The notes under the pieces are model-generated. The model was not told where the DNA came from. It ran no database searches and was given only the letters and a program-made list of their open reading frames with translations. From the NCBI GenBank assembly GCA_031384385.1, contig JANNAN010000008.1, positions 1-42,058 on the forward strand: a stretch of DNA of 42,058 bases, read 5' to 3'. How positions within the stretch are numbered: the stretch's first letter is position 1; each line of letters opens with the position of its first letter. Position numbers and translations under genes: made by a program. The stretch is from Candidatus Tayloriibacteriota bacterium (GTDB lineage Bacteria > Patescibacteriota > Minisyncoccia > Phycocordibacterales > PALSA-1337). Positions 1 through 42,058 of this stretch are shown piece by piece.

Positions 1-2
1 GC

Positions 3-1466
3 CCAGCTGCTTATACAGCTCCAGCAGGATGGACATGTCCAGGGACAACTCCAGTAGTTGTTACACCAGGAACAGGAACAATTACAACTCCAGGAATTCC
101 TGGAACACTTATTTATAATCTACAATCAACATTTAACAACAGTACTCTAGATAAGGGTAAGACAGTTGATGTTGCTCGTTATAAGTTACAAGCATCAGCT
201 TCAGATATGCAAGTTTCAAGCTTGTCATTTGATGTAAACAAGAGACTATGGTTGTACGTATCAGCTATAACTCTTAAGGATGATGCTGGAAATGTTATTG
301 CCTCAAAGACAGGTCTAACATCTTCAGATTTCTCTGAACTAAATGTTGGAGATAGTTATAGACTAACTCTACCTCTTAGTTATGTAGTTCCAAGAGCTAC
401 ATCAAAATACATAACTATAAACTTGACAGCTCAATCAGCAACAGACCGTACATCAACTGACACAATTACAATCACTTCATCACAAGCACGTGCAGTTGAT
501 GGAACAGGAGTAAATGATACACAAACTGATCCTACAGATCGTAATGTTGCTTGGACAGGAAGTAGTAATGCCGCTATTGTTACAACAATAGACAGTGCTT
601 CACCATCTACAAAGCTTGTACAAATTTCAACATCAGTTGAAACAGACAATGTAGTTCTAGGAGTATTCGATATTAAGTCACAAAACACAGCTACAATGTT
701 GAGAACACTTAAGGTAAGTGTTAGAACATCAGGAAATACAGTTAACGGATTGTTTAACGATATAAAGCTTAAGATTGGTGGAAATACATGGTCAGCTGAT
801 AGTATAGATACAGCTTCTCCAAATACAGTTTCATCATCTTCAGTTACATTCACAAACCTAAATACAACATTAACAAAGGATACTTACGTATCAGTTACTG
901 TTCTAGGAAAGGTTGCAAAGAATGTAACAGGATCAGCTTCTACAACATTGTATGCTAATGCAACAAACATTGTAGTTGAAGATTCTTCATACGCAGCAGT
1001 TTCTGTAAATACAGCAACTATTGCAGCAAATACACAGTCATTCACTACTTCAGGTGTTGTTGTAGTTAATCCTCTGGTTACAAAGGGTCAAAAGACTGTC
1101 ACAAATGCTGGTACAACAACAGAGACATTCTCTCTAGCGTTCGGACTAACAGCTGGTGATAATCCAATATACGTTGCTAAGGCAATTGGAACAGCTATTA
1201 CTGCTACAAGTAGTAATACAGCAGTTACAATTACTTCAACTGACTTCTCTGTAAATGACTCAAACAATGATGGAGCAACATACTTCTACATTGCCCCAGG
1301 TCAAACAAAGATATTCACAGCAACATATTTTGCTAGTGCAAATCCTGAATCATCTACTGTATTTAAAATCACTGATATCAAAGCTGGTGTAGATTCAACA
1401 ACTTTGAACAGTATAGATTTGAATTCATCTGATATTCAAAATGCTCTAAAGGCAACTATGTTCTAG
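3..1466 (+). CDS. 5'-truncated large Ser/Thr-rich surface (S-layer-like) protein
   Basis: The frame is open from the window edge (PAAYTAPAGWTCPGTT...) into ORF 207-1466; the protein is Thr/Ser/Val-rich and beta-strand-like; a strong terminator follows. Confidence 0.65.
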   Translation, partial: PAAYTAPAGWTCPGTTPVVVTPGTGTITTPGIPGTLIYNLQSTFNNSTLDKGKTVDVARYKLQASASDMQVSSLSFDVNKRLWLYVSAITLKDDAGNVIASKTGLTSSDFSELNVGDSYRLTLPLSYVVPRATSKYITINLTAQSATDRTSTDTITITSSQARAVDGTGVNDTQTDPTDRNVAWTGSSNAAIVTTIDSASPSTKLVQISTSVETDNVVLGVFDIKSQNTATMLRTLKVSVRTSGNTVNGLFNDIKLKIGGNTWSADSIDTASPNTVSSSSVTFTNLNTTLTKDTYVSVTVLGKVAKNVTGSASTTLYANATNIVVEDSSYAAVSVNTATIAANTQSFTTSGVVVVNPLVTKGQKTVTNAGTTTETFSLAFGLTAGDNPIYVAKAIGTAITATSSNTAVTITSTDFSVNDSNNDGATYFYIAPGQTKIFTATYFASANPESSTVFKITDIKAGVDSTTLNSIDLNSSDIQNALKATMF

Positions 1467-1483
1467 TCTTTAGTTAAAGAAAA

Positions 1484-1547
1484 CTCCCCACAACAGGTTA
1501 AAAAGTTGTACAAAAAGCCACTCGAAAGAGTGGTTTTTTGTTGTTTA
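1484..1547 (+). repeat. Inter-cassette repeat copy R1, includes intrinsic terminator hairpin
   Basis: ctccccacaacaggttaaaaagttgtacaa + AGCCACTCGAAAGAGTGGTTT (1516-1536) + T tract; near-identical to 3577-3640. Confidence 0.85.
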
Positions 1548-1656
1548 AATTTAGCTAATTTACTTCAATCTCTATTAAATCTTTATTCCGTCTACAGCAT
1601 TTCTTTATCTCGGGTTGGTAAGATTTGGGTATTATTAGGTTAATTAAATTTTAATT

Positions 1657-2046
1657 ATGTACATACAGGAATTTGATTTATGGAATGATCAGAAGAAAAA
1701 TATTAGTCAAACTATATTTACTCGTTTTTATAAGGAGCGAGAGATTTGGTGGTGTAATTTGGGAAAAAATATAGGTAGTGAACAAGATGGTAAAGGAGAT
1801 TATTATGAAAGGCCCGTATTAGTAATAAAAGCATTTAGCAGGTCTGTTTGTTTGATAATACCATTAACTACTTCTGCAAAAGAAAGTAAATTTTATTATA
1901 AAGTCGGTGTAATTGATGAGAAAGATGCTTCTGTTGTAATATCTCAAATCAAACTTATAAACACCAGAAGACTAACAAATAGAATATCGATATTAGATGA
2001 TGGAATCTTTCAAAACATAAGAAAAACCATCAGGGATTTATTCTGA
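1657..2046 (+). CDS. PemK/MazF-family endoribonuclease toxin
   Basis: Motifs EIWWCNLG.NIGSEQ.G, RPVLV, IPLTT, SQI..I...RL. Confidence 0.85.
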   Translation: MYIQEFDLWNDQKKNISQTIFTRFYKEREIWWCNLGKNIGSEQDGKGDYYERPVLVIKAFSRSVCLIIPLTTSAKESKFYYKVGVIDEKDASVVISQIKLINTRRLTNRISILDDGIFQNIRKTIRDLF

Positions 2047-2056
2047 TGGTTTTTCT
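2020..2056. terminator. Bidirectional hairpin spanning the mazF-1 stop codon
   Basis: 14-bp perfect inverted repeat agaaaaaccatcag (2020-2033) / ctgatggtttttct (2043-2056). Confidence 0.75.
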
Positions 2057-2105
2057 ACTTGTTCTCCCTATTTCTAGGGCGGGGCCGAAGCCATTGATAC
2101 TTAAT

Positions 2106-2133
2106 ATAATAGCAAATCAAAATTTACTGTCAA
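2106..2133 (-). promoter_or_regulatory. Convergent sigma70 promoter facing mazF-1
   Basis: Minus strand reads TTGACA-N16-TATTAT with an extended TG. Confidence 0.65.
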
Positions 2134-2141
2134 GAAAGATT

Positions 2142-2210
2142 AAGGGGAATTTAGATAATGAAAAAAGCTCTCTAGGAGATAAAACTCTCAGAGAACCTTT
2201 TTCGTCGTGA
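2142..2210 (+). pseudogene. Remnant 3' end of a NYN-like gene
   Basis: Reads KGNLDNEKSSLGDKTLREPFSS*, resembling the NYN C-terminus KDKLEYIRKAPLEDETSRSAFP*; same hairpin and convergent promoter context. Confidence 0.5.
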
Positions 2211-2215
2211 TGTAC

Positions 2216-2337
2216 ATATATTATCACCTTCAAAAAATTATACAAGAAGCCACTTAGAAAAGTGGTTTCTTGTTGTTTATTTTATCAACACCTTATCCCC
2301 GCGAGATAAAGAAAGGATAAAGTTTTTGTGGTTTTTG
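2216..2337 (+). repeat. Inter-cassette repeat copy R2
   Basis: Core AGCCACTTAGAAAAGTGGTTT at 2248-2268; left flank shared with R3, right flank shared with R5. Confidence 0.85.
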
Positions 2338-2405
2338 GCGTATACAATGATTTTCTAATTGCTAGAATATTTAGATGATTATAATTAACATATCTAAAAT
2401 AAAAT

Positions 2406-2795
2406 ATGCTGAAAAGATTTATAGAATGGATTGGATTAAAAGAAAAACTTCACAATAACAACTCCACACCACCTTTGGTCAAGGAAAGAGATTTGTGGTG
2501 GATTAGTATGGGTGAGAATATTGGTTCAGAGATAAATGGCAAGAGTAAACTCTTTTCTCGACCTGGAATTATTTTGAAGAAACTATCCCATGGTTTTTAT
2601 CTTATTGTTCCAACAACAACACAGAAAAGAGAGGGGACGTGGTATGTGAATATTCATCATAATGAAATAGATATGTATGCCTGCTTGCATCAGATCAGAA
2701 CAATTGATTATAGAAGATTATCAACAAAATTTGGACAAATTAGTCACGGGGAACTCACTAAGATTAAAGAATCATTTAATAAGTTATATAAATAG
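2406..2795 (+). CDS. PemK/MazF-family endoribonuclease toxin
   Basis: Motifs DLWWISMGENIGSEINGK, RPGII, VPTTT, QIRTIDYRRL. Confidence 0.85.
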   Translation: MLKRFIEWIGLKEKLHNNNSTPPLVKERDLWWISMGENIGSEINGKSKLFSRPGIILKKLSHGFYLIVPTTTQKREGTWYVNIHHNEIDMYACLHQIRTIDYRRLSTKFGQISHGELTKIKESFNKLYK

Positions 2796-2848
2796 AAACA
2801 AAATTCCCCACCTTTTGGGCGGGGCCGCGGCTAATGCCGAATGTAGAT

Positions 2849-2908
2849 ATATATTATCACCTTCAAAAATTTATGCAAGAAGCCACTTAGAAAAGTGGTT
2901 TTTTGTTG
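2849..2908 (+). repeat. Inter-cassette repeat copy R3
   Basis: Core AGCCACTTAGAAAAGTGGTTT at 2881-2901; the downstream block 2932-3000 resembles 1567-1613. Confidence 0.85.
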
Positions 2909-3039
2909 GGAAAATTTTTTTAATTGCTGACAATCTCTATCAAATCTTTACTCTGTCTACAGCGTTTCTTTATTTTGTCTTTAGAATTTCTTTATCTCGG
3001 TACGGTAAAATATATAAATTATTATTAAATTTAAATAAA

Positions 3040-3573
3040 ATGAATAAGATAATTGAATTACAAATTGAAAATATAGTTAGTCATATTTACTTTATTAGAG
3101 GTAAGAAAGTAATGTTCGATAAGGATTTAGCTGAATTATATAGAGTAGACACAAAAGTATTAAATCAGGCAGTAAAAAGAAATATAAAGAGGTTTCCTTC
3201 TGATTTTGTGTTTAGATTAAATAAAGAAGAAACTAGTATATGGTATAGGGTATATTCAAGGTCACAAATTGTGACCTTGGGGAAAGGACAAAATATTAAG
3301 TATTACCCTTATGTTTTTACAGAACAAGGTGTGGCTATGTTATCAAGTATTTTGAAGAGTGAAACTGCGATAGACGTAAATATTCAAATTATGAGAACAT
3401 TTACAAAATTAAGAGAAATAATGTCTTCGAATTCTGAATTAAGAAATAAGATTGAAGAAATGGAGAAGAAATACAATAATAATTTTGAAGTTATTTTTGG
3501 AGCAATTAAAGAGTTATTGGCCGAGCCAGAAGAGAAGATTGTTGAGAATAAAGAGAGAGTAGGTTTCAACTAG
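3040..3573 (+). CDS. ORF6N-domain DNA-binding protein
   Basis: IRGKKVMFDKDLAELY, NQAVKRN..RFP.DF, PYVFTEQGVAMLSSIL. Start moved to ATG 3040 because the ORF-track extension runs through repeat R3. Confidence 0.85.
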   Translation: MNKIIELQIENIVSHIYFIRGKKVMFDKDLAELYRVDTKVLNQAVKRNIKRFPSDFVFRLNKEETSIWYRVYSRSQIVTLGKGQNIKYYPYVFTEQGVAMLSSILKSETAIDVNIQIMRTFTKLREIMSSNSELRNKIEEMEKKYNNNFEVIFGAIKELLAEPEEKIVENKERVGFN

Positions 3574-3576
3574 TTT

Positions 3577-3645
3577 CTCCCCATAACAGGTTAAAAAGTT
3601 GTACAAAGAGCCACTTAGAAAAGTGGTTTTTTGTTGTTTATTTTT
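3577..3645 (+). repeat. Inter-cassette repeat copy R4
   Basis: Core at 3609-3629; left flank nearly identical to R1. Confidence 0.85.
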
Positions 3646-3723
3646 CTACATCCTATTGATTCTCCATCCAACTAAAAGTATAATAGTAGTATTGTAATCC
3701 CAAGATTTAATTTTAATAAAAAT

Positions 3724-4839
3724 ATGGCTCAAATAAAGCGTTATTTAGAAGAAAAAATAATAGAAAGTATTCAAAAAGACAAGATTTTGATTATTTATGG
3801 CGCTAGACAAGTAGGAAAAACAACTTTAGTTAAGAAATTTCTAATAGGTGAAAAATCACTATATTTAAATGGAGATTTTATTGATGATGCAGAAAAGCTT
3901 GATAAACCAACAAAAGAAATGGTTGCTAGATTTGAACAATTAGATTTACTTATAATTGATGAAGCTCAAAATATTAAAGATATTGGTTTAAAACTTAAAG
4001 TAATACATGATACATTGCCAAATCTAAAGATCATTGCTACTGGTTCATCGAGCTTCGAGTTATCTAATAAAATCAATGAACCCTTAACAGGAAGACACTT
4101 CTCACATTTGATGTACCCATTTTCTTTTAAAGAAACAAAAAATCAAAATACTAATATAAAGGAGTCGATGGTTTATGGAATGTATCCTGATGTATTTTTG
4201 CAAGAAACAATCAAAGATAAAAGAGAAATTATAGAAAGAATTGCTTCAAGTTATCTTTTTAAAGATTTGCTTAATATTGAATATATAAAGAATCCAAAAT
4301 CATTAGAACATCTATTAAAAGTATTAGCATCACAAATTGGTAATGAAGTTTCATTTAATGAAATTTCAAATACATTAGATATTGATATAAAAACTGTAAC
4401 TAAATATATAGATATATTAGAAAAACTTTTTATAGTATTTTCTCTAAATCCACTAACTTCAAACACAAGAAAATCATTAACAAAAAAGAGAAAGTATTAT
4501 TTTTATGATTTAGGAATAAGAAATGCTATTTTAGGAGACTTTTCAGAAATAGAAAGTCGTGTTGATAAGGGTGCTTTGTGGGAAAACTTTTGTATTATAG
4601 AAAGACTAAAGAAAAATTCGGCTGAAGATAAAAATCCAAGATATTATTTTTTTAGAACATATCAGGGTGACGAGATAGATTTTATTGAAATTGATGATGC
4701 TGTTGTTACTGGTTTTGAATTTAAATATAGTAAAGATAATATAAGTAGTAAGGTAAAAAAAATGTACAAAGTAGATCTGAATGGGCAAGGAGAGATACAA
4801 GTCATTAACACTGAAAATTGTATAAATTTTATTTCTTAA
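3724..4839 (+). CDS. AAA+ ATPase (AAA_14 + DUF4143 type)
   Basis: Walker A GARQVGKT, Walker B IIDEAQ, TGSS, LTGR, KYYFYDLG, C-terminal EIDF...FEFK nuclease-like motif. Confidence 0.85.
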   Translation: MAQIKRYLEEKIIESIQKDKILIIYGARQVGKTTLVKKFLIGEKSLYLNGDFIDDAEKLDKPTKEMVARFEQLDLLIIDEAQNIKDIGLKLKVIHDTLPNLKIIATGSSSFELSNKINEPLTGRHFSHLMYPFSFKETKNQNTNIKESMVYGMYPDVFLQETIKDKREIIERIASSYLFKDLLNIEYIKNPKSLEHLLKVLASQIGNEVSFNEISNTLDIDIKTVTKYIDILEKLFIVFSLNPLTSNTRKSLTKKRKYYFYDLGIRNAILGDFSEIESRVDKGALWENFCIIERLKKNSAEDKNPRYYFFRTYQGDEIDFIEIDDAVVTGFEFKYSKDNISSKVKKMYKVDLNGQGEIQVINTENCINFIS

Positions 4840-4847
4840 TAAAATCA

Positions 4848-4968
4848 TCCCCCACAACAATTAAAACATTGTACAAGAAGCCACTTAGAAAAGTGGTTTT
4901 TTGTTGTTTATTTTATCCACATCTTATCCCCGTCAAATAAAGAAACGATAAAGTTTTTGTGGTTTTTG
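4848..4968 (+). repeat. Inter-cassette repeat copy R5
   Basis: Core at 4879-4899; left flank R1/R4-like, right flank R2-like. Confidence 0.85.
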
Positions 4969-5005
4969 ATATATACAGAAGTTTTTACATTGTTAAAATA
5001 GTTGG

Positions 5006-5545
5006 ATGGAAGACATTAAAAAGGAAAATAATTACGCTTTTATTGATAGTCAGAATCTAAATCTCGGCATACAAAAGCTTGGTTGGAAATTAGATTATTT
5101 TAAATTTAGAATTTATCTTAAAGAAAAATATAATGTCAGTAAGGCGTATATATTTATTGGTTATATGCCCTTGAACCAAAAACTTTATGAAAAATTAAAA
5201 GAAACGGGTTTTATCTTATGCTTTAAACCAACAATACCAAATTCTGACGGTAAATTTAAAGGTAATGTTGATGCCGATATGGTTTTACAAACAATAATTG
5301 AATTGAATAATTATAATAAAACCATAATTATTTCTAGTGATGGGGATTTCTATTCGTTAGTAAAATATCTCTATGAAAATAATAAATTAGAAATAGTTCT
5401 GAGTCCTGATATAGGTGAGTGTTCAAGTCTTTTAAAACAGAATGCGAAAGAAAAAATTCATTTTATGAATGAACTAAAAGATAAATTAGAGTATATAAGA
5501 AAAGCACCGCTTGAAGACGAAACATCAAGAAGTGCTTTTCCCTAA
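5006..5545 (+). CDS. NYN-domain (LabA/DUF88-type PIN-fold) RNase
   Basis: AFIDSQNL, KGNVDADMV, SSDGDF acidic motifs. Confidence 0.85.
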   Translation: MEDIKKENNYAFIDSQNLNLGIQKLGWKLDYFKFRIYLKEKYNVSKAYIFIGYMPLNQKLYEKLKETGFILCFKPTIPNSDGKFKGNVDADMVLQTIIELNNYNKTIIISSDGDFYSLVKYLYENNKLEIVLSPDIGECSSLLKQNAKEKIHFMNELKDKLEYIRKAPLEDETSRSAFP

Positions 5546-5557
5546 CGATACATTATT

Positions 5558-5587
5558 ATATTATCAAAATATGTAGTTTGCTGTCAA
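5558..5587 (-). promoter_or_regulatory. Convergent sigma70 promoter facing the NYN gene
   Basis: Minus strand reads TTGACA-N18-TAATAT with an extended TG. Confidence 0.6.
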
Positions 5588-5644
5588 ATTTTTGTACGCG
5601 TACACCAAATTTACTATCAATTCATTTTCTGCTACAATATAGAC

Positions 5645-5815
5645 ATGGTAAACCCATTCGACAGGACATTCTTTAGATTAATACTTGGTTTTACATTTAT
5701 ATTGAGTTTAAGCTTCTCAATTATGTATTTTGTTAATAAATATAGCTCAGTTTTTGATAATAAACAGGCAACTGCCTTAAAAAATGATTCGGATCAAATA
5801 AAAATTAAAAAATAA
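5645..5815 (+). CDS. Small single-pass membrane protein (56 aa; below the ORF-track cutoff)
   Basis: MVNPFDRTFFRLILGFTFILSLSFSIMYFV...; TGcTACAAT lies 6 nt before the ATG; a terminator follows at about 5836-5865. Confidence 0.6.
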   Translation: MVNPFDRTFFRLILGFTFILSLSFSIMYFVNKYSSVFDNKQATALKNDSDQIKIKK

Positions 5816-5977
5816 TAGCTAAAATGATTAAAGATAAAGCCACCACATAAAAGGTGGTTTTTCTTTTATTTATTTATATGTTGTGGTGAAAATCTTTATC
5901 ATTTATTTAGAATTTCTTTATCAGATCTTTATCTCTATTTTGTATAATTTATCTATTATTAAATAATTTATTTTATT

Positions 5978-8572
5978 ATGAAAATTATATTAAAAAAGAA
6001 AATAGTTTTTTTATCTAGTCTGTTATTGATTGCGTTTACATTTAGTCCATCAATTTCTTATGCAGAAACTTATATAACAAATGATGATGTCAGATTTGGT
6101 GCCAATTGGTATAAAGAAGGAAGTCCATATATTCTCGATGAAGACATTAGTATTAATAATGGTCATGCATTAAATATCTATAAAGGAGTAACTGTAATAT
6201 CTGCTTCAACAACAAATGAAACGGGAAATTTGCATACTATTACTGTTGATCAAGGAGAAATTGATATGCAGGGCACAAAAGATGATCCAATTTTTATTGA
6301 AAATTTAAAATACATTTATTTTAATTATAGTGAAATAGCAAATTTCGATAATGTTATTTTGAATAAGACGGGCTTAGATTTTTGGCATAGTACAAGTAGT
6401 ATAAATAATACAATAATAAAAAATTCTGAAAATGCTATAAATACTACTGCAAGTAATATTTCTATAAATAATAGTAAAATTATAAAAAATAAAATAGGCA
6501 TTGCTTCGCATCAGACAGAATCTCCACCTGTTCTTATATTTAATGATGATATGTATAAATTCGAGGGGGTGGGCGGTATGGGAAATGCCACTGAAGGTAT
6601 TGCAGATACTATTCTAGATTTTAAACAAAATATTATTAATATAAATAATTCTGAAATTGAAAATAATACAGATTATGGAATTTTACAGGAATCAGTAAAT
6701 CCAATAAATGCAGTAAATAATTGGTGGGGTAATCCAAATGGTCCAAGTAATGATGAAGTCATAGCAGGAGATAGGATTTCTGGGTTGATTAATTATATTC
6801 CTTGGATTAATAAAAATATTATTAAATGCTGTTCAAATGTATTGTTTCTACCCGGAATTGAAGCTAGTAGATTGTACAAAGATTCTTTGGGGTTATTTGG
6901 CACAAGTACAAATCAGCTTTGGGAGCCAAATAGGAATGATGATGTAAGAAAGTTGTATCTTGATAAAGATGGTAAAAGTATTGATTCTACAATTTATACA
7001 AAAGATATTCTAGATTCAGCTTTTGGATTAAAGTCTATTTATGAAAGTTTTATCGCTATGATGAATAGCGTGGTTGCGGATGGCTCGATCAAGCAATGGT
7101 TACCATATGCTTATGATTGGCGAATGAGTGTTGAAGAAATTGTAAAGAATGGTGATTTAATTAAAGTAGTGCAAGATTTGGCTAAAAATTCGAAAACTGG
7201 AAAGGTGATTATAATTGCGCATAGTAATGGAGGGCTTGTAACAAAAGAACTATTAAAAGCCCTAGAATTAAAAAGGGAAGGTGAAATTATAGAAAAAGTA
7301 ATAAATGTAGCTGTTCCGGAATTAGGAACTCCACAAGCTTTGTTAGGATTATTGCATGCTAATAATCAATCTATATTTAGCGGGGTGGTTTTGTCTGAAA
7401 ATAATGCTAGAACTTTTTCACAAAATATGTCAGGTGCTTATGGGCTCTTACCTTCAAGAAAGTTTTTTGAAAATAGACCAGAATCTGTTATTTCAAATTT
7501 ATTCTCTAGTTCTACTTATTCGACAGCGTCATTATATGATTCAATGAAAAATTTCTTACTTTTTAATTCTTTTTCAAAAGCATCATCAACGGATATTAAT
7601 ATTCCATTAATTCTAAATCCATCACTGATTTCAATTTCGGATTCAATTCATTCAGTGATTGATATATTTAAGCCTGCAAGTACCACAAAAACTTTATCGA
7701 TATTTGGCTGGGGTTTGCCAACTTCAGAAGCCATTCAATATGAAAAAGATAAACATTGTAATCCAAATCTAAAGAAATTAATTAAACAAACCTGCCCAAA
7801 TATCTATTCTCCAATACTAACTCATTCTGGAGATGGAACTGTATTAACAAAGACTAATTCTAATAATTCAGATTCGACTCTTTTCTTTAATTTAAAAAAT
7901 ATTGAAAAAAATTTGGATAAAACAATAGAGCATGGTGATATCCTTGAATCTGCAGATTTATTGAATAAGATAAAAGATACGGTTATAGATTCTACTTCAA
8001 CGGATAAAAATTATGATAAATATTTTTCAAATACAGAACCGATTGATACTGATAAATATTTAACGATAAAAGTATATTCACCTGTTGATATTCATATCTA
8101 TGATAAAAATGGAAATCATACTGGAATAATTGAAAATCCAATCCCAGGTAAAGACTTAAGAAATTATGAGAAAAATATACCAACTAGTTATTATGGAAAT
8201 TTCGGAGGTTTAAAAATGATTAGAGTTCCTTATAATCAAGATTATCAAATTTTATTAAAAGGTACGGGCGAAGGTGTATTTTCAGTTGATGCTTCTATTA
8301 CTCAATTTGATCAAACAATTGCCACAATAAGTTTTGATGAAATGCCAGTAAGTACAGATATGAATGGAGAAATGATTATCGCCACTTCTACTGAAACTTT
8401 TTCAAATAAATCATTGATAAATATTGATGAAAATGATGATGGGATAGCAGAACATGAATATAAGGAAAAAGGTCATCATAAAAAAATACATAAAAAAATA
8501 AAGAAATTACCAAAGAAATTGCGTCATGTTCGAGTTACTGAAAATAATGTTCAAGCTAAGGAACATAATTGA
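5978..8572 (+). CDS. Secreted multidomain protein: beta-helix repeats plus LCAT-like alpha/beta hydrolase
   Basis: Signal peptide; Asn/Ile-rich repeats with NNWWG; PGIEAS oxyanion motif, YDWR, AHSNGG nucleophile elbow, GDGTV. Confidence 0.7.
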   Translation: MKIILKKKIVFLSSLLLIAFTFSPSISYAETYITNDDVRFGANWYKEGSPYILDEDISINNGHALNIYKGVTVISASTTNETGNLHTITVDQGEIDMQGTKDDPIFIENLKYIYFNYSEIANFDNVILNKTGLDFWHSTSSINNTIIKNSENAINTTASNISINNSKIIKNKIGIASHQTESPPVLIFNDDMYKFEGVGGMGNATEGIADTILDFKQNIININNSEIENNTDYGILQESVNPINAVNNWWGNPNGPSNDEVIAGDRISGLINYIPWINKNIIKCCSNVLFLPGIEASRLYKDSLGLFGTSTNQLWEPNRNDDVRKLYLDKDGKSIDSTIYTKDILDSAFGLKSIYESFIAMMNSVVADGSIKQWLPYAYDWRMSVEEIVKNGDLIKVVQDLAKNSKTGKVIIIAHSNGGLVTKELLKALELKREGEIIEKVINVAVPELGTPQALLGLLHANNQSIFSGVVLSENNARTFSQNMSGAYGLLPSRKFFENRPESVISNLFSSSTYSTASLYDSMKNFLLFNSFSKASSTDINIPLILNPSLISISDSIHSVIDIFKPASTTKTLSIFGWGLPTSEAIQYEKDKHCNPNLKKLIKQTCPNIYSPILTHSGDGTVLTKTNSNNSDSTLFFNLKNIEKNLDKTIEHGDILESADLLNKIKDTVIDSTSTDKNYDKYFSNTEPIDTDKYLTIKVYSPVDIHIYDKNGNHTGIIENPIPGKDLRNYEKNIPTSYYGNFGGLKMIRVPYNQDYQILLKGTGEGVFSVDASITQFDQTIATISFDEMPVSTDMNGEMIIATSTETFSNKSLINIDENDDGIAEHEYKEKGHHKKIHKKIKKLPKKLRHVRVTENNVQAKEHN

Positions 8573-8581
8573 CTATAAGAG

Positions 8582-8680
8582 CGACTTTTGATAATGTGTT
8601 GAATATAAGGCCAGAGACAGAAGGCGTCCATAAGACCTTCCGAGGTACTCTTTCAACCTTATCAAAGGTCGTTTTTTATT
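8582..8680 (+). promoter_or_regulatory. L10 leader (rplJL autogenous control RNA)
   Basis: CCAGAGACAGAAGG...CCTTCCGAGG core (8611-8645) upstream of rplJ; 8582-8594 pairs with 8659-8671, followed by a T tract. Confidence 0.7.
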
Positions 8681-8773
8681 AAAAATTAACTTGGGTTCGT
8701 AAGCGTAGAAGTCTTTTTTCTGAAACATGTTGAAGAAAAAAGAGTTTGTGCGCATTAAAGAATTCCGAAATAA

Positions 8774-9262
8774 ATGGCAAGAACAAAAATAGAAAAGAAG
8801 GAAATTCTTGAAAAACTTGAAGGAATTGTAAAAGATGCAAAATCAATGGTCTTTGTAAACTTTCATGGTTTGAATGTAGGTGATACAACAAATGTTCGTA
8901 GAAAATTAAAAAGTGAAAATGTAGGTTTTTTTGTTTCAAAGAAATCTCTTACGAAAAAAGTTCTAGATGCAAAGAAAATTGAAGGTATACTTCCTGAACT
9001 TGTTGGCGAAGTAGGTCTTGCATATGGTGCAGATCTTATTGCTCCAGCTCGTGAAATTTACGAATTTCAAAAGAAGCATAAAGGATGCATTTCAATTTTG
9101 GGAGGTGTATTCGAAGGAAAGTTTATGTCAAAAGAAGAAATGATGGGCATAGCCCTAATTCCTTCACAAAAAACTCTTCAAGCAATGTTTGTTAATGTTA
9201 TTAACTCTCCTATTCAAGGATTTGTTATGGCACTTGATCAAATTGCAAAAAAGAAAGTATAG
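8774..9262 (+). CDS. rplJ: 50S ribosomal protein L10
   Basis: L10-like sequence (GLNVGD..NVRRKL, VSKKSL, LGGVFEG) directly upstream of rplL. Confidence 0.95.
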   Translation: MARTKIEKKEILEKLEGIVKDAKSMVFVNFHGLNVGDTTNVRRKLKSENVGFFVSKKSLTKKVLDAKKIEGILPELVGEVGLAYGADLIAPAREIYEFQKKHKGCISILGGVFEGKFMSKEEMMGIALIPSQKTLQAMFVNVINSPIQGFVMALDQIAKKKV

Positions 9263-9297
9263 TAAAATTATTAAATTAAATTAATTAAATTATTAAA

Positions 9298-9675
9298 ATG
9301 GAAAACGTAGAAATCCCAGCAAAGTTTAAATCAATTGTGGAAGCAGTTGAAACAATGTCAGTATTAGATCTAAATGAATTAGTAAAACTTTTAGAAAAGA
9401 AATTTGGTGTATCTGCAGCAGCAGTTGCAACAGCAGCTCCAGTAGTAGCCGCAGCAGAAGAGAAGAGTACAGTGGCTCTTCATCTAGCAGCCGCTGGAGA
9501 CCAAAAGATCGCAGTTATTAAGGTTATCAAGGAAGTTCTAGCCCTTGGTCTTAAAGAAGCAAAGGATATGGTAGACGGAGCTCCAATTTTAGTTAAAGAT
9601 GGAATGAAGAAAGAAGATGCAGATGTTCTAAAGAAGAAAATTGAAGATGCTGGAGGAAAGGTAGAATATAAATAA
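9298..9675 (+). CDS. rplL: 50S ribosomal protein L7/L12
   Basis: [27 protein letters not shown]. Confidence 0.97.
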
Positions 9676-9698
9676 ATCTATAAATTAGATTAAATAAG

Positions 9699-9734
9699 AA
9701 ATCACCAAGTCTAATGACAGACTGGTGATTTTTT
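9699..9734 (+). terminator. Intrinsic terminator after rplL
   Basis: aaatcacc...ggtgattt stem followed by a T tract. Confidence 0.7.
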
Positions 9735-9750
9735 GTTATTATATATTCCT

Positions 9751-10377
9751 ATGGAAATTTTAGCTAAATTATTCGGAAGTGCTACAAAAATAAAGTTAAT
9801 GAGACTTTTTCTATTTAATCAAGAGATTGCGTATCCTATTTCAGATATTGTACAAAGAACAAAATCTACGTCAAAAGATGTGAAGAAAGAAATACTCGGT
9901 CTAATAAATGTTGGTCTTGTAAAGAAGAAACATATTATTCGCGAAATACATATAAAGAAGGGGAAAAAAGTTAATATTAAAAAAGTACAGGATACTGGTT
10001 ATTTATTAGATCAAAAATTTTCTTATCTACAAGCATTAAAAAATCTTCTTATAACAGTTAGTCTTCATGCTGATGACAATTTGGTAAAGAAATTTGCAAG
10101 TGTTGGAAGAATTAAATTATTTATTGCTTCTGGAGTATTTATTCAAGAGTGGGATACAAGAGTAGATTTACTTATTGTTGGTGATGATTTGAGTTTAATA
10201 AAATTGGATAATGTAATAAAATCTATTGAAGCAGAAATAGGTAAAGAAATATCATATTCAGCTTTTGAAACTGTTGATTTTGAATATAGATATGGAATGC
10301 ATGATCGTCTGATCAGAGATATTATGGATTTCCCACATACCACTCTTGTGGATAAGCTCGAAATCAATACTAAATAG
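9751..10377 (+). CDS. Winged-helix plus nucleotidyltransferase-like domain protein
   Basis: N-terminal LFGS.TKIKLMRLFL HTH-like region; C-terminal SG.F...VDLLIVGD. ATG 9751 preferred as start. Confidence 0.55.
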   Translation: MEILAKLFGSATKIKLMRLFLFNQEIAYPISDIVQRTKSTSKDVKKEILGLINVGLVKKKHIIREIHIKKGKKVNIKKVQDTGYLLDQKFSYLQALKNLLITVSLHADDNLVKKFASVGRIKLFIASGVFIQEWDTRVDLLIVGDDLSLIKLDNVIKSIEAEIGKEISYSAFETVDFEYRYGMHDRLIRDIMDFPHTTLVDKLEINTK

Positions 10378-10428
10378 GCGTGGTATAATTTATGCATTAT
10401 CAATTATTAGAATTAATTTAAATAATAC

Positions 10429-11121
10429 ATGAATTTTGTACAAAACTGGGGTGAGGTATTCACTCAATCATTGCAGGGAATTTGGTTCGGTGTAGCTAGT
10501 TTTATTCCAACACTTCTTATCGCAATAATCATTTTTGCAATTGGTTGGATACTCGCTACTCTTATTGAAAAGCTTGTAGAAGGTCTTTTTAAAACATTCA
10601 AGGTTGATGCTGCTCTAAAGAGTGCAGGTCTTGAAGATATTATAAAGCGTTCTGGATACAATCTAAATTCAGGTCGTTTCATTGGAGGTCTAGTGAAATG
10701 GTTTGTGGTAGTTGTATTTTTGATTGCGTCTTTTGATATTATTGGATTAAGTCAGGTCAATCTATTTTTGAAGGATATTGTTCTATCATATTTACCACAA
10801 GTTATCGTAGCGGTACTTGTACTTATGATTGCTGTTGTTATTTCTGATGCAGTTCAAAAAATTGTTATTGCTTCAGCAAAAGCAGCTCATATAAAGTCAG
10901 CAGCACTTCTAGGTTCAATTTCAAAATGGGCTATTTGGATATTTGCTATTCTTACAGCTTTGATTCAATTAGGAATTGCGCCAGGTCTTTTACAAACATT
11001 ATTTATGGGAATTGTGGTTGCAGCAGCACTTGCGCTAGGACTATCATTTGGTCTTGGAGGAAAGGATGCAGCATCTAGAATTTTAGAAAAGACAATAAGT
11101 AAAGTTTCAGAAAGAGAATAG
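10429..11121 (+). CDS. TM-helix-repeat membrane protein (CmpX/MscS N-terminal-like)
   Basis: Repeated FIP.LL.A / YLP.VIVA helices; ALALGLSFGLGGKD. Confidence 0.75.
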   Translation: MNFVQNWGEVFTQSLQGIWFGVASFIPTLLIAIIIFAIGWILATLIEKLVEGLFKTFKVDAALKSAGLEDIIKRSGYNLNSGRFIGGLVKWFVVVVFLIASFDIIGLSQVNLFLKDIVLSYLPQVIVAVLVLMIAVVISDAVQKIVIASAKAAHIKSAALLGSISKWAIWIFAILTALIQLGIAPGLLQTLFMGIVVAAALALGLSFGLGGKDAASRILEKTISKVSERE

Positions 11122-11139
11122 TAAAAACAAGGTTTTTAA

Positions 11140-11249
11140 AGATAAAAGGCAATAATTTCGAGGAGACTCCGCAGGCGCGCAGGCGCCGAGGATTAGGAAG
11201 TTTTCAACAGAAAACTTTCGTGTCTACGAGAAGTAATTGCCTTTTGTCT
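11140..11249. repeat. Long intergenic stem enclosing a GC-rich structured insert
   Basis: agataaaaggcaat / attgccttttgtct arms; internal gcaggcgc x2 and a gaagttttc-aaca-gaaaacttt hairpin. Confidence 0.55.
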
Positions 11250-11259
11250 TATCTAACTA

Positions 11260-11287
11260 TTGACTTTATTTTGCCTTCATATATACT
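11260..11287 (+). promoter_or_regulatory. 23S-5S promoter
   Basis: TTGACT-N16-TATACT; shares ttgactttatt with the 16S promoter. Confidence 0.7.
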
Positions 11288-12150
11288 GTTCTCTACACAG
11301 AAATATGTTAAGAAATCATTATTTTAAACGGCCATAACCACACCCTTTAAAAGGTGTAGAAATGAGTCGCTTAAAAAGCGGTTTTTTTGTAAAAATTTCA
11401 AAAGAAATTTCCGAACGACCGATACATTGACAATTTAATACTCCAACAATCTTGAACAATCAGAAGGTTGTTGGGGAAAAAGGTAATACTGTAATACATA
11501 TATATGATGAGGGTTTTTTCGAATATATATGTAGATATAGTATGTTGTTAAATAAACAGCCAAAAATATTAAATTATTTTTGTGCATGTTGTAGACAGAT
11601 AATTGTGGTTTTTAGATTTCCTAATGGGAAATTTAAGAGTATATGGTGGATGCCTTGGCTTCTAAGAAGCGATGAAGGACGTGGCGTGGCGACGATATGT
11701 TTCGGGGAGGTGCCTAGCAACCTTTGATCCGAAAATTTCCGAATGAGGAAACTCTCTGACTTCGAGTCAGAATTAAACAGCTTGACTGTTTAATGCACAC
11801 CCAGGGAAGTAAAACATTTCAGTACCTGGAGGAATAGAAACAAATATGAATTTCGTAAGTAGCGGCGAGCGAAAGCGGAAGAGCCCAAACCTAACCTTAA
11901 TCGTATTGCGGGACGCAAGTCTTGTGATGCGATTAAGGTTGGGGGTAGTAAGGTGAGAACGTACCATTTATGGTAGAAAAGTTACAAAATTTTTTGATAG
12001 AAGAATAAGCTGGAAAGCTTAGCCCTAGAAGGTGATAGCCCTGTAGTCGAAATCAAAAAATCTTTTTTGTTCTCATTCTTGAGTACCTCAAGACACGAAT
12101 GGCTTGAGGGAATCTGCCGGAACTAACCGGTAAGGCTAAATATTCTAGAA

Positions 12151-12190
<40 letters not shown>

Positions 12191-12763
12191 CAGCCCGGTA
12201 AGGGCGATGAAATAGACCTGAAACCATATATTTACAAGGAGTAGAAGAGGTAGCAATACCTCGACTGCGTGCCTATTGAAGAATGAGCCAACGAGTTGAT
12301 GCATGTTGCAGGCTAAGCGCGAGAGCGTGGAGCCACAGGGAAACCGAGTGTGAATAGCGCGTTAGTAGTATGCATCAGACCCGAAGCCAGATGAGCTTGC
12401 CTTGAGCAGGTTGAAGTTTGTCGAAAGACAGATGGAGGACCGAACGCTAAAGTTGTGCAATTCTTTGCGATGACTTGAGGTAAGGAGTGATAAGCTAATC
12501 GAATCTGGTAATAGCTGGTTCTCTCCGAAATAGCTTTTGGGCTAGCGTTGAATGTACCCCTCTGGGGTAGAGCACTGGAAGGTTCTGACAGGTCGAAAGA
12601 TCCCTGAACCTATCAAACTCCGAATACAGAGGATTAATTATTCAGCAGTTAGACGGTGGGGGCTAAGCTCCATACGTCAAAAAGGAAACAGCCTAGATCT
12701 CCATTTAAGGTCCCTAAATCTATGTTAAGTACACTTAAGGTGGTTGAATTTCTCAAACAATGA

Positions 12764-12795
<32 letters not shown>

Positions 12796-13602
12796 GAAAG
12801 CGTAACAGCTCACTCATCGAGAGATTCTGCGCCGCAGATAATCGGGGTTAAACATAGTACCGAAACTGAGGATTGTATTTTATTTCGATAATATACAGTG
12901 GTAGGAGAGTATTCTAATCTGCGTTGAAGGCAAAGGCGTGAGCCATGCTGGAGCGTTTAGAAGTAAGAATGTTGGCACAAGTAACCACAATGCGGGTGAG
13001 AATCCCGCACGCCGAAAGAACAAGGTTTCCTTGGCTATGAAAATCAGCCAAGGGTTAGTCGGGCCTAAGGGGATGGTGAAAACCGCACCCGATGGACACA
13101 TGGTTAATATTCCATGACTTTTATATAGAGTGATGAAGTGACGAAGTGCAGTATATGGTGCTCATTATTGGATTTGAGTGCATGCTATAGGGGATTGATC
13201 CAGGAAAATCCGGGTCGTGTCTTTAATGACAATTCCGAGTAGAGTGTAAATGTAGGGGTTCGCCCTTGCAGATATCATAAAGCGCGCTTCCGAGAAAAAC
13301 TTCTAAACTTATCTATATAGGAACCGTACCGCAAACCGACACAGGTGTTCAGGTCGAGTAGACCAAGGCGAACGAGTGAGAGGTCTCCAAGGAACTCGGC
13401 AAAAAATCAGCCGTAACTTCGGAATAAGGCTTGCCCTTTGTTAACTCAAGGGGCCGCAGCTAAAGTATCTCTGGCAACTGTTTATCAAAAACACAGCTCC
13501 CTGCGAACTCGTAAGAGGATGTATAGGGGGTGACACTTGACCAATGCCAGAAGGTCAAATAATGGCGGTGCGATTATATCAAGCTGACTGTTATAAGCCC
13601 TG

Positions 13603-13637
<35 letters not shown>

Positions 13638-13859
13638 TCTGCTACTCATGATTTGAGTGGCAGACGGACTAGGACTGTTATATAGCAAAGGTGTACGTTT
13701 TTAGATAAAATTAGTTAAAACAATTACATAAACAAGCTACCTGTTCATAAGTAATTATGAGCTGAGTCCAATGTGGTTAAATAGAGACCAACACCACACA
13801 TCCGATCTCCGTAAGGTGAGGATGAAGATAGAGTCCTACTGTGCTTAAAGGAATAGTAG
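13638..13859 (+). mobile_element. 222-nt group I-like intron at E. coli position L1931, no ORF
   Basis: Interrupts GGTCCTAAGGT^AGCGAAATTCC; preceded by U, ends in G; S-like AAGATAGAGTCC. Confidence 0.8.
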
Positions 13860-14522
13860 AGCGAAATTCCTTGTCGGGTAAGTTCCGACGCGCACGAATA
13901 GTGTAATGTCTGGAGAACTGTCTCGGAGACTTGCTCGGTGAAAATACAATATCGGTGAAGATGCCGATTACCTACAGTTAGACGAAAAGACCCTAGAAGC
14001 TTTACTGCAACTTGATTTTGACTATATGTTTTTTATGCGTAGCGTAGATGGGAGGATTTGAAGTTTTCTTTTCGGGGAAGATGGATCCGCAAGTGAAATA
14101 CCATTCTTAAAAAATATATATTCTAACCTCAACGGCAAAAACGATGAGAGACAGAATCTGGCGGGCAGTTTTAGTGGGGCGCTATCCTCCTAAAAAGTAA
14201 CGGAGGAGTTTATTAAGGTCAGCTAGCCGTGAATGGAAACCATGGCGATAGTGTATAGGCATAAGCTGGCTTGACTGTGAGACGTACTTGTCAAACAGAT
14301 GCGAAAGCAGAACTAAGTGAACCGACCTTACGCATTAGACGCGGGGGAAGATTATCGGATAAAAGCTACTCTAGGGATAACAGGCTGGTTGCGCCTAAGA
14401 GTTCATATCGACGGCGCAGTTCGGCACCTCGATGTCGGCTCAACTTATCCTGGGGCTGGAGAAGGTCCCAAGGGTTTGGCTGTTCGCCAATTAAAAAGTT
14501 ACGCGAGCTGGGTTCAGACCGT

Positions 14523-14878
14523 TCAGAAGTGAATGGTCGCCAATATAAGATGATTATTGACTGTTGAACAGTCTGAATCACTTCGAGTTAGTGTTAATTA
14601 AAAAATATTTTCGTTTAAAATAATTATAGATCTCAAGATTTATAATAATAAAAGATAAGGAAGTAGATCAATCAAATCACGGCGGTCCAGTATAGAAATA
14701 TATTCGGATCAAGTTAACTAGTATCGGTGGACTCCATTTAATAGTGGATTATACCGAGGGAAGTTGTCAATTAAATTTGGCTACACCCGTAGAGACTAAA
14801 CGTTAACTATCTAATTTGCGCGAAAGCGTAAAAAGATAATGCTATAGTCCAATGCAATGAGTAATCATTGAAAACATG
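14523..14878 (+). mobile_element. 356-nt group I intron at E. coli position L2593, no homing endonuclease
   Basis: Interrupts GGTTCAGACCGT^CGTGAGACAG; U before, terminal G; R motif AGAGACTA, S motif TATAGTCC, P4-like tcggt/accga. Confidence 0.9.
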
Positions 14879-15239
14879 CGTGAGACAGGTTGGTCTCCTA
14901 TCTACTGTAGGCGTTGATTCTTGAGGGGATTTGACTCTAGTACGAGAGGACCGAGTTGAACTGACCTCTGGTCTGACTGCTGTTCTACCAAGAGCATCGC
15001 AGTGTAGCTATGTCGGGAATGGATAACTTCTGAAAGCATCTAAGAAGGAAGCCAGCCCCAAGATTAGGAATCGTTTGAGACCCGTAAGAGATGATTACGT
15101 TGATAGGCTTTAGGTGTACGCATAGCAATATGTTGAGCCGAGAAGTACTAATCCGTCGATCCTATTAGGAAATTTAAGAACCACAATTATTTGTCTATAA
15201 CAATAATTATTTAACAACCTTTTGAAATTGAGTTTTTTG

Positions 15240-15349
15240 TTCTGGTGATTTGGCGCTGTGGAAACACCCGTTCTCATTCCGAACACGGAAGTGAAACGCA
15301 GTTGCGGTGATGATACTCTTATGAAGGGGAAAGTAACTAGTCGCCAGTA
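15240..15349 (+). rRNA. rrf: 5S rRNA
   Basis: CTGGTGA...CCCGTTCTCATTCCGAACACGGAAGTGAA...TCGCCAG. Confidence 0.92.
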
Positions 15350-15382
15350 CAAAGCACTCAATTAATTTGCTATAATACCCTA

Positions 15383-16162
15383 ATGACATCATGGTCTTCA
15401 AGAAGAAAACTGATTTATGGCTCAATTACATTAATTGTGCTTATTTTAATTATTGGAATTCCTGCATTTTTAATTTTGTATAAAGCACCAACTTGTTTTG
15501 ATAAAATTATGAATAGTGATGAAGTAAATGTAGACTGTGGTGGCTCATGCGTACTGCTTTGTCAGAGTTCATTTATATCACCACAGATTGCTTGGGGTGG
15601 TGCAAAGTTTGAAAAGGTTGCTAATGGTCTTTATAATGCAGCAGCTTATGTTATTAATCAAAATTTGAATGGTGGTGCAACAAATGTTCCGTATAAAATT
15701 TCTCTTTTTGACGAAAAAGGAATTTTAATAATTGAAAGAAGTGGTTCTATGAATCTTTATGCCCATAGAAATTCTTTAGCGTTTGAGCCCGCTTTAGATG
15801 TTGGAAAAAGAATACCTGTAAAAGCTACTTTTGAATTTTTACAAGCACCAAATTGGTTTAAGTCTAATGATAATTTGGGAGGTCTTTCAATAATTGATAA
15901 AAAATATATAGAAGATAAGAGTGGTTCTTCATTAGAAGTTACTTTAGAAAATAAAACTCTATTTCCTTATAAAAATATTGATGTCTCTGTTATTCTTTTG
16001 GATTCAAATGATAATGCAATTGGTTTCTCTCGAACAACAATTGATTCCATCGAGTCTAAAAATGGAAGAGAGATTGCACCTTTTACTTGGCCAATTAGTA
16101 GAAAAGGGTCTGTTACTTCAATAGAAGTTTTACCACTTATTACTCCACAATTAGTTAGATAG
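15383..16162 (+). CDS. Membrane-anchored hypothetical protein with Cys motif
   Basis: N-terminal TM helix, CFD.IMN.DE..VDCGGSC, two Ig-like repeats. Confidence 0.75.
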   Translation: MTSWSSRRKLIYGSITLIVLILIIGIPAFLILYKAPTCFDKIMNSDEVNVDCGGSCVLLCQSSFISPQIAWGGAKFEKVANGLYNAAAYVINQNLNGGATNVPYKISLFDEKGILIIERSGSMNLYAHRNSLAFEPALDVGKRIPVKATFEFLQAPNWFKSNDNLGGLSIIDKKYIEDKSGSSLEVTLENKTLFPYKNIDVSVILLDSNDNAIGFSRTTIDSIESKNGREIAPFTWPISRKGSVTSIEVLPLITPQLVR

Positions 16163-16163
16163 T

Positions 16164-17294
16164 ATGAAGAATAAAATCTTGTCACTTTTTGAGGGTATTG
16201 ATTGGATACTATTACTCGCGATATTGCCCCTTTTGGGCGCTGGTTTAATCACTATGAATTCTTTTACTGGTGATGGTATTTTTTTTATTAAACAATCTAT
16301 TTGGATAATTATATCGCTCTGTTTATTTTTTATTCTAAGTTTTATAGATTTTAGATTTTTAAGAAAGACTTGGGTCTCTGTCGTTCTATTTTCTGCATCA
16401 TGTAGTTCTTTGATACTACTTTTCTTGGTTGGTGGAGCCACAAAGGGTGCTGTTTCTTGGTTTAAAATTGGAGCACTTTCACTTCAGCCTTCTGATCCGA
16501 TTAAACTTGTAATTATAATTATTCTTGCAAAATATTTCTCACGAAGACATATTGAAATTGCGAATTATCGCCATATTCTAGTTTCTGGATTTTATGCACT
16601 TGTTATTTTTGTATTAGTTCTTATTCAACCAGCTTTGGGCTCTGCAATAATTATCTTCTTTATTTGGTTCGGTATGGTTCTTGTCTCTGGTATTTCAAAA
16701 AAACATTTACTTGGCATGGCTTTGCTTGGTATTTTTTCATTTGTAATGTTGTGGAATTTTGGTTTTCATGATTATCAAAAAAATCGTATTAAAACTTTCA
16801 TTGATCCTTTTGCTGATATTCATGGAACTGGATATAATGCTTATCAATCTGTTATCGCTGTTGGCTCTGGCCAATTCTTGGGCAAAGGAGTTGGTTATGG
16901 AACTCAATCTAGACTAAACTTTTTACCAGAAAATCATACAGATTTCATATTCGCATCTTTTGCAGAAGAATGGGGTTTTGCTGGAGTGATTATTATGTTC
17001 TTACTTTTTGGAATTATTATTTGGAGAATAATTCGTAATACAATGCATGGCGCTTCGAACTTTGAAATATTATTTGGATCTGGAGTGGCAATTTTAATTA
17101 TTGTTCATTTCATAATTAATGTTGGAATGAATATTCAATTACTACCAGTTACAGGAACTCCATTGCCATTTGTAAGTTATGGAGGCACTCATTTACTTAC
17201 AGAATTTGCTGGATTAGGTATTTTAATGGGTATGCGAAGATACCGCAGAACGGCCCATAAAGATGTTATTAAAAATGAGTTTGTAGGTCCTTAA
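16164..17294 (+). CDS. rodA: SEDS-family rod shape-determining protein RodA
   Basis: LQPSDPIK, YQKNRI, A.GSGQFLGKG, LPENHTDFIF, P.TG.PLPFVSYGG. Confidence 0.88.
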   Translation: MKNKILSLFEGIDWILLLAILPLLGAGLITMNSFTGDGIFFIKQSIWIIISLCLFFILSFIDFRFLRKTWVSVVLFSASCSSLILLFLVGGATKGAVSWFKIGALSLQPSDPIKLVIIIILAKYFSRRHIEIANYRHILVSGFYALVIFVLVLIQPALGSAIIIFFIWFGMVLVSGISKKHLLGMALLGIFSFVMLWNFGFHDYQKNRIKTFIDPFADIHGTGYNAYQSVIAVGSGQFLGKGVGYGTQSRLNFLPENHTDFIFASFAEEWGFAGVIIMFLLFGIIIWRIIRNTMHGASNFEILFGSGVAILIIVHFIINVGMNIQLLPVTGTPLPFVSYGGTHLLTEFAGLGILMGMRRYRRTAHKDVIKNEFVGP

Positions 17295-18396
17295 TCATTT
17301 TTTCAATAGAAAAATCCCGTAAGATTTTTTCGTGTATAGCCAATGCATATTCGCCACGAATCTTTTTGTGCTCTATATAGAATTCAATAGCATGTTTAAT
17401 TTCCCTAGATTTTCTTGGTTGTATAAGAATTCCAGATTTCATATCATCAATGATTTCAGGAATACCTCCAACTGCTGTTGCTATAATTGGCAAGCTTGAA
17501 AGACCAGCTTCTAATGCAATATAAGGCAAACCTTCTGATAAAGAGGGAAGTAAAAATATATCAAAAGCTTTTAAATATTGATATGCATTTGGAATATGTC
17601 CAAGCATAAATACATTTGATTCTAATTCCAAATCTTTTATCATTTTATTTAAGTTTTCTTTTTCCTCACCATTTCCAATTATTACATAAATGATTTTATG
17701 ATTTGTGATTTCCTTTATGCCCCTGAGTGCATATTCATAACCTTTAATATGATGTAATTCTCCAACACTACCAATAATAATAGTATTTTTTAATTTTAAT
17801 ATTTCTGCAAATTTGGGATCTATTTTTGAAAGTTCATGTCTTGAATTTATCTTTGAAAATCCAGCTTCGTTCTTAATTCCATTGTGAATTACAGTGATTT
17901 TTTTAAATACAAATGGCCAATTTTCAATTTGAAATTTTGCTTCCCCTGAAACCGCTATTGTTGTATGAGATAAAATAATAGTAATCCAATAGCTTAATTT
18001 GATTAAGGTTTTAGAAAAAAAAGTTCTATTTTCATTGAATGCCCAACCGTGCGCGGTGAATATTATTTTTTTAACTCCAGTTAATCTTCCAGCCAAAGCT
18101 CCAAGTCCACCAATTTTTGAACTATTAACATGTAAAATATCTGGTTCTCTTTCTCCAATAATTGAAATTAATTTAAAAAATGCCTTAATATCTTCTAAAA
18201 AACTAATATTTCTGCCAATAGGTAAATTGCCATTTGCCTTAATTCCAGCATCAATCAATTTGTCTATAAGCGGACCATTCCCACCAGCCATAACTTCTAC
18301 TTCGTAGGAGTTTGGGGATAGATTTGTAGCTACATCATAAACATAACGCTGTGCACCACCCCAATTTGATTTAGTTATAAAGATTAGCACTTTCAT
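17269..18396 (-). CDS. Glycosyltransferase family 4
   Basis: GGAQRYV, FTAHGW, FLLPSLSEGLPY..LEA, VGGIPEII. Confidence 0.92.
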   Translation of the reverse strand: MKVLIFITKSNWGGAQRYVYDVATNLSPNSYEVEVMAGGNGPLIDKLIDAGIKANGNLPIGRNISFLEDIKAFFKLISIIGEREPDILHVNSSKIGGLGALAGRLTGVKKIIFTAHGWAFNENRTFFSKTLIKLSYWITIILSHTTIAVSGEAKFQIENWPFVFKKITVIHNGIKNEAGFSKINSRHELSKIDPKFAEILKLKNTIIIGSVGELHHIKGYEYALRGIKEITNHKIIYVIIGNGEEKENLNKMIKDLELESNVFMLGHIPNAYQYLKAFDIFLLPSLSEGLPYIALEAGLSSLPIIATAVGGIPEIIDDMKSGILIQPRKSREIKHAIEFYIEHKKIRGEYALAIHEKILRDFSIEKMIKDLQTHF

Positions 18397-18442
18397 GCCA
18401 TTAGAGTACCATTTTTAGTGATTTTTGTGTATTATATCGCCT

Positions 18443-19777
18443 ATGGGAACAATTCATAAAAAAGAGTATCTAGGGCTATTTTTAGGTGATATTATTGTGC
18501 TTTTTGTATCTCTCGTTCTAACTTTGACTTTTAGATATGGTGAATTACCATCTCAATCATTGCTTTTAATTCATCTAAAACCATTCGCCATTCTATTCAT
18601 TGGTTTTCTTTTGGTAAACTTTATTTCTGGTCTCTATGAAAAGCATACTATTTCTTTTAAAAATAAACTTCCGATAACTCTTTTAAATGTTCAAATTGTG
18701 AATGCTGCTGTGGGAATTTCGTTTTTTTATCTTTTTCCAATTTTTTCAATTGCCCCTAAATTTTTACTGTTTTTGTATTTAGTCATTTCTCTTGTTTTGA
18801 TGTATGCATGGAGAATGTTTATTTTATATAAATCAGGATCAAAGAAAACTCAAAAAGCTCTAATGATTGCCGATAGTTATGAAGCAGAAGAATTAAAAAA
18901 AGAAATTAATAATAATTCCAGATACAATATTACTTTTCTAGAAATAATTAAACCCACAGTCAGTTCAAAAGAAATTATTGAATTAATAAATAAGCAAAAT
19001 ATTTCTGTAATTGTTATTGATACTAGACATCCTGCTTTGGTTGATGTTATACCAGAATTATATTCCTTAGCTATCTCCGGAATTATTTTTATTGATATAA
19101 GTAAAATGTACGAAGATGTTTTTGATTGTATTCCACTATCTATGATTCGCCAGAGCTGGTTTATTGAACATATGTCGTCATCTTCTTCAAGAACAATACA
19201 CGATTTAATTAAAAGATTGATCGATATTACATTTTCATTATTTGCTGGTATAATTTTATTTGTCTTCTATCCTTTTGTAATTTTAGCCATTAAGCTTGAT
19301 GATGGTGGAGTTATATTTAGTTATCAAAAAAGAGTAGGTCAATATAATAAAATTGTGAATATAGCAAAATTTAGAACGATGAGTATTGCTAATGATAATG
19401 GACAATGGGGAAGTGTAGAAAATAAAGTGACTAGAGTGGGTTCATTTTTGAGAAAATTAAGAATTGATGAATTACCACAATTGTGGAATGTTCTTCGTGG
19501 GGATGTATCACTTATTGGTCCTAGACCAGAATTTCCAGAACCCGTTAAAAAGTATTCAGAAGAAATTTCATATTATAATTTCCGACATATTGTTAAGCCA
19601 GGGCTTTCTGGTTGGGCACAGATTTATGGAGAACATCCACATCATGGTGTTGATATTGAAAAGACTTCAAATAAGCTATCTTATGATCTTTATTATATAA
19701 AACATAGATCTTTTTTGCTTGATGTCAAAATTCTCTTGAGAACAATAAAGATTCTGCTCACTTTTGTTGGTAGATAG
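18443..19777 (+). CDS. Polyprenyl glycosylphosphotransferase (initiating sugar transferase)
   Basis: KRLIDI, KFRTM, RIDELPQLWNVL.G.SLIGPRPE, KPGLSGWAQ, YDLYYI. Confidence 0.92.
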   Translation: MGTIHKKEYLGLFLGDIIVLFVSLVLTLTFRYGELPSQSLLLIHLKPFAILFIGFLLVNFISGLYEKHTISFKNKLPITLLNVQIVNAAVGISFFYLFPIFSIAPKFLLFLYLVISLVLMYAWRMFILYKSGSKKTQKALMIADSYEAEELKKEINNNSRYNITFLEIIKPTVSSKEIIELINKQNISVIVIDTRHPALVDVIPELYSLAISGIIFIDISKMYEDVFDCIPLSMIRQSWFIEHMSSSSSRTIHDLIKRLIDITFSLFAGIILFVFYPFVILAIKLDDGGVIFSYQKRVGQYNKIVNIAKFRTMSIANDNGQWGSVENKVTRVGSFLRKLRIDELPQLWNVLRGDVSLIGPRPEFPEPVKKYSEEISYYNFRHIVKPGLSGWAQIYGEHPHHGVDIEKTSNKLSYDLYYIKHRSFLLDVKILLRTIKILLTFVGR

Positions 19778-19822
19778 TATTTCAATTGCAAAAAATCATT
19801 AAATCTCTATAATATACACATT

Positions 19823-21202
19823 ATGCTTAAAACAAGAATTATTGCAGTATTCCTGCTTATCATTACGGTTGGTATCGCTTTATTTATTTATTATTCACAG
19901 ATCTATCCAAATTCAAGTATCGGTAGACCTTTCAAGCTAGGTCTAGATTTAAATGGTGGAACACATCTTGTTTATAAGGCTGATATATCAAATATTTCAA
20001 ATGCAGAAATTTCTGTATCTATGCAGGCTCTTCGAGATGTAATCGAAAAGAGAGTTAATACTTTCGGAGTTGGTGAGCCTATTGTTCAGGTTGAACAAGG
20101 AGGGATTCTTGGTTCAAAAGATGCACAACAAAAACTTATAGTTGAGCTTCCTGGAATAACTGATATTGATGAAGCAATAAAAATGATTGGTCAAACTCCA
20201 GTTTTAGAATTTAAAACTTTGAGTAAGGCTGATCAGCAGATTATTGATGAGAAGAATTTAACTACTGAAGAAAAATCAACTGAAACTGCAAAAAATTTCA
20301 AACCCACTGGTATTACTGGAAGAATGTTAGAAAGAGCTGTTCTTGATTTTAATAATACTAGCACTGGTGAACCAACTGTTTCTTTAAATTTTAATGCTGA
20401 AGGAAAAGCTCTTTTTGCAAAAGTTACAAAGGAAAATGTAGGAAATATTGTTGGAATATTTCTAGATGGTAGACCAATATCTCTTCCAACTGTTCGTGAA
20501 GAAATAAAAGATGGTAAAGCTGTTATTTCTGGAGCATTCAATCTTGATGATGCAAAAATTCTTGTTAGAAATCTAAACTATGGAGCTCTTCCTGTTCCGA
20601 TTGAGCGTATATCTACTCAGACTATTGGTTCTTCTCTGGGTCAATCAGCATTGAATGGAGGAGTGCGCGCAGGAATTCTATCTCTGATTATAATTGGGCT
20701 ATTCTTAGTAATTTGGTATAGATTACCAGGATTCATTGCTGTGATTTCTTTGACTGTTTATACGGTTATAATGTTAGCATTATTTAAATTAATTCCAGTT
20801 ACTCTAACGGCCGCAGGTATTGCTGGATTTATTTTATCAATCGGTATGGCTGTTGATGCGAACATTCTTATTTTTGAAAGAATGAAAGAGGAACTTCGTC
20901 GAGGAAAGGGAATTTCTGAATCTATGCATGAAGGATTTGCAAGAGCATGGAATTCAATTCGAGATTCAAATACATCAAGTATTATTACTGGTTTAATTCT
21001 GTATTTCTTTGGAAGTACTTCAGTTATAACCGGATTCGCATTAGTATTTCTTATCGGAGTTATTGTAAGTATGTTCACAGCGATTACTGCTTCAAGAATA
21101 TTCCTTTACGCTGTTGCACCAAAGAAGACGAATAGATTATCTACATTCTTGGTAAGTAATGGATTCACCAAGACTATTATCAGCCAAACTTTAACTAAAT
21201 AA
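19823..21202 (+). CDS. secD: Protein translocase subunit SecD
   Basis: LGLDLNGG, RVNTFGVGEP, IVELPG, GMAVDANILIFER. Confidence 0.97.
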   Translation: MLKTRIIAVFLLIITVGIALFIYYSQIYPNSSIGRPFKLGLDLNGGTHLVYKADISNISNAEISVSMQALRDVIEKRVNTFGVGEPIVQVEQGGILGSKDAQQKLIVELPGITDIDEAIKMIGQTPVLEFKTLSKADQQIIDEKNLTTEEKSTETAKNFKPTGITGRMLERAVLDFNNTSTGEPTVSLNFNAEGKALFAKVTKENVGNIVGIFLDGRPISLPTVREEIKDGKAVISGAFNLDDAKILVRNLNYGALPVPIERISTQTIGSSLGQSALNGGVRAGILSLIIIGLFLVIWYRLPGFIAVISLTVYTVIMLALFKLIPVTLTAAGIAGFILSIGMAVDANILIFERMKEELRRGKGISESMHEGFARAWNSIRDSNTSSIITGLILYFFGSTSVITGFALVFLIGVIVSMFTAITASRIFLYAVAPKKTNRLSTFLVSNGFTKTIISQTLTK

Positions 21203-21207
21203 ATACC

Positions 21208-22116
21208 ATGTTTGTAGTAACATATAGAAAACTTTTTTACGTTCTGTCAGCAATACTAGTTATTGGATCTTTGATATCTATAAAAATCTGGGGACTTAAT
21301 CCTGGAATAGATTTTAAAGGAGGATCAATTATAGAAGTTGAGTATACTGGAATAAGACCAGAACAAACAACTCTTGCTACTTCTCTAGCGCCACTTGCAT
21401 TGGATGCCTCAATTCGTGCTACTGGAAATAATGGATATATCATTCGAATGAAAGATATAAATCAGGAACAAAAGAATTCTTTGACAGCAGTTCTTTCAAT
21501 ATTTGGAACTTCAACAGAAAAGAGATTTGATTCAGTCGGTCCATTACTTGGAACAGAGGCGCTTAGAAAAGCTTTGGTTTCAATCGTTCTAGTTATTCTT
21601 GCAATTGTTCTATTCGTTGCGTATGCATTTAGAAAAGTTTCTCATCCAATTTCATCTTGGAAATATGGAATAGTTGCAATTATTGCCTTGATTCATGATG
21701 TGATAATTCCTACGGGAGTATTCGCAATTTTAGGACATTTTAAGGGTTATGAAATCGATACATTGTTTGTGACAGCATTATTAGTGATTCTTGGATTCTC
21801 AGTTCACGATACCATAGTGGTATTTGATAGAGTTCGTGAAAATCTAAATCATGCAAAAGCAAATAAGTCATTCAGTGAAATTGTTGGGGAATCTATTAGT
21901 CAAACATTTACTCGTTCTATAAATACTTCAATGACAACATTATTAGCGCTTGTTGTTCTGTATTTTGTTGGAGGAGAATCTACACAACACTTTTCATTAG
22001 CATTGATTGTTGGAATCGTAGCGGGAACATATTCATCAGTATTCCTAGGATCACCATTACTTGTAACTATTTGGAAATGGCAGGAAAAGAGAAGATTGGG
22101 GAAGGGAAATAAATAG
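21208..22116 (+). CDS. secF: Protein translocase subunit SecF
   Basis: GIDFKGG, ALIHDV, GFSVHDTIVVFDRVRE, GTYSS. Confidence 0.97.
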   Translation: MFVVTYRKLFYVLSAILVIGSLISIKIWGLNPGIDFKGGSIIEVEYTGIRPEQTTLATSLAPLALDASIRATGNNGYIIRMKDINQEQKNSLTAVLSIFGTSTEKRFDSVGPLLGTEALRKALVSIVLVILAIVLFVAYAFRKVSHPISSWKYGIVAIIALIHDVIIPTGVFAILGHFKGYEIDTLFVTALLVILGFSVHDTIVVFDRVRENLNHAKANKSFSEIVGESISQTFTRSINTSMTTLLALVVLYFVGGESTQHFSLALIVGIVAGTYSSVFLGSPLLVTIWKWQEKRRLGKGNK

Positions 22117-22142
22117 TTAAATAAGATTAAAATAATACCCTC

Positions 22143-22175
22143 AAAAAGCACCTAGAAATAGGTGTTTTTTGTTTT
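22143..22175 (+). terminator. Intrinsic terminator after secF
   Basis: aaaaagcaccta-gaaa-taggtgtttttt. Confidence 0.8.
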
Positions 22176-22320
22176 AATTTAATTCAGAAATAAAAATATT
22201 TACTTGGCTAGTTGTTTCTAAATTTAATTAAATTACAATTACCTGATTACTTACAAAGTTTTATTGAACTTTGGCTAACTTTGTACACTGCAAGTTTTAT
22301 TAGTTCATTTACAAAAGAAT

Positions 22321-22872
22321 ATGGAAAATAAAGATATACAAATACAAGTAGCAAAAGCAGAGGAAGTTATTAAGCAAAGAATTTATATTATAAGAGGGCA
22401 AAAAGTTATGCTGGGGCAAGATATTGCTGAGCTATATCAAGTACAAGTAAAAGTTTTAATACAAGCAATGAATCGTAACAAAGATCGTTTCCCAGAAGAC
22501 TTTGTTTTTCAACTTAATGACGATGAGTATGAAAACTTGAAGTCACAATTTGTGACTTCAAGTTGGGGAGGTATAAGAAGAGCAAAACCATATGCATTTA
22601 CTGAACATGGAGTAGCTATGTTATCTTCGATCTTAAAAAGTAAGATGGCAGTTAATATGAGTATATTTATTGTTCGTGCGTTTATCAAAATGAGAGAATC
22701 CCTTGATCAGTATAAGGATTTATCAATTAAAATAAATGACATGGAATTAGAGCAAAAGGAACAGGGGATATTACTTATACATGTTCATTCAGCTGTTAAA
22801 GGTCTAATCAATAAAATAGCTATTAAAAAACCTATTAAAAATAAGAGTAAAATAGACTTTCAAATTAAATAG
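22321..22872 (+). CDS. ORF6N-domain DNA-binding protein (second paralog)
   Basis: IRGQKVML..DIAELY, RFPEDFVFQL, PYAFTEHGVAMLSSIL. Confidence 0.88.
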   Translation: MENKDIQIQVAKAEEVIKQRIYIIRGQKVMLGQDIAELYQVQVKVLIQAMNRNKDRFPEDFVFQLNDDEYENLKSQFVTSSWGGIRRAKPYAFTEHGVAMLSSILKSKMAVNMSIFIVRAFIKMRESLDQYKDLSIKINDMELEQKEQGILLIHVHSAVKGLINKIAIKKPIKNKSKIDFQIK

Positions 22873-22882
22873 CCAAAACCCC

Positions 22883-22910
22883 TTGACTTTATTCTACAGC
22901 CGAGTAGAAT
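22883..22910 (+). promoter_or_regulatory. 16S promoter
   Basis: TTGACT-N16-TAGAAT. Confidence 0.7.
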
Positions 22911-23174
22911 GGTATCCACGCCTTAAGTAAGGCGCGTTTTTAAAGAGTTTTTTGAAAAATTAATAAGTTATGCATTAGAAACGTATTCATATCATATTTG
23001 CTATTGGTAAATTGATTTAACTACGTGCAAGTCTAATGTCTATTTGAACAATGATTTTATTCGATTATATTCACAATCGATAGGGGCGAAGTTCAAACTC
23101 AATGCAGCTGAAATTTGGTTCAAGGTAAAAAGTTTAATTTAAAAAATTATGTTTTCTATTTTGTTCCGTTCATT

Positions 23175-24670
<1,496 letters not shown>

Positions 24671-24874
24671 AAATTGAATCTACGATTTTGATCTTTTAGA
24701 TCATTATCTTACCGAGTCGATTGATTGTTAATATTTATATTTTCAGTCCAAAGGCCATTGTTCTACACCTAAACGTGAACACTCAGCCCGCGAGAGAAAG
24801 GGCATAGGTTGGTACCCTCTATAGAGGTACTAACCGAATGAACGGAACAAAATAAAGAACATTTAATTTTTATG

Positions 24875-24905
24875 AAAAAGCACCTGAAAAGGTGTTTTTT
24901 CTTTT
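24875..24905 (+). terminator. Intrinsic terminator after 16S
   Basis: aaaaagcacc-tgaaaa-ggtgtttttt. Confidence 0.8.
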
Positions 24906-24960
24906 GTAAATTAGATTTTTCATACTACTTTTGACTCTATGTCAAAGGAATGTTGTACTA

Positions 24961-24989
24961 TTGACTTTTATAACCATATGTGGTAGTAT
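24961..24989 (+). promoter_or_regulatory. Sigma70 promoter
   Basis: TTGACT-N17-TAGTAT with an extended TG. Confidence 0.6.
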
Positions 24990-25068
24990 AGATAACAGTT
25001 CAAAGGAGGAGAATATAAACAAAACCCGCTGTCAAAAGCAGGGTACAGTTCTTAAAAAAGGAGGATCT

Positions 25069-25317
25069 ATGCACAGATCATCACGTAACCATCGCAGTAA
25101 TAAAGTGAATCTTACGGGTTGCTTGGACGGCATCATTGATCGACAGGCTGTCGGTCAAGCAGTCAAAAACGTTGGCTGGTTCTTGAATGAACTAGTCACC
25201 CTACCCAAGCGTTACTATGTGGTCACTTTGGCCCTGATGGTCATGGCAACAGTATGGTATGTCTCGTGGGTCATGCCCCACGAGAAAATGCTTATGAAGG
25301 TCTACGGTGGCCAATAA
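25069..25317 (+). CDS. Small GC-richer membrane protein (82 aa)
   Basis: AGGAGG before ATG 25069; one C-terminal TM helix; terminator-like hairpin at 25336-25370. Confidence 0.6.
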   Translation: MHRSSRNHRSNKVNLTGCLDGIIDRQAVGQAVKNVGWFLNELVTLPKRYYVVTLALMVMATVWYVSWVMPHEKMLMKVYGGQ

Positions 25318-25428
25318 GTGAAACAGTTTCAAGTCAGGCTCAGGAATTTATTTCTGGGCCTTTCTCTTTTTAATTGCAGTTTAGGCATATTTCTGCTATA
25401 TTTTTCCTACCAAGCAAACGGTTTATAT

Positions 25429-25501
25429 GCGCGCATAGCTCAGTTGGTAGAGCACACCACTGATACTGGTGGGGTCCTAGGTTCGAATCCTAGTGCGCGC
25501 A
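25429..25501 (+). tRNA. tRNA-Ile(GAT), CCA not encoded
   Basis: Full cloverleaf: GCGCGCA/TGCGCGC acceptor, CACCA-CTGATAC-TGGTG anticodon arm, CTAGG-TTCGAAT-CCTAG T arm. Confidence 0.93.
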
Positions 25502-25527
25502 CAAAAAAGTGTTATAATGTAAGTACT

Positions 25528-26118
25528 ATGACTGAATTTATTAAAAAGAATTTTACTTTGTTTTTGGCTTTTTTATTACCAATTATATTAATAATTTTTG
25601 TCGCAATAGTTACTTATTTCCCATCAATTTCTATAAAAACAAAATATAATTTTATCTATACATCTTGTACTGATGGACGAAATTATTATCCATATAATTG
25701 CAATAATTATATGCAGAAGCGTTATTCAGTAACTGATGATAAGTTATTTATAAATGATGTTGATTTAACTACGGATTCAGATAAAAATGGAATTCCAGAT
25801 TATGGTGAAAAATATTCTGATAGAATTTTTTTACATGATACTGAAAAAAATGAAAGTAGAGAAATTTCTATAAAAGAAGCACAAGCTATGATATTAAATA
25901 ATTTATTAACATCACCAGATGGAGTTACTGTATCTAGCTCGTATGATAGGAGAAGTGCTGGATTTCCATTTCCTTTCGATAGTGGTCATTCATCTTATGG
26001 ATACTATATTGTAAAAGGAAAAAGTAAGACTAAGTTGAATCTAATAAATAATACAGATCAATATTACTACCAAGATAACTTTAAGTTTATTGGCTGGGTA
26101 TTACCAGGTAGAAATTAA
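25528..26118 (+). CDS. Membrane-anchored hypothetical protein
   Basis: Start moved to ATG 25528 (the ORF-track extension overlaps the tRNA); N-terminal TM helix, SPDG, FIGWV. Confidence 0.75.
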   Translation: MTEFIKKNFTLFLAFLLPIILIIFVAIVTYFPSISIKTKYNFIYTSCTDGRNYYPYNCNNYMQKRYSVTDDKLFINDVDLTTDSDKNGIPDYGEKYSDRIFLHDTEKNESREISIKEAQAMILNNLLTSPDGVTVSSSYDRRSAGFPFPFDSGHSSYGYYIVKGKSKTKLNLINNTDQYYYQDNFKFIGWVLPGRN

Positions 26119-26129
26119 CTATTAATTTT

Positions 26130-27110
26130 ATGAATAAAGAAGAATTGTTAAAAGAGTTATCAGTTAAGATAAATTCAGGAGAAATTAGTTATGATGAAAT
26201 GATTCATCGTTTCAATTTAACACCTATAACAAATAAAATTCCAATACAAAAACCAACAAAGACTGTTTCTGATTTTTCGATTACAAATATGCTCTATGTT
26301 CTGGGTGCGACAATAGTAATTATTGGTATTATTCTTTTTACATATCAAATTTGGAATGATATAGGATCTCTTGGAAGAATTTTTGTTACTCTCGGACTCG
26401 GCCTGCTGATTACTGCAAGCGGTTCATTTATATTGAATAATAAGAAAGAGGACAAGGTTGGAACAGTCTTTCATTTTATTGGAGGAATGTTAATACCCGG
26501 AGGAGCTTTGGTTATGCTTTCAGAATTTAGTACAGGGCAACCACCAGAGTGGCCATTAGCTATTACTTTTGGAATTATCTTTGCATTCTATTTATTTATA
26601 AATAGTATACATAAAAGTGTAATCTTAACTTTCTTTACTATTGTTAATGGAACAGCATTTATTTATTTATTTATGAATGCAATACTTGGTGATTCGTATA
26701 ATCACGATGTAGATATTTATAGTTATCTAACTATGATTATAGGGCTTTCATATTTATTATTATCTTATTCCTTTAAAAATACACGGAATGCTAGATTGAT
26801 CGAGATTTTTAATTTTCTAGGTACTATTGGTTTGTTTATTCCTACTTTTTTAAAGATTTTTGATTCATTGATTTGGCAATTCTTTTACTTGATTCTTGTT
26901 ATTGGAGGATTTGTTTTGTCGATATATGTAAAAAGTCGCAGTATTCTTTTGGTAAGTACATTAGCTCTTCTTTCTTATGTATCATATATTACAAGTGAAT
27001 ACTTCGCAGATTCTGTTGGGTGGCCAATTTCATTAGTTGTTCTTGGATTTGTATTCATAGCTCTTGGATATATGTCTATTATAATTAATAAAAAATACAT
27101 TAAAAATTAA
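26130..27110 (+). CDS. Polytopic membrane protein (DUF2157-like)
   Basis: About 9 TM helices; LYVLGA.IV.IGI..F..QIW pattern. Confidence 0.7.
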   Translation: MNKEELLKELSVKINSGEISYDEMIHRFNLTPITNKIPIQKPTKTVSDFSITNMLYVLGATIVIIGIILFTYQIWNDIGSLGRIFVTLGLGLLITASGSFILNNKKEDKVGTVFHFIGGMLIPGGALVMLSEFSTGQPPEWPLAITFGIIFAFYLFINSIHKSVILTFFTIVNGTAFIYLFMNAILGDSYNHDVDIYSYLTMIIGLSYLLLSYSFKNTRNARLIEIFNFLGTIGLFIPTFLKIFDSLIWQFFYLILVIGGFVLSIYVKSRSILLVSTLALLSYVSYITSEYFADSVGWPISLVVLGFVFIALGYMSIIINKKYIKN

Positions 27111-27182
27111 GTATTTTGCAATACGGTCAAATTTGTAGTAACATTGAATTTCTTATTATTAATTAAATTTTAAAGTTTCAAA

Positions 27183-28598
27183 ATGAATAACGGAAAGAAG
27201 ACTAAGATTGTATGTACTATAGGTCCAGCCACAGAAAGTCTAGAAAAGCTTACTGCACTTGTTGAGGCTGGTATGAATGTAATGCGTTTAAATTTCTCAC
27301 ATGGAGATTTCGCTGAACATCAAGGGCGTATTAATAATTTAAAAAAAGTAGTAGAAAAAACAGGTAAAACTGTTGCTACGATGCAAGACCTTGGTGGTCC
27401 AAAGATTCGTATCGGAGAATTTGAAAAGGGAATGATTGTTTTGAAAGAAGGGCAAACATTTATACTTACTACTGAACCAATAATGGGAGATGAAAAGAAA
27501 GTTTTCGTCAATTACCCACTACTTCCTAAGGAAGTTAAAGTTGGTGGTTTTGTACTATTACATGACGGTAAAAAGAAATTACAGATTACAGACATAAAGG
27601 GCAATGAAGTAATTACAAAAGTTATTATCGGTGGAGAGATAAAGAATAAAAGAGGGGTAAATCTTCCTGGTGCATATCTTTCAATGAGTTCAATTACAGA
27701 AAAAGACAGAAAAGATCTTGAATTTGGAATAAAAAATAAAGTAGATTTTATTGCACTTTCATTTGTTAGAAGGCCTTCTGATATTAGTGAATTAAGAGAT
27801 TTGCTTTCAAAAGCAAAATCAAAGGCTCATATTATTGCAAAAATTGAAACTCCAGAAGCATTAGAAAATATTGATGAAATTATAAATCTTGCTGACGGAA
27901 TAATGGTTGCAAGAGGGGATCTTGCAATAGAAATTCCAGCAGAGGAAGTTCCATTGGTTCAAAAAATGCTGATTAGTAAATGCAATACGCTTGGAAAGCC
28001 AGTTATTACAGCAACGCAAATGTTGGAATCGATGATAAAAAGTCCAGTTCCTACTAGAGCTGAAGTTTCTGATATAGCCAATGCAATTATCGATGGTACT
28101 GATGCTATTATGCTTTCAGAAGAAACAACTCTTGGAGATTTTCCAGTAGAATCTGTTCAGATGATGTCTCGTATTGCCCTAAGAGTTGAAAAAGATGTTT
28201 ATACCACAGACACAATTGCAGAATATGATGATTCTCATGGTGTAACAGATGTTACTTCACAATCAGCAGTTCTTGCATCTCATGAAGTTGAAGCTAAATT
28301 TATAATTGCTCTGACAGAATCAGGTAGAACAGCAAGAATGGTGGCTCGGTATAGACCAGCAGAGAGAATTATTGCAATGACACTTACAGACTCAACAGCT
28401 AAAAAGTTATGTTTATCATTCGGTTGCTATCCTATTGTTGTTGAAAAATTTACAACAGTTGCTGAGGTTATGGGTATTGTAAGAAAAGTGGCTCTTAAGG
28501 AGAAAATCGCTGTAAAGGGAGATAAGGTGATTGTCGTGGCTGGAGTTCCATTCGGAAAAATTCAGGAGACAAATATGATGCTTATAGAAACTATCTAA
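27183..28598 (+). CDS. pyk: Pyruvate kinase
   Basis: TKIVCTIGPA, RLNFSHG, IIAKIE, MVARGDL, ATQMLESM, PTRAE. Confidence 0.98.
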   Translation: MNNGKKTKIVCTIGPATESLEKLTALVEAGMNVMRLNFSHGDFAEHQGRINNLKKVVEKTGKTVATMQDLGGPKIRIGEFEKGMIVLKEGQTFILTTEPIMGDEKKVFVNYPLLPKEVKVGGFVLLHDGKKKLQITDIKGNEVITKVIIGGEIKNKRGVNLPGAYLSMSSITEKDRKDLEFGIKNKVDFIALSFVRRPSDISELRDLLSKAKSKAHIIAKIETPEALENIDEIINLADGIMVARGDLAIEIPAEEVPLVQKMLISKCNTLGKPVITATQMLESMIKSPVPTRAEVSDIANAIIDGTDAIMLSEETTLGDFPVESVQMMSRIALRVEKDVYTTDTIAEYDDSHGVTDVTSQSAVLASHEVEAKFIIALTESGRTARMVARYRPAERIIAMTLTDSTAKKLCLSFGCYPIVVEKFTTVAEVMGIVRKVALKEKIAVKGDKVIVVAGVPFGKIQETNMMLIETI

Positions 28599-28654
28599 CT
28601 TTTCCTATTTAGGAAAGTTATCCCCACGAAATAAAGAAATGATAAAGATTTTAC

Positions 28655-28686
28655 AAAATATGCCCTTGCGGGCGTATTTTGTTTTA
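28655..28686 (+). terminator. Intrinsic terminator after pyk
   Basis: aaaatatgccc-ttgc-gggcgtatttt. Confidence 0.75.
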
Positions 28687-28700
28687 AGTAAAATTATTTC

Positions 28701-29462
28701 ATGACAACATTAATAAAAACAAAAATAAAAAAGTCTAAATTATATAGTTTGATGGATACAGATCTATTTCTTGATACAAATAATAGAGAATATATTCTTA
28801 AAATTAGAGATTTACCTTTTGATAGTAGACCTAGAGAAAAATTAATTAAAGACGGCCCAGAAGCTTTGGCGTTATCAGAATTATTAGCGGTTATTTTGAA
28901 TACAGGTAATAAAAAAGAAGATGTATTAGAAATGTCCAATCGTATTATTCGTGAATATGGTGAAAAAAGTATAATTGCACAAAAAAATGTAAATAAATTA
29001 GCCGAGGAATTAGATATTCCATTGTTAAAGGCCTGTCAAATTATTGCATGTGGAGAAATTGGTAGAAGATTTTATGAAAAGAATTCTTCAGGTTTGGCTG
29101 TGATCAGAAATGCAAAAGATGTTTACGAGTATTTACAAGATATGCGTAATTTACCAAAGGAACATTTGCGTGGGCTGTATTTGAATAGTCATAATCGTAT
29201 TATTCACGATGAAGTTATTTCTATCGGCACAATAAATTCTAGTATTATTCATGCACGCGAAGTATTTAGACCTGCCATTCAATACAATGCAGCAGCTATA
29301 ATTATTGCTCACAATCATCCTTCAGATATTGCCACACCAAGTTCGCAAGATTTAGAAATTACAAATCAATTGGTTAAAGTGGGTAAAATGCTGGGAATAA
29401 ATGTTCTTGATCATGTAATTATTACAAAAAGTACTTATGCGAGTATTAATGCACAATATTAA
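28701..29462 (+). CDS. radC: RadC/JAB-domain protein (start may be 28752)
   Basis: RPREKL, ELLAVIL.TG, AHNHPS...PS..D, VLDHVII. Confidence 0.92.
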   Translation: MTTLIKTKIKKSKLYSLMDTDLFLDTNNREYILKIRDLPFDSRPREKLIKDGPEALALSELLAVILNTGNKKEDVLEMSNRIIREYGEKSIIAQKNVNKLAEELDIPLLKACQIIACGEIGRRFYEKNSSGLAVIRNAKDVYEYLQDMRNLPKEHLRGLYLNSHNRIIHDEVISIGTINSSIIHAREVFRPAIQYNAAAIIIAHNHPSDIATPSSQDLEITNQLVKVGKMLGINVLDHVIITKSTYASINAQY

Positions 29463-29481
29463 AAATATAATAAAATTAAAT

Positions 29482-29802
29482 ATGAAAACATACAATATTA
29501 TTTCGCCATCATTAGATGGAGTTCTTTCTGAGGATCATCTTTATTTTGAAGGAGTCAGACGGCCGACTGAAATTTATAAAATTAGAGATGGAGGGGAAAT
29601 TAGACAGGAAAGTGTAGATGTATTAGAAAAATATTTTAATGATATCTACAATTTGTTTCTTAGAAAGCTTTCCGCTTTTGCAACTTTTGAATTTTCTTCA
29701 AATGAAGAAATTATGAAAATGCAGGCTCTGTTTCAAGAATTAATTAAGGTTAAGAGCCTATTAGAAGATATAAGTAAATTAGAACAGAAAAATTTGCTAT
29801 AA
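29482..29802 (+). CDS. Hypothetical protein
   Basis: ORF filling the gap between radC and the murD-like gene; no recognisable motif. Confidence 0.55.
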   Translation: MKTYNIISPSLDGVLSEDHLYFEGVRRPTEIYKIRDGGEIRQESVDVLEKYFNDIYNLFLRKLSAFATFEFSSNEEIMKMQALFQELIKVKSLLEDISKLEQKNLL

Positions 29803-29809
29803 TATAACT

Positions 29810-31108
29810 GTGAGTTACAAAGATTATTTTAAAGGTAAAAAAATTGCAATAGTTGGACTAGGTCCGCATGGCGAAATGCTTACGGATATTAAATTTCTTT
29901 TAAAAAACAAAGCTATTGTTTCTATTTATGATATGCGTAGCGAGGAAAGAATTAAAAAATATATTCTTTCATTGTCTGTTTCCGGTCTTCATAAATTTTC
30001 TTTCGGTAAAATCATTGATGATGATCTATTGGATATTGATTTGATTATTCTTTCGCCTGAAATTTCTAGAAAATCAAATTTTCTTAAAAAAGCTATTTTA
30101 AGTAAAATTCAAATAGAATTTGCTGATACTTTATTTTTTAAGTTGACTCCACCAATTACTTTGATCGGTGTGCTTGGAATTTATGGAAAAAGTACCGTTT
30201 CAAATTTAATCTATCTAATTTTGAAAAGGTCATTTTCAGAAATAAAAGAGCAGGGTTTGTTTTTTATAGATCCAGATTCAAACAATGGAATTTTGAATAA
30301 TCTTCGAAAGATAAAAAAGGGTGATGTCGTTATTGTCCGGATTTTAGAAAATTTAATTCCTTACTATTATAAATTAAGAATTAGTCCACATGTTGCCGTT
30401 ATTACATCGCCAATTTCTTTTGAAATATTAGAATTTCAGACATATAACAATTTTATAGTTGCTACTGATGAAGTTATTGATGCAATTAAAAATAAAACAA
30501 ATTTATCGATAAAATCAAAAATGTTGAGAACACATTCCAATTCGATTCCTTCTACATGGCATATACCATTAAATAGTTCACATTTCCTAGAAAATGCCTC
30601 TTTGGCGCTTCAAACAGTTGAATTATTCAAAGTATCACATAGTACCATTGAAGACGTTTTAAGGGGCTTTATAGGGCTTAAAGGGCGTATAGAATTCATT
30701 AAAAAGGTTTCTGGAATCGAATTTTATAATGATACGGCTTCTATTTCACCAATATCTACTTTATCAGCATTAAGATCAATTTCTAATAATAAAAACATTA
30801 TTCTAATATTTGGTGGTGCTTATACCGGTTATGATTACGATGAATTAATTAAAAATCTATCCCAATATGTTTCAGTTCTCATTTTATTGCCGGGAAGTGG
30901 AACTATAGGTCTAAGAAAAAAAATTGAAGAAATTTCTGATATAAAAATTATACAGACACTGTATCTTGAAGATGCCGTAAAGAAAGCAAAAGAATTTTCA
31001 AGAAAAGGTGATAGTGTCCTATTTAGTCCAGGTTTTGAATCTGTGGGAATTGATATCTCCAGAAAAGAAAGAGGAGAGAGATTTGTGAGAGCTGTGAGGG
31101 ATTTATAA
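29810..31108 (+). CDS. MurD-like ligase, divergent
   Basis: GKKIAIVGLG, G.YGKST P-loop, GLKGRIE, FYNDT, LIFGG, VLFSPG; central catalytic motifs not recognisable. Confidence 0.7.
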   Translation: MSYKDYFKGKKIAIVGLGPHGEMLTDIKFLLKNKAIVSIYDMRSEERIKKYILSLSVSGLHKFSFGKIIDDDLLDIDLIILSPEISRKSNFLKKAILSKIQIEFADTLFFKLTPPITLIGVLGIYGKSTVSNLIYLILKRSFSEIKEQGLFFIDPDSNNGILNNLRKIKKGDVVIVRILENLIPYYYKLRISPHVAVITSPISFEILEFQTYNNFIVATDEVIDAIKNKTNLSIKSKMLRTHSNSIPSTWHIPLNSSHFLENASLALQTVELFKVSHSTIEDVLRGFIGLKGRIEFIKKVSGIEFYNDTASISPISTLSALRSISNNKNIILIFGGAYTGYDYDELIKNLSQYVSVLILLPGSGTIGLRKKIEEISDIKIIQTLYLEDAVKKAKEFSRKGDSVLFSPGFESVGIDISRKERGERFVRAVRDL

Positions 31109-31118
31109 AATCTTTTTA

Positions 31119-31994
31119 CTAATCTCCACAAATAATACAAACAACAGAACCATTCCAAGTTTTTCCTGTATAAACTGCTTGCATGAGTCCAGCAACAGAA
31201 AGGGCGCTATTGGTAGAAATCAAAAGGTCAGTATTTATTTTTGTAATTTCTTGCGCGGATATTATTTGATCATTGGAAGCAATCCAACCACTACCACCAT
31301 TTTTTTCAATAAGTTTTATAAGTATATTTTTTCTAATTGCACCATGATCTACTATTGCATCAGCGATTGATTGTTCTTCTGGACCTTCATTATCAACAAA
31401 AGAATCAGCCATTGAATAACAAGAAGAAGTTTGGACTATATGAATTTCTACTTTTCTGTTTTGCGCATAAAAATATTCTGAAAGAGCTTGCGCAGTAGTT
31501 CCTGATGATGTTCCAATGAATACAGCATTCAGGTCTTGAATTTCTAATAGTTCTCTTGCAAGTTCTTTGTATCCCAAAAGGGCAGTGTCGTCTGTTGATT
31601 GTCGTAATGCTATAACTTTTGGATCTTTTGTAATAGTGAAAAGGGTTTGTAGGGGACGATCATGCATTGTCACATGTATGTATTGATTTTTGAATTGTTC
31701 CAATTTTCTTAATTTTTTTGTATTGATTCTTTGTCCAACAAGAATGTCTAGAATTATTTTATTTAATTGATCTTTATTTATTTTTTCAATATGAATAGCG
31801 GCTGCTAGTGCAGCATTTCCAGATGATGAAATAGCAAAATGGTTTATGCCTTTATCGATATAAAGATCTATCATGGTTGGAATTGATCTGCCTTTGTGAG
31901 AACCGTAAGGATTTAGATCTTCTCTTTTGAAAAAAATAGATTTCATTTCTAAAGCCTTGGCAAGTTTTGGGTATGCTTCATGTCTAGTTATCAT
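31119..31994 (-). CDS. PLP-dependent fold-type II enzyme (threonine/cysteine synthase-like)
   Basis: KREDLNPYGSHKGR (PLP lysine), SSSGNAA, GTSSGTT. Confidence 0.85.
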   Translation of the reverse strand: MITRHEAYPKLAKALEMKSIFFKREDLNPYGSHKGRSIPTMIDLYIDKGINHFAISSSGNAALAAAIHIEKINKDQLNKIILDILVGQRINTKKLRKLEQFKNQYIHVTMHDRPLQTLFTITKDPKVIALRQSTDDTALLGYKELARELLEIQDLNAVFIGTSSGTTAQALSEYFYAQNRKVEIHIVQTSSCYSMADSFVDNEGPEEQSIADAIVDHGAIRKNILIKLIEKNGGSGWIASNDQIISAQEITKINTDLLISTNSALSVAGLMQAVYTGKTWNGSVVCIICGD

Positions 31995-32033
31995 ATTGAT
32001 ATAATAACGTTTTTTATGTATTATTAAAAGCCT

Positions 32034-32198
32034 ATGAAATCAATTTGTCCAGAATGTAAAAATGATATAGACCTTTCAAGGTATCCATCAATAAAGATAG
32101 GAATGGTAATAGAATGCAATTATTGTGGTATCACCTTGCTTATAAAGAATGTGGAAGATAATTTAGTTTCTACTGAAATCGTTGATGAAGGGAAATAA
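32034..32198 (+). CDS. LysW-like zinc-ribbon small protein (54 aa; below the ORF-track cutoff)
   Basis: MKSICPECKNDID...IECNYCGITL...EIVDEGK*; two CxxC motifs and an acidic tail. Confidence 0.7.
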   Translation: MKSICPECKNDIDLSRYPSIKIGMVIECNYCGITLLIKNVEDNLVSTEIVDEGK

Positions 32199-33575
32199 TT
32201 AACTCATCTTTTTAATCGTCTCTTCTATCATTCCTCTAAAACCATGAGAACCAAGAAATACGATTATGTCGTTATTTTTTGTATTTTGAATTAAATATTC
32301 TATCAGTTCATTATCATCTGGAATATATAAAGTATCTGAATGAGTTTTTGAAATTATAGAAGCAAGTTCATTGCCTTCCATTGGTATTACTGTATCTTCT
32401 GATATTTTTAATTTTGTAAGTCTTGGAATAATTACAGTATCTGAATTTTTGAAGGAATTATCATATTTAGTATTTGATTCACGATTTCTTCCGCCAATAT
32501 TTGGTTCAAAAATCGCAGTTATTTTCCCATTATAAATTGTTCTTATATTTTCAAGAACCGAAGACGCTTTTTCTGGTGAATGAGCAATATCATCAAAGAC
32601 TGTAATTCTTTTTATATTATCTTTAATATCTAATCTTTTTTCCAATCTTCTTTTTAATCCTTTAAACTCTAAAATTGCCTTTATGATTATTTCATCTTTA
32701 ATGCCAAGTTCTTTTGCCATAGCGAAACAGCCAGTAATATTTTCAGCTTGAAAAGCTCCAATCATTGGTGAATGAATATCTATTCCATTTATTTTAAATT
32801 TCAAGCCATTTTCGGTTTGTTCTATATTAGAATAAATATAGTCAGCATCTTTTTTCCCGTACCAAATTGCCTTTTTAACTAATTCATGAACCTTTGCATT
32901 ATCTTTATTCGCCACAATTAATCCTGATGTAGGAATTTTTGAAATTAAATCTTTGAAAGCATTAAAATAACTTTCTTCTGTAGGGTATAAATCTGCATGA
33001 TCCCAAGAAATTGCACTTAATAAAAGATGTGTAGGTTTGTAGTATACAAATTTTGGTGTATTGTCTGTTGGTGAACTTTTGTATTCATCTCCTTCAAAAA
33101 TACTGTACTTACTATCTGTAAGTTTTGCTGATGCAGAATGTGAAAGGGAAACACCGCCAAACATATAAGTCGGATCTAATCCTGCCTTTTCTAAAATAAA
33201 TGACAGAAGAGCGGATGAAGAAGTTTTACCCCAAGTTCCTGTGGCAACGATAGAATATTCTTTTACAAAGAATTTACCAATGGCTTCGGCGAATGAATAT
33301 ATTGGAATATTTTTTTCTTTTATATAAAAAGTTTCAGGATTCAATGTTCCCGAAGCTGTACCGATAACTACTATGTCTGGGCTACCTACATTTTCTGGGT
33401 GCCAACCAGCATAAAAAGAAATATTATGTTTCTCTAATTCTGCAGAAACTGGCGGAAAAAAGCCTTTGTCTGAACCAGTAACTTTCCAGCCTTTATCATG
33501 AAAAGCAATAGCTAGGGCACTAGTAGCCACGCCACAGATACCGATTATGTGAATGTGTTTAGGTGTTGGGTTCAT
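32199..33575 (-). CDS. Mpl/MurC-family Mur ligase (Mpl-like)
   Basis: IHIIGICG, GSD..FPP.S, GTWGKT, EGDEY, DHAD, DDIAHSP, FEP. Confidence 0.85.
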   Translation of the reverse strand: MNPTPKHIHIIGICGVATSALAIAFHDKGWKVTGSDKGFFPPVSAELEKHNISFYAGWHPENVGSPDIVVIGTASGTLNPETFYIKEKNIPIYSFAEAIGKFFVKEYSIVATGTWGKTSSSALLSFILEKAGLDPTYMFGGVSLSHSASAKLTDSKYSIFEGDEYKSSPTDNTPKFVYYKPTHLLLSAISWDHADLYPTEESYFNAFKDLISKIPTSGLIVANKDNAKVHELVKKAIWYGKKDADYIYSNIEQTENGLKFKINGIDIHSPMIGAFQAENITGCFAMAKELGIKDEIIIKAILEFKGLKRRLEKRLDIKDNIKRITVFDDIAHSPEKASSVLENIRTIYNGKITAIFEPNIGGRNRESNTKYDNSFKNSDTVIIPRLTKLKISEDTVIPMEGNELASIISKTHSDTLYIPDDNELIEYLIQNTKNNDIIVFLGSHGFRGMIEETIKKMS

Positions 33576-33611
33576 TGGATTATTATACTGTAATGGAGAT
33601 TTAGGGCTCTA

Positions 33612-33640
33612 TTGACAAAGTGGTTATTTAGGTGCATACT
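33612..33640 (+). promoter_or_regulatory. Promoter for the DGR target gene
   Basis: TTGACA-N17-CATACT, about 200 nt upstream of the start codon. Confidence 0.5.
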
Positions 33641-33845
33641 ACTAGCAGTTTAAAGATTAGATCTTTGATACTAATTTGCAATTCGCTACAGCAGAAAGTG
33701 CCTTATAATTTAAGGAATTCTCTGCTGTGGCGAAGTCGTGTGACCAAGCCAGTCCTACCTAGGACAACAGTAAACCAAAAACTATCCGATTCAGAGCTTC
33801 CACCAAATATGTGTGGAGTGCAATGAGGAGGGAGAAAGGAATACA

Positions 33846-34544
33846 ATGAAAAAGTTAGATTGGAAAGGTGTTGGGCAGTTTTTTGCTGTCCTCATAAACC
33901 TCATCACCATCATCACGACTACCCTGAAAAAAGCTGCTGTCAGTATCGAGATCCTCGACTGGCTGACTGGCGCAGGGAAGTCGGAGTTTGTCGCTGCGCT
34001 CGAAAAGCTCGGCGAGTCCTACAAGAAATCTGTTCCTGAGCCTCTGCCGGTCAAGGCGAAAACGGGTGAGTCGTATGTGATACATTCCGCAAGGGTGAAT
34101 CTCTCTGCTCAACCGAAATTGCCTTTCAGCGGCGCGACCGTTGAGTCCAACACGGGAGGCGGCATGGACGTCTTGATCGAGATGAAATCGGATGGTCATC
34201 TGTATGTGGACGGAAAGAAAATCGTCCTCCATCTCGAACAAGGTCATCGCACAGGTTCAATGCATGGCCACAAGCTCCGCGAGGCGCTTAGAGGCAAGTC
34301 GGTCATGAATGCGGCTCTGCTGGATTTCCTCAAAGAAAACCCGCAGTTCATTCCGAACTATTGGAAGGTTGATGAAAAGGGCAATACCCGTTACATCTAC
34401 TTCTGGAGAACGGTTTTCCGCAGCTCCGATGGCAGCCTCTATGTCCGTTGCCTCTACTGGAACGATGGCAAGTGGATCGCGGACTACCGCTGGCTCGGTG
34501 ATGACTGGAGCTTCTTCGACCCGGCTGCGGTGTCCGCAAGTTAG
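33846..34544 (+). CDS. DGR target protein with C-terminal variable region
   Basis: ATG 33846 follows GGAGAAAGGA; the 3' end contains the VR; visibly GC-richer than its neighbours. Confidence 0.9.
   Translation: MKKLDWKGVGQFFAVLINLITIITTTLKKAAVSIEILDWLTGAGKSEFVAALEKLGESYKKSVPEPLPVKAKTGESYVIHSARVNLSAQPKLPFSGATVESNTGGGMDVLIEMKSDGHLYVDGKKIVLHLEQGHRTGSMHGHKLREALRGKSVMNAALLDFLKENPQFIPNYWKVDEKGNTRYIYFWRTVFRSSDGSLYVRCLYWNDGKWIADYRWLGDDWSFFDPAAVSAS
34418..34539 (+). repeat. DGR variable repeat (VR)
   Basis: 122-bp ungapped match to 34922-35043 with 14 mismatches, 13 of them opposite TR adenines. Confidence 0.96.
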
Positions 34545-34642
34545 CACTTAGGGCTCGGTTACTGTGTTCTGTGGCTTCTAGACACTTTGACCTTTGCTCT
34601 CGCGATACGAAAACGCTTTGAAGGGCGTTCGATAAAATCTTC

Positions 34643-34672
34643 AAACCCCGTTGCATCTGCGCGGGGTTTTAT
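34643..34672 (+). terminator. Hairpin downstream of VR (terminator and/or DGR homing hairpin)
   Basis: aaaccccg...cggggtttt; a second small hairpin lies at about 34611-34629. Confidence 0.65.
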
Positions 34673-34921
34673 TATTTATATATGCTAGAATTGTCCGCGG
34701 TAGTAGGTGAATATGCGAGCGACTACGGTTGCTCGCTACCGAATCCAGTATCCATACATCGAGAATATCTCCGACTAAGGTTTGGGGTAGAGTGGTGTAT
34801 TTCGAACTTCATCAAAAAATGAATATACTTGGTACGAAACGCTATAGTATTACGATACCAAATACGATACAACTCCGAGAGTATTCAAGGGGTGGTGGCA
34901 TGGAAGGCGTTTCGTATAATA

Positions 34922-35043
34922 CCGCAACTCCGATGGCAACCTCTATGTCCGTTACCTCTACTGGAACGATGGCAAGTGGATCACGAACTACAACTGGCTC
35001 GATAATGACTGGAACTCCAACAACCCGGCTGCGGTGTCCGCAA
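34922..35043 (+). ncRNA. DGR template repeat (TR)
   Basis: AAC-rich copy of VR; in the VR frame it reads RNSDGNLYVRYLYWNDGKWITNYNWLDNDWNSNNPAAVSA. Confidence 0.96.
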
Positions 35044-35079
35044 TTTTCTTCATTTCTCTCCCACAAAAACGGGAGAGTT

Positions 35080-35481
35080 TTATTTTTCTATTTGTTTATT
35101 TACTTGCCCATACCAACCACCAAGCATTTTACCTATTTCATGTAATAGGGCAGAAATAGTAATGTATTTTTTATTATCTAATCCTTTTGATTCCCATAAA
35201 ACTAATAAAAGTATTTTTAATGTATCTAATTTTCGTATAGCAACTTTTATATATGGTAATTTTTCTGATCTTGATGAAAAGGCCGCTGAAGAAATCATTT
35301 CAATTATCTCTATAAATATATTATCAATTTTATTACCCAGAGAGTATTTTTGCGACTTCTGAATTTTTTCATGATATTCATGCCATAACTTGTATACAAT
35401 TTTTACTCTATCTAGCACTGGTAAAATCGTTGGGGGGGGGAGGGTAACATTTGAGGAATGAGCAGAATTAAATTTATTCAT
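35080..35481 (-). CDS. avd: Avd-like accessory protein (four-helix bundle)
   Basis: LPV...Y.LW, KYSLG.KI, LD.LK.LL, EIGKMLGGW; lies between TR and RT; ATG 35481 preferred as start. Confidence 0.85.
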   Translation of the reverse strand: MNKFNSAHSSNVTLPPPTILPVLDRVKIVYKLWHEYHEKIQKSQKYSLGNKIDNIFIEIIEMISSAAFSSRSEKLPYIKVAIRKLDTLKILLLVLWESKGLDNKKYITISALLHEIGKMLGGWYGQVNKQIEK

Positions 35482-36459
35482 GCGTACGATGATATCATTT
35501 CTATAGAAAATTTGCTCGAAGCATGGCATGAATTTATTTTAGGCAAAAAGAACAGAAAAGATGTTCAGCTGTTCCAGCTTCATCTAATGGATAATATTAT
35601 TGATTTACACAAAGAATTAAAAAATAAGACATATATTCATCATGGTTACAAAGCTTTTAAAATTTCAGATCCCAAACCTAGAAACATTCACAAGGCCAGT
35701 GTTAGAGATAGGCTACTTCACCATGCCATTTATCGTATGTTATATCCATTTTTCGATAGGACATTTATAGCCGATTCTTATTCTTGTCGTATGCGAAAGG
35801 GCACACATAAGGCCATGGATAGATTTAATATCTTTACTAAAAAACTTTCAAAAAATCATACGAAAACGGCATGGGTTCTCAAATGTGATATTAAAAAGTT
35901 TTTTGATTCAATTGACCATGCTGTTTTAAGAGAAATTTTATCAAAGTATATTTTAGATCAGAATATTTTAAATCTTTTGTCCGGGATAATCGGTAGTTTT
36001 GAATCAAAAATAGATAGTACTGGTGTTGGTTTACCACTAGGCAATCTCACATCACAATTATTTGTAAATATTTACATGAATGAATTCGATCAATTTATGA
36101 AGCATAAAATTAAGGCTAAATATTATATAAGATACGCAGATGATTTTGTGATTATGGATAATAATAAAGATTATTTAATTAAATTACTCCCTAAGATTAA
36201 TGATTTTTTAAATGATAAGTTAAAACTTACGCTTCATCATGGTAAGGTCTTTATAAAAACAGTTAATTCGGGTGTTGATTTTCTTGGCTGGATTCATTTT
36301 ACTGATCATAGAGTATTAAGAACTTCAACAAAAAGAAGAATGTTTAGAAATTTAAAGTCTAAAAAGCCTCAAGAAGCCACTGTTCAATCATATCTAGGCT
36401 TATTTAAACATGGGAATGCAAAAGAGTTGGGGAATAAAATAAGGGGACTTTATTTATAA
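35458..36459 (+). CDS. DGR reverse transcriptase
   Basis: PKPR.I, RDRLLHHA, SYSCR..KGTH.A, KCDIKKFF, GLPLGNLTSQLF.NIY, RYADDF, GVDFLG. Confidence 0.96.
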   Translation: MSRIKFIHAYDDIISIENLLEAWHEFILGKKNRKDVQLFQLHLMDNIIDLHKELKNKTYIHHGYKAFKISDPKPRNIHKASVRDRLLHHAIYRMLYPFFDRTFIADSYSCRMRKGTHKAMDRFNIFTKKLSKNHTKTAWVLKCDIKKFFDSIDHAVLREILSKYILDQNILNLLSGIIGSFESKIDSTGVGLPLGNLTSQLFVNIYMNEFDQFMKHKIKAKYYIRYADDFVIMDNNKDYLIKLLPKINDFLNDKLKLTLHHGKVFIKTVNSGVDFLGWIHFTDHRVLRTSTKRRMFRNLKSKKPQEATVQSYLGLFKHGNAKELGNKIRGLYL

Positions 36460-36483
36460 TTAGATTTAATATATTATTTGTAT

Positions 36484-36654
36484 ATGAAAAATTTAAAATC
36501 TAATAAAAAGAGAAAAAATAAAATTCCTGTATCATATTATCCATCTGAATATCTGAAAAAAACTATTGCTGAGTCAGAAAGAGAATACGCTGAGGGTAAA
36601 ACAAAGTCTTATTCTAGCGTGGAAGAATTAATTAAGGCCTTGAACTCGAATTAA
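36484..36654 (+). CDS. Small protein resembling the C-terminal part of RelB/DinJ-type antitoxins (56 aa)
   Basis: ...PSEYLKKTIAESEREYAEGKTKSYSSVEELIKALNSN*; TATTAT lies 6 nt before the ATG. Confidence 0.55.
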   Translation: MKNLKSNKKRKNKIPVSYYPSEYLKKTIAESEREYAEGKTKSYSSVEELIKALNSN

Positions 36655-37289
36655 ACTGCTTTCCCCAAAATCTCCTTAACCTCCTCCAAATCCTCTGACC
36701 AATTTTCTCCGTCAAACCACTCTATTCCAGAAAATTGTAATTTATAAGTATCACTAGGTCTTTGAAGAGATCCAAGATAAACATATTTTAATCCAAGCGT
36801 CTTTGCTTCTAGAATTGCCTTTATCATCATTATCATTCCCATATTTTTGGGTGTAGTTTCTAAATTATAAAAAGGATAGCAATAATGCATCATTGAATTA
36901 TTTTTATAACAAATAGTATAACCAAATCCTGAATATGAAAGTAGGGAATTGAAATTATGATTTGTTGTTAGTATTTCTTTAATTTTATTTGCTGAAAATG
37001 CATGATCTGTTTTTTCATCATAAAAATTCTTAGCCATTTTACCGATTTCCCAAGTATATGCTGAATAGGGAATTGAATGTTCTTCAAATATTACTTTTTC
37101 ACCTTTCTTTAGAATTCTGCGATTTTCACTTGAAATTTCAAATTTACCTAAATCAATTCGTATACTTCTAGTTTGTTGCATTATTCCTTTTTCTAAGCGT
37201 GTAAAAACAAAACCATTATCATACATTTTGGTAATGATTTCAGGAGAATCATTTTCTATTTTTTCCTCTTTCCAATTTAAGTATTTCAT
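36651..37289 (-). CDS. Aminoacyl-tRNA-protein transferase-like protein (ATE1/Bpt-like GNAT fold)
   Basis: SIRIDL..F..S...RRIL, Y.FY......MG..M....I..AK.LGLKYVYLG, YK.QF..IEWFDG..W. Confidence 0.7.
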   Translation of the reverse strand: MKYLNWKEEKIENDSPEIITKMYDNGFVFTRLEKGIMQQTRSIRIDLGKFEISSENRRILKKGEKVIFEEHSIPYSAYTWEIGKMAKNFYDEKTDHAFSANKIKEILTTNHNFNSLLSYSGFGYTICYKNNSMMHYCYPFYNLETTPKNMGMIMMIKAILEAKTLGLKYVYLGSLQRPSDTYKLQFSGIEWFDGENWSEDLEEVKEILGKAV

Positions 37290-37309
37290 TGCTTACAAAC
37301 TTTTATTAA

Positions 37310-38437
37310 TTAATGCAATGCCAACCAAATTCCGAAAACAACGAAAATAAAATGAACTATCCAAAAACGCATGATAGTCTTTTCTTCACTCCAACCTTTT
37401 ATTTCAAAGTGATGATGAATTGGTGCCATTTTGAAAATTCTACGATTAAAAATATGACGACCTGCAAGCTGAATAACTACTGTTATTGCTTCAATATAAA
37501 AAAGAAAACCTAATAAGAAAATAGAGCCGATTTCTCCAATAGTAATGGTATTGACCGCAAATAATGCACCAAGTCCAAGAGAACCCACATCACCCATCAT
37601 TATTCTTGCGGGTTTAATATTGAAATAAGTATAGGCGACCAATGCACCGACCACCGTAGCATTTAATATGGCAATTTCACTAAAGCCATTAATCCAACTG
37701 AGAATCATTAAGGCACTGAAAGATGTAATAAGCATTCCTCCAGCAAGACCGTCCATTCCATCGGCAATGTTAACGGCATTAGCGGTAAACATGACAATTA
37801 AAATAATAATAGGAATAATGAACCAGCCAGCGTAGATATCATAATTAAAAGGTAAATAGATATAATGCCAAGCTGGACCTAATTTTTCATAAATCCACCA
37901 CGCAGTAATAGAACCAGCCGCAAATTGTAAAAGAAGTTTCTCATGAACATGAATTCCTCTGCTAGTTTTTGAACCAATCCATACAGAAGTTCTTTTAAAC
38001 ATTGACCATGGAAGAGTTATGGTATACCAGATTCTCATTTTTAAATCCTTATGAACTTTTATAAGCGTTAAAATTTGAGAAATTTTTCTTGAGCGTCTTT
38101 CTGAGCCAAAAATATTTAATAAATCATCAATTCCTCCAAGTAGAGCAGAAAGAATCATTACTCCAATCGGCACCCAAGTATAACTTCTTGACCAATTAAA
38201 AATTATTGTTAGAAAAGCTACGGTTATTATAACCAGTAGACCTCCCATAACTGGAGTTTGATCCTTTCCTTTTCTAGAGCCTATATTTTCTAATTCTTTC
38301 TTTGATCCTTTTATGATATTAAATTTGTAGAGAAATTTAATTAGAAATGGTGACCATAAAAAGGCTGTAATACAAGATAAAATAACAAAACCTAATATAT
38401 AGGATAGATCCCCAGTTCCTTCTAATATACTTATCAT
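37310..38437 (-). CDS. mraY: Phospho-N-acetylmuramoyl-pentapeptide transferase
   Basis: TPVMGG, GGIDD, NAVNIADGMDGL, MGDVGSL, MAPIHHHFE..GWSE. Confidence 0.92.
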   Translation of the reverse strand: MISILEGTGDLSYILGFVILSCITAFLWSPFLIKFLYKFNIIKGSKKELENIGSRKGKDQTPVMGGLLVIITVAFLTIIFNWSRSYTWVPIGVMILSALLGGIDDLLNIFGSERRSRKISQILTLIKVHKDLKMRIWYTITLPWSMFKRTSVWIGSKTSRGIHVHEKLLLQFAAGSITAWWIYEKLGPAWHYIYLPFNYDIYAGWFIIPIIILIVMFTANAVNIADGMDGLAGGMLITSFSALMILSWINGFSEIAILNATVVGALVAYTYFNIKPARIMMGDVGSLGLGALFAVNTITIGEIGSIFLLGFLFYIEAITVVIQLAGRHIFNRRIFKMAPIHHHFEIKGWSEEKTIMRFWIVHFIFVVFGIWLALH

Positions 38438-38480
38438 GCTAAATATATTAGCATAATATACTCAATATTTCTAGCTAAAA

Positions 38481-39206
38481 TTAGTTCAATCTACGAATTT
38501 CTGTAACTGATTTATTTGCCTTAGCTAGAGTATAGTTTTCATTATTAATCATATTATTTTCGATCCATTTTTGTTCTAGAATATTTTTATTTATATCAAG
38601 GATTTCTATTTTTCCTTCATGTATTCCGTGTCCGTATTCTCCATCAGTTGGCCAAGCAATGGCATGCACATAATGAATTGTTGTAGGAATAAAGTTCTGA
38701 TATTCGATTTGGTGAATTACTAAAATATGATCCCGTTCATTATTGATTATTGTTATAAAATCTCCAGGCTGTATTTCTGAAATGGGAATGGTATTGCTAT
38801 TTTTATTATGAGCCAATGTTTTTACATCAGTATTTTCAACTTGTCTGATTTTTGCTTTTATTTTTTGTATGAATCCTTTATCAAAATATAAATTTTTCTT
38901 TGCTAAATCTAAAACATAGTAAGTAAATCCAGAACAATCAATTCCAATATTATTATCCACAAGAAATTTCTTCAAACTTTCTGAAGTGAAAGATTCTAAA
39001 TCAATTTTTTGTTCAAAAGTCTTTTGTCTTAATTCTTCAAAAATATCTTTTGGACTTCCTTTTCCAATTTCAGCACGAAGTCCGGCTCTACGGGCTGTTG
39101 TTTTATTGTTGAAATAGGGAATTGAACAAATAGCATTTCCAATTTTGAAATTTTTATATTGATCAATTATATTTAGAGCCGATTCCGAAAGTATTTTTGT
39201 ATTCAT
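38481..39206 (-). CDS. NlpC/P60-like cysteine peptidase/amidase
   Basis: GIDCSGF, QPGDFI, DHILV, YVHA (Cys-His-His pattern). Confidence 0.6.
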   Translation of the reverse strand: MNTKILSESALNIIDQYKNFKIGNAICSIPYFNNKTTARRAGLRAEIGKGSPKDIFEELRQKTFEQKIDLESFTSESLKKFLVDNNIGIDCSGFTYYVLDLAKKNLYFDKGFIQKIKAKIRQVENTDVKTLAHNKNSNTIPISEIQPGDFITIINNERDHILVIHQIEYQNFIPTTIHYVHAIAWPTDGEYGHGIHEGKIEILDINKNILEQKWIENNMINNENYTLAKANKSVTEIRRLN

Positions 39207-39207
39207 T

Positions 39208-40407
39208 TTATTGAAATAAAGCTTCAATTATTTCTTTACCTCTATCATTAAATTTATTATGAGCTTCCATTATACCTCGCATTGATTGAATTCTAAGAAT
39301 ATCAGAATTTAATTTTATATTATCATATTTTATTATATTGTATCCTGATTCAGTTAATTTTTTAATATTAATCTTGCCTAATTTAGAAGTAAGTCTTTGT
39401 AATATTTGAGCGCTGTCATTTATTGGAATTAGTAAAGATGAAATAGGTAATTTTTGGAGGGCATTGAGATGTGCTTCAAAAGTAGTAATTCCAACTACAC
39501 CTTTTAAATTTAGAACTGTTTGAAGCTCTGATTCAAAAGTTGTAGATGCTGGCTGGCGAGCATTTATTTCAATAAGATGCATCGTATCTCTTTCATAATC
39601 ATAAATAATATCAATACCAAAAAGTCCAAGCCAGTCTTCTTTCTGCATTTTTTTAGCAATTTTTTGAGAGATTTCTTCGAATTGCTTTATGTGAGTTTCA
39701 TTTAAAATAGTATGAGTAACACCCCAATCATTTCCAATTGTACTAAAAGCATTTTCTGTAAATGGAAGCATTCCTGTTATTTGATAACTGATATTTCCAA
39801 GTAAAATAATTGTTTTAGTTACAATAATATTGGCTGTAAACATTGGGCCTTTTATAAAATCAGTGATACGAGCTTCACGATTTGGAAATTTTTCTTTTAT
39901 TAAATTTAAATCTTTTTCATTTTGAATAAGTAATGTTCCATCTCCAGTATGACCATGTGACCATTGAAGTATGAAGACTTTTTTATCCCATTTAATATCT
40001 TTTACTAATAAAACTTTATGAGTAGGTAAAAGAGACGCCAAATCTCCAAGCCAGTTTACTTGAGAAATTTTATTTTCAATTTTTTCTGCCAATTCTGCGC
40101 TTGGATTCAAAAGTTTCCAATTTTTTTCTTTGCAAATATTTTCAATTTGAATTGTATTTTTAAATACTAAAATTTGTGCATTTAATTTATTAATTAATTT
40201 TTCAGTTTCTGATAAATTCAAAAGTTCATGAGTATCAAGTATTTCTGGAGAATCAATCAAAATAATATTATTAGGATAAAGGAGCTTTATCTCCTTTGAA
40301 TAAGAACTAGAATTCGTAATTATAAAATAATTATCTTTGGGTACTTTTCCCAAAGCTCTTTCAATATCTCTTGCTATATATAGTATATTCTTTGAATTAC
40401 TTGCCAT
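39208..40407 (-). CDS. ATP-grasp domain ligase
   Basis: ENKISQ, GHTGDGT, G.FGID, LIEINAR; ATG 40407 preferred as start. Confidence 0.75.
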   Translation of the reverse strand: MASNSKNILYIARDIERALGKVPKDNYFIITNSSSYSKEIKLLYPNNIILIDSPEILDTHELLNLSETEKLINKLNAQILVFKNTIQIENICKEKNWKLLNPSAELAEKIENKISQVNWLGDLASLLPTHKVLLVKDIKWDKKVFILQWSHGHTGDGTLLIQNEKDLNLIKEKFPNREARITDFIKGPMFTANIIVTKTIILLGNISYQITGMLPFTENAFSTIGNDWGVTHTILNETHIKQFEEISQKIAKKMQKEDWLGLFGIDIIYDYERDTMHLIEINARQPASTTFESELQTVLNLKGVVGITTFEAHLNALQKLPISSLLIPINDSAQILQRLTSKLGKINIKKLTESGYNIIKYDNIKLNSDILRIQSMRGIMEAHNKFNDRGKEIIEALFQ

Positions 40408-40434
40408 ATATATAGTGTAGTATATTATAACCAT

Positions 40435-41121
40435 ATGTCTACTTTTTATATCGTTGCTACACCAATTGGAAATCTCGAAGATATTACTTTAAGGGCTATT
40501 CGTATTCTAAAAGAAGTAGATATTGTCCTTTGTGAAGATACTAGAGTAACGAAAAGACTTTTTGAAAAACATGGAATTTCTACACAAATGATCAGTTATC
40601 ACTCTCAAAGTGGTGAAGCAAAAGTTGATTTAATTTTAGAAAAAATCGAAGAAGGTAAAAATATTGCATTAGTAACTGATGCTGGTACTCCCGGAATTTC
40701 TGATCCCGGTTCAGTACTTATTTCTACTGTTCGTGATAAATTTTCTGAATTAATTTCATCAAAAGAATTAAAGATTGAAGCAATACCAGGTCCATCGGCT
40801 TTAACTTCAGCACTTTCAATTGCTGGAGTTCCAGTTCATGAATTTATTTTTCTTGGATTTATGCCACATAAAAAGGGAAGAGAAACTCTATTTAAAGAAA
40901 TAGCCGAATCAGAAAGAACTATGGTTTTTTATGAATCTACTCATCGTATTTTGAAAACGCTTGAATCATTAACTAAAATAAATAGAAAAGTTACAATTGT
41001 TCGTGAAATTACAAAAATCTACGAAGAAGTTTTGCAGGGTTCTGCTGAAGAGATATTAAAAATTCTTACAGATATTCCAGAAAAACAAAAAGGGGAATTT
41101 GTGGTTATTATTTCTAATTAA
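40435..41121 (+). CDS. rsmI: 16S rRNA (cytidine1402-2'-O)-methyltransferase
   Basis: VATPIGNLEDITLRA, CEDTR, DAGTPGISDPG, FYES.HR, REITKIYEE. Confidence 0.96.
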   Translation: MSTFYIVATPIGNLEDITLRAIRILKEVDIVLCEDTRVTKRLFEKHGISTQMISYHSQSGEAKVDLILEKIEEGKNIALVTDAGTPGISDPGSVLISTVRDKFSELISSKELKIEAIPGPSALTSALSIAGVPVHEFIFLGFMPHKKGRETLFKEIAESERTMVFYESTHRILKTLESLTKINRKVTIVREITKIYEEVLQGSAEEILKILTDIPEKQKGEFVVIISN

Positions 41122-41159
41122 TATTTTTATAAAAAAGATCACCACCTTCCTCAAAAGGA

Positions 41160-41501
41160 TTAGTGGCGATTTTGTTTTTCGTGCTTATTTCTTCGATTCA
41201 TCGCATTGATCTTGAATGATGCAAGGTTGGTTATTGTCACATCATAATTACCAGCATGTTTGATAGTGAAGATGTCTTCACTACACAGAATCTCTGGTTC
41301 TTTGAAGATTGCAATGTGGTCTAAAAATAGTTTTTGTCCGATTATAATCCATTTGAATTTGATTTTGATTTTCTTATCGTCAATGACAAAAAAATAAACC
41401 AATCCAATATAATCTTGTAAACCATCAGAATAAATGATGGCTGGACTCAGTTTTCCAGCTTCTATCAATCTTTCCACTATTGTCTGGGGGATTTGTTTCA
41501 T
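41160..41501 (-). CDS. Hypothetical protein
   Basis: ORF with AAGGAGGTG upstream of ATG 41501. Confidence 0.55.
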   Translation of the reverse strand: MKQIPQTIVERLIEAGKLSPAIIYSDGLQDYIGLVYFFVIDDKKIKIKFKWIIIGQKLFLDHIAIFKEPEILCSEDIFTIKHAGNYDVTITNLASFKINAMNRRNKHEKQNRH

Positions 41502-41577
41502 TATCCTCACCTCCTTTCTCTAGCATAATGTTATCATAACAGTGTATAATTACAATTATAAAATTTAAATAAAAAAT

Positions 41578-41853
41578 ATGTCAAAAAGACAATGGTTATC
41601 AGTATCAGGAGTTTGGGTTATGGTCTTTCTGTTTCTAGGCTTCACATCAGAATGGCATCAAATTATTGCTATAATTTCTGGTATTATTATTATTGCAATT
41701 TCTTACAATTTACCAGCTGAAAATAAAAGCTCAATTCCGAACAATTCTTCTTTTGTAGAAAATGAGGTGAAAATTCCAGTTATTGGATTTCCAGAAAAAA
41801 TTGCAGAAAAAGAAATAGAAAATAAAATAAACAATGACACAACAGTAGTATGA
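41578..41853 (+). CDS. Small two-helix membrane protein
   Basis: Two N-terminal hydrophobic helices and a charged tail. Confidence 0.7.
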   Translation: MSKRQWLSVSGVWVMVFLFLGFTSEWHQIIAIISGIIIIAISYNLPAENKSSIPNNSSFVENEVKIPVIGFPEKIAEKEIENKINNDTTVV

Positions 41854-42058
41854 GATCACATATTATCGGAGTAATAATTTCTGGATTTCTAGCTCTTGTT
41901 ATTACAAGCAGCTTTTTTATTCCATATTCTCAGCCAGCATATTTATCAGGCTTTGAAATCTCTACAACAACTATTACAGTACCAACTCCTTTTTTAGTTA
42001 CACATATTGAAACACCAAAATCTGTAAAAGGAATTTATATGTCTGGTTGGGTTGCTGG
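41850..42058 (+). CDS. 3'-truncated putative glycoside hydrolase (DUF4015-like)
   Basis: ATGA overlap with the previous gene; TM anchor, then HIETPKSVKGIYMSGWVA; open to the window end. Confidence 0.55.
   Translation, partial: MRSHIIGVIISGFLALVITSSFFIPYSQPAYLSGFEISTTTITVPTPFLVTHIETPKSVKGIYMSGWVA

Follow-up and report, generated by a model that had tools for sequence, protein, structure and literature searches.

Anatomy of the locus

The window, i.e., the whole 42,058-nt stretch of DNA that was analysed, begins at a contig end inside the gene of a putative cell-surface protein, behind which five single genes follow one another on the forward strand as far as two conserved genes. The features are given below with window position, strand and basis.

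3..1466, +: 3′ part (487 codons) of a putative cell-surface protein gene (ORF)
1484..1552, +: R1, flank A and variant core (1516-1536), predicted 3′UTR element of the surface gene (repeat family, alignment, terminator scan)
1566..1613, +: flank Y, TCTTTAT-repeat promoter-like module 5′ of MazF1 (flank comparison)
1657..2046, +: cassette 1, PemK/MazF-like, 129 aa (Pfam PF02452, E 4e-14)
2106..2133, −: predicted convergent sigma-70-like promoter 3′ of MazF1, TG-extended, 11/12 consensus positions (promoter scan)
2216..2284, +: R2, flank B and exact core (2248-2268) (repeat search, fold, terminator scan)
2283..2337, +: flank X with inverted TTTCTTTATCTCG motif (inverted repeats, flank comparison)
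2406..2795, +: cassette 2, PemK/MazF-like, 129 aa, 32% identical to cassette 1 (Pfam, E 4e-9)
2797..2878, −: putative small antisense transcription unit, flank-B promoter-like site followed by a terminator at 2824-2806 (terminator scan, fold)
2849..2917, +: R3, flank B and exact core (2881-2901) (repeat search, fold)
2931..3000, +: flank Y, two overlapping module copies 5′ of ORF6N (repeat family, flank comparison)
3040..3573, +: cassette 3, ORF6N-domain protein, 177 aa (Pfam PF10543, E 4e-32; PADLOC candidate PDC-S05, E 6e-56)
3577..3645, +: R4, flank A and exact core (3609-3629) (repeat search, alignment, terminator scan)
3724..4839, +: cassette 4, AAA_14 + DUF4143 ATPase, 371 aa (Pfam; PADLOC candidate PDC-S01, E 8e-127)
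4847..4915, +: R5, degenerate flank A and exact core (4879-4899) (repeat search, fold, terminator scan)
4914..4968, +: flank X 5′ of NYN (repeat family, flank comparison)
5006..5545, +: cassette 5, NYN-domain protein, 179 aa, with no repeat behind it (Pfam PF01936, E 2e-13)
5558..5587, −: predicted convergent sigma-70-like promoter 3′ of NYN, 11/12 consensus positions (promoter scan)
5645..5815, +: small membrane-protein gene, 56 aa, conserved backbone gene lying directly behind R in empty sites (ORF, relatives)
5978..8572, +: LCAT-like lipase/esterase gene, conserved right border of the site (Pfam PF02450; 45/45 genus genomes)

The part of the surface-protein gene inside the window has no Pfam match; the gene is 611-658 codons long in same-genus relatives, one of which, full-length, carries PG_binding_1 near the N-terminus. 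A first-pass annotation of this DNA had described the inserted genes as toxin/defence-like cassettes, which fits the two PemK proteins, the NYN protein and the two PADLOC candidates. It had also placed one repeat between each gene, and a single copy is indeed present at each of the five junctions surface/MazF1/MazF2/ORF6N/AAA/NYN, always in direct order. Each cassette gene is preceded by an upstream block of 100-200 nt and followed by a predicted terminator, which argues against transcription from one shared promoter.

The repeat and its flanks

Repeat R consists of flank A, which contains a small hairpin, and a core. Exact copies of the 21-nt core lie on the forward strand at 2248, 2881, 3609 and 4879 (R2 to R5), where the first-pass annotation had put them, and a search at up to 3 mismatches returned these four matches against 0.00 expected in 100 shuffles. 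The variant that it had reported at 1516 falls outside this search because 4 of its central positions depart from the 21-mer, including one compensatory change in the stem, and was recovered through the 69-nt repeat family and the alignment of all five copies. Because of these 4 differences, R2-R5 are not recent duplicates of R1 as it now stands. The alignment also extends the sequence common to the five copies beyond the core to ~55-60 nt. There is no further copy of the core in the 652-kb source genome nor, with up to 2 mismatches allowed, in any of 60 relatives, exact scans of metagenome and species-genome collections gave no matches, and DNA of the array was detected in the source sample only. 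These searches turned up neither a conspecific genome nor an informative read set.

The core folds into a perfect, bulge-free, A/U-flanked hairpin of 14 bp with a T-tail (z-scores −3.5 to −5.9); the hairpin contains G+C and has an A-tract upstream and a T-tract downstream, as in intrinsic terminators. A terminator scan flags R1, R2, R4 and R5, and finds 14 terminator-like sites in the region against 1.3 expected. Hence, from its hairpin and T-run at gene 3′ ends, the core is a predicted canonical intrinsic terminator, with the difference from ordinary terminators that five near-identical copies stand within 3.4 kb behind unrelated genes.

R can be aligned across 24 species, the source and 23 others in which an orthologous element occurs as a single copy behind the surface gene, which bears out the earlier proposal that the repeat stems from the terminator of that gene; by this comparison, flank A and core are the putative conserved 3′UTR of the surface-protein gene itself. 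The small hairpin (4-6 pairs) is 100% paired across the 24 species, with 2 of 4 pairs changed on both sides, but it is missing from R2 and R3 and degenerate in R5. R has no copy at other sites in 45 genomes of the genus, which implies that it is not a generally reused terminator.

Alignment of the flanks recovers the two left and two right types described earlier and all four of their pairings (A-Y, B-X, B-Y and A-X). On the left, flank A is found in R1, R4 and R5 (88% identity of R4 and 74% of R5 to R1 over 69 nt) and flank B in R2 and R3 (95% over 60 nt), while on the right, R2 and R5 share flank X (91.5% over 106 nt), R1 and R3 share flank Y (90.7% over 43 nt) and R4 has neither. The reassortment of flanks is thus real, but the flanks are not anonymous. 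Y is a member of a TCTTTAT-repeat module family with 13 sites in the genome, found upstream of ComEC, ComM, PilB-type ATPase, pilin-like, RhuM (twice), S6, LCAT-like, ORF6N and MazF1 genes, and X holds the same motif TTTCTTTATCTCG as this family in inverted orientation. Both may act as promoters. Flank B is a putative convergent promoter belonging to the MazF-like genes, and the promoter read from the sequence of the R3 copy would drive the small antisense unit at 2797..2878. A promoter scan returned 30 sites in the region and 29.4 in shuffles, i.e., no enrichment. MazF1 and MazF2 are only 32% identical, yet their flanks of B and core are 95% identical over 60 nt. The start and end points of homology differ between repeat pairs, and the flank mosaic as a whole looks like the pattern expected from gene conversion or homologous recombination.

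The same site in other genomes of the genus

What lies between the surface gene and the LCAT-like gene differs from genome to genome. The comparison covers 33 same-genus genomes readable upstream of LCAT, so the variation is between species rather than between closest relatives. In 15 genomes the site is empty and a single R follows immediately on the surface gene; in 1 it is empty without a hairpin match, and in 6 it is laid out otherwise. Differing genes occupy it in the remaining 11 (an array in G024, Fic and PemK in G012, an IS200-like tnpA in G027, among others), so that the cassette content behind the surface gene, which the first-pass annotation had singled out for comparison, is not fixed. 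On this genomic comparison, the site appears to be a recurrent genus-wide insertion hot spot and not an integron.

In the second species, G024, the genes at the hot spot are five of the NYN type, one MazF-like and a SocA pair. Among them lie 6 full copies of R, 66-98% identical to the reference copy (four at ≥94%), and 1 partial copy, bearing the sequence variant of that species. The NYN genes between these copies match the NYN query of the source genome at only 44-72%, and one of them is 72% identical to cassette 5. As judged from these sequences, the G024 array was probably built independently of the source array. Similarly, in a third species (G012), a MazF-like gene lies between 135-nt direct repeats (92%) made of a different terminator and the LCAT promoter region, and another MazF-like gene, in G065, has a duplicated 61-nt promoter block on either side. 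There is hence no universal core, and the 135-nt duplication favours homology-driven recombination or duplication over a dedicated site. Flanking direct repeats of any kind were found at only 5 of 20 other MazF/NYN loci.

Profile searches found no recombinase among the ORFs of the window, as had been stated earlier, nor beside the G024 array, and no transposase, integrase or phage genes lie within the region in the source genome, G024 or G012; G027, with its tnpA directly behind R, is the exception. Elsewhere, the source genome encodes two Xer-like and two large serine recombinases and one rve integrase, which could act in trans. Both Xer-like proteins are low-GC-contig tyrosine recombinases and score best as Xer. 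The source genome also encodes RecA, DprA, ComEC, ComM, a PilB-type ATPase and a pilin-like gene.

How the array may have formed

Ultra-small bacteria of this kind have genomes of ~0.65 Mb with few classical mobile elements, and little is understood of the ways in which they acquire and rearrange genes for defence and toxins. The locus offers a concrete, repeatable case, in which two species, each apparently on its own, have lined up single RNase-type and defence-candidate genes at one site, bracketed by copies of resident regulatory DNA. On balance, positions 1484-5545 are probably a small toxin/defence islet that homologous recombination on copied terminator-promoter modules has built and shuffled. 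Each inserted gene would be a stand-alone unit running from a promoter-like module (X, Y or other) through the gene to a copy of R, with an additional convergent antisense promoter behind the gene in the MazF and NYN units, of which flank B would be one. The copied blocks could insulate each gene against read-through and, at the same time, provide 60-200 bp of portable homology with which RecA-type recombination might add, remove, convert or reorder cassettes, whether circles insert in the Campbell manner, repeats cross over unequally, gene conversion takes place or a competent cell takes up DNA. In this scheme, the recombination would be homologous and not site-specific, and the repeats would help cassettes to move. 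Five cassettes are accompanied by five copies of R, since NYN has none behind it, and a simple Campbell scheme would give six. Homology of 60-80 bp is, moreover, short for RecA recombination to be efficient. If the copied blocks do serve as recombination handles, integron-like arrays could arise by a recombinase-free route.

A close parallel is with the minimal mobile elements of Neisseria, described as variable genes between two conserved flanking genes, lacking internal mobility genes and with exchange attributed to transformation and homologous recombination (PMC3787668). The present site shares with that description the variable content within conserved borders, although here between species only, the lack of mobility genes apart from G027, and the presence of competence and RecA genes. 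It departs from what is described there in that copies of the resident terminator/3′UTR stand between the inserted genes as well, so that homology lies inside the array and not in the flanking genes alone.

Alternatively, the repeats may be passive, the genes having come by unrelated events and the blocks having been copied in later, or homogenised by gene conversion, so as to insulate toxin-like genes behind a strongly expressed surface gene. The reuse of Y-type modules 5′ of unrelated genes at 13 sites is in line with promoter reuse by putative mobile promoters in prokaryotes, presented in the cited portion of the source as highly similar promoter regions 5′ of unrelated genes (PMC3575422). 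Unlike the reuse outlined there, the terminator is copied here as well, only locally, and terminator and promoter blocks bracket inserted genes. Copies of R are, in addition, more alike within one genome than between species, and read depth is equal over cassettes and flank (12.1 and 11.9), giving no hint of a mixed population; both observations suit passive repeats. Against them, direct repeats of 60-200 nt are substrates for recombination whether selected for or not, R is confined to this site and multi-copy arrays stand there in two species, which makes this explanation possible but not likely.

Integrons invite comparison, including integrase-less attC clusters and the large chromosomal integrons with their homogeneous repeats. 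The array resembles them in its one-directional single accessory genes, many of them toxin-antitoxin-like, and in having, at a single chromosomal location, a structured repeat that hardly varies between copies. An integron-like or Xer-module-like process, in which the hairpin or hairpins of R are recognised by a recombinase encoded away from the array that inserts or excises cassettes as circles, always at one point within the core or next to it, would explain an invariant core in four copies with both flanks variable, the covarying small hairpin in 24 species and the arrays of two species at the same site, and the recombinases encoded elsewhere could supply the enzyme. However, with the integron-integrase subfamily model, whose cut-off is 265 bits, the two Xer-like proteins reach 118.9 and 41.6, and no recombinase accompanies either array. 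The attC sites of integrons form imperfect palindromes in which outer and inner boxes pair and some bases stay unpaired, whereas R folds as a perfect terminator hairpin and derives from the 3′UTR of a neighbouring gene; judged by eye, it does not look like attC, in agreement with the earlier view of the repeats. Integron cassettes are mostly promoterless and read from one common promoter, whereas each gene here has an upstream module of its own that may act as its promoter. Similarly, the Xer-dependent dif modules of Acinetobacter plasmids, which often carry toxin-antitoxin genes and also move as cassette-like units without a recombinase gene of their own, have 28-bp XerC/XerD sites of alternating orientation at their ends, unlike the five direct repeats here, and no dif-like site was seen by eye at the array. 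The absence or degeneration of the small hairpin in three copies, the varying boundaries of homology and the other sequences duplicated in G012 and G065 also speak against a dedicated site, and this explanation is therefore rather unlikely. The first-pass annotation had called the array integron-like in logic, with crossovers at or near the core: the logic is partly supported, membership among integrons is not, and there is no sign of site-specific crossover at the core.

An equally doubtful reading takes the 3′UTR/terminator of the surface gene as a docking site, within a terminator-anchored gene-capture platform of Patescibacteria that exchanges cassettes between cells and relies on a recombinase elsewhere or an unknown mechanism. 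The terminator-promoter block would be copied at each insertion, much as spacer acquisition duplicates a CRISPR repeat; if true, this would be a gene-capture system without a known family.

Hairpin-dependent transposition in trans (IS200/IS605 or REP-like), with a Y1 transposase moving hairpin-bounded cassettes as single strands, draws on the tnpA behind R in G027 and on Y1 transposases (PF01797) in 6 of 44 other genus genomes, but is very improbable, as neither the source genome nor G024, both rated 100% complete, has a PF01797 match, the source genome has no IS110-type gene and homologous exchange better explains the flank mosaic. Repeats or chimeric joins made by the metagenome assembler are hardly credible: although the window begins at a contig end and the cassette order across R3 and R5 depends on the original assembler, since these copies share 33 identical bases and k=31 unitigs from the source sample are interrupted at R3, R4 and R5, unbroken unitigs cover window positions 1-2905 (R1, R2 and the start of R3) and 3615-4903, and an independent genome of another species has the same architecture at the same site.

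Apart from the array itself, the locus yields a conserved covarying 3′UTR hairpin and a recurrent layout of gene and predicted convergent promoter at solitary MazF-like and NYN genes.

A repeated element between accessory genes

The window starts inside an ORF rich in Ser, Thr, Ala and Asn, which has no Pfam match. Its same-genus relatives span 611-658 codons and a full-length one carries a peptidoglycan-binding domain near the N-terminus, hence a putative cell-surface protein is a fair reading of this truncated first ORF (hereafter, the surface gene). Elsewhere in the genome, an ORF running off a contig end (G000:C24:10802-11467) shows 49% identity to the first 87 residues of the surface ORF and is therefore a paralogue or an internal repeat; the same contig also carries recA and another MazF-like gene. 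In the window, the surface gene is followed by five accessory genes (the cassettes), then by a 56-codon membrane-protein gene, an LCAT-like lipase gene and rplJ/rplL. A repeat search of the window grouped five repeat copies, R1 to R5, into one 69-nt family.

Repeat copies (left flank A or B, 21-mer core, right flank X or Y) and cassettes of the array
1484..1552: R1, flanks A and Y, variant core at 1516
2216..2284: R2, flanks B and X, exact core at 2248, plus strand
2849..2917: R3, flanks B and Y, exact core at 2881, plus strand
3577..3645: R4, flank A, right flank neither X nor Y, exact core at 3609, plus strand
4847..4915: R5, flanks A and X, exact core at 4879, plus strand
Cassettes 1 and 2: PemK/MazF-like genes, MazF1 and MazF2
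Cassette 3: ORF6N-domain gene (PADLOC candidate PDC-S05, 6e-56)
Cassette 4: AAA_14+DUF4143 ATPase gene (PADLOC candidate PDC-S01, 8e-127)
Cassette 5: NYN-domain gene, without a repeat behind it

The first-pass annotation had described an invariant 21-mer, a variant copy and two types of flank on either side, all of which were recovered. The four exact cores compare with none expected from 100 shuffles, and the fifth differs at four central positions, one of them a compensatory stem change. By BLAST, identity reaches 95% over 60 nt for flank B with the core, 90.6% over 64 nt for flank A with the core, 91.5% over 106 nt for X and 90.7% over 43 nt for Y. The sequence common to all five copies extends beyond the 21-mer to about 55-60 nt around it.

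The core was found nowhere else in the 652-kb genome, nor in 60 relatives at up to two mismatches, and its exact sequence gave 0 matches in metagenome contigs and 0 in species genomes. A degenerate flank-A pattern retrieved two single-copy loci from the metagenome contigs and six loci from the species genomes, of which two are single-copy and four overlap on one contig titled Candidatus Taylorbacteria, with two matches in each locus. Related contigs carry record titles that refer to Candidatus Taylorbacteria and, in one case, to Candidatus Saccharibacteria. Across 45 genomes of the genus, the flank-A pattern occurs at the surface-gene locus only and is multi-copy only in the present genome and in G024.

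In G024, the same site holds six full 80-nt repeats and one partial repeat. Compared with the reference copy, the full repeats show 66-98% identity, four of them 94% or more; they represent that species' variant of the orthologue of flank A plus core (85% identity to R1 over about 60 nt). Interspersed with the copies are five NYN genes, of which one is truncated, a single PemK gene and a SocA/Panacea pair. The right flanks in the array belong to two kinds, a 195-nt and a 162-nt family, each present three times in mixed order. A shared 9-mer had raised the possibility that X is homologous to the second flank type of G024, which was rejected as BLAST gave no significant match. The last G024 copy lacks the terminator hairpin, which hints at decay at the array end. 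The array is a real and reproducible feature, seen in two species.

No conspecific genome was found in the metagenome-contig and species-genome collections, and the array stretch was found, as contigs, only in the probable source sample. Unitigs confirm window positions 1-2905 and 3615-4903 at equal depth, and the cassette order across R3/R5, which have 33 identical bases in common, depends on the original assembly. The source-sample contigs show no joint at any repeat copy, which, for contig data, is neutral on junction polymorphism or circles; one joint and the loose ends correspond to paralogous promoter modules on other contigs. A source-sample unitig also reaches about 6.7 kb past the window's start.

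Gene content of the site across the genus

All 45 genus genomes carry the LCAT-like gene and 23 of the 45 a relative of the surface protein; on contigs that hold both genes, the two are adjacent and equally oriented. Sequence upstream of the LCAT-like gene was read in 37 other genus genomes, four of which are cut by contig ends, leaving 33. In 15 of these the site is empty: the surface gene is followed by about 20 nt, one flank A with terminator, and then the small membrane-protein and LCAT-like genes. One more genome has a similarly short gap without a match to the hairpin pattern, 11 carry different inserted genes and six show another layout.

Inserts at the site in other genus genomes
G012: Fic and PemK genes
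G016: putative RhuM-like ORF
G019 and G064: pairs of secreted-protein ORFs
G020: ATPase-like ORF on the opposite strand and two secreted-protein ORFs
G026/G063 and G030/G065: single ORFs
G027: IS200-like Y1 tnpA, directly behind the surface gene's terminator element (locus L041, G027:C21:1-1600, positions 615-1043)

In G008 the contig stops just behind the element, and an array was possibly lost to assembly. Content downstream of the orthologous surface gene is thus variable, with 15 empty sites and 11 differently occupied ones among the 33 genomes. The proposal that the site behind the surface gene is a reusable docking site is supported as the description of a hot spot, bordered by the surface gene on the left and the small membrane-protein and LCAT-like genes on the right; it is not supported as an integron-like mechanism with crossovers at the core.

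Predicted transcription signals of the repeat

Each repeat copy folds into a 14-bp hairpin preceded by an A-tract and followed by a T-tract (z-scores -3.5 to -5.9), and a terminator scan flags R1, R2, R4 and R5; the core is therefore an intrinsic terminator. Between 1400 and 6100, 14 terminator-like sites were counted against 1.3 in shuffles. No Rfam family matches the repeat, and one weak match outside it, an L10 leader at 8593-8686, is below threshold. Because a single copy lies directly behind the surface gene in the 15 empty sites, flank A and core represent the surface gene's own 3′UTR and terminator. This element (window 1484-1545) is well conserved in an alignment of 24 species and consists, in order, of a CTCC-type motif, a small hairpin with a GGTTAAAA-type loop, an A-tract and the terminator. 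In the 4-bp core of the small hairpin, 100% of the alignment cells are paired and two of the four pairs show changes on both sides. Over the whole structure, pairing falls from 94% to 40-58% when the partners are slid, and none of 500 shuffles attains the covariation score of the alignment, a count that is not a probability since the sequences are inter-related. The small hairpin, with its compensatory changes across the genus, matches no Rfam family.

Flank B, read on the minus strand, contains a sigma-70-like promoter (2850-2878) followed by a minus-strand terminator (2824-2806). The two best promoter-like sites between 1400 and 6100 are likewise on the minus strand, just downstream of MazF1 (2106-2133) and of the NYN gene (5558-5587). 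Of 30 MazF-like and NYN genes of the genus (loci including L057-L076), 14 have a convergent promoter no more than 220 nt from the stop codon, against 0 of 30 for the sense-direction equivalent; shuffles gave a mean of 0.5 and a maximum of 3. In the MazF-like genes inspected, the convergent promoter leads, on its own strand, into a GGCTTCGGCC-type hairpin and a terminator. Flank B therefore belongs to the MazF-like gene, probably within an antisense RNA unit, and is no free recombination arm. The recurrent layout suggests that solitary MazF-like and NYN genes have an antisense or small-RNA partner instead of a protein antitoxin.

Flank Y is part of a module of TCTTTAT-type repeats spaced by about 11 nt, and X contains the core motif of Y in inverted orientation. 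The Y copy upstream of MazF1 was found by both BLAST and motif searches. At least three TCTTTAT-type repeats are clustered at 13 places in the genome.

Clusters of TCTTTAT-type repeats (contig and position)
C4: 19395
C5: 5883
C9: 28058, 87660 and 103867
C11: 17608, 34576 and 38748
C13: 16376
C20: 14343
C24: 2156
Window: 2967 and 5893

Among the genes that follow the clusters are ComEC, ComM, a PilB-type ATPase, a pilin-like gene, two RhuM genes, ribosomal protein S6, the LCAT-like gene and ORF6N. The module may be a shared operator or promoter linking DNA-uptake genes with accessory genes. X and Y are regarded as putative promoter or operator modules, and the Y module fits promoter reuse as outlined in PMC3575422. 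A promoter scan found the array region no richer than shuffles. A DnaA-box-like 9-mer in X (4913) was discarded, as its 22 occurrences in the genome are not clustered at the array.

Proposed modes of cassette exchange

The array is best read as a product of homologous recombination on copied regulatory blocks, a view held with a confidence slightly above even. A circle of one cassette and one block could integrate into any block copy through a single crossover and be excised again by the reverse event. Unequal crossing-over and gene conversion would generate the reassorted flanks. MazF1 and MazF2 are only 32% identical, against 95% for flank B with the core. Similarly, the NYN genes of the G024 array are 44-72% identical to the NYN gene of the window, against 94-98% for most of their repeats. 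Since the repeats resemble one another much more closely than do the genes between them, homology-driven recombination is favoured over a dedicated site. The blocks common to different repeat pairs form a mosaic with differing start and end points, and the copies within one genome carry that genome's variant. In addition, the genome encodes RecA, DprA, ComEC, ComM, a PilB-type ATPase and a pilin-like gene.

Two further loci bear on the nature of the duplicated DNA. In G012, the closest relative of MazF1 (64% identity) lies one gene further downstream, between the small membrane-protein and LCAT-like genes, bracketed by a 135-nt direct repeat (92%) consisting of a different terminator and the LCAT promoter region (L005, G012:C3:5900-8700). 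In G065, a MazF-like gene is bracketed by a duplicated 61-nt block (80%), which includes the promoter and start region of a downstream PilB-type gene (L063, G065:C19:700-2700). The duplicated DNA is therefore the intergenic block at the insertion point and not one universal core. Together with the differing block boundaries, and with two Xer-like recombinases far below integron-integrase cut-offs, these loci speak against the integron-like crossover at the core.

Several observations argue against homologous recombination as well. Neither gain or loss of a cassette nor a circle was observed in the genome collections and source-sample contigs covered. A simple Campbell scheme would give six repeats for five cassettes; the array has five. 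The core variant of R2-R5 differs from R1 at four positions, so these copies were not made from the present R1. A homology of 60-80 nt is short for RecA. Only five of 20 other MazF/NYN loci have a direct repeat nearby and, of four such loci inspected, only that of G065 has a repeat bracketing the MazF-like or NYN gene itself.

Among other mechanisms, a trans-acting recombinase could move the cassettes: outside the window, the genome carries genes for two large serine recombinases and one rve integrase, and the window, as first described, holds no recombinase in its 42 kb. Mobilisation of the IS200 type was rejected as a main reading, neither this genome nor G024 having a Y1 gene; IS110 genes are also absent from the former. 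Retro-copying by the window's reverse transcriptase was set aside, as that gene is part of a diversity-generating retroelement at a distance of 30 kb. Divergence after tandem duplication of gene-repeat units was rejected in view of diverged paralogues beside mostly near-identical repeats.

The closest known concept is the minimal mobile element of Neisseria, described in PMC3787668 as cassettes that vary between conserved flanking genes and are exchanged through transformation and homologous recombination. Here, by contrast, the cassettes are also set apart from one another by copies of the resident terminator-promoter DNA. The layout resembles that of a large chromosomal integron; however, the array is negative in the integrase test and, in agreement with the first-pass annotation, its repeat does not look like attC. 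In titles and abstracts on candidate-phyla bacteria, including those on Patescibacteria toxin-antitoxin systems, hotspots and S-layers, no description of such an array was found.

Contigs C1, C2 and C18 have 55% G+C and C6 has 48%, against 31-34% in the rest of the genome; from composition, they may be foreign to this organism. C1 holds one of three tyrosine-recombinase matches. The rRNA genes of the window are unlinked and unusually ordered, with the 23S and 5S genes ahead of the 16S gene by about 8 kb (11620-15349 and 22321-24674). The 23S match covers 3552 nt against a 2925-position model, hence the 23S gene probably contains an insertion. A second ORF6N gene (22321-22869) lies directly upstream of the 16S gene. 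The retroelement extends over 33813-36456 and holds the window's one reverse transcriptase gene (35458-36456). Its variable repeat (34418-34542) lies at the 3′ end of a 243-codon gene, its template repeat lies at 34922-35046, and 13 of the 15 differences between the two fall at template adenines.

Follow-up and report, generated by a model that had tools for sequence, protein, structure and literature searches.

A clade of MazF/PemK toxins in Patescibacteria is faced, at the 3´ end of its genes, by a convergent gene for a small structured RNA, and this predicted RNA is most likely an RNA antidote for toxins that lack a protein antitoxin. Two such arrangements lie in the window analysed here, a stretch of 42,058 nt from a Candidatus Tayloriibacteriota genome. 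Comparison of related sequences shows conservation of the predicted RNA gene, of its structure, strand and promoter, and of its exclusive link to a toxin clade without protein antitoxin. From these comparisons we infer that the RNA is transcribed, that it acts as an antitoxin, and how it does so.

The two toxin genes are the following.

1657–2046, plus strand: mazF1, encoding a 129-aa PemK/MazF-family endoribonuclease (PF02452, E 4.1e-14, residues 27–129)
2406–2795, plus strand: mazF2, a second paralog of 129 aa (PF02452, E 3.8e-09), with its stop codon at 2793–2795

Both products score above the cut-off of 23.1 bits for PF02452 PemK_toxin (53.2 bits for mazF1 and 37.2 bits for mazF2), which was the only family returned by the Pfam scan. 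Neither protein gave a match to ToxN, CptN or TenpN, and PADLOC returned no result for either. The best PDB matches of mazF1 are B. subtilis MazF/EndoA (4mdx, 1ne8 and 4me7), and the positions of the catalytic Arg (in ERP) and Thr (in PLTTS) of B. subtilis MazF align with mazF1. Residues 1–26 of mazF1 form a clade-specific N-terminal extension, the motif of which, FDxWNxxKK, is kept in 38 relatives. The paralogs share 34% identity and mazF2 belongs to a different subclade; its nearest relatives, at 56% identity, have an RNA of the same subtype as that of mazF2. A third mazF paralog is found on a different contig of the same assembly, where it is adjoined by a third copy of the RNA.

The original prediction held that neither mazF gene has an antitoxin ORF next to it, and inspection of the ORFs agrees: no antitoxin-like ORF of at least 30 aa adjoins mazF1 or mazF2 in the window. 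A 45-aa ORF (1506–1643) passes through a repeated terminator element, and a 54-aa plus-strand ORF (2046–2210) overlies the core of the first RNA and has no equivalent 3´ of mazF2. The same holds for the homologs, of which we assembled 73 from 51 Patescibacteria genomes. The 63 upstream ORFs at these 73 loci gave no match to an antitoxin family and are terminal portions of unrelated housekeeping genes, and PF04014 (MazE family) has no match in the window's own genome. Within the phylum, canonical PemK genes (n = 23) are organized differently: 18 have an adjacent upstream ORF, which matches the MazE, Phd or SocA families in 14 cases, and the convergent RNA was found beside none of the 23. Across the phylum, the RNA and adjacent protein antitoxins are mutually exclusive, a pattern for which replacement is the simplest reading.

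The predicted RNA genes share a fixed order of elements: a sigma-70-like promoter, a 6-nt leader (ACAAAU or ACAUU), hairpin A (3–4 bp with a tetraloop), a short linker with a CGA core, the GC-rich hairpin B, and an end consisting of a U-tail or a further bidirectional terminator. At the two loci in the window, these elements and the neighbouring terminators are placed as follows.

2106–2133, minus strand: sRNA-1 promoter, TTGACA-N16-(TG)TATTAT, 11/12 consensus positions plus TG
2016–2098, minus strand: predicted sRNA-1, long form, about 80 nt, ends presumed
2083–2092, minus strand: sRNA-1 hairpin A, GGC-UUCG-GCC
2066–2079, minus strand: sRNA-1 hairpin B, GAAA loop, followed by a spacer
2020–2056: bidirectional terminator of sRNA-1 from the terminator scan, overlapping the mazF1 stop codon
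2851–2878, minus strand: sRNA-2 promoter, TTGCAT-N16-TAATAT, 7/12 and weak by consensus, read from the sequence and unlisted by the scan
2796–2844, minus strand: predicted sRNA-2, short form, about 48 nt, leader ACAUU, ending beside the mazF2 stop codon
2828–2839, minus strand: sRNA-2 hairpin A, CGGC-AUUA-GCCG, followed by the linker CGG
2806–2824, minus strand: sRNA-2 hairpin B, followed by AAUUUUGUUU, the two together forming the terminator
2242–2273, plus strand: terminator-like element 3´ of the mazF1 module, part of the cassette array
2881–2901: identical terminator core behind the mazF2 module, probably ending the mazF2 mRNA

Most of what had been proposed for these genes stands. RNAs of about 80 and about 50 nt were expected, as in our own reading, and the hairpins with U tracts were located in both cases, at 2824–2806 on the minus strand and as the bidirectional terminator at 2020–2056. 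The promoter proposed for sRNA-1 (2133–2106) is present in the sequence, and its -10 hexamer ends 6 nt ahead of the first base matched by the covariance model. That proposed for sRNA-2 (2878–2851) is present in the sequence but is a poor fit to the consensus and absent from the list of the scan; its -35 falls in the terminator element that recurs in the cassette array, and its distance to the RNA core agrees with the family. The GC-rich motif noted at both loci is indeed common to them, but it is no motif as such and simply spans one arm of hairpin B, the linker and the beginning of hairpin A. This sequence, GGGCGGGGCCG, occurs only at 2077–2087 and 2817–2827 (2 matches against 0.01 expected); when up to one mismatch is allowed, its only further match in the 652-kb assembly is an unrelated palindrome on contig C13. 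Terminator-like sites number 14 in the region against 1.4 expected. Promoter-like matches, at 30 against 29.3 expected, are at chance level, so the promoters alone are no proof; their fixed distance to the RNA core throughout the family is. The cassette array contains a repeated 69-nt element, on account of which an integron-like reading was considered. Among sequencing runs, the region 1450–3050 matches a single DNA run, possibly its source, and no RNA run.

Conservation was followed with covariance models and with a strict descriptor comprising the promoter and two hairpins. Since MAFFT alignments of the RNA (A2–A4) aligned hairpin A and missed hairpin B, a first model (R1) was built from four sequences of equal geometry, and a second (R2) from 42 R1 hits. 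R1 matches sRNA-1 at 2061–2099 with 56.2 bits, and R2 matches the mazF2 locus (L089) on the expected strand with 26.5 bits. Folding of the minus strand gave z = -4.2 for sRNA-1 (2015–2105) and z = -1.9 for sRNA-2 (2790–2850). R1 alone is too short for specificity: a search of 151 genomes at E <= 0.001 gave 10 matches, of which six adjoin mazF genes, and the remaining four, at 20–23 bits, have no adjoining mazF-like ORF. One of these lies within a 506-aa ORF, and three we take to lie in rRNA genes. R2 matched 57 of the 73 homolog flanks on the expected strand, the strict descriptor fitted 55 of the 73, and the union of the two places an RNA module 3´ of 65/73 homologs; L034 and L068 have no such RNA. 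The descriptor fitted none of 365 shuffled flanks, none of the 73 flanks on the gene strand, and 3/674 flanks of ORFs in the genome that contains the window, two of them at mazF genes. An independent set gave a similar result, with 80 of 85 R2 matches convergent and within 130 nt of the 3´ end of a mazF-like gene, and with an R2 match behind the matched gene at 76 of 80 loci. Absence of the motif from homologs had been named as a refutation, and the homologs show the opposite. The RNA gene is conserved, then, in two independent genome samples, and the arrangement first proposed (3´ convergent, single copy, with its own promoter) is what the family shows. Its position is fixed at no more than about 60 nt from the mazF stop codon. 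The modules occupy unrelated genomic contexts, and intact RNA genes are still found beside truncated mazF remnants. Relatives of the toxin are present at 459 places in a collection with one genome per species.

Substitutions in the family follow the proposed structure. In alignment A8, which had been fitted to the structure of the model, a procedure that favours paired cells, the proportion of such cells is 97.4%, compared with 65.2% in shuffles and 50–60% in slid-register controls, 131 cells are changed on both sides against 28 in shuffles, and 8/8 pairs covary, a result reached by 0/500 shuffles. An independent alignment (A11), fitted in the same way, gives the same picture. Covariation, named as a check in the original prediction, is strong in both helices. 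The loops of hairpin B comprise 31 GNRA and 3 UNCG tetraloops against 2 reverse complements, those of hairpin A 21 against none, and 9 G-U wobble pairs are seen against 1 A-C; these loops and G-U pairs identify the strand opposite mazF as the functional strand. Family promoters with at least 9/12 consensus positions occur within 50 nt upstream of 68/82 RNA matches, as opposed to 43/841 random positions, and in 64 of these 68 members the -10 hexamer ends 5–6 nt before the RNA match. Leader and linker are conserved in sequence, although conservation of the leader may partly stem from start-site preference. No Rfam family matches the RNA: there was no relevant match at gathering thresholds and none at E up to 10 over 1400–3100. 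The predicted RNA is a new non-coding RNA family. Its subtype tracks the toxin subclade, as would also be expected from plain co-inheritance of neighbouring DNA.

Our leading proposal, to which we give slightly less than an even chance, is that mazF and the convergent RNA form a two-part toxin–antitoxin (TA) module in which the RNA core binds and inhibits MazF and the RNA takes the place of the MazE protein. Transcription of the RNA would begin at the A of (U)ACAA, driven by a strong promoter of its own on the strand opposite mazF, and the RNA would fold into two stable hairpins separated by the short conserved linker. It would end at hairpin B and a U tract (mazF2) or at a bidirectional terminator common with mazF (mazF1). 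The core, consisting of leader, hairpin A, linker and hairpin B, would then bind MazF and block its RNase activity in a type III-like manner, possibly aided by the clade-specific N-terminal extension, while antisense control would come in addition from the 3´ overlap with the mazF mRNA. Several features point to protein binding. A plus-strand terminator separates the mazF stop codon from the conserved core in 68 of 85 close relatives, which leaves the one part conserved universally without complementarity to the terminated mRNA. Stable tetraloops rather than kissing loops cap the hairpins, leader and linker are conserved, the toxin carries the extra N-terminal segment, RNA subtype and toxin subclade match, and the RNA persists beside toxin remnants. 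Against it stands that strict convergence near the stop codon is needed by antisense and not by a binder of protein acting purely in trans, that in short-form loci such as mazF2 the entire predicted RNA is complementary to the presumed 3´ UTR, with RNase III encoded in the genome, that L034 and L068 have no such RNA, and that the sRNA-2 promoter is weak.

The closest parallel to a protein-binding RNA is the type III class (ToxIN, CptIN, TenpIN), which likewise combines an endoribonuclease toxin of the Kid/MazF fold class with a structured RNA, has no protein antitoxin, pairs RNA type with toxin clade and is found among defence-type genes. In the type III systems outlined in PMC5086642, the toxin gene is preceded on its own strand by tandem direct repeats, there is a single promoter and an intervening terminator, and the repeats are processed by the toxin. 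The RNA described here, by contrast, consists of one unit that lies downstream, converges on the toxin gene and has a promoter of its own, and the toxin is PemK/MazF by sequence, not ToxN, CptN or TenpN. The type III-like AbiF/RCd22 pair, for which PMC12373285 describes a bioinformatically found motif beside the toxin gene, offers a precedent in that RCd22 neutralises the protein directly.

A less probable but serious alternative is that the RNA acts by antisense only, as in type I systems, pairing with the 3´ end or 3´ UTR of the mazF mRNA to lower toxin production. The duplex would be cut by RNase III or a protective 3´ hairpin would be lost, interference from convergent transcription may add to the effect, and the hairpins would serve only for stability and termination. 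Convergence and the fixed proximity to the stop codon fit this explanation, as does the predicted overlap, which the positions of promoters and terminators put at about 39 nt in mazF1 (2018–2056) and about 48 nt in mazF2, and RNase III is encoded in the genome. In B. subtilis, type I antitoxins pair with 3´ ends and recruit RNase III (PMC6562991). It had been argued that the second RNA barely reaches the stop codon and is therefore hard to explain as antisense; this argument fails on account of the B. subtilis examples, and the predicted sRNA-2 lies wholly within the presumed mazF2 3´ UTR. The B. subtilis pairs txpA/RatA, bsrG/SR4 and yonT/SR6 are alike in having an RNA with its own promoter and RNase III at hand, but the overlaps of 100–140 bp given for them (PMC6562991) are far longer than those predicted here, where moreover the family-conserved core is often outside the overlap. 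Type I toxins are also small hydrophobic peptides, whereas MazF is a 129-aa soluble protein of an RNase family. A core beyond the plus-strand terminator, outside the terminated mRNA, in the 68 of 85 relatives argues against antisense as the sole mode of action. So do the conserved leader, loop and linker sequences, which perfect pairing in cis does not need, the UNCG and GNRA tetraloops, which are poor start sites for RNA–RNA pairing, and the intact RNA genes that adjoin truncated mazF remnants.

It is rather improbable that an RNA dedicated to MazF has some role other than antitoxin, e.g. as a substrate, a cleaved sensor or a regulator of other genes, with the toxin restrained by an unlinked protein. 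The solitary MazF-mx of Myxococcus is reported to be held by the unlinked MrpC (PMC4803016), and the ACA/UACA of the leader resembles MazF sites, ACA in E. coli and UACAU in B. subtilis (PMC6562991). Against this stand the mutual exclusivity with adjacent protein antitoxins and the lack of a MazE-family gene in the window's own genome; the unrelated contexts of the modules make a conserved unlinked partner unlikely in genomes this small. That no minus-strand RNA gene exists, and that the elements belong to a 3´ UTR or terminator of the mazF mRNA, to a mobile-cassette recombination site or to a tiny peptide gene, is very hard to credit, for although they are palindromes within a cassette array whose intergenic DNA is repeated, and AUG or GUG stands at the leader/stem junction in 79/85 cores, the loop and wobble asymmetry favours the minus strand, the near-consensus minus-strand promoter keeps a fixed distance, the gene-strand descriptor fits 0/73, the compensatory changes are RNA-like, and the 54-aa plus-strand ORF of mazF1 is unmatched behind mazF2.

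Returning to the RNA as antitoxin, MazF/PemK is a textbook type II toxin, and the toxins studied here retain the PF02452 domain and the aligned catalytic residues of type II MazEF/PemIK systems. They differ from these in the absence of an adjacent protein antitoxin at the 73 loci and in the additional conserved N-terminal segment. The pemK RNA motif (Rfam RF02913) is a candidate structured RNA named after its association with pemK and labelled Cis-reg; its covariance model has no match in the region at E up to 10. A search of the open-access literature found no paper on an RNA partner of a Patescibacteria MazF/PemK and no convergent RNA antitoxin for MazF. It is conceivable, though again we would not quite put it at an even chance, that the modules represent a widespread hybrid class of TA systems, in which clade-specific MazF/PemK toxins are bound directly by a single-copy, two-hairpin convergent RNA of 45–85 nt, in hundreds of species-level Patescibacteria genomes. 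Protein and RNA antitoxins would have been swapped within one toxin family, and two insulated subtypes would exist side by side in the window. If so, an RNA antitoxin for a MazF clade recognisable by sequence would connect types I/III with type II through a single toxin family, antitoxin replacement would become directly testable, and many MazF genes annotated as orphans would probably not be orphans. To our knowledge, hardly any regulatory RNAs have been described from this phylum. MazF enzymes serve as sequence-specific RNases, for which reason a natural compact RNA inhibitor may be a useful tool. The two forms differ in whether the core falls outside or inside the mRNA overlap and provide a clean genetic contrast between protein binding and antisense.

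Three further observations were made. Reading frames from the AUG or GUG in the cores span 2 to 62 codons with no conserved length, and a peptide was rejected as the product. A search of 400 further genomes of the phylum (E <= 1e-6) found no homolog of the PemK protein encoded on contig C24; the gene for this protein, the fourth PemK gene of the assembly, has, as judged by eye, a convergent promoter and a multi-hairpin RNA. In the relative L049, inspection by eye suggests two to three RNA units in tandem.

The two mazF genes near the start of the window encode PemK/MazF proteins of 129 aa each that are 34% identical to one another. Each is faced by a predicted small RNA on the minus strand:

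1657-2046, plus strand: mazF1
2406-2795, plus strand: mazF2
2133-2106, minus strand: promoter proposed for the RNA facing mazF1
2878-2851, minus strand: promoter proposed for the RNA facing mazF2

The original prediction held that neither gene has an adjacent antitoxin ORF, and indeed no candidate lies beside either; the motif described as common to both flanks occurs exactly twice vs 0.01 expected. The promoter behind mazF1 was confirmed with a score of 11/12, and the sequence proposed behind mazF2 is present but scores just 7/12. Overall, this AT-rich region has about as many promoter-like sites as chance predicts (30 vs 29.3 expected), and terminator-like sites are enriched (14 vs 1.4). The flank of mazF1 has a segment of about 110 nt (2100-2215), between the RNA core and the common array element, that the mazF2 flank lacks, and this segment is the source of the strong promoter. 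The common element itself still has a weaker second copy, the promoter-like TTGTAT...TAATAT (~2250-2221).

Both RNA copies follow one plan. The -10 hexamer is followed after five or six bases by (U)ACA and A/U-rich bases, then by hairpin A (3-4 bp with a 4-nt loop, UUCG in copy 1 and AUUA in copy 2), a 3-nt linker and the GC-rich hairpin B. Copy 1, facing mazF1, is the predicted long form (~80 nt), running to a bidirectional terminator (2020-2056) that overlaps the mazF1 stop codon; copy 2 is the predicted short form (~48 nt), ending with hairpin B and a U tract that adjoins the mazF2 stop codon. The assembly has four PemK genes, of which the paralog on contig C3 is a third member of the clade, with a third RNA copy and unchanged promoter spacing. 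The fourth, on contig C24 (~4560-5097; locus L002, 1244-1794), belongs to another subfamily without the N-terminal extension of the clade, and at E <= 1e-6 its protein has no homolog in the 400 other genomes searched from the phylum. A convergent promoter of the extended -10 type faces this gene too, and behind it a multi-hairpin RNA of ~115 nt and then a bidirectional terminator were seen by eye.

A protein search found MazF homologs in 51/401 genomes of the phylum, and 73 homologous genes were collected with their 3´ flanks. Folded one by one, most flanks show two hairpins whose distance from a near-consensus promoter is constant. A strict descriptor requires a promoter, hairpin A 9-17 nt on, a linker of <= 7 nt and hairpin B of >= 5 bp; it matches 55/73 flanks, 0/365 shuffled flanks and 0/73 flanks on the gene strand. 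Of the 674 flanks of ORFs in the window's own genome it matches three, those of mazF1 and the C3 paralog and a third that looks like chance. A two-round covariance model has matches at E <= 0.05 on the expected strand in 57/73 flanks and two secondary wrong-strand matches, and by model or descriptor the RNA is found in 65/73. The remaining eight comprise four long-hairpin variants recognized by eye, a 5´-extended variant, one flank in which a unit recurs two or three times in tandem, and two (L034 and L068) with no sign of the RNA by model, descriptor or eye. The tandem flank (L049, G164:C1) apparently carries hairpin-CCGAG-hairpin units behind mazF, reminiscent of the repeat arrays of type III systems, and another locus (L013, G350:C11) has two complete tandem RNA genes, each with its own promoter. 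The RNA matched no Rfam family, the pemK motif RF02913 included.

Two alignments, both fitted to the structure of the model and thus biased toward pairing, show standard pairs in 97.4% of cells vs 65.2% in shuffles (A8, 59 rows) and in 99.7% vs 78.3% (the independent A11), with both sides changed in 131 vs 28 and 127 vs 31 cells, respectively. The per-sequence folds and descriptor controls are free of this bias. In A8, all 8/8 modelled pairs covary, with such values in 0/500 shuffles, and sliding the partner by 1-3 columns lowers pairing to 50-60%. The strand was examined in 59 parsed RNAs, 12/71 being left out for mis-assigned hairpin A: GNRA or UNCG loops close hairpin B in 34 cases and their reverse complements in 2, the same comparison gives 21 vs 0 for hairpin A, and wobbles in the A8 pair cells are G-U in nine cases and A-C in one.

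An independent set was drawn from a one-genome-per-species scan, in which MazF relatives are encoded at 459 places; the best 80 loci, none duplicating the earlier ones, come nearly all from Patescibacteria-labelled genomes. The second-round model (R2) gave 85 matches at E <= 0.01, of which 80 are convergent and <=130 nt from a mazF-like 3´ end (corresponding to 83/88 ends covered, with gene ends clustered crudely), and the match lies directly behind the matched gene in 76/80 loci. In the other four the flank is N-masked (one), the locus stops at the gene (one) or variants are seen by eye (two). A promoter scoring at least 9/12 occurs within 50 nt upstream of 68/82 matches vs 43/841 random positions, and 64 of these 68 have a -10 hexamer ending 5-6 nt ahead of the match, a fixed spacing that points to the A of (U)ACAA as the likely transcription start. 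Three of the five unassociated matches come after N-terminal mazF remnants of ~40-60 residues, where the toxin gene has decayed and an intact RNA gene (22-29 bits) is kept, with an intact mazF module adjoining:

L209, 1313-1561: mazF remnant and RNA gene
L221, 421-629: mazF remnant and RNA gene
L204, 321-462: mazF remnant and RNA gene

Five of the 80 loci (L167, L185, L183, L234, L211) are labelled Bacteroidia, Bacteroidota, Nanoarchaeota, Methanosarcinaceae or Gammaproteobacteria; all have the mazF-RNA module, which points to either mis-binned contigs or transfer beyond Patescibacteria.

The best-matching solved structures are of B. subtilis MazF/EndoA, with aligned Arg and Thr positions that we take to be catalytic. 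The clade has an extra conserved N-terminal segment of ~25 residues (FDxWNxxKK, Trp invariant) that falls outside the Pfam domain. At the 73 loci, 63 co-directional ORFs end near the mazF start. None of them matches an antitoxin family, and many are unrelated housekeeping genes that end there, which makes the module a self-contained insert; no MazE-family match was found in the window's own genome. The control set comprised the 29 best PF02452 loci among 201 genomes of the phylum. At 23 of these the gene is a canonical short PemK gene that lacks the extension; an ORF adjoins or overlaps it upstream in 18/23 and matches antitoxin families in 14/18 (MazE in 11, one under the cut-off, Phd/YefM in two, SocA in one), and 0/23 have a descriptor fit or adjacent model match. 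The other six belong to the extended clade, with an upstream ORF in 0/6 and a descriptor fit in 5/6. Protein antitoxin and RNA thus exclude each other, and the division runs along the toxin clade.

Most likely, the RNA replaces MazE and would stand in for it as antitoxin of the extended-clade MazF. That it acts as an antitoxin in one mode or another seems to us quite probable; that it does so by binding the protein, as in type III systems, is a tentative proposal with slightly less than an even chance. Antisense action, as in type I systems, fits the geometry as well: the RNA is strictly convergent near the stop codon with a predicted overlap of 39-48 nt, the genome encodes RNase III, and 3´-end pairing has a precedent in B. 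subtilis antitoxins (PMC6562991). Protein binding is favoured by the layout in 68/85 close relatives, where a plus-strand terminator separates the conserved core from the mazF stop codon; the terminated mRNA of these loci has no complementarity to the core, the sole part conserved universally. Protein binding is also favoured by the stable tetraloops, the sequence conservation of leader and linker, the clade's own N-terminal segment and the intact RNA genes kept by toxin remnants. It is favoured further by the match of RNA subtype to toxin subclade: the subtype of MazF2 recurs in its nearest relatives, and two subtypes adjoin each other in the window. The ACA or UACA of the leader resembles known MazF sites (PMC6562991) and may be a mere start-site preference.

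Type III families are not matched and differ in toxin family; their tandem upstream repeats and single-promoter operon (PMC5086642) are both missing here. A classical type I system is excluded because the toxin is a 129-aa RNase, and type II because there is no protein antitoxin. The module would be an RNA-antitoxin-like system that gives a toxin of the classical type II kind a new architecture; no published description was found in the literature searched, with supplementary files and subscription journals outside its scope.

Positions 1-5000 hold five genes in one direction, each followed by a terminator element of ~69 nt that is absent from the rest of the assembly, searched in full:

1484-1552: terminator element
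2216-2284: terminator element
2849-2917: terminator element
3577-3645: terminator element
4847-4915: terminator element

Upstream intergenic segments are also repeated (1500-1608 vs 2865-2973, ~79% identity; 2232-2377 vs 4863-5008, ~84%), and the cargo includes an ORF6N protein (PADLOC PDC-S05), an AAA/DUF4143 ATPase (PDC-S01) and an NYN nuclease. The region 1-5545, at the contig start, is a cassette-like array with the appearance of a defence island assembled via recombination between common intergenic DNA.

The assembly comprises 652 kb in 24 contigs at ~33% G+C, and the window is its contig C16. Contigs C1, C2 and C18 (~55%) and C6 (48%) are far from the ~33% of the remaining contigs and may be mis-binned; the closest relatives of the window's proteins come from Patescibacteria-labelled genomes. 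The rRNA genes of the window are unlinked, with the 23S-5S pair apart from 16S (23175-24674), and a tRNA-Ile gene lies at 25429-25502. The 23S match (11620-15171) is 3552 nt long vs a 2925-position model, implying ~600 nt of insertions in the gene.

What the first reader, a model, noticed from the sequence alone, without database searches (positions are those of the whole stretch)
33846..36459. Complete diversity-generating retroelement with clear adenine-specific mutagenesis
Seen: VR 34418-34539 and TR 34922-35043 align without gaps over 122 bp. There are 14 mismatches, 13 at TR adenines (10 A>G, 2 A>T, 1 A>C) and one C>T (35017/34513). TR has 30 adenines in 20 codons before the GC-rich tail, all at codon positions 1-2 (theoretical 4^30 sequences); only one of these codons (AAG) can mutate to a stop. 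The invariant GC-rich 3' end followed by divergence fits G/C-IMH/IMH*. RT and Avd are intact. DGRs are known to be abundant in CPR; here the 232-aa target has an N-terminal hydrophobic segment and no family I recognise.
Basis: seen in the sequence. Interest (0 to 1): 0.85.

Follow-up and report, generated by a model that had tools for sequence, protein, structure and literature searches.

The report
CPR diversity-generating retroelement with structured template RNA
This is a genuine, complete diversity-generating retroelement of the kind common in tiny CPR bacteria, and its template repeat turns out to sit inside a conserved, highly structured non-coding RNA that I could not find described.

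Summary
VR 34418-34539 and TR 34922-35043 align without gaps; 13 of 14 mismatches lie at TR adenines. The RT (best solved relative 8ub7_A, E 5e-43), Avd (bAvd, DivGenRetAVD) and target ORF are intact. The layout target-TR-(avd)-RT is Wu et al.'s architecture B3, typical of CPR DGRs. The RT has at least 574 relatives; the 80 best kept mostly carry Patescibacteria-type names. As a DGR it is therefore an ordinary new member of a known clade.

Beyond the finding: the about 225 nt between the target's terminator and the TR form a multi-helix RNA with strong covariation (35 of 38 pairs compensatory in 45 sequences). It abuts the TR in 28 of 29 loci. It occurs in 70 of 80 RT-anchored loci, and 9 of the 10 misses lack the upstream sequence. 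It has its own extended -10 box and a conserved 3' stem-loop with T-run. It matches no Rfam family, and four paper searches found no description.

Current activity could not be tested because only contigs were available.

The parts
33846..34544 (+). Target gene, 232 aa. N-terminal helical part, beta-rich middle, C-terminal domain (residues about 116-232) weakly like C-type lectin folds.
   Evidence: ORF. No Pfam or NCBIfam family. 35 close homologues and 1968 cluster representatives at E<=1e-3. AF2 models: pLDDT 88.6 for the whole protein, 96.9 for residues 75-232. Fold searches.
33870..33926 (+). Codons for the hydrophobic helix (residues 9-27), a candidate membrane anchor.
   Evidence: Mean Kyte-Doolittle hydropathy 1.84 over 19 residues. 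Helix 6-29 in the model. Membrane insertion is inferred.
34418..34539 (+). Variable repeat (VR); it encodes the last 41 residues of the target.
   Evidence: Across 35 homologues, entropy is 2.34 bits at TR-adenine codons and 0.77 bits at other VR codons.
34519..34539 (+). G+C-rich 3' tail of VR, identical to the TR tail 35023-35043 (IMH-like).
   Evidence: Its function is inferred from the Bordetella element. Wu et al. note that IMH and IMH* are identical in some DGRs.
34545..34620 (+). Region after the stop codon carrying 'CTTNG' motifs. In relatives it forms a 7-8-nt periodic array and a ladder-like imperfect palindrome.
   Evidence: Own copy: 4 motifs against 0.89 expected. 26 loci: 97 against 17.7 expected, 7 on the other strand. 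The own copy does not fold better than shuffles.
34646..34670 (+). Hairpin plus T-run; the likely terminator of the target gene.
   Evidence: Read. The same arrangement (hairpin, T-run, then promoter box) is seen in relatives. The scan did not list it because the loop is longer than its limit.
34683..34691 (+). Extended -10 box (pattern TGNTANAAT) for the template RNA.
   Evidence: Read. A like box stands at the same distance upstream of the leader in most of the 29 loci printed. Transcription is not shown.
34699..34920 (+). Structured 5' leader of the template RNA. Helices: P1 34699-34740, P2 34753-34801, P3 34832-34843 with 34906-34917, P4 34846-34859, P5 34872-34893.
   Evidence: Conserved in 12 of 44 other genomes of the genus. 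Covariation shown. The covariance model R1 hits 34741-34920.
34817..34824 (+). A-rich linker segment of the leader, proposed to pair with 35048-35055 just after the TR.
   Evidence: 86.5% of cells paired, and 6 of 8 pairs show compensatory change in 26 sequences. The rival local hairpin is not supported.
34922..35043 (+). Template repeat (TR).
35048..35087 (+). Post-TR segment (35048-35055), then a 7-bp stem-loop (35056-35077) and a T-run (35078-35087). This is the proposed 3' end of the template RNA.
   Evidence: Terminator-like site. The same hairpin plus T-run is seen after the TR in all four own loci and in most relatives, including RT-less ones. Stem covariation.
35083..35481 (-). Avd accessory gene (133 aa from the conserved Met), opposite in orientation to TR and RT.
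   Evidence: Pfam bAvd 2.1e-12. NCBIfam DivGenRetAVD 2.9e-17, 62.9 bits against a cut-off of 80. The N-terminus is conserved with the C4 copy. No sequence match among solved structures.
35458..36459 (+). DGR reverse transcriptase, 333 aa.
   Evidence: RVT_1 3.5e-25. Best solved relative 8ub7_A at 5.4e-43 over residues 10-314. 574 relatives in species genomes.

Best explanation
The region 33846-36459 is a complete diversity-generating retroelement of the Patescibacteria (CPR) clade, with the layout target / TR / avd (reversed) / RT.

Shown: the parts, the adenine-specific TR-to-VR differences, and the long-term hypervariability of exactly the TR-adenine codons in the target family.

Inferred working: the target gene ends at its own terminator. 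A separate promoter (extended -10 box at 34683-34691) then drives a discrete non-coding template RNA of about 390 nt. That RNA consists of a 5' multi-helix leader (34699-34920), the 122-nt TR, an 8-nt segment that pairs back to the leader, and a 3' stem-loop with a U-run (to about 35087). RT and Avd are made from divergent, overlapping genes. They would bind this RNA and copy the TR into cDNA while misreading adenines. Copying would stop where helix P3 abuts the first TR base. The cDNA would replace the VR, using the identical G+C-rich tail as the 3' homing site.

The product is a probably membrane-anchored protein. Its C-terminal, lectin-like ligand-binding face can take about 5e17 sequences.
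For: TR/VR pair: 13 of 14 mismatches at TR adenines. All 30 variable adenines are at codon positions 1 or 2, and only one codon can become a stop.

Proteins: RT is closest to 8ub7_A (5.4e-43) and shares the ...LTSQLF... and ...DD... stretches in the printed alignment. Avd matches.

Recurrence of the layout: it is present in two more loci of the same genome and in 23 of 29 RNA-anchored loci. Wu et al. call it B3 and find it in 90% of their CPR set.

Past activity: VR entropy is 2.34 bits at A-codons against 0.77 bits at other codons (Mann-Whitney p 2e-6). Against the 84%-identical homologue P0002, 16 of 20 A-codons differ, but only 1 of 21 other VR codons and 21 of 191 residues outside the VR.

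Leader RNA:
- On an unfitted MAFFT alignment of 16 sequences, 90.3% of cells pair (34-48% when slid), and 37 of 47 pairs show compensatory change.
- In 45 model-aligned sequences, 96.7% pair (35-49% when slid), and 35 of 38 pairs are compensatory.
- The RNA end lies within 5 nt of the TR start in 28 of 29 loci, where 438 of 486 TR/VR mismatches are at adenines.
- The RNA is found in 70 of 80 RT-anchored loci, and 9 of the 10 misses have under 540 nt upstream.

Flanking signals: promoter box and preceding terminator; 3' hairpin plus T-run; leader-to-post-TR duplex.
Against: No transcript, cDNA or present-day VR polymorphism was seen. The only run holding the locus is kept as contigs and did not cover the target, VR or TR.

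The roles of the leader (RT-Avd binding, cDNA stop) rest on position and on analogy with the Bordetella RNP, not on any test.

One VR/TR mismatch is not at an adenine.

Avd scores below NCBIfam's cut-off.

One RT locus with full upstream flank (L109) lacks the RNA. The fourth locus of this genome (C4b) has no model hit.

Four relatives keep target, RNA and TR without RT or Avd nearby. In three of those genomes the RT query found nothing, so the cassette can outlive the enzyme.
Confidence: 0.9

Rival explanations
1. The element is a recently silenced or fossil DGR. The parts are present, but no diversification happens now, and the VR/TR differences record past activity only.
For: No read-level data could be obtained. 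One non-adenine mismatch exists. Only 13 of 30 variable adenines differ. Relatives exist in which target, RNA and TR persist without RT or Avd, still with clean adenine bias (L060 9 of 9, L068 13 of 15). A clean pattern therefore does not prove a working enzyme.
Against: The RT, Avd and target ORFs are all intact. The RNA scores 180 bits over the full length of the model. The TR tail and VR tail are identical. The nearest homologue differs at 16 of 20 A-codons but at only 21 of 191 residues outside the VR.
Confidence: 0.2
2. The conserved structured RNA at 34699-34920 is not part of the retroelement's machinery. It would be an unrelated cis-regulatory element or small RNA (for example a 3' UTR element of the target gene) that merely travels with the cassette.
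For: No experiment links it to reverse transcription. It is retained in RT-less cassettes. The Bordetella element needs only 20 nt upstream of the TR.
Against: Its 3' end abuts the TR within 5 nt in 28 of 29 loci. It is separated from the target gene by a terminator and a promoter-like box. It is present in 70 of 80 loci chosen by their RT alone, whatever the target or TR sequence. A linker in it covaries with the segment just after the TR.
Confidence: 0.07
3. The G+C-rich block (target, leader, TR; about 50% G+C inside a 33% genome) is an assembly chimera or contaminant insertion, so the apparent element joins parts of two organisms.
For: G+C jumps from about 0.28-0.30 (RT, Avd, neighbours) to about 0.50-0.56. 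The bin holds contigs of 0.48-0.55 G+C (C1, C2, C6, C18).
Against: Both flanks are host-like. The same jump is seen in the other loci of this genome. The target body is richer in G+C than the RT gene in 22 of 22 relatives from other genomes, median +0.13. The junction TR / hairpin / avd is conserved in sequence.
Confidence: 0.03

Closest known systems
CPR/Patescibacteria DGRs: architecture B3, TR-(avd)-RT, of Wu et al. 2018 (PMC5758913, sections 10, 18, 22 and passages read), and DGR clade 2 of Roux et al. 2021 (PMC8144416, passages read).
   Same: Same gene order and strands, with the target upstream. The RT is 61-68% identical to the 80 best kept relatives, most of which carry Patescibacteria-type names. 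The target has no known motif, as in most of Wu's CPR set.
   Different: Nothing in the gene content differs. The structured leader, its promoter and the post-TR duplex are not mentioned in the passages and sections I read. In Wu et al. the terms 'secondary structure' and 'upstream of the TR' occur 0 times. Supplements were closed.
Bordetella phage BPP-1 DGR (mtd-avd-TR-brt) and its bRT-Avd-RNA particle (Handa et al. preprint 10.1101/2023.10.23.563531, abstract, sections 10 and 19 and passages read; Guo et al. 2011 PMC3240598, abstract read).
   Same: RT of the same clade, Avd, adenine-specific TR-to-VR transfer, and a G+C-rich homing tail. There is a stem-loop just after the TR; the preprint reports a putative Avd-binding stem-loop there in 207 of 278 DGRs. 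Sequences up- and downstream of the TR pair with each other, as in the preprint's 'cPRT Stop' duplex.
   Different: In BPP-1 the functional RNA lies mostly 3' of the TR (140-nt spacer) and only 20 nt upstream are needed. Here only about 45 nt follow the TR before a terminator-like T-run, while about 225 structured nt precede it. Avd is on the other strand. The TR has its own promoter-like box. The post-VR element is a periodic CTTNG array rather than a 24-bp G+C-rich hairpin, and it is weak in this copy.
RT-1 to RT-19 RNA motifs near RT genes; RT-10 lies between TR and brt of BPP-1 (Weinberg et al. 2017, PMC5737381, section 22 passages read).
   Same: Structured RNAs found next to RT genes. 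The authors speculated that further RT motifs act in DGRs.
   Different: A scan of 34540-35470 against all 4227 Rfam 15 families at E<=10 gave six weak hits, none named as an RT motif. I did not verify which RT motifs Rfam holds. The leader lies 5' of the TR, not between TR and RT.
C-type-lectin-fold variable proteins of DGRs (Mtd, 1yu0).

Membership tests
Diversity-generating retroelement | Reverse transcriptase of the DGR clade | tested here: met
   RVT_1 3.5e-25. The best solved relative is 8ub7_A (328 aa, 'Reverse transcriptase') at 5.4e-43, against 4.6e-23 for the best group II intron RT. That 8ub7 is the Bordetella phage bRT is my recall, not a call. No phylogeny was built.
Diversity-generating retroelement | TR/VR near-repeat whose differences fall at TR adenines | tested here: met
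   13 of 14 mismatches at adenines over 122 ungapped nt. A genome-wide self-comparison finds the pair among a few adenine-biased pairs, most of them at the genome's other DGR loci.
Diversity-generating retroelement | VR at the 3' end of a protein-coding target, with adenines at codon positions 1 and 2 | tested here: met
   The VR encodes residues 192-232 of 232. All 30 variable adenines are at codon positions 1 or 2.
Diversity-generating retroelement | Accessory protein Avd | tested here: met
   Pfam bAvd 47.9 bits against a cut-off of 40. NCBIfam DivGenRetAVD 62.9 bits against a cut-off of 80, so below that model's threshold.
Diversity-generating retroelement | IMH at the VR end, distinguished from IMH* at the TR end | tested here: inconclusive
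   The 21-nt G+C-rich tails are identical, and the sequences diverge right after them. Wu et al. report such cases. Function is not testable here.
Diversity-generating retroelement | Ongoing mutagenic retrohoming (VR polymorphism at adenine positions within a population) | not testable with these tools
   The only holder run is kept as contigs, and none covered 33794-34666 or the TR. Indirect support comes from between-lineage variation.
Architecture B3, TR-(avd)-RT (Wu et al. 2018) | Order TR, avd on the reverse strand, RT, with no other accessory gene | tested here: met
   The definition was read.
C-type-lectin-fold DGR variable protein | The VR-bearing domain has the C-type-lectin fold | tested here: inconclusive
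Rfam RNA families (including RT-associated motifs) | Match of the leader to a curated covariance model | tested here: not met
   Nothing at gathering scores in this region. At E<=10 there were only six weak, unrelated hits.

The most novel reading that the evidence does not exclude
The whole Patescibacteria DGR clade uses a free-standing template RNA gene of about 390 nt with its own promoter and terminator. A 5' five-helix domain, clamped to the post-TR segment by a covarying duplex, would take over the roles that the 3' spacer plays in the Bordetella paradigm: recruiting RT-Avd, placing the primer, and stopping cDNA at the first TR base. This would be an undescribed RNA class present in roughly a sixth to a third of sampled CPR genomes. 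It would also make target+RNA+TR a portable cassette, separable from the enzyme genes.
Probability: 0.5. Interest if true: 0.7.

Novelty: new member of a known kind. Interest (0 to 1): 0.5.

Why it matters
As a DGR the locus adds little, because CPR genomes are known to be rich in this architecture. The value lies in what the locus exposed.

First, it reveals a strongly covarying RNA domain fixed to the 5' edge of the TR throughout the clade. This gives a concrete, testable model for how the commonest environmental DGRs recognise their template. It also gives a covariance model that marks TRs, and so targets, directly, even where the RT is missing or off the contig.

Second, the target's unnamed family is large (1968 clusters at 50% identity). 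It offers a compact, confidently modelled scaffold for DGR variation.

Third, the systematic G+C excess of target genes over their own RT genes (22 of 22 loci) remains unexplained. It may bear on how these cassettes move or recombine.

Tried and rejected
Read-level test of VR variation. One run (X1, possibly the source of the window) holds the stretch, but only as Logan contigs. The pieces laid did not cover the target, VR or TR, so nothing can be said. No RNA holder was listed.

A joint in one contig of that run (33735 to 35113, side 27, under 95% likeness) was not used. By the tool's own warning it may come from another organism.

Fold searches. Foldseek against PDB gave no hit with E<=0.001 for the whole model or the C-terminal model. 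A profile of 150 homologues against PDB sequences gave only one hit, at E 0.97. The ESM Atlas gave only unnamed clusters. Avd had no sequence match in PDB.

I modelled the 3' 180 positions instead, so helix P1 rests only on the 16-sequence MAFFT alignment (82% and 70% of cells paired).

A local hairpin in the leader's A-rich linker, considered as an alternative to the long-range duplex, has no covariation support.

A fixed-register script test of the long-range duplex gave a small excess only: 6.49 of 8 paired against 6.10 for permuted partners, maximum 6.43 in 1000 permutations.

The post-VR palindrome seen in relatives does not fold better than shuffles in this window's own copy (z -0.13 as RNA, +0.49 as DNA).

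Trans-acting RT for RT-less cassettes. In three of four such genomes the RT query found nothing, and in the fourth only a 28%-identical hit. Trans supply is therefore not supported, though only one query was used.

Paul et al. 2017 (PMC5436926) is not held, and supplements are closed. A prior description of the leader there cannot be excluded.

Full report
**1. The observation**

The stretch was read and the two repeats compared by script. VR 34418-34539 and TR 34922-35043 are 122 nt each and align without gaps, with 14 mismatches.

- TR has 32 adenines in 122 nt, so 13 of 14 at adenines has a binomial probability of about 3e-7 (my arithmetic).
- Similarity ends at both borders. The repeat finder lists the pair as family D4.
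- Thirty adenines fall in 20 codons (residues 193-225), all at codon positions 1 or 2. Only AAG (residue 209) can give a stop.
- The 20 codons allow about 5e17 protein sequences (one search gives 2.1e18 including a twenty-first codon outside the repeat).
- The last 21 nt of VR and TR are identical and G+C rich.

**2. The proteins**

- RT. The ORF 35458-36459 (333 aa) matches RVT_1 (3.5e-25). Among solved structures it is closest to 8ub7_A, a 328-aa 'Reverse transcriptase' (5.4e-43, residues 10-314). The best group II intron RT follows at 4.6e-23. That 8ub7 is the Bordetella phage enzyme is my recall.
- Avd. The ORF on the minus strand (35083-35481 from the Met that is conserved with the paralogue on contig C4) matches Pfam bAvd (2.1e-12, above cut-off). 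It also matches NCBIfam DivGenRetAVD (2.9e-17, 62.9 bits, below the cut-off of 80).
- Arrangement. Avd and RT are divergent and their 5' ends overlap by 24 nt. The order TR-(avd)-RT is architecture B3 of Wu et al. 2018, which accounts for 90% of their CPR set (section 22).
- Relatives. A scan of species genomes found 574 RT relatives. The best 80 are 61-68% identical, and most carry Patescibacteria-type names. Roux et al. 2021 describe a DGR clade restricted to Patescibacteria (passage).

As a DGR the locus is thus an ordinary member of a known clade.

**3. The genome**

- The window is contig C16 of a 652-kb, 24-contig genome.
- It holds four RVT_1 matches and the start of a fifth RT at the end of C17.
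- Adenine-biased TR/VR pairs occur at C4 (two) and C17 besides this one.
- Four RT matches is the maximum among 45 genomes of the genus, shared with one other genome; 15 have none.
- A search of the genome with TR and its flanks found VR and nothing else beyond chance words, so there is no remote VR.

**4. The target**

- Family. There is no Pfam or NCBIfam family. The word-index search gave 35 homologues. The exhaustive search gave 1968 cluster representatives at E<=1e-3 and 884 at <=1e-10, mostly matching residues about 80-232, some with several copies of the domain.
- Distribution. Among relatives the gene is patchy: 15 of 61 genomes, G000 included.
- N-terminus. Residues 9-27 are hydrophobic (mean hydropathy 1.84).
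- Models. AlphaFold models are confident: pLDDT 88.6 for the whole protein and 96.9 with pTM 0.91 for residues 75-232.
- Past diversification. In the 35-sequence alignment the 20 adenine codons have a mean entropy of 2.34 bits against 0.77 for the other VR codons (Mann-Whitney p 2e-6). The 84%-identical homologue P0002 differs at 16 of 20 adenine codons, 1 of 21 other VR codons and 21 of 191 residues elsewhere.

**5. What lies between VR and TR**

The 379-nt spacer is not filler. Its last 225 nt are 70-79% identical in 12 of 44 other genomes of the genus, in loci whose TRs differ. They also recur at two other loci of this genome.

- RNAalifold on a plain MAFFT alignment of 16 copies predicts 41 pairs, 31 with compensatory changes.
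- With helix P1 added by hand, 90.3% of cells pair against 34-48% when partners are slid. Thirty-seven of 47 pairs show changes on both sides, and no shuffle of 500 reaches any measure.
- A covariance model of the 3' 180 positions finds full-length matches at C16, C4 and C17 of this genome.
- It also finds matches in 46 of 151 genomes sampled from the order (45 of 131 genera) and in 25 of 151 sampled from the phylum, G000 included in each count.
- On 45 model-aligned copies 96.7% of cells pair (35-49% slid), and 35 of 38 pairs are compensatory. That alignment leans towards the model's structure, which is why the unfitted result is given first.
- Rfam has no match: nothing at gathering scores, and only six weak unrelated rows at E<=10.

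**6. The RNA belongs to the retroelement**

- In 29 RNA-anchored loci, 23 have avd (reversed) and RT downstream. One is cut by a contig end, and five have neither within 1.5 kb.
- The RNA's 3' end lies within 5 nt of the TR start in 28 of 29 loci, the window's own included. In those loci 438 of 486 TR/VR mismatches are at adenines.
- In the independent sample of 80 loci chosen by RT similarity, 70 have the RNA on the RT's strand about 550 nt upstream. Nine of the ten misses hold fewer than 540 nt upstream, so only L109 lacks it with full flank.
- Upstream of the leader most loci show a hairpin with T-run and then a TGNTANAAT-type box. Here these lie at 34646-34670 and 34683-34691.
- Downstream of the TR, after a short conserved segment, all four own loci and most relatives have a stem-loop followed by a T-run. 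Here these are 35056-35077 and 35078-35087.
- The 8 nt before that stem (35048-35055) can pair with the leader's A-rich linker (34817-34824). In 26 full-length copies 86.5% of cells pair and 6 of 8 pairs show compensatory change. Together with the 3' stem, 88.5% pair against 44-63% when slid, with 0 of 500 shuffles reaching it.
- A competing local hairpin is not supported.

**7. How it probably works, and what is inferred**

Shown: the parts, the adenine bias, the conserved structure and its fixed place.

Inferred: a discrete template RNA of about 390 nt is transcribed from its own promoter and ended by the 3' stem-loop. RT-Avd would bind it, copy the TR and stop at helix P3, whose 3' strand (34906-34917) ends 4 nt before the TR.

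The Bordetella work provides the analogy. There the RNA around the TR envelops the RT. A downstream segment pairs with the upstream flank to stop cDNA synthesis, and a stem-loop after the TR binds Avd (preprint abstract, sections 10 and 19, and passages). That survey looked at only 40 nt upstream of the TR, so it would not have seen this domain.

The difference here is where the bulk of the RNA lies: about 225 structured nt on the 5' side and about 45 nt on the 3' side, against 20 and 140 in the phage.

**8. Is the RNA in print?**

- Four full-text searches found no description of it.
- Weinberg et al. 2017 describe RT-1 to RT-19 motifs and place RT-10 between TR and RT of the phage.
- Wu et al. 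2018 have no occurrence of 'secondary structure' or 'upstream of the TR'.
- Paul et al. 2017 is not held, and all supplements were closed, so priority cannot be settled here.

**9. Things that do not fit or remain open**

(a) Four relatives keep target, RNA and TR with adenine-biased differences but have no RT or Avd nearby. The RT query found nothing in three of those genomes and a 28% hit in the fourth. Cassettes can therefore outlast the enzyme, and a clean pattern is no proof of present activity.

(b) The target, leader and TR are far richer in G+C than their surroundings. Third-position G+C is 0.62 in the non-VR part of the target, against 0.18-0.24 in RT, Avd and the neighbouring ligase gene. 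The target body exceeds the RT gene in 22 of 22 relatives, median +0.13. A-avoidance does not explain it, because A and T are equally low. I have no tested explanation.

(c) After the VR, relatives carry a strand-specific array of CTTNG motifs: 97 against 17.7 expected, with a modal spacing of 7-8 nt. The array folds into ladder-like imperfect hairpins, with mean z -1.56 and only 7 of 26 below -1.5. This may be the counterpart of the post-VR hairpin needed for efficient homing in the phage (Guo et al. 2011, abstract). In this window's copy it is weak.

(d) Present activity is untested.

**10. Verdict**

The element is a new member of a known kind. The added interest is the template RNA architecture, which is a property of the clade rather than of this locus.

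Noticed in passing
window 33846-35043; L045-L073: Target gene, leader and TR are much richer in G+C than RT, Avd and the genome. The window's target has third-position G+C of 0.62 against 0.18-0.24 in neighbours. The target body exceeds the RT gene in 22 of 22 related loci, median +0.13. A and T are equally depleted, so adenine avoidance is not the cause. Unexplained.
   Followed up: partly
window 34545-34620; the 60-90 nt after VR in L045-L073: A strand-specific array of CTTNG motifs at 7-8-nt spacing follows the target's stop codon (97 against 17.7 expected in 26 loci). It folds into ladder-like imperfect palindromes in many relatives. It is weak in the window's own copy.
   Followed up: partly
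L047, L049, L060, L068 (genomes G188, G136, G078, G145): These cassettes have target-VR, leader RNA and TR with adenine-biased differences, but no RT or Avd within 1.5 kb. The RT query found no close RT anywhere in those genomes (only a 28% hit in G136).
   Followed up: partly
G000 contigs C4 (about 13261-15030 and 27930-29618), C17 (24001-25018), C21 (11688-12576): The 652-kb genome carries four further DGR loci or parts of them. Two complete ones are on C4, and one of these (C4b) has a different Avd and RT type and no hit of the leader model. One on C17 has its RT cut by the contig end. C21 has an RT with one in-frame TAG. Contigs C17 and C21 end beside long G or C runs like the one at window 35432-35444.
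   Followed up: partly
window 11620-15171, 15241-15349, 23175-24674: The 23S rRNA match spans 3552 nt for a 2925-position model, so it holds about 600 extra nt (insertion or intron). It is flanked by a 43-nt inverted repeat (11587-11629 and 15160-15202). The 16S gene lies about 8 kb downstream of 23S-5S rather than upstream.
   Followed up: no
window 1484-5973: Five copies of a 69-nt repeat, each ending in a hairpin with T-run, plus further repeat families (D2, D3, D5). Together they look like tandem cassettes of small paralogous genes with shared terminators.
   Followed up: no
G000 contigs C1, C2, C6, C18: These contigs have 0.48-0.55 G+C in a bin that is otherwise 0.31-0.34, so they are probably contamination. 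C1 is 26.6 kb.
   Followed up: no
window 36478-36654: A 58-aa ORF directly after the RT has no Pfam or NCBIfam match. The next gene (36651-37289, minus strand) weakly resembles the C-terminus of arginyl-tRNA-protein transferase (E 2e-4, below cut-off).
   Followed up: no

Follow-up and report, generated by a model that had tools for sequence, protein, structure and literature searches.

The model of reverse transcription in DGRs rests on BPP-1, where an essential scaffold lies 3′ of the template, and the DGRs of CPR bacteria have an antisense avd gene at that position. The BPP-1 DGR RNA consists of 20 nt of avd, the template repeat (TR) and a 140-nt spacer, Sp, and CPR bacteria are described as especially rich in DGRs (Handa et al., 10.1101/2023.10.23.563531, available text). 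The question raised by the locus described here, found in a window of 42,058 nt (the whole stretch of DNA analysed), is what serves as the RNA scaffold when the place of the spacer is taken by a gene on the opposite strand.

The locus is a genuine DGR with an A-biased pair of variable repeat (VR) and TR, a bAvd protein above the Pfam cut-off and an RVT_1 reverse transcriptase (RT) (Table 1). Aligned to TR with an offset of 504, VR shows 17 differences across 34415-34542, and the TR base is A in 15 of them; of the remaining two, one is a C-to-T difference and the other lies at the boundary. The final 21 nt of VR (34519-34539) match TR exactly and form a putative IMH-like invariant stretch, and the stop codon of the target gene (34542-34544) comes 5 nt after the end of the VR. 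The target protein has a hydrophobic stretch at the N-terminus, and no family match to it was found in Pfam, NCBIfam or the PDB sequences. The avd product scores 47.9 bits against Pfam bAvd PF22296 (cut-off 40) and 61.5 bits against NCBIfam DivGenRetAVD NF033474, which is below the cut-off of 80 for that family. The RT translation contains LGNLTSQ, which we take to be the DGR hallmark [I/L]GxxxSQ. Genome contigs yielded 574 relatives of the RT, and the RTs of 80 loci show 61-68% identity to it, with A-biased TR/VR pairs present in 58 of these loci.

Table 1 Features of the DGR locus, with positions in the window
Feature	Position	Strand	Remarks
DGR target gene	33846-34544	+	ATG 33846; listed ORF from GTG 33813; VR at 3′ end
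Variable repeat (VR)	34416-34539	+	aligned to TR at the offset given in the text
Terminator-like hairpin (ACCCCG...CGGGGT) and T-run	34645-34676	+	3′ of target gene; dG −13.4
TGCTAGAAT, extended −10-like element for the TR RNA	34683-34691	+	TGnTAnnnT conserved in position
Predicted stand-alone TR RNA	34698-35087	+	~390 nt; 5′ scaffold, TR, linker, 3′ hairpin, U tract
HP1	34715-34736	+	9-bp stem, UACG tetraloop; 6/7 scored pairs compensatory, 94.5% paired
HP2	34766-34789	+	~10-bp stem, one bulge, UAAG tetraloop; 9/10 pairs compensatory, ~95% paired
A-rich strand (AAATGAATA)	34817-34825	+	pairs with linker 3′ of TR
Domain closed by 12-bp long-range helix (34832-43/34906-17)	34832-34917	+	ends 2 nt before TR
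Template repeat (TR)	34920-35043	+	VR/TR alignment
Linker strand (TCTTCATTT)	35047-35055	+	pairs with 34817-34825; CTCTYTTCATTT conserved in relatives
3′ hairpin CTCTCCC/GGGAGAG and T tract	35056-35087	+	terminator-like on + strand only
avd core	35080-35418	-	112 aa from GTG 35418; Pfam bAvd PF22296
avd long ORF	to ATG 35481, or 35529 as listed (35080-35529)	-	ORF list
TGGTAAAAT, possible extended −10 for RT	35419-35427	+	just upstream of G run
G9 run (C9 on avd strand)	35432-35440		between avd core and RT start
DGR reverse transcriptase (RT)	35458-36459	+	RVT_1, E 3.5e-25
Antisense TGATATCAT, possible avd promoter	35489-35497	-	RT codons 11-14; 7 nt upstream of antisense ATG 35481

The arrangement of the core, with TR on the plus strand (34920-35043), avd on the minus strand (35080-35418/35481) and RT on the plus strand (35458-36459), is that of architecture B3, defined as 'TR-(avd)-RT' with avd on the reverse strand and accounting for 90% of CPR DGRs in the available text of Wu et al. 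(2018, NAR 46:11, PMC5758913). An earlier note on this DNA had rightly seen avd as antisense, placed between TR and RT and running toward the TR hairpin, and had called the layout unusual unless it were already the documented norm for the clade; both the literature and the relatives indicate that it is that norm. The minus-strand avd lies directly 5′ of RT in 77 of the 77 related loci having DNA upstream of RT, and the order VR(+), TR(+), avd(-), RT(+) recurs at 58 of the 58 loci with a detected TR/VR pair. The locus further shares with the CPR B3 DGRs the host group, the single adjacent target gene upstream and Avd as the sole accessory gene, and there is no difference in layout between them. 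As far as its available portion goes, the paper of Wu et al. (PMC5758913) concerns gene order and does not treat promoters, RNA structure flanking TR or a repeat between avd and RT.

The limits of the TR-containing RNA can be inferred because a conserved promoter-like element and a hairpin with a T-run mark its two sides, and comparison with the relatives supports the earlier prediction of a discrete RNA of ~390 nt through the −10-like element, the 5′ domain and the hairpin with its T-run. We infer that this RNA is a separate transcript, independent of those of the target gene, of avd and of RT. The extended −10 proposed previously, TGcTAGAAT, is found at 34683-34691, and TGnTAnnnT occurs in the homologous 120-nt interval of 43 of 59 sequences, compared to 11.4 on average in shuffles; it occurs on the minus strand in 2/59 and in the adjoining intervals in 5/59 each, and the exact motif is missing in 16 of the 59. 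Upstream of this element, a hairpin with a T-run similar to that following the target gene lies between VR and the promoter of the TR RNA in 33 of 59 sequences, and by the criteria used a clear target-gene terminator is absent in the other 26.

At the other side, the RNA is predicted to end as the earlier note had it, in the pieces ctctccc (35056-62) and gggagag (35071-77) followed by TTTTATTTTT (35078-87). When each locus was folded separately, a hairpin with dG ≤ −8 and a T-run after TR was obtained for 56/59 sequences (median −13.2). The stem shows 47 compensatory cells, a value reached by none of 500 shuffles when the stem was specified by columns, although the related sequences are not independent and the shuffle counts given here and below are therefore not probabilities. 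On a plain MAFFT alignment of the 3′ element RNAalifold returned no structure, since the varying loop lengths displace the register. The element has the form of an intrinsic terminator, a GC-rich hairpin and then a U tract, and termination is predicted from that form. At the level of the single sequence, 2 terminator-like sites were found versus 2.5 expected and both the hairpin and the −10 are at chance, so that their weight comes from conservation in the relatives; the single-sequence fold of the ~390-nt RNA (−110.6 kcal/mol, z −1.88) is modestly better than those of shuffled sequences.

A different role for the 3′ hairpin has to be considered, as stem-loops just 3′ of TR, including those of CPR DGRs, have been read as Avd-binding elements, putative examples being present in 207 of 278 Avd-containing DGRs (Handa et al., 10.1101/2023.10.23.563531, available text). 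The hairpin may therefore bind protein instead of, or besides, terminating transcription, or it could be no terminator at all but the stem-loop that Avd binds in a BPP-1-like spacer, in which case the DGR RNA would continue through the antisense avd, as Sp, possibly in a long plus-strand transcript with RT. Consistent with this, the spacing between TR and the hairpin is short and constant in all relatives, and RT, which lies 370 nt downstream in the same orientation, has an uncertain promoter of its own: TGG[T/C]AAAAT-like sequences, seen by eye and uncounted, are found upstream of RT in the relatives, about half of them with C at the first base of the hexamer. However, the T-run comes directly after the stem in 56/59 sequences, as in an intrinsic terminator, whereas the loop size and stem sequence are freely variable, and the described 9-bp form with a tetraloop fits the upstream hairpins HP1 and HP2 better. 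In addition, conservation beyond the hairpin is expected from the coding of avd (GKMLGGW), and a complexity like that of Sp is already present in the scaffold 5′ of TR. A continuing, spacer-like RNA appears improbable to us on this evidence, and the hairpin is treated below as the predicted terminator of a discrete RNA.

The scaffold itself occupies ~220 nt 5′ of TR, for which RNAalifold gives 40 pairs, 36 of them showing compensatory changes. In this domain 95.7% of cells are paired versus 38-48% with slid partners, and 617 cells are compensatory versus 84-145 in the slid controls, with 0/500 shuffles reaching that number. The hairpin reported earlier, with gcgagc at 34715-20, UACG at 34724-27 and gctcgc at 34731-36, corresponds to HP1 and covaries across relatives, and the apical motif GRY-YAMG-RYU is common to HP1 and HP2. 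The domain nearest to TR encloses HP3 (34847-58) and HP4 (34872-93), and for helix 4 the paired fraction is 97.6%, compensatory change being seen in 10 of its 12 pairs. The outer stem with which the earlier note had closed its 5′ domain is weakly supported across relatives: cggtag (34698-34703) and ctaccg (34736-34741) are present here, yet in the relatives they are 65% paired with a covariation of 0.127, and a control slid by −3 is equally good. A tentative alternative pairing of GGTG (34706-09) with TACC (34737-40) is somewhat above it, at 74% and 0.289.

The second conserved feature of the scaffold joins the two flanks of TR. The 9-bp duplex between the A-rich strand and the linker is 82.1% paired compared to 45-67% in slid controls, the high chance level being that of an A/U-rich duplex, and it has 73 compensatory cells versus 6-17, the observed value being reached by 0/500 shuffles. 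As the A-rich strand pairs with the linker directly 3′ of TR, TR becomes a closed loop. The 'different priming structure' suggested by the earlier note is plausible in this form, in which a conserved scaffold 5′ of TR would be clamped onto the TR 3′ end by a covarying duplex.

The distribution of the 5′ domain follows that of the RT. A model was built from the 5′ domain (model R1; 110.5 bits at 34832-34917) and tracks DGR RTs across the phylum: it matches 29 of 151 evenly drawn genomes, 28 of these 29 have a DGR-type RT (E ≤ 1e-30), and 8 of the 36 RT-bearing genomes lack an R1 match. Most of the listed pairs have the RNA and RT on the same strand, the RNA being ~570-700 nt upstream. The 652-kb genome of the present locus holds four RT copies and the 5′ RNA domain at three DGR copies; a further copy on contig 4 has the complete order RNA(+), avd(-), RT(+), a second on the same contig has avd(-) and RT(+) but lacks a match to the RNA, and on contig 17 RNA(+) and avd(-) run up to a contig end.

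Such a domain might also be an independent regulatory or structural RNA, a cis-acting leader or an sRNA, that neighbours TR and plays no role in reverse transcription. A search of Rfam 15 over 33000-37000 gave no family at E ≤ 1 except a chance match to STnc550 (E 0.28), and the lack of a named family for the 5′ domain would suit such an RNA. Rfam 15 presumably carries RT-10, a motif that Weinberg and colleagues are said to have placed in the Sp region in 2017, and if so a match to RT-10 is likewise absent from the searched interval. The independence of the domain is nevertheless very hard to reconcile with its position within 2 nt of TR, its covarying pairing across TR with the 3′ linker, its co-occurrence with the DGR RT in nearly all domain-bearing genomes and its presence at three DGR copies of one genome, and we regard it as extremely unlikely. 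Given a covarying domain before TR and a model that tracks DGR RTs, the scaffold appears to lie on the 5′ side of TR, in contrast to the spacer of BPP-1. The locus is thus very probably an ordinary CPR (Patescibacteria) DGR of B3 layout, with target and VR(+), TR(+), avd(-) and RT(+), and with TR embedded in a conserved, structured RNA of ~390 nt.

Several elements of this RNA have counterparts in BPP-1. In both systems essential-looking RNA flanks TR, RT and Avd are homologous, a structured element lies at the 5′ boundary of TR, stem-loops of ~9 bp carry tetraloops, and a duplex forms between a stretch upstream of TR and one downstream of it. The distribution of the parts is different: BPP-1 has its large scaffold, Sp, on the 3′ side of TR and requires no more than 20 nt before TR, whereas in the present locus the conserved structure takes up ~220 nt on the 5′ side and just ~45 nt (linker, hairpin and U tract) follow TR. 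The present locus lacks a ~140-nt structured non-coding spacer on the TR strand, the interval from TR to RT being filled by the antisense avd, and the BPP-1 genes are co-oriented without a separate promoter and terminator for TR. An equivalence of the flank duplex to the cPRT Stop of BPP-1, or else to its template:primer duplex, is hypothetical.

In the mechanism we propose, the extended −10-like element would give rise to a discrete TR RNA, separate from the transcripts of the target gene, avd and RT. Its 5′ scaffold, consisting of two tetraloop hairpins that share one apical motif and then the domain with the 12-bp helix abutting the TR 5′ end, would replace the BPP-1 3′ spacer in binding RT-Avd. 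The flank-joining duplex would set the start site of the cDNA at the TR 3′ end, the 12-bp helix at the TR 5′ end may act as a stop, and the RNA would terminate in the hairpin and U tract. The layout is already known, and a self-contained folded TR RNA with a scaffold on the 5′ side was not found described: a literature search for the RNA structure of CPR DGRs or for a repeat at the avd/RT junction returned none, and the predictions in the supplement of Handa et al. (10.1101/2023.10.23.563531), which may include CPR DGRs, used only 40 nt of sequence upstream of TR and 100 nt downstream.

The remaining part of the layout to be explained is the start of avd, where the earlier note had reported an overlap of 24 bp with RT and proposed an antisense coupling of the two genes. 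The overlap stands if avd begins at ATG 35481 (RT begins at ATG 35458), but it is a property of the reading frame at the present locus and is not conserved in relatives, which leaves little ground for the coupling. In 26 of 78 sequences the reading frame of avd does not stay open as far as the start of RT. The gene probably begins near GTG 35418, and the overlap would therefore not be constitutive: a start codon is found right at the avd core in 47/78 sequences, and the Avd profile is already matched over its full length by the 112-aa form, whose residues 5-103 align to positions 7-103 of 104 in DivGenRetAVD.

The long form of avd could nevertheless be real, with translation from the antisense ATG inside RT, perhaps on a leaderless mRNA, and with the G9/C9 run acting as a slipped-strand ON/OFF switch; the present locus would be in the ON phase, and the overlap would be genuine and phase-dependent. 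What brings this reading into consideration is a non-triplet repeat at the same spot in 75/78 sequences, consisting of G runs of 5-14, (GT)n, (GA)n, (TTGG)n, (TTCG)n or (TGGC)n, whose length and type differ between relatives. The frame from the antisense ATG is open through the repeat in 75/75 sequences, but both this ATG and the open frame are a simple consequence of the conserved N-terminus of RT (xIxFxH), which is free of antisense stops. Moreover, RT codons 11-14 keep an antisense TGnTAnnnT ahead of that ATG at synonymous and variable-residue positions: 56 of 81 sequences carry the motif within the initial 60 nt of RT, plus-strand position 36 of RT is T in 72/81 although residue 12 varies, and the codon of Ile13 is ATC in 54/81. 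The upstream ATG is in frame in 12 of the 19 sequences without TTG, GTG or ATG at the core versus 19 of the 59 others. Against the long form, besides the complete profile match and the frequent start codon at the core, just 18/75 sequences have the upstream ATG in frame, fewer than the one third expected by chance. A switched long avd is thus conceivable but doubtful, and a start near the GTG is preferred.

Phase variation by simple sequence repeats, which acts at promoters that diverge or overlap and within 5′ coding regions, is exemplified by Haemophilus hif and by the poly-G tracts of Neisseria and Campylobacter. The junction described here likewise has, always in one place between two divergent genes, a long homopolymer or a repeat of di- or tetranucleotide units, and its length differs between relatives; in distinction from those systems, the variation is known here from comparison between relatives and not from length changes at the population level. 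Contigs from one DNA run, possibly of the source sample, cover 34699-34764, 35104-35139 and 35432-35500 only, and two of these three pieces derive from related DGR copies.

Taken furthest, the two lines of observation would suggest that CPR DGRs use a permuted DGR RNA, in which the scaffold and the priming nucleotide (the conserved A at the 3′ edge of 34817-25) lie 5′ of TR under a promoter and terminator of their own, together with a phase-variable mutator, in which the slippery repeat sets the frame of a leaderless avd mRNA from the ATG inside RT and switches hypermutation stochastically. We put this combined proposal forward as a speculative one that is, on present grounds, unlikely to hold in full. 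The layout as such adds nothing new, and the interest of the locus lies in what the layout implies for the RNA mechanism. An RNA of ~390 nt with a 5′ scaffold and a flank duplex provides a concrete model that bears on cis-priming and stopping from the other side of the template, and the conserved slippery repeat between avd and RT, if functional, would mean that targeted hypermutation is itself stochastically switched.

The element in the window is a genuine diversity-generating retroelement (DGR), and sequence inspection found every feature of the earlier note in place. The variable repeat (VR) at 34416-34539 aligns to the template repeat (TR) at 34920-35043 with an offset of 504, and of the 17 differences between the two within 34415-34542, 15 fall where the TR has an A. 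The reverse transcriptase (RT) matches Pfam RVT_1, and the minus-strand ORF encoding the accessory protein Avd scores 47.9 bits against Pfam bAvd (gathering score 40). Profile searches gave no family match for a 58-aa ORF directly 3′ of the RT (36478-36654, plus strand). The G+C content is 43-56% in the region of the target gene and TR RNA (33800-35100) and about 25-33% in the surrounding genes, avd and RT. Just 3′ of the VR and the stop codon, short repeated CTTNGG/ACTTTGA-like words are common to relatives (window equivalent 34545-34620), which may represent a target-site element akin to the structure that follows the VR in the Bordetella phage prototype BPP-1.

The layout of the locus, with avd on the opposite strand ahead of the RT, had been considered unusual unless it should prove to be the documented norm of the clade; this was looked for and is exactly what was found. 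Wu et al. 2018 (PMC5758913) give an architecture B3, "TR-(avd)-RT", where the parentheses denote the reverse strand. At least 574 RT relatives were found, of which the best 80 (61-68% identity), nearly all labelled as Patescibacteria/CPR MAGs, were kept. In tblastn searches with Avd, 77 of these 80 loci have a minus-strand avd immediately upstream of the RT, while the RT of the remaining three (L037, L059 and L072) starts at most 36 nt from the locus edge, with no upstream DNA, so that all 77 informative loci agree. An A-biased TR/VR pair is found in 58 of the 80, always in the order VR(+), TR(+), avd(-), RT(+), and in the other 22 the upstream sequence is mostly too short to reach the TR and VR. 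The window DGR is an ordinary example of an established architecture. Its own 652-kb genome has four RT and four Avd copies, with the RNA domain present at three of the four DGR copies. One copy on contig 4 shows the full order RNA(+), avd(-), RT(+), and the second has avd(-) then RT(+), the RNA model giving no match there. On contig 17, RNA(+) and avd(-) reach the contig end, and the fourth RT, at the end of contig 21, probably belongs to the same copy, split over two contig ends; its RT match includes a TAG.

Features of the DGR locus (window coordinates) and further DGR copies in the same genome (G000; C4, C17 and C21 are its contigs)
Feature	Position	Strand	Remarks
Extended -10-like element TGCTAGAAT	34683-34691	+	sequence
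HP1	34715-34736	+	9-bp stem, UACG loop
HP2	34766-34789	+	UAAG loop
Long-range helix, 12 bp	34832-43 with 34906-17	+	encloses HP3 and HP4
HP3	34847-58	+	
HP4	34872-93	+	
3′ hairpin ctctccc/gggagag, then TTTTATTTTT	35056-35077	+	terminator-like; 5 of its 7 pairs are G-C
Avd ORF	35080-35529, in-frame ATG 35481	-	sequence
RT start	ATG 35458	+	sequence
DGR copies in G000	C4:13583-15177; C4:28463-29801; C17:24329-25018 with C21:11529-12576		

On their own, neither the hairpin nor the -10 element of the window exceeds chance: the scan gave 2 terminator-like sites against 2.5 expected, and it did not pick out the -10 element, which lacks a -35. A stand-alone TR RNA is nevertheless supported by comparison of the window with the 58 loci that have a TR/VR pair (n=59). 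First, TGnTAnnnT occurs 180-300 nt upstream of the TR (a 120-nt window) in 43 of 59 sequences, mostly at 228-249 nt, compared to a mean of 11.4 and a maximum of 20 in shuffles, 2/59 on the opposite (minus) strand there and 5/59 in each neighbouring window. Next, a hairpin with dG <= -8 (median -13.2) and a T-run immediately after it lies at most 85 nt from the TR in 56 sequences, and in the other three the hairpin is present with a T-run that by eye is interrupted. The stem sequences diverge (CTCTCCC/GGGAGAG, CTTCCGCC/GGCGGAAG, CCCCG/CGGGG and others), and their alignment, although imperfect, gives 47 compensatory cells and a covariation score matched by 0/500 shuffles. With its T-run confined to the plus strand, the hairpin does not serve avd as a terminator. 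Finally, a terminator-like hairpin with a T-run follows the target gene at 34645-34667 and has an equivalent in 33/59 by our own criteria. In many relatives the avd frame continues antisense across the U tract and 3′ hairpin (window 35080-35100; TR end +20 to +60) and ends either in the hairpin loop or at the TCA within the conserved linker CTTCATTT, so that one stretch of DNA encodes both the C-terminal tail of Avd and the 3′ element of the RNA.

The predicted RNA also has a conserved 5′ scaffold. RNAalifold on the 249 nt upstream of the TR predicted 40 pairs, 36 of them with compensatory changes; 95.7% of cells are paired (38-48% in slid controls), with 617 compensatory cells (84-145) and a covariation score of 0.754 (0.19 at most). 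Each measure was reached by 0/500 shuffles; as the sequences share kinship, shuffle counts here and elsewhere overstate significance, and the slid controls give a fairer yardstick. The apex GRY-YAMG-RYU is common to HP1 and HP2. Of the structured 5′ domain that had been proposed, the inner gcgagc/gctcgc hairpin (HP1) is upheld by covariation and the outer stem cggtag 34698-34703/ctaccg 34736-34741 is not, being 65% paired with a covariation of 0.127; an alternative GGTG/TACC pairing was only slightly better. Further downstream lies a conserved A-rich strand at 34817-34825 (AAATGAATA). Its complement is found in the linker at 35047-35055 (TCTTCATTT), which is likewise conserved, lies 3 nt past the end of VR/TR homology and abuts the 3′ hairpin. 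This 9-bp flank-joining duplex is 82.1% paired (n=59) versus 45-67% in slid controls, with 73 compensatory cells versus 6-17 and a covariation of 0.332 versus at most 0.109 (shuffles 0/500). The TR thus forms a loop, its 3′ end closed by the duplex and its 5′ end separated by 2 nt from the 12-bp helix. Strong covariation across the 59 sequences supports the proposal that the TR lies in a discrete RNA whose flanks are organised differently.

A covariance model of 34815-34921, built on 56 sequences with 108 positions and 23 pairs, hits the window once and the genome three times, each hit adjoining a DGR copy. Among 151 genomes sampled evenly across the phylum, 29 have model sites and 36 an RT relative at E <= 1e-30, including 28 of the 29 RNA-bearing ones; eight of the 36 have no RNA model match. 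In most pairs listed the RNA lies ~570-700 nt upstream of the RT on the same strand.

The 24-bp avd/RT overlap requires ATG 35481, which is antisense to the CAT of a conserved His, codon 8 of the RT. In 26 of 78 sequences the avd frame closes ahead of the RT start, and only 19 have an in-frame ATG upstream of the avd core, whose aligned N-terminus carries TTG, GTG or ATG in 47 (GTG 35418 here; median gap to the RT 32 nt). The 112-aa Avd from GTG 35418 covers positions 7-103 of the 104 in the Avd profile. As start-codon, closed-frame and profile evidence favour a short Avd, the overlap is read as not conserved and is probably not constitutive, and the suggested antisense coupling through it is unsupported as a conserved feature. 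The junction is nevertheless out of the ordinary: in 75 of 78 sequences the stretch that separates the avd core from the RT start contains a slippery repeat (window 35432-35440; related loci L001-L080), which is G5-G14 in most. Six loci have a repeat of another non-triplet unit in place of the G run, namely (GT)n, (GA)n, (TTGG)n, (TTCG)n or (TGGC)n. A TGnTAnnnT is kept antisense in RT codons 11-14, 7 nt ahead of the antisense ATG (window 35479-35497, minus strand; 81 sequences), even at a codon of variable residue: codon 12 ends in T in 72/81, and Ile13 is ATC in 54/81 despite the AT-rich genomes, which suggests that the RT gene harbours an avd promoter within its coding part. Together with an antisense ATG that is open through the repeat in 75/75, this would also fit a long, phase-variable and possibly leaderless Avd, but that ATG is in frame with the avd core in only 18/75, and we regard such a product as a serious alternative, though less likely than the short Avd.

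Rfam 15 has no family matching the TR RNA, and a literature search of main texts found no description of it or of the junction repeat. Neither the repeat nor the way in which this RNA, as a variant of the known DGR type, is organised appears to have been described. Weinberg et al. 2017 placed the RT-10 motif in the BPP-1 spacer, with other RT motifs for other DGRs as speculation. According to the Handa et al. preprint (10.1101/2023.10.23.563531), the BPP-1 RNA needs 20 nt upstream of the TR and a 140-nt downstream spacer, which provides one stem-loop each for binding Avd and RT, the priming adenosine and a cPRT Stop duplex with the upstream segment. The survey in that preprint reached only 40 nt 5′ and 100 nt 3′ of the TR and would therefore have missed the 5′ domain. 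In contrast to BPP-1, the proportions here are inverted, with ~220 nt of structure 5′ of the TR and ~45 nt 3′. The 5′ domain may serve as the RT-Avd scaffold, the flank-joining duplex would set the initiation site at the TR 3′ end, and the 12-bp helix could act as the stop.
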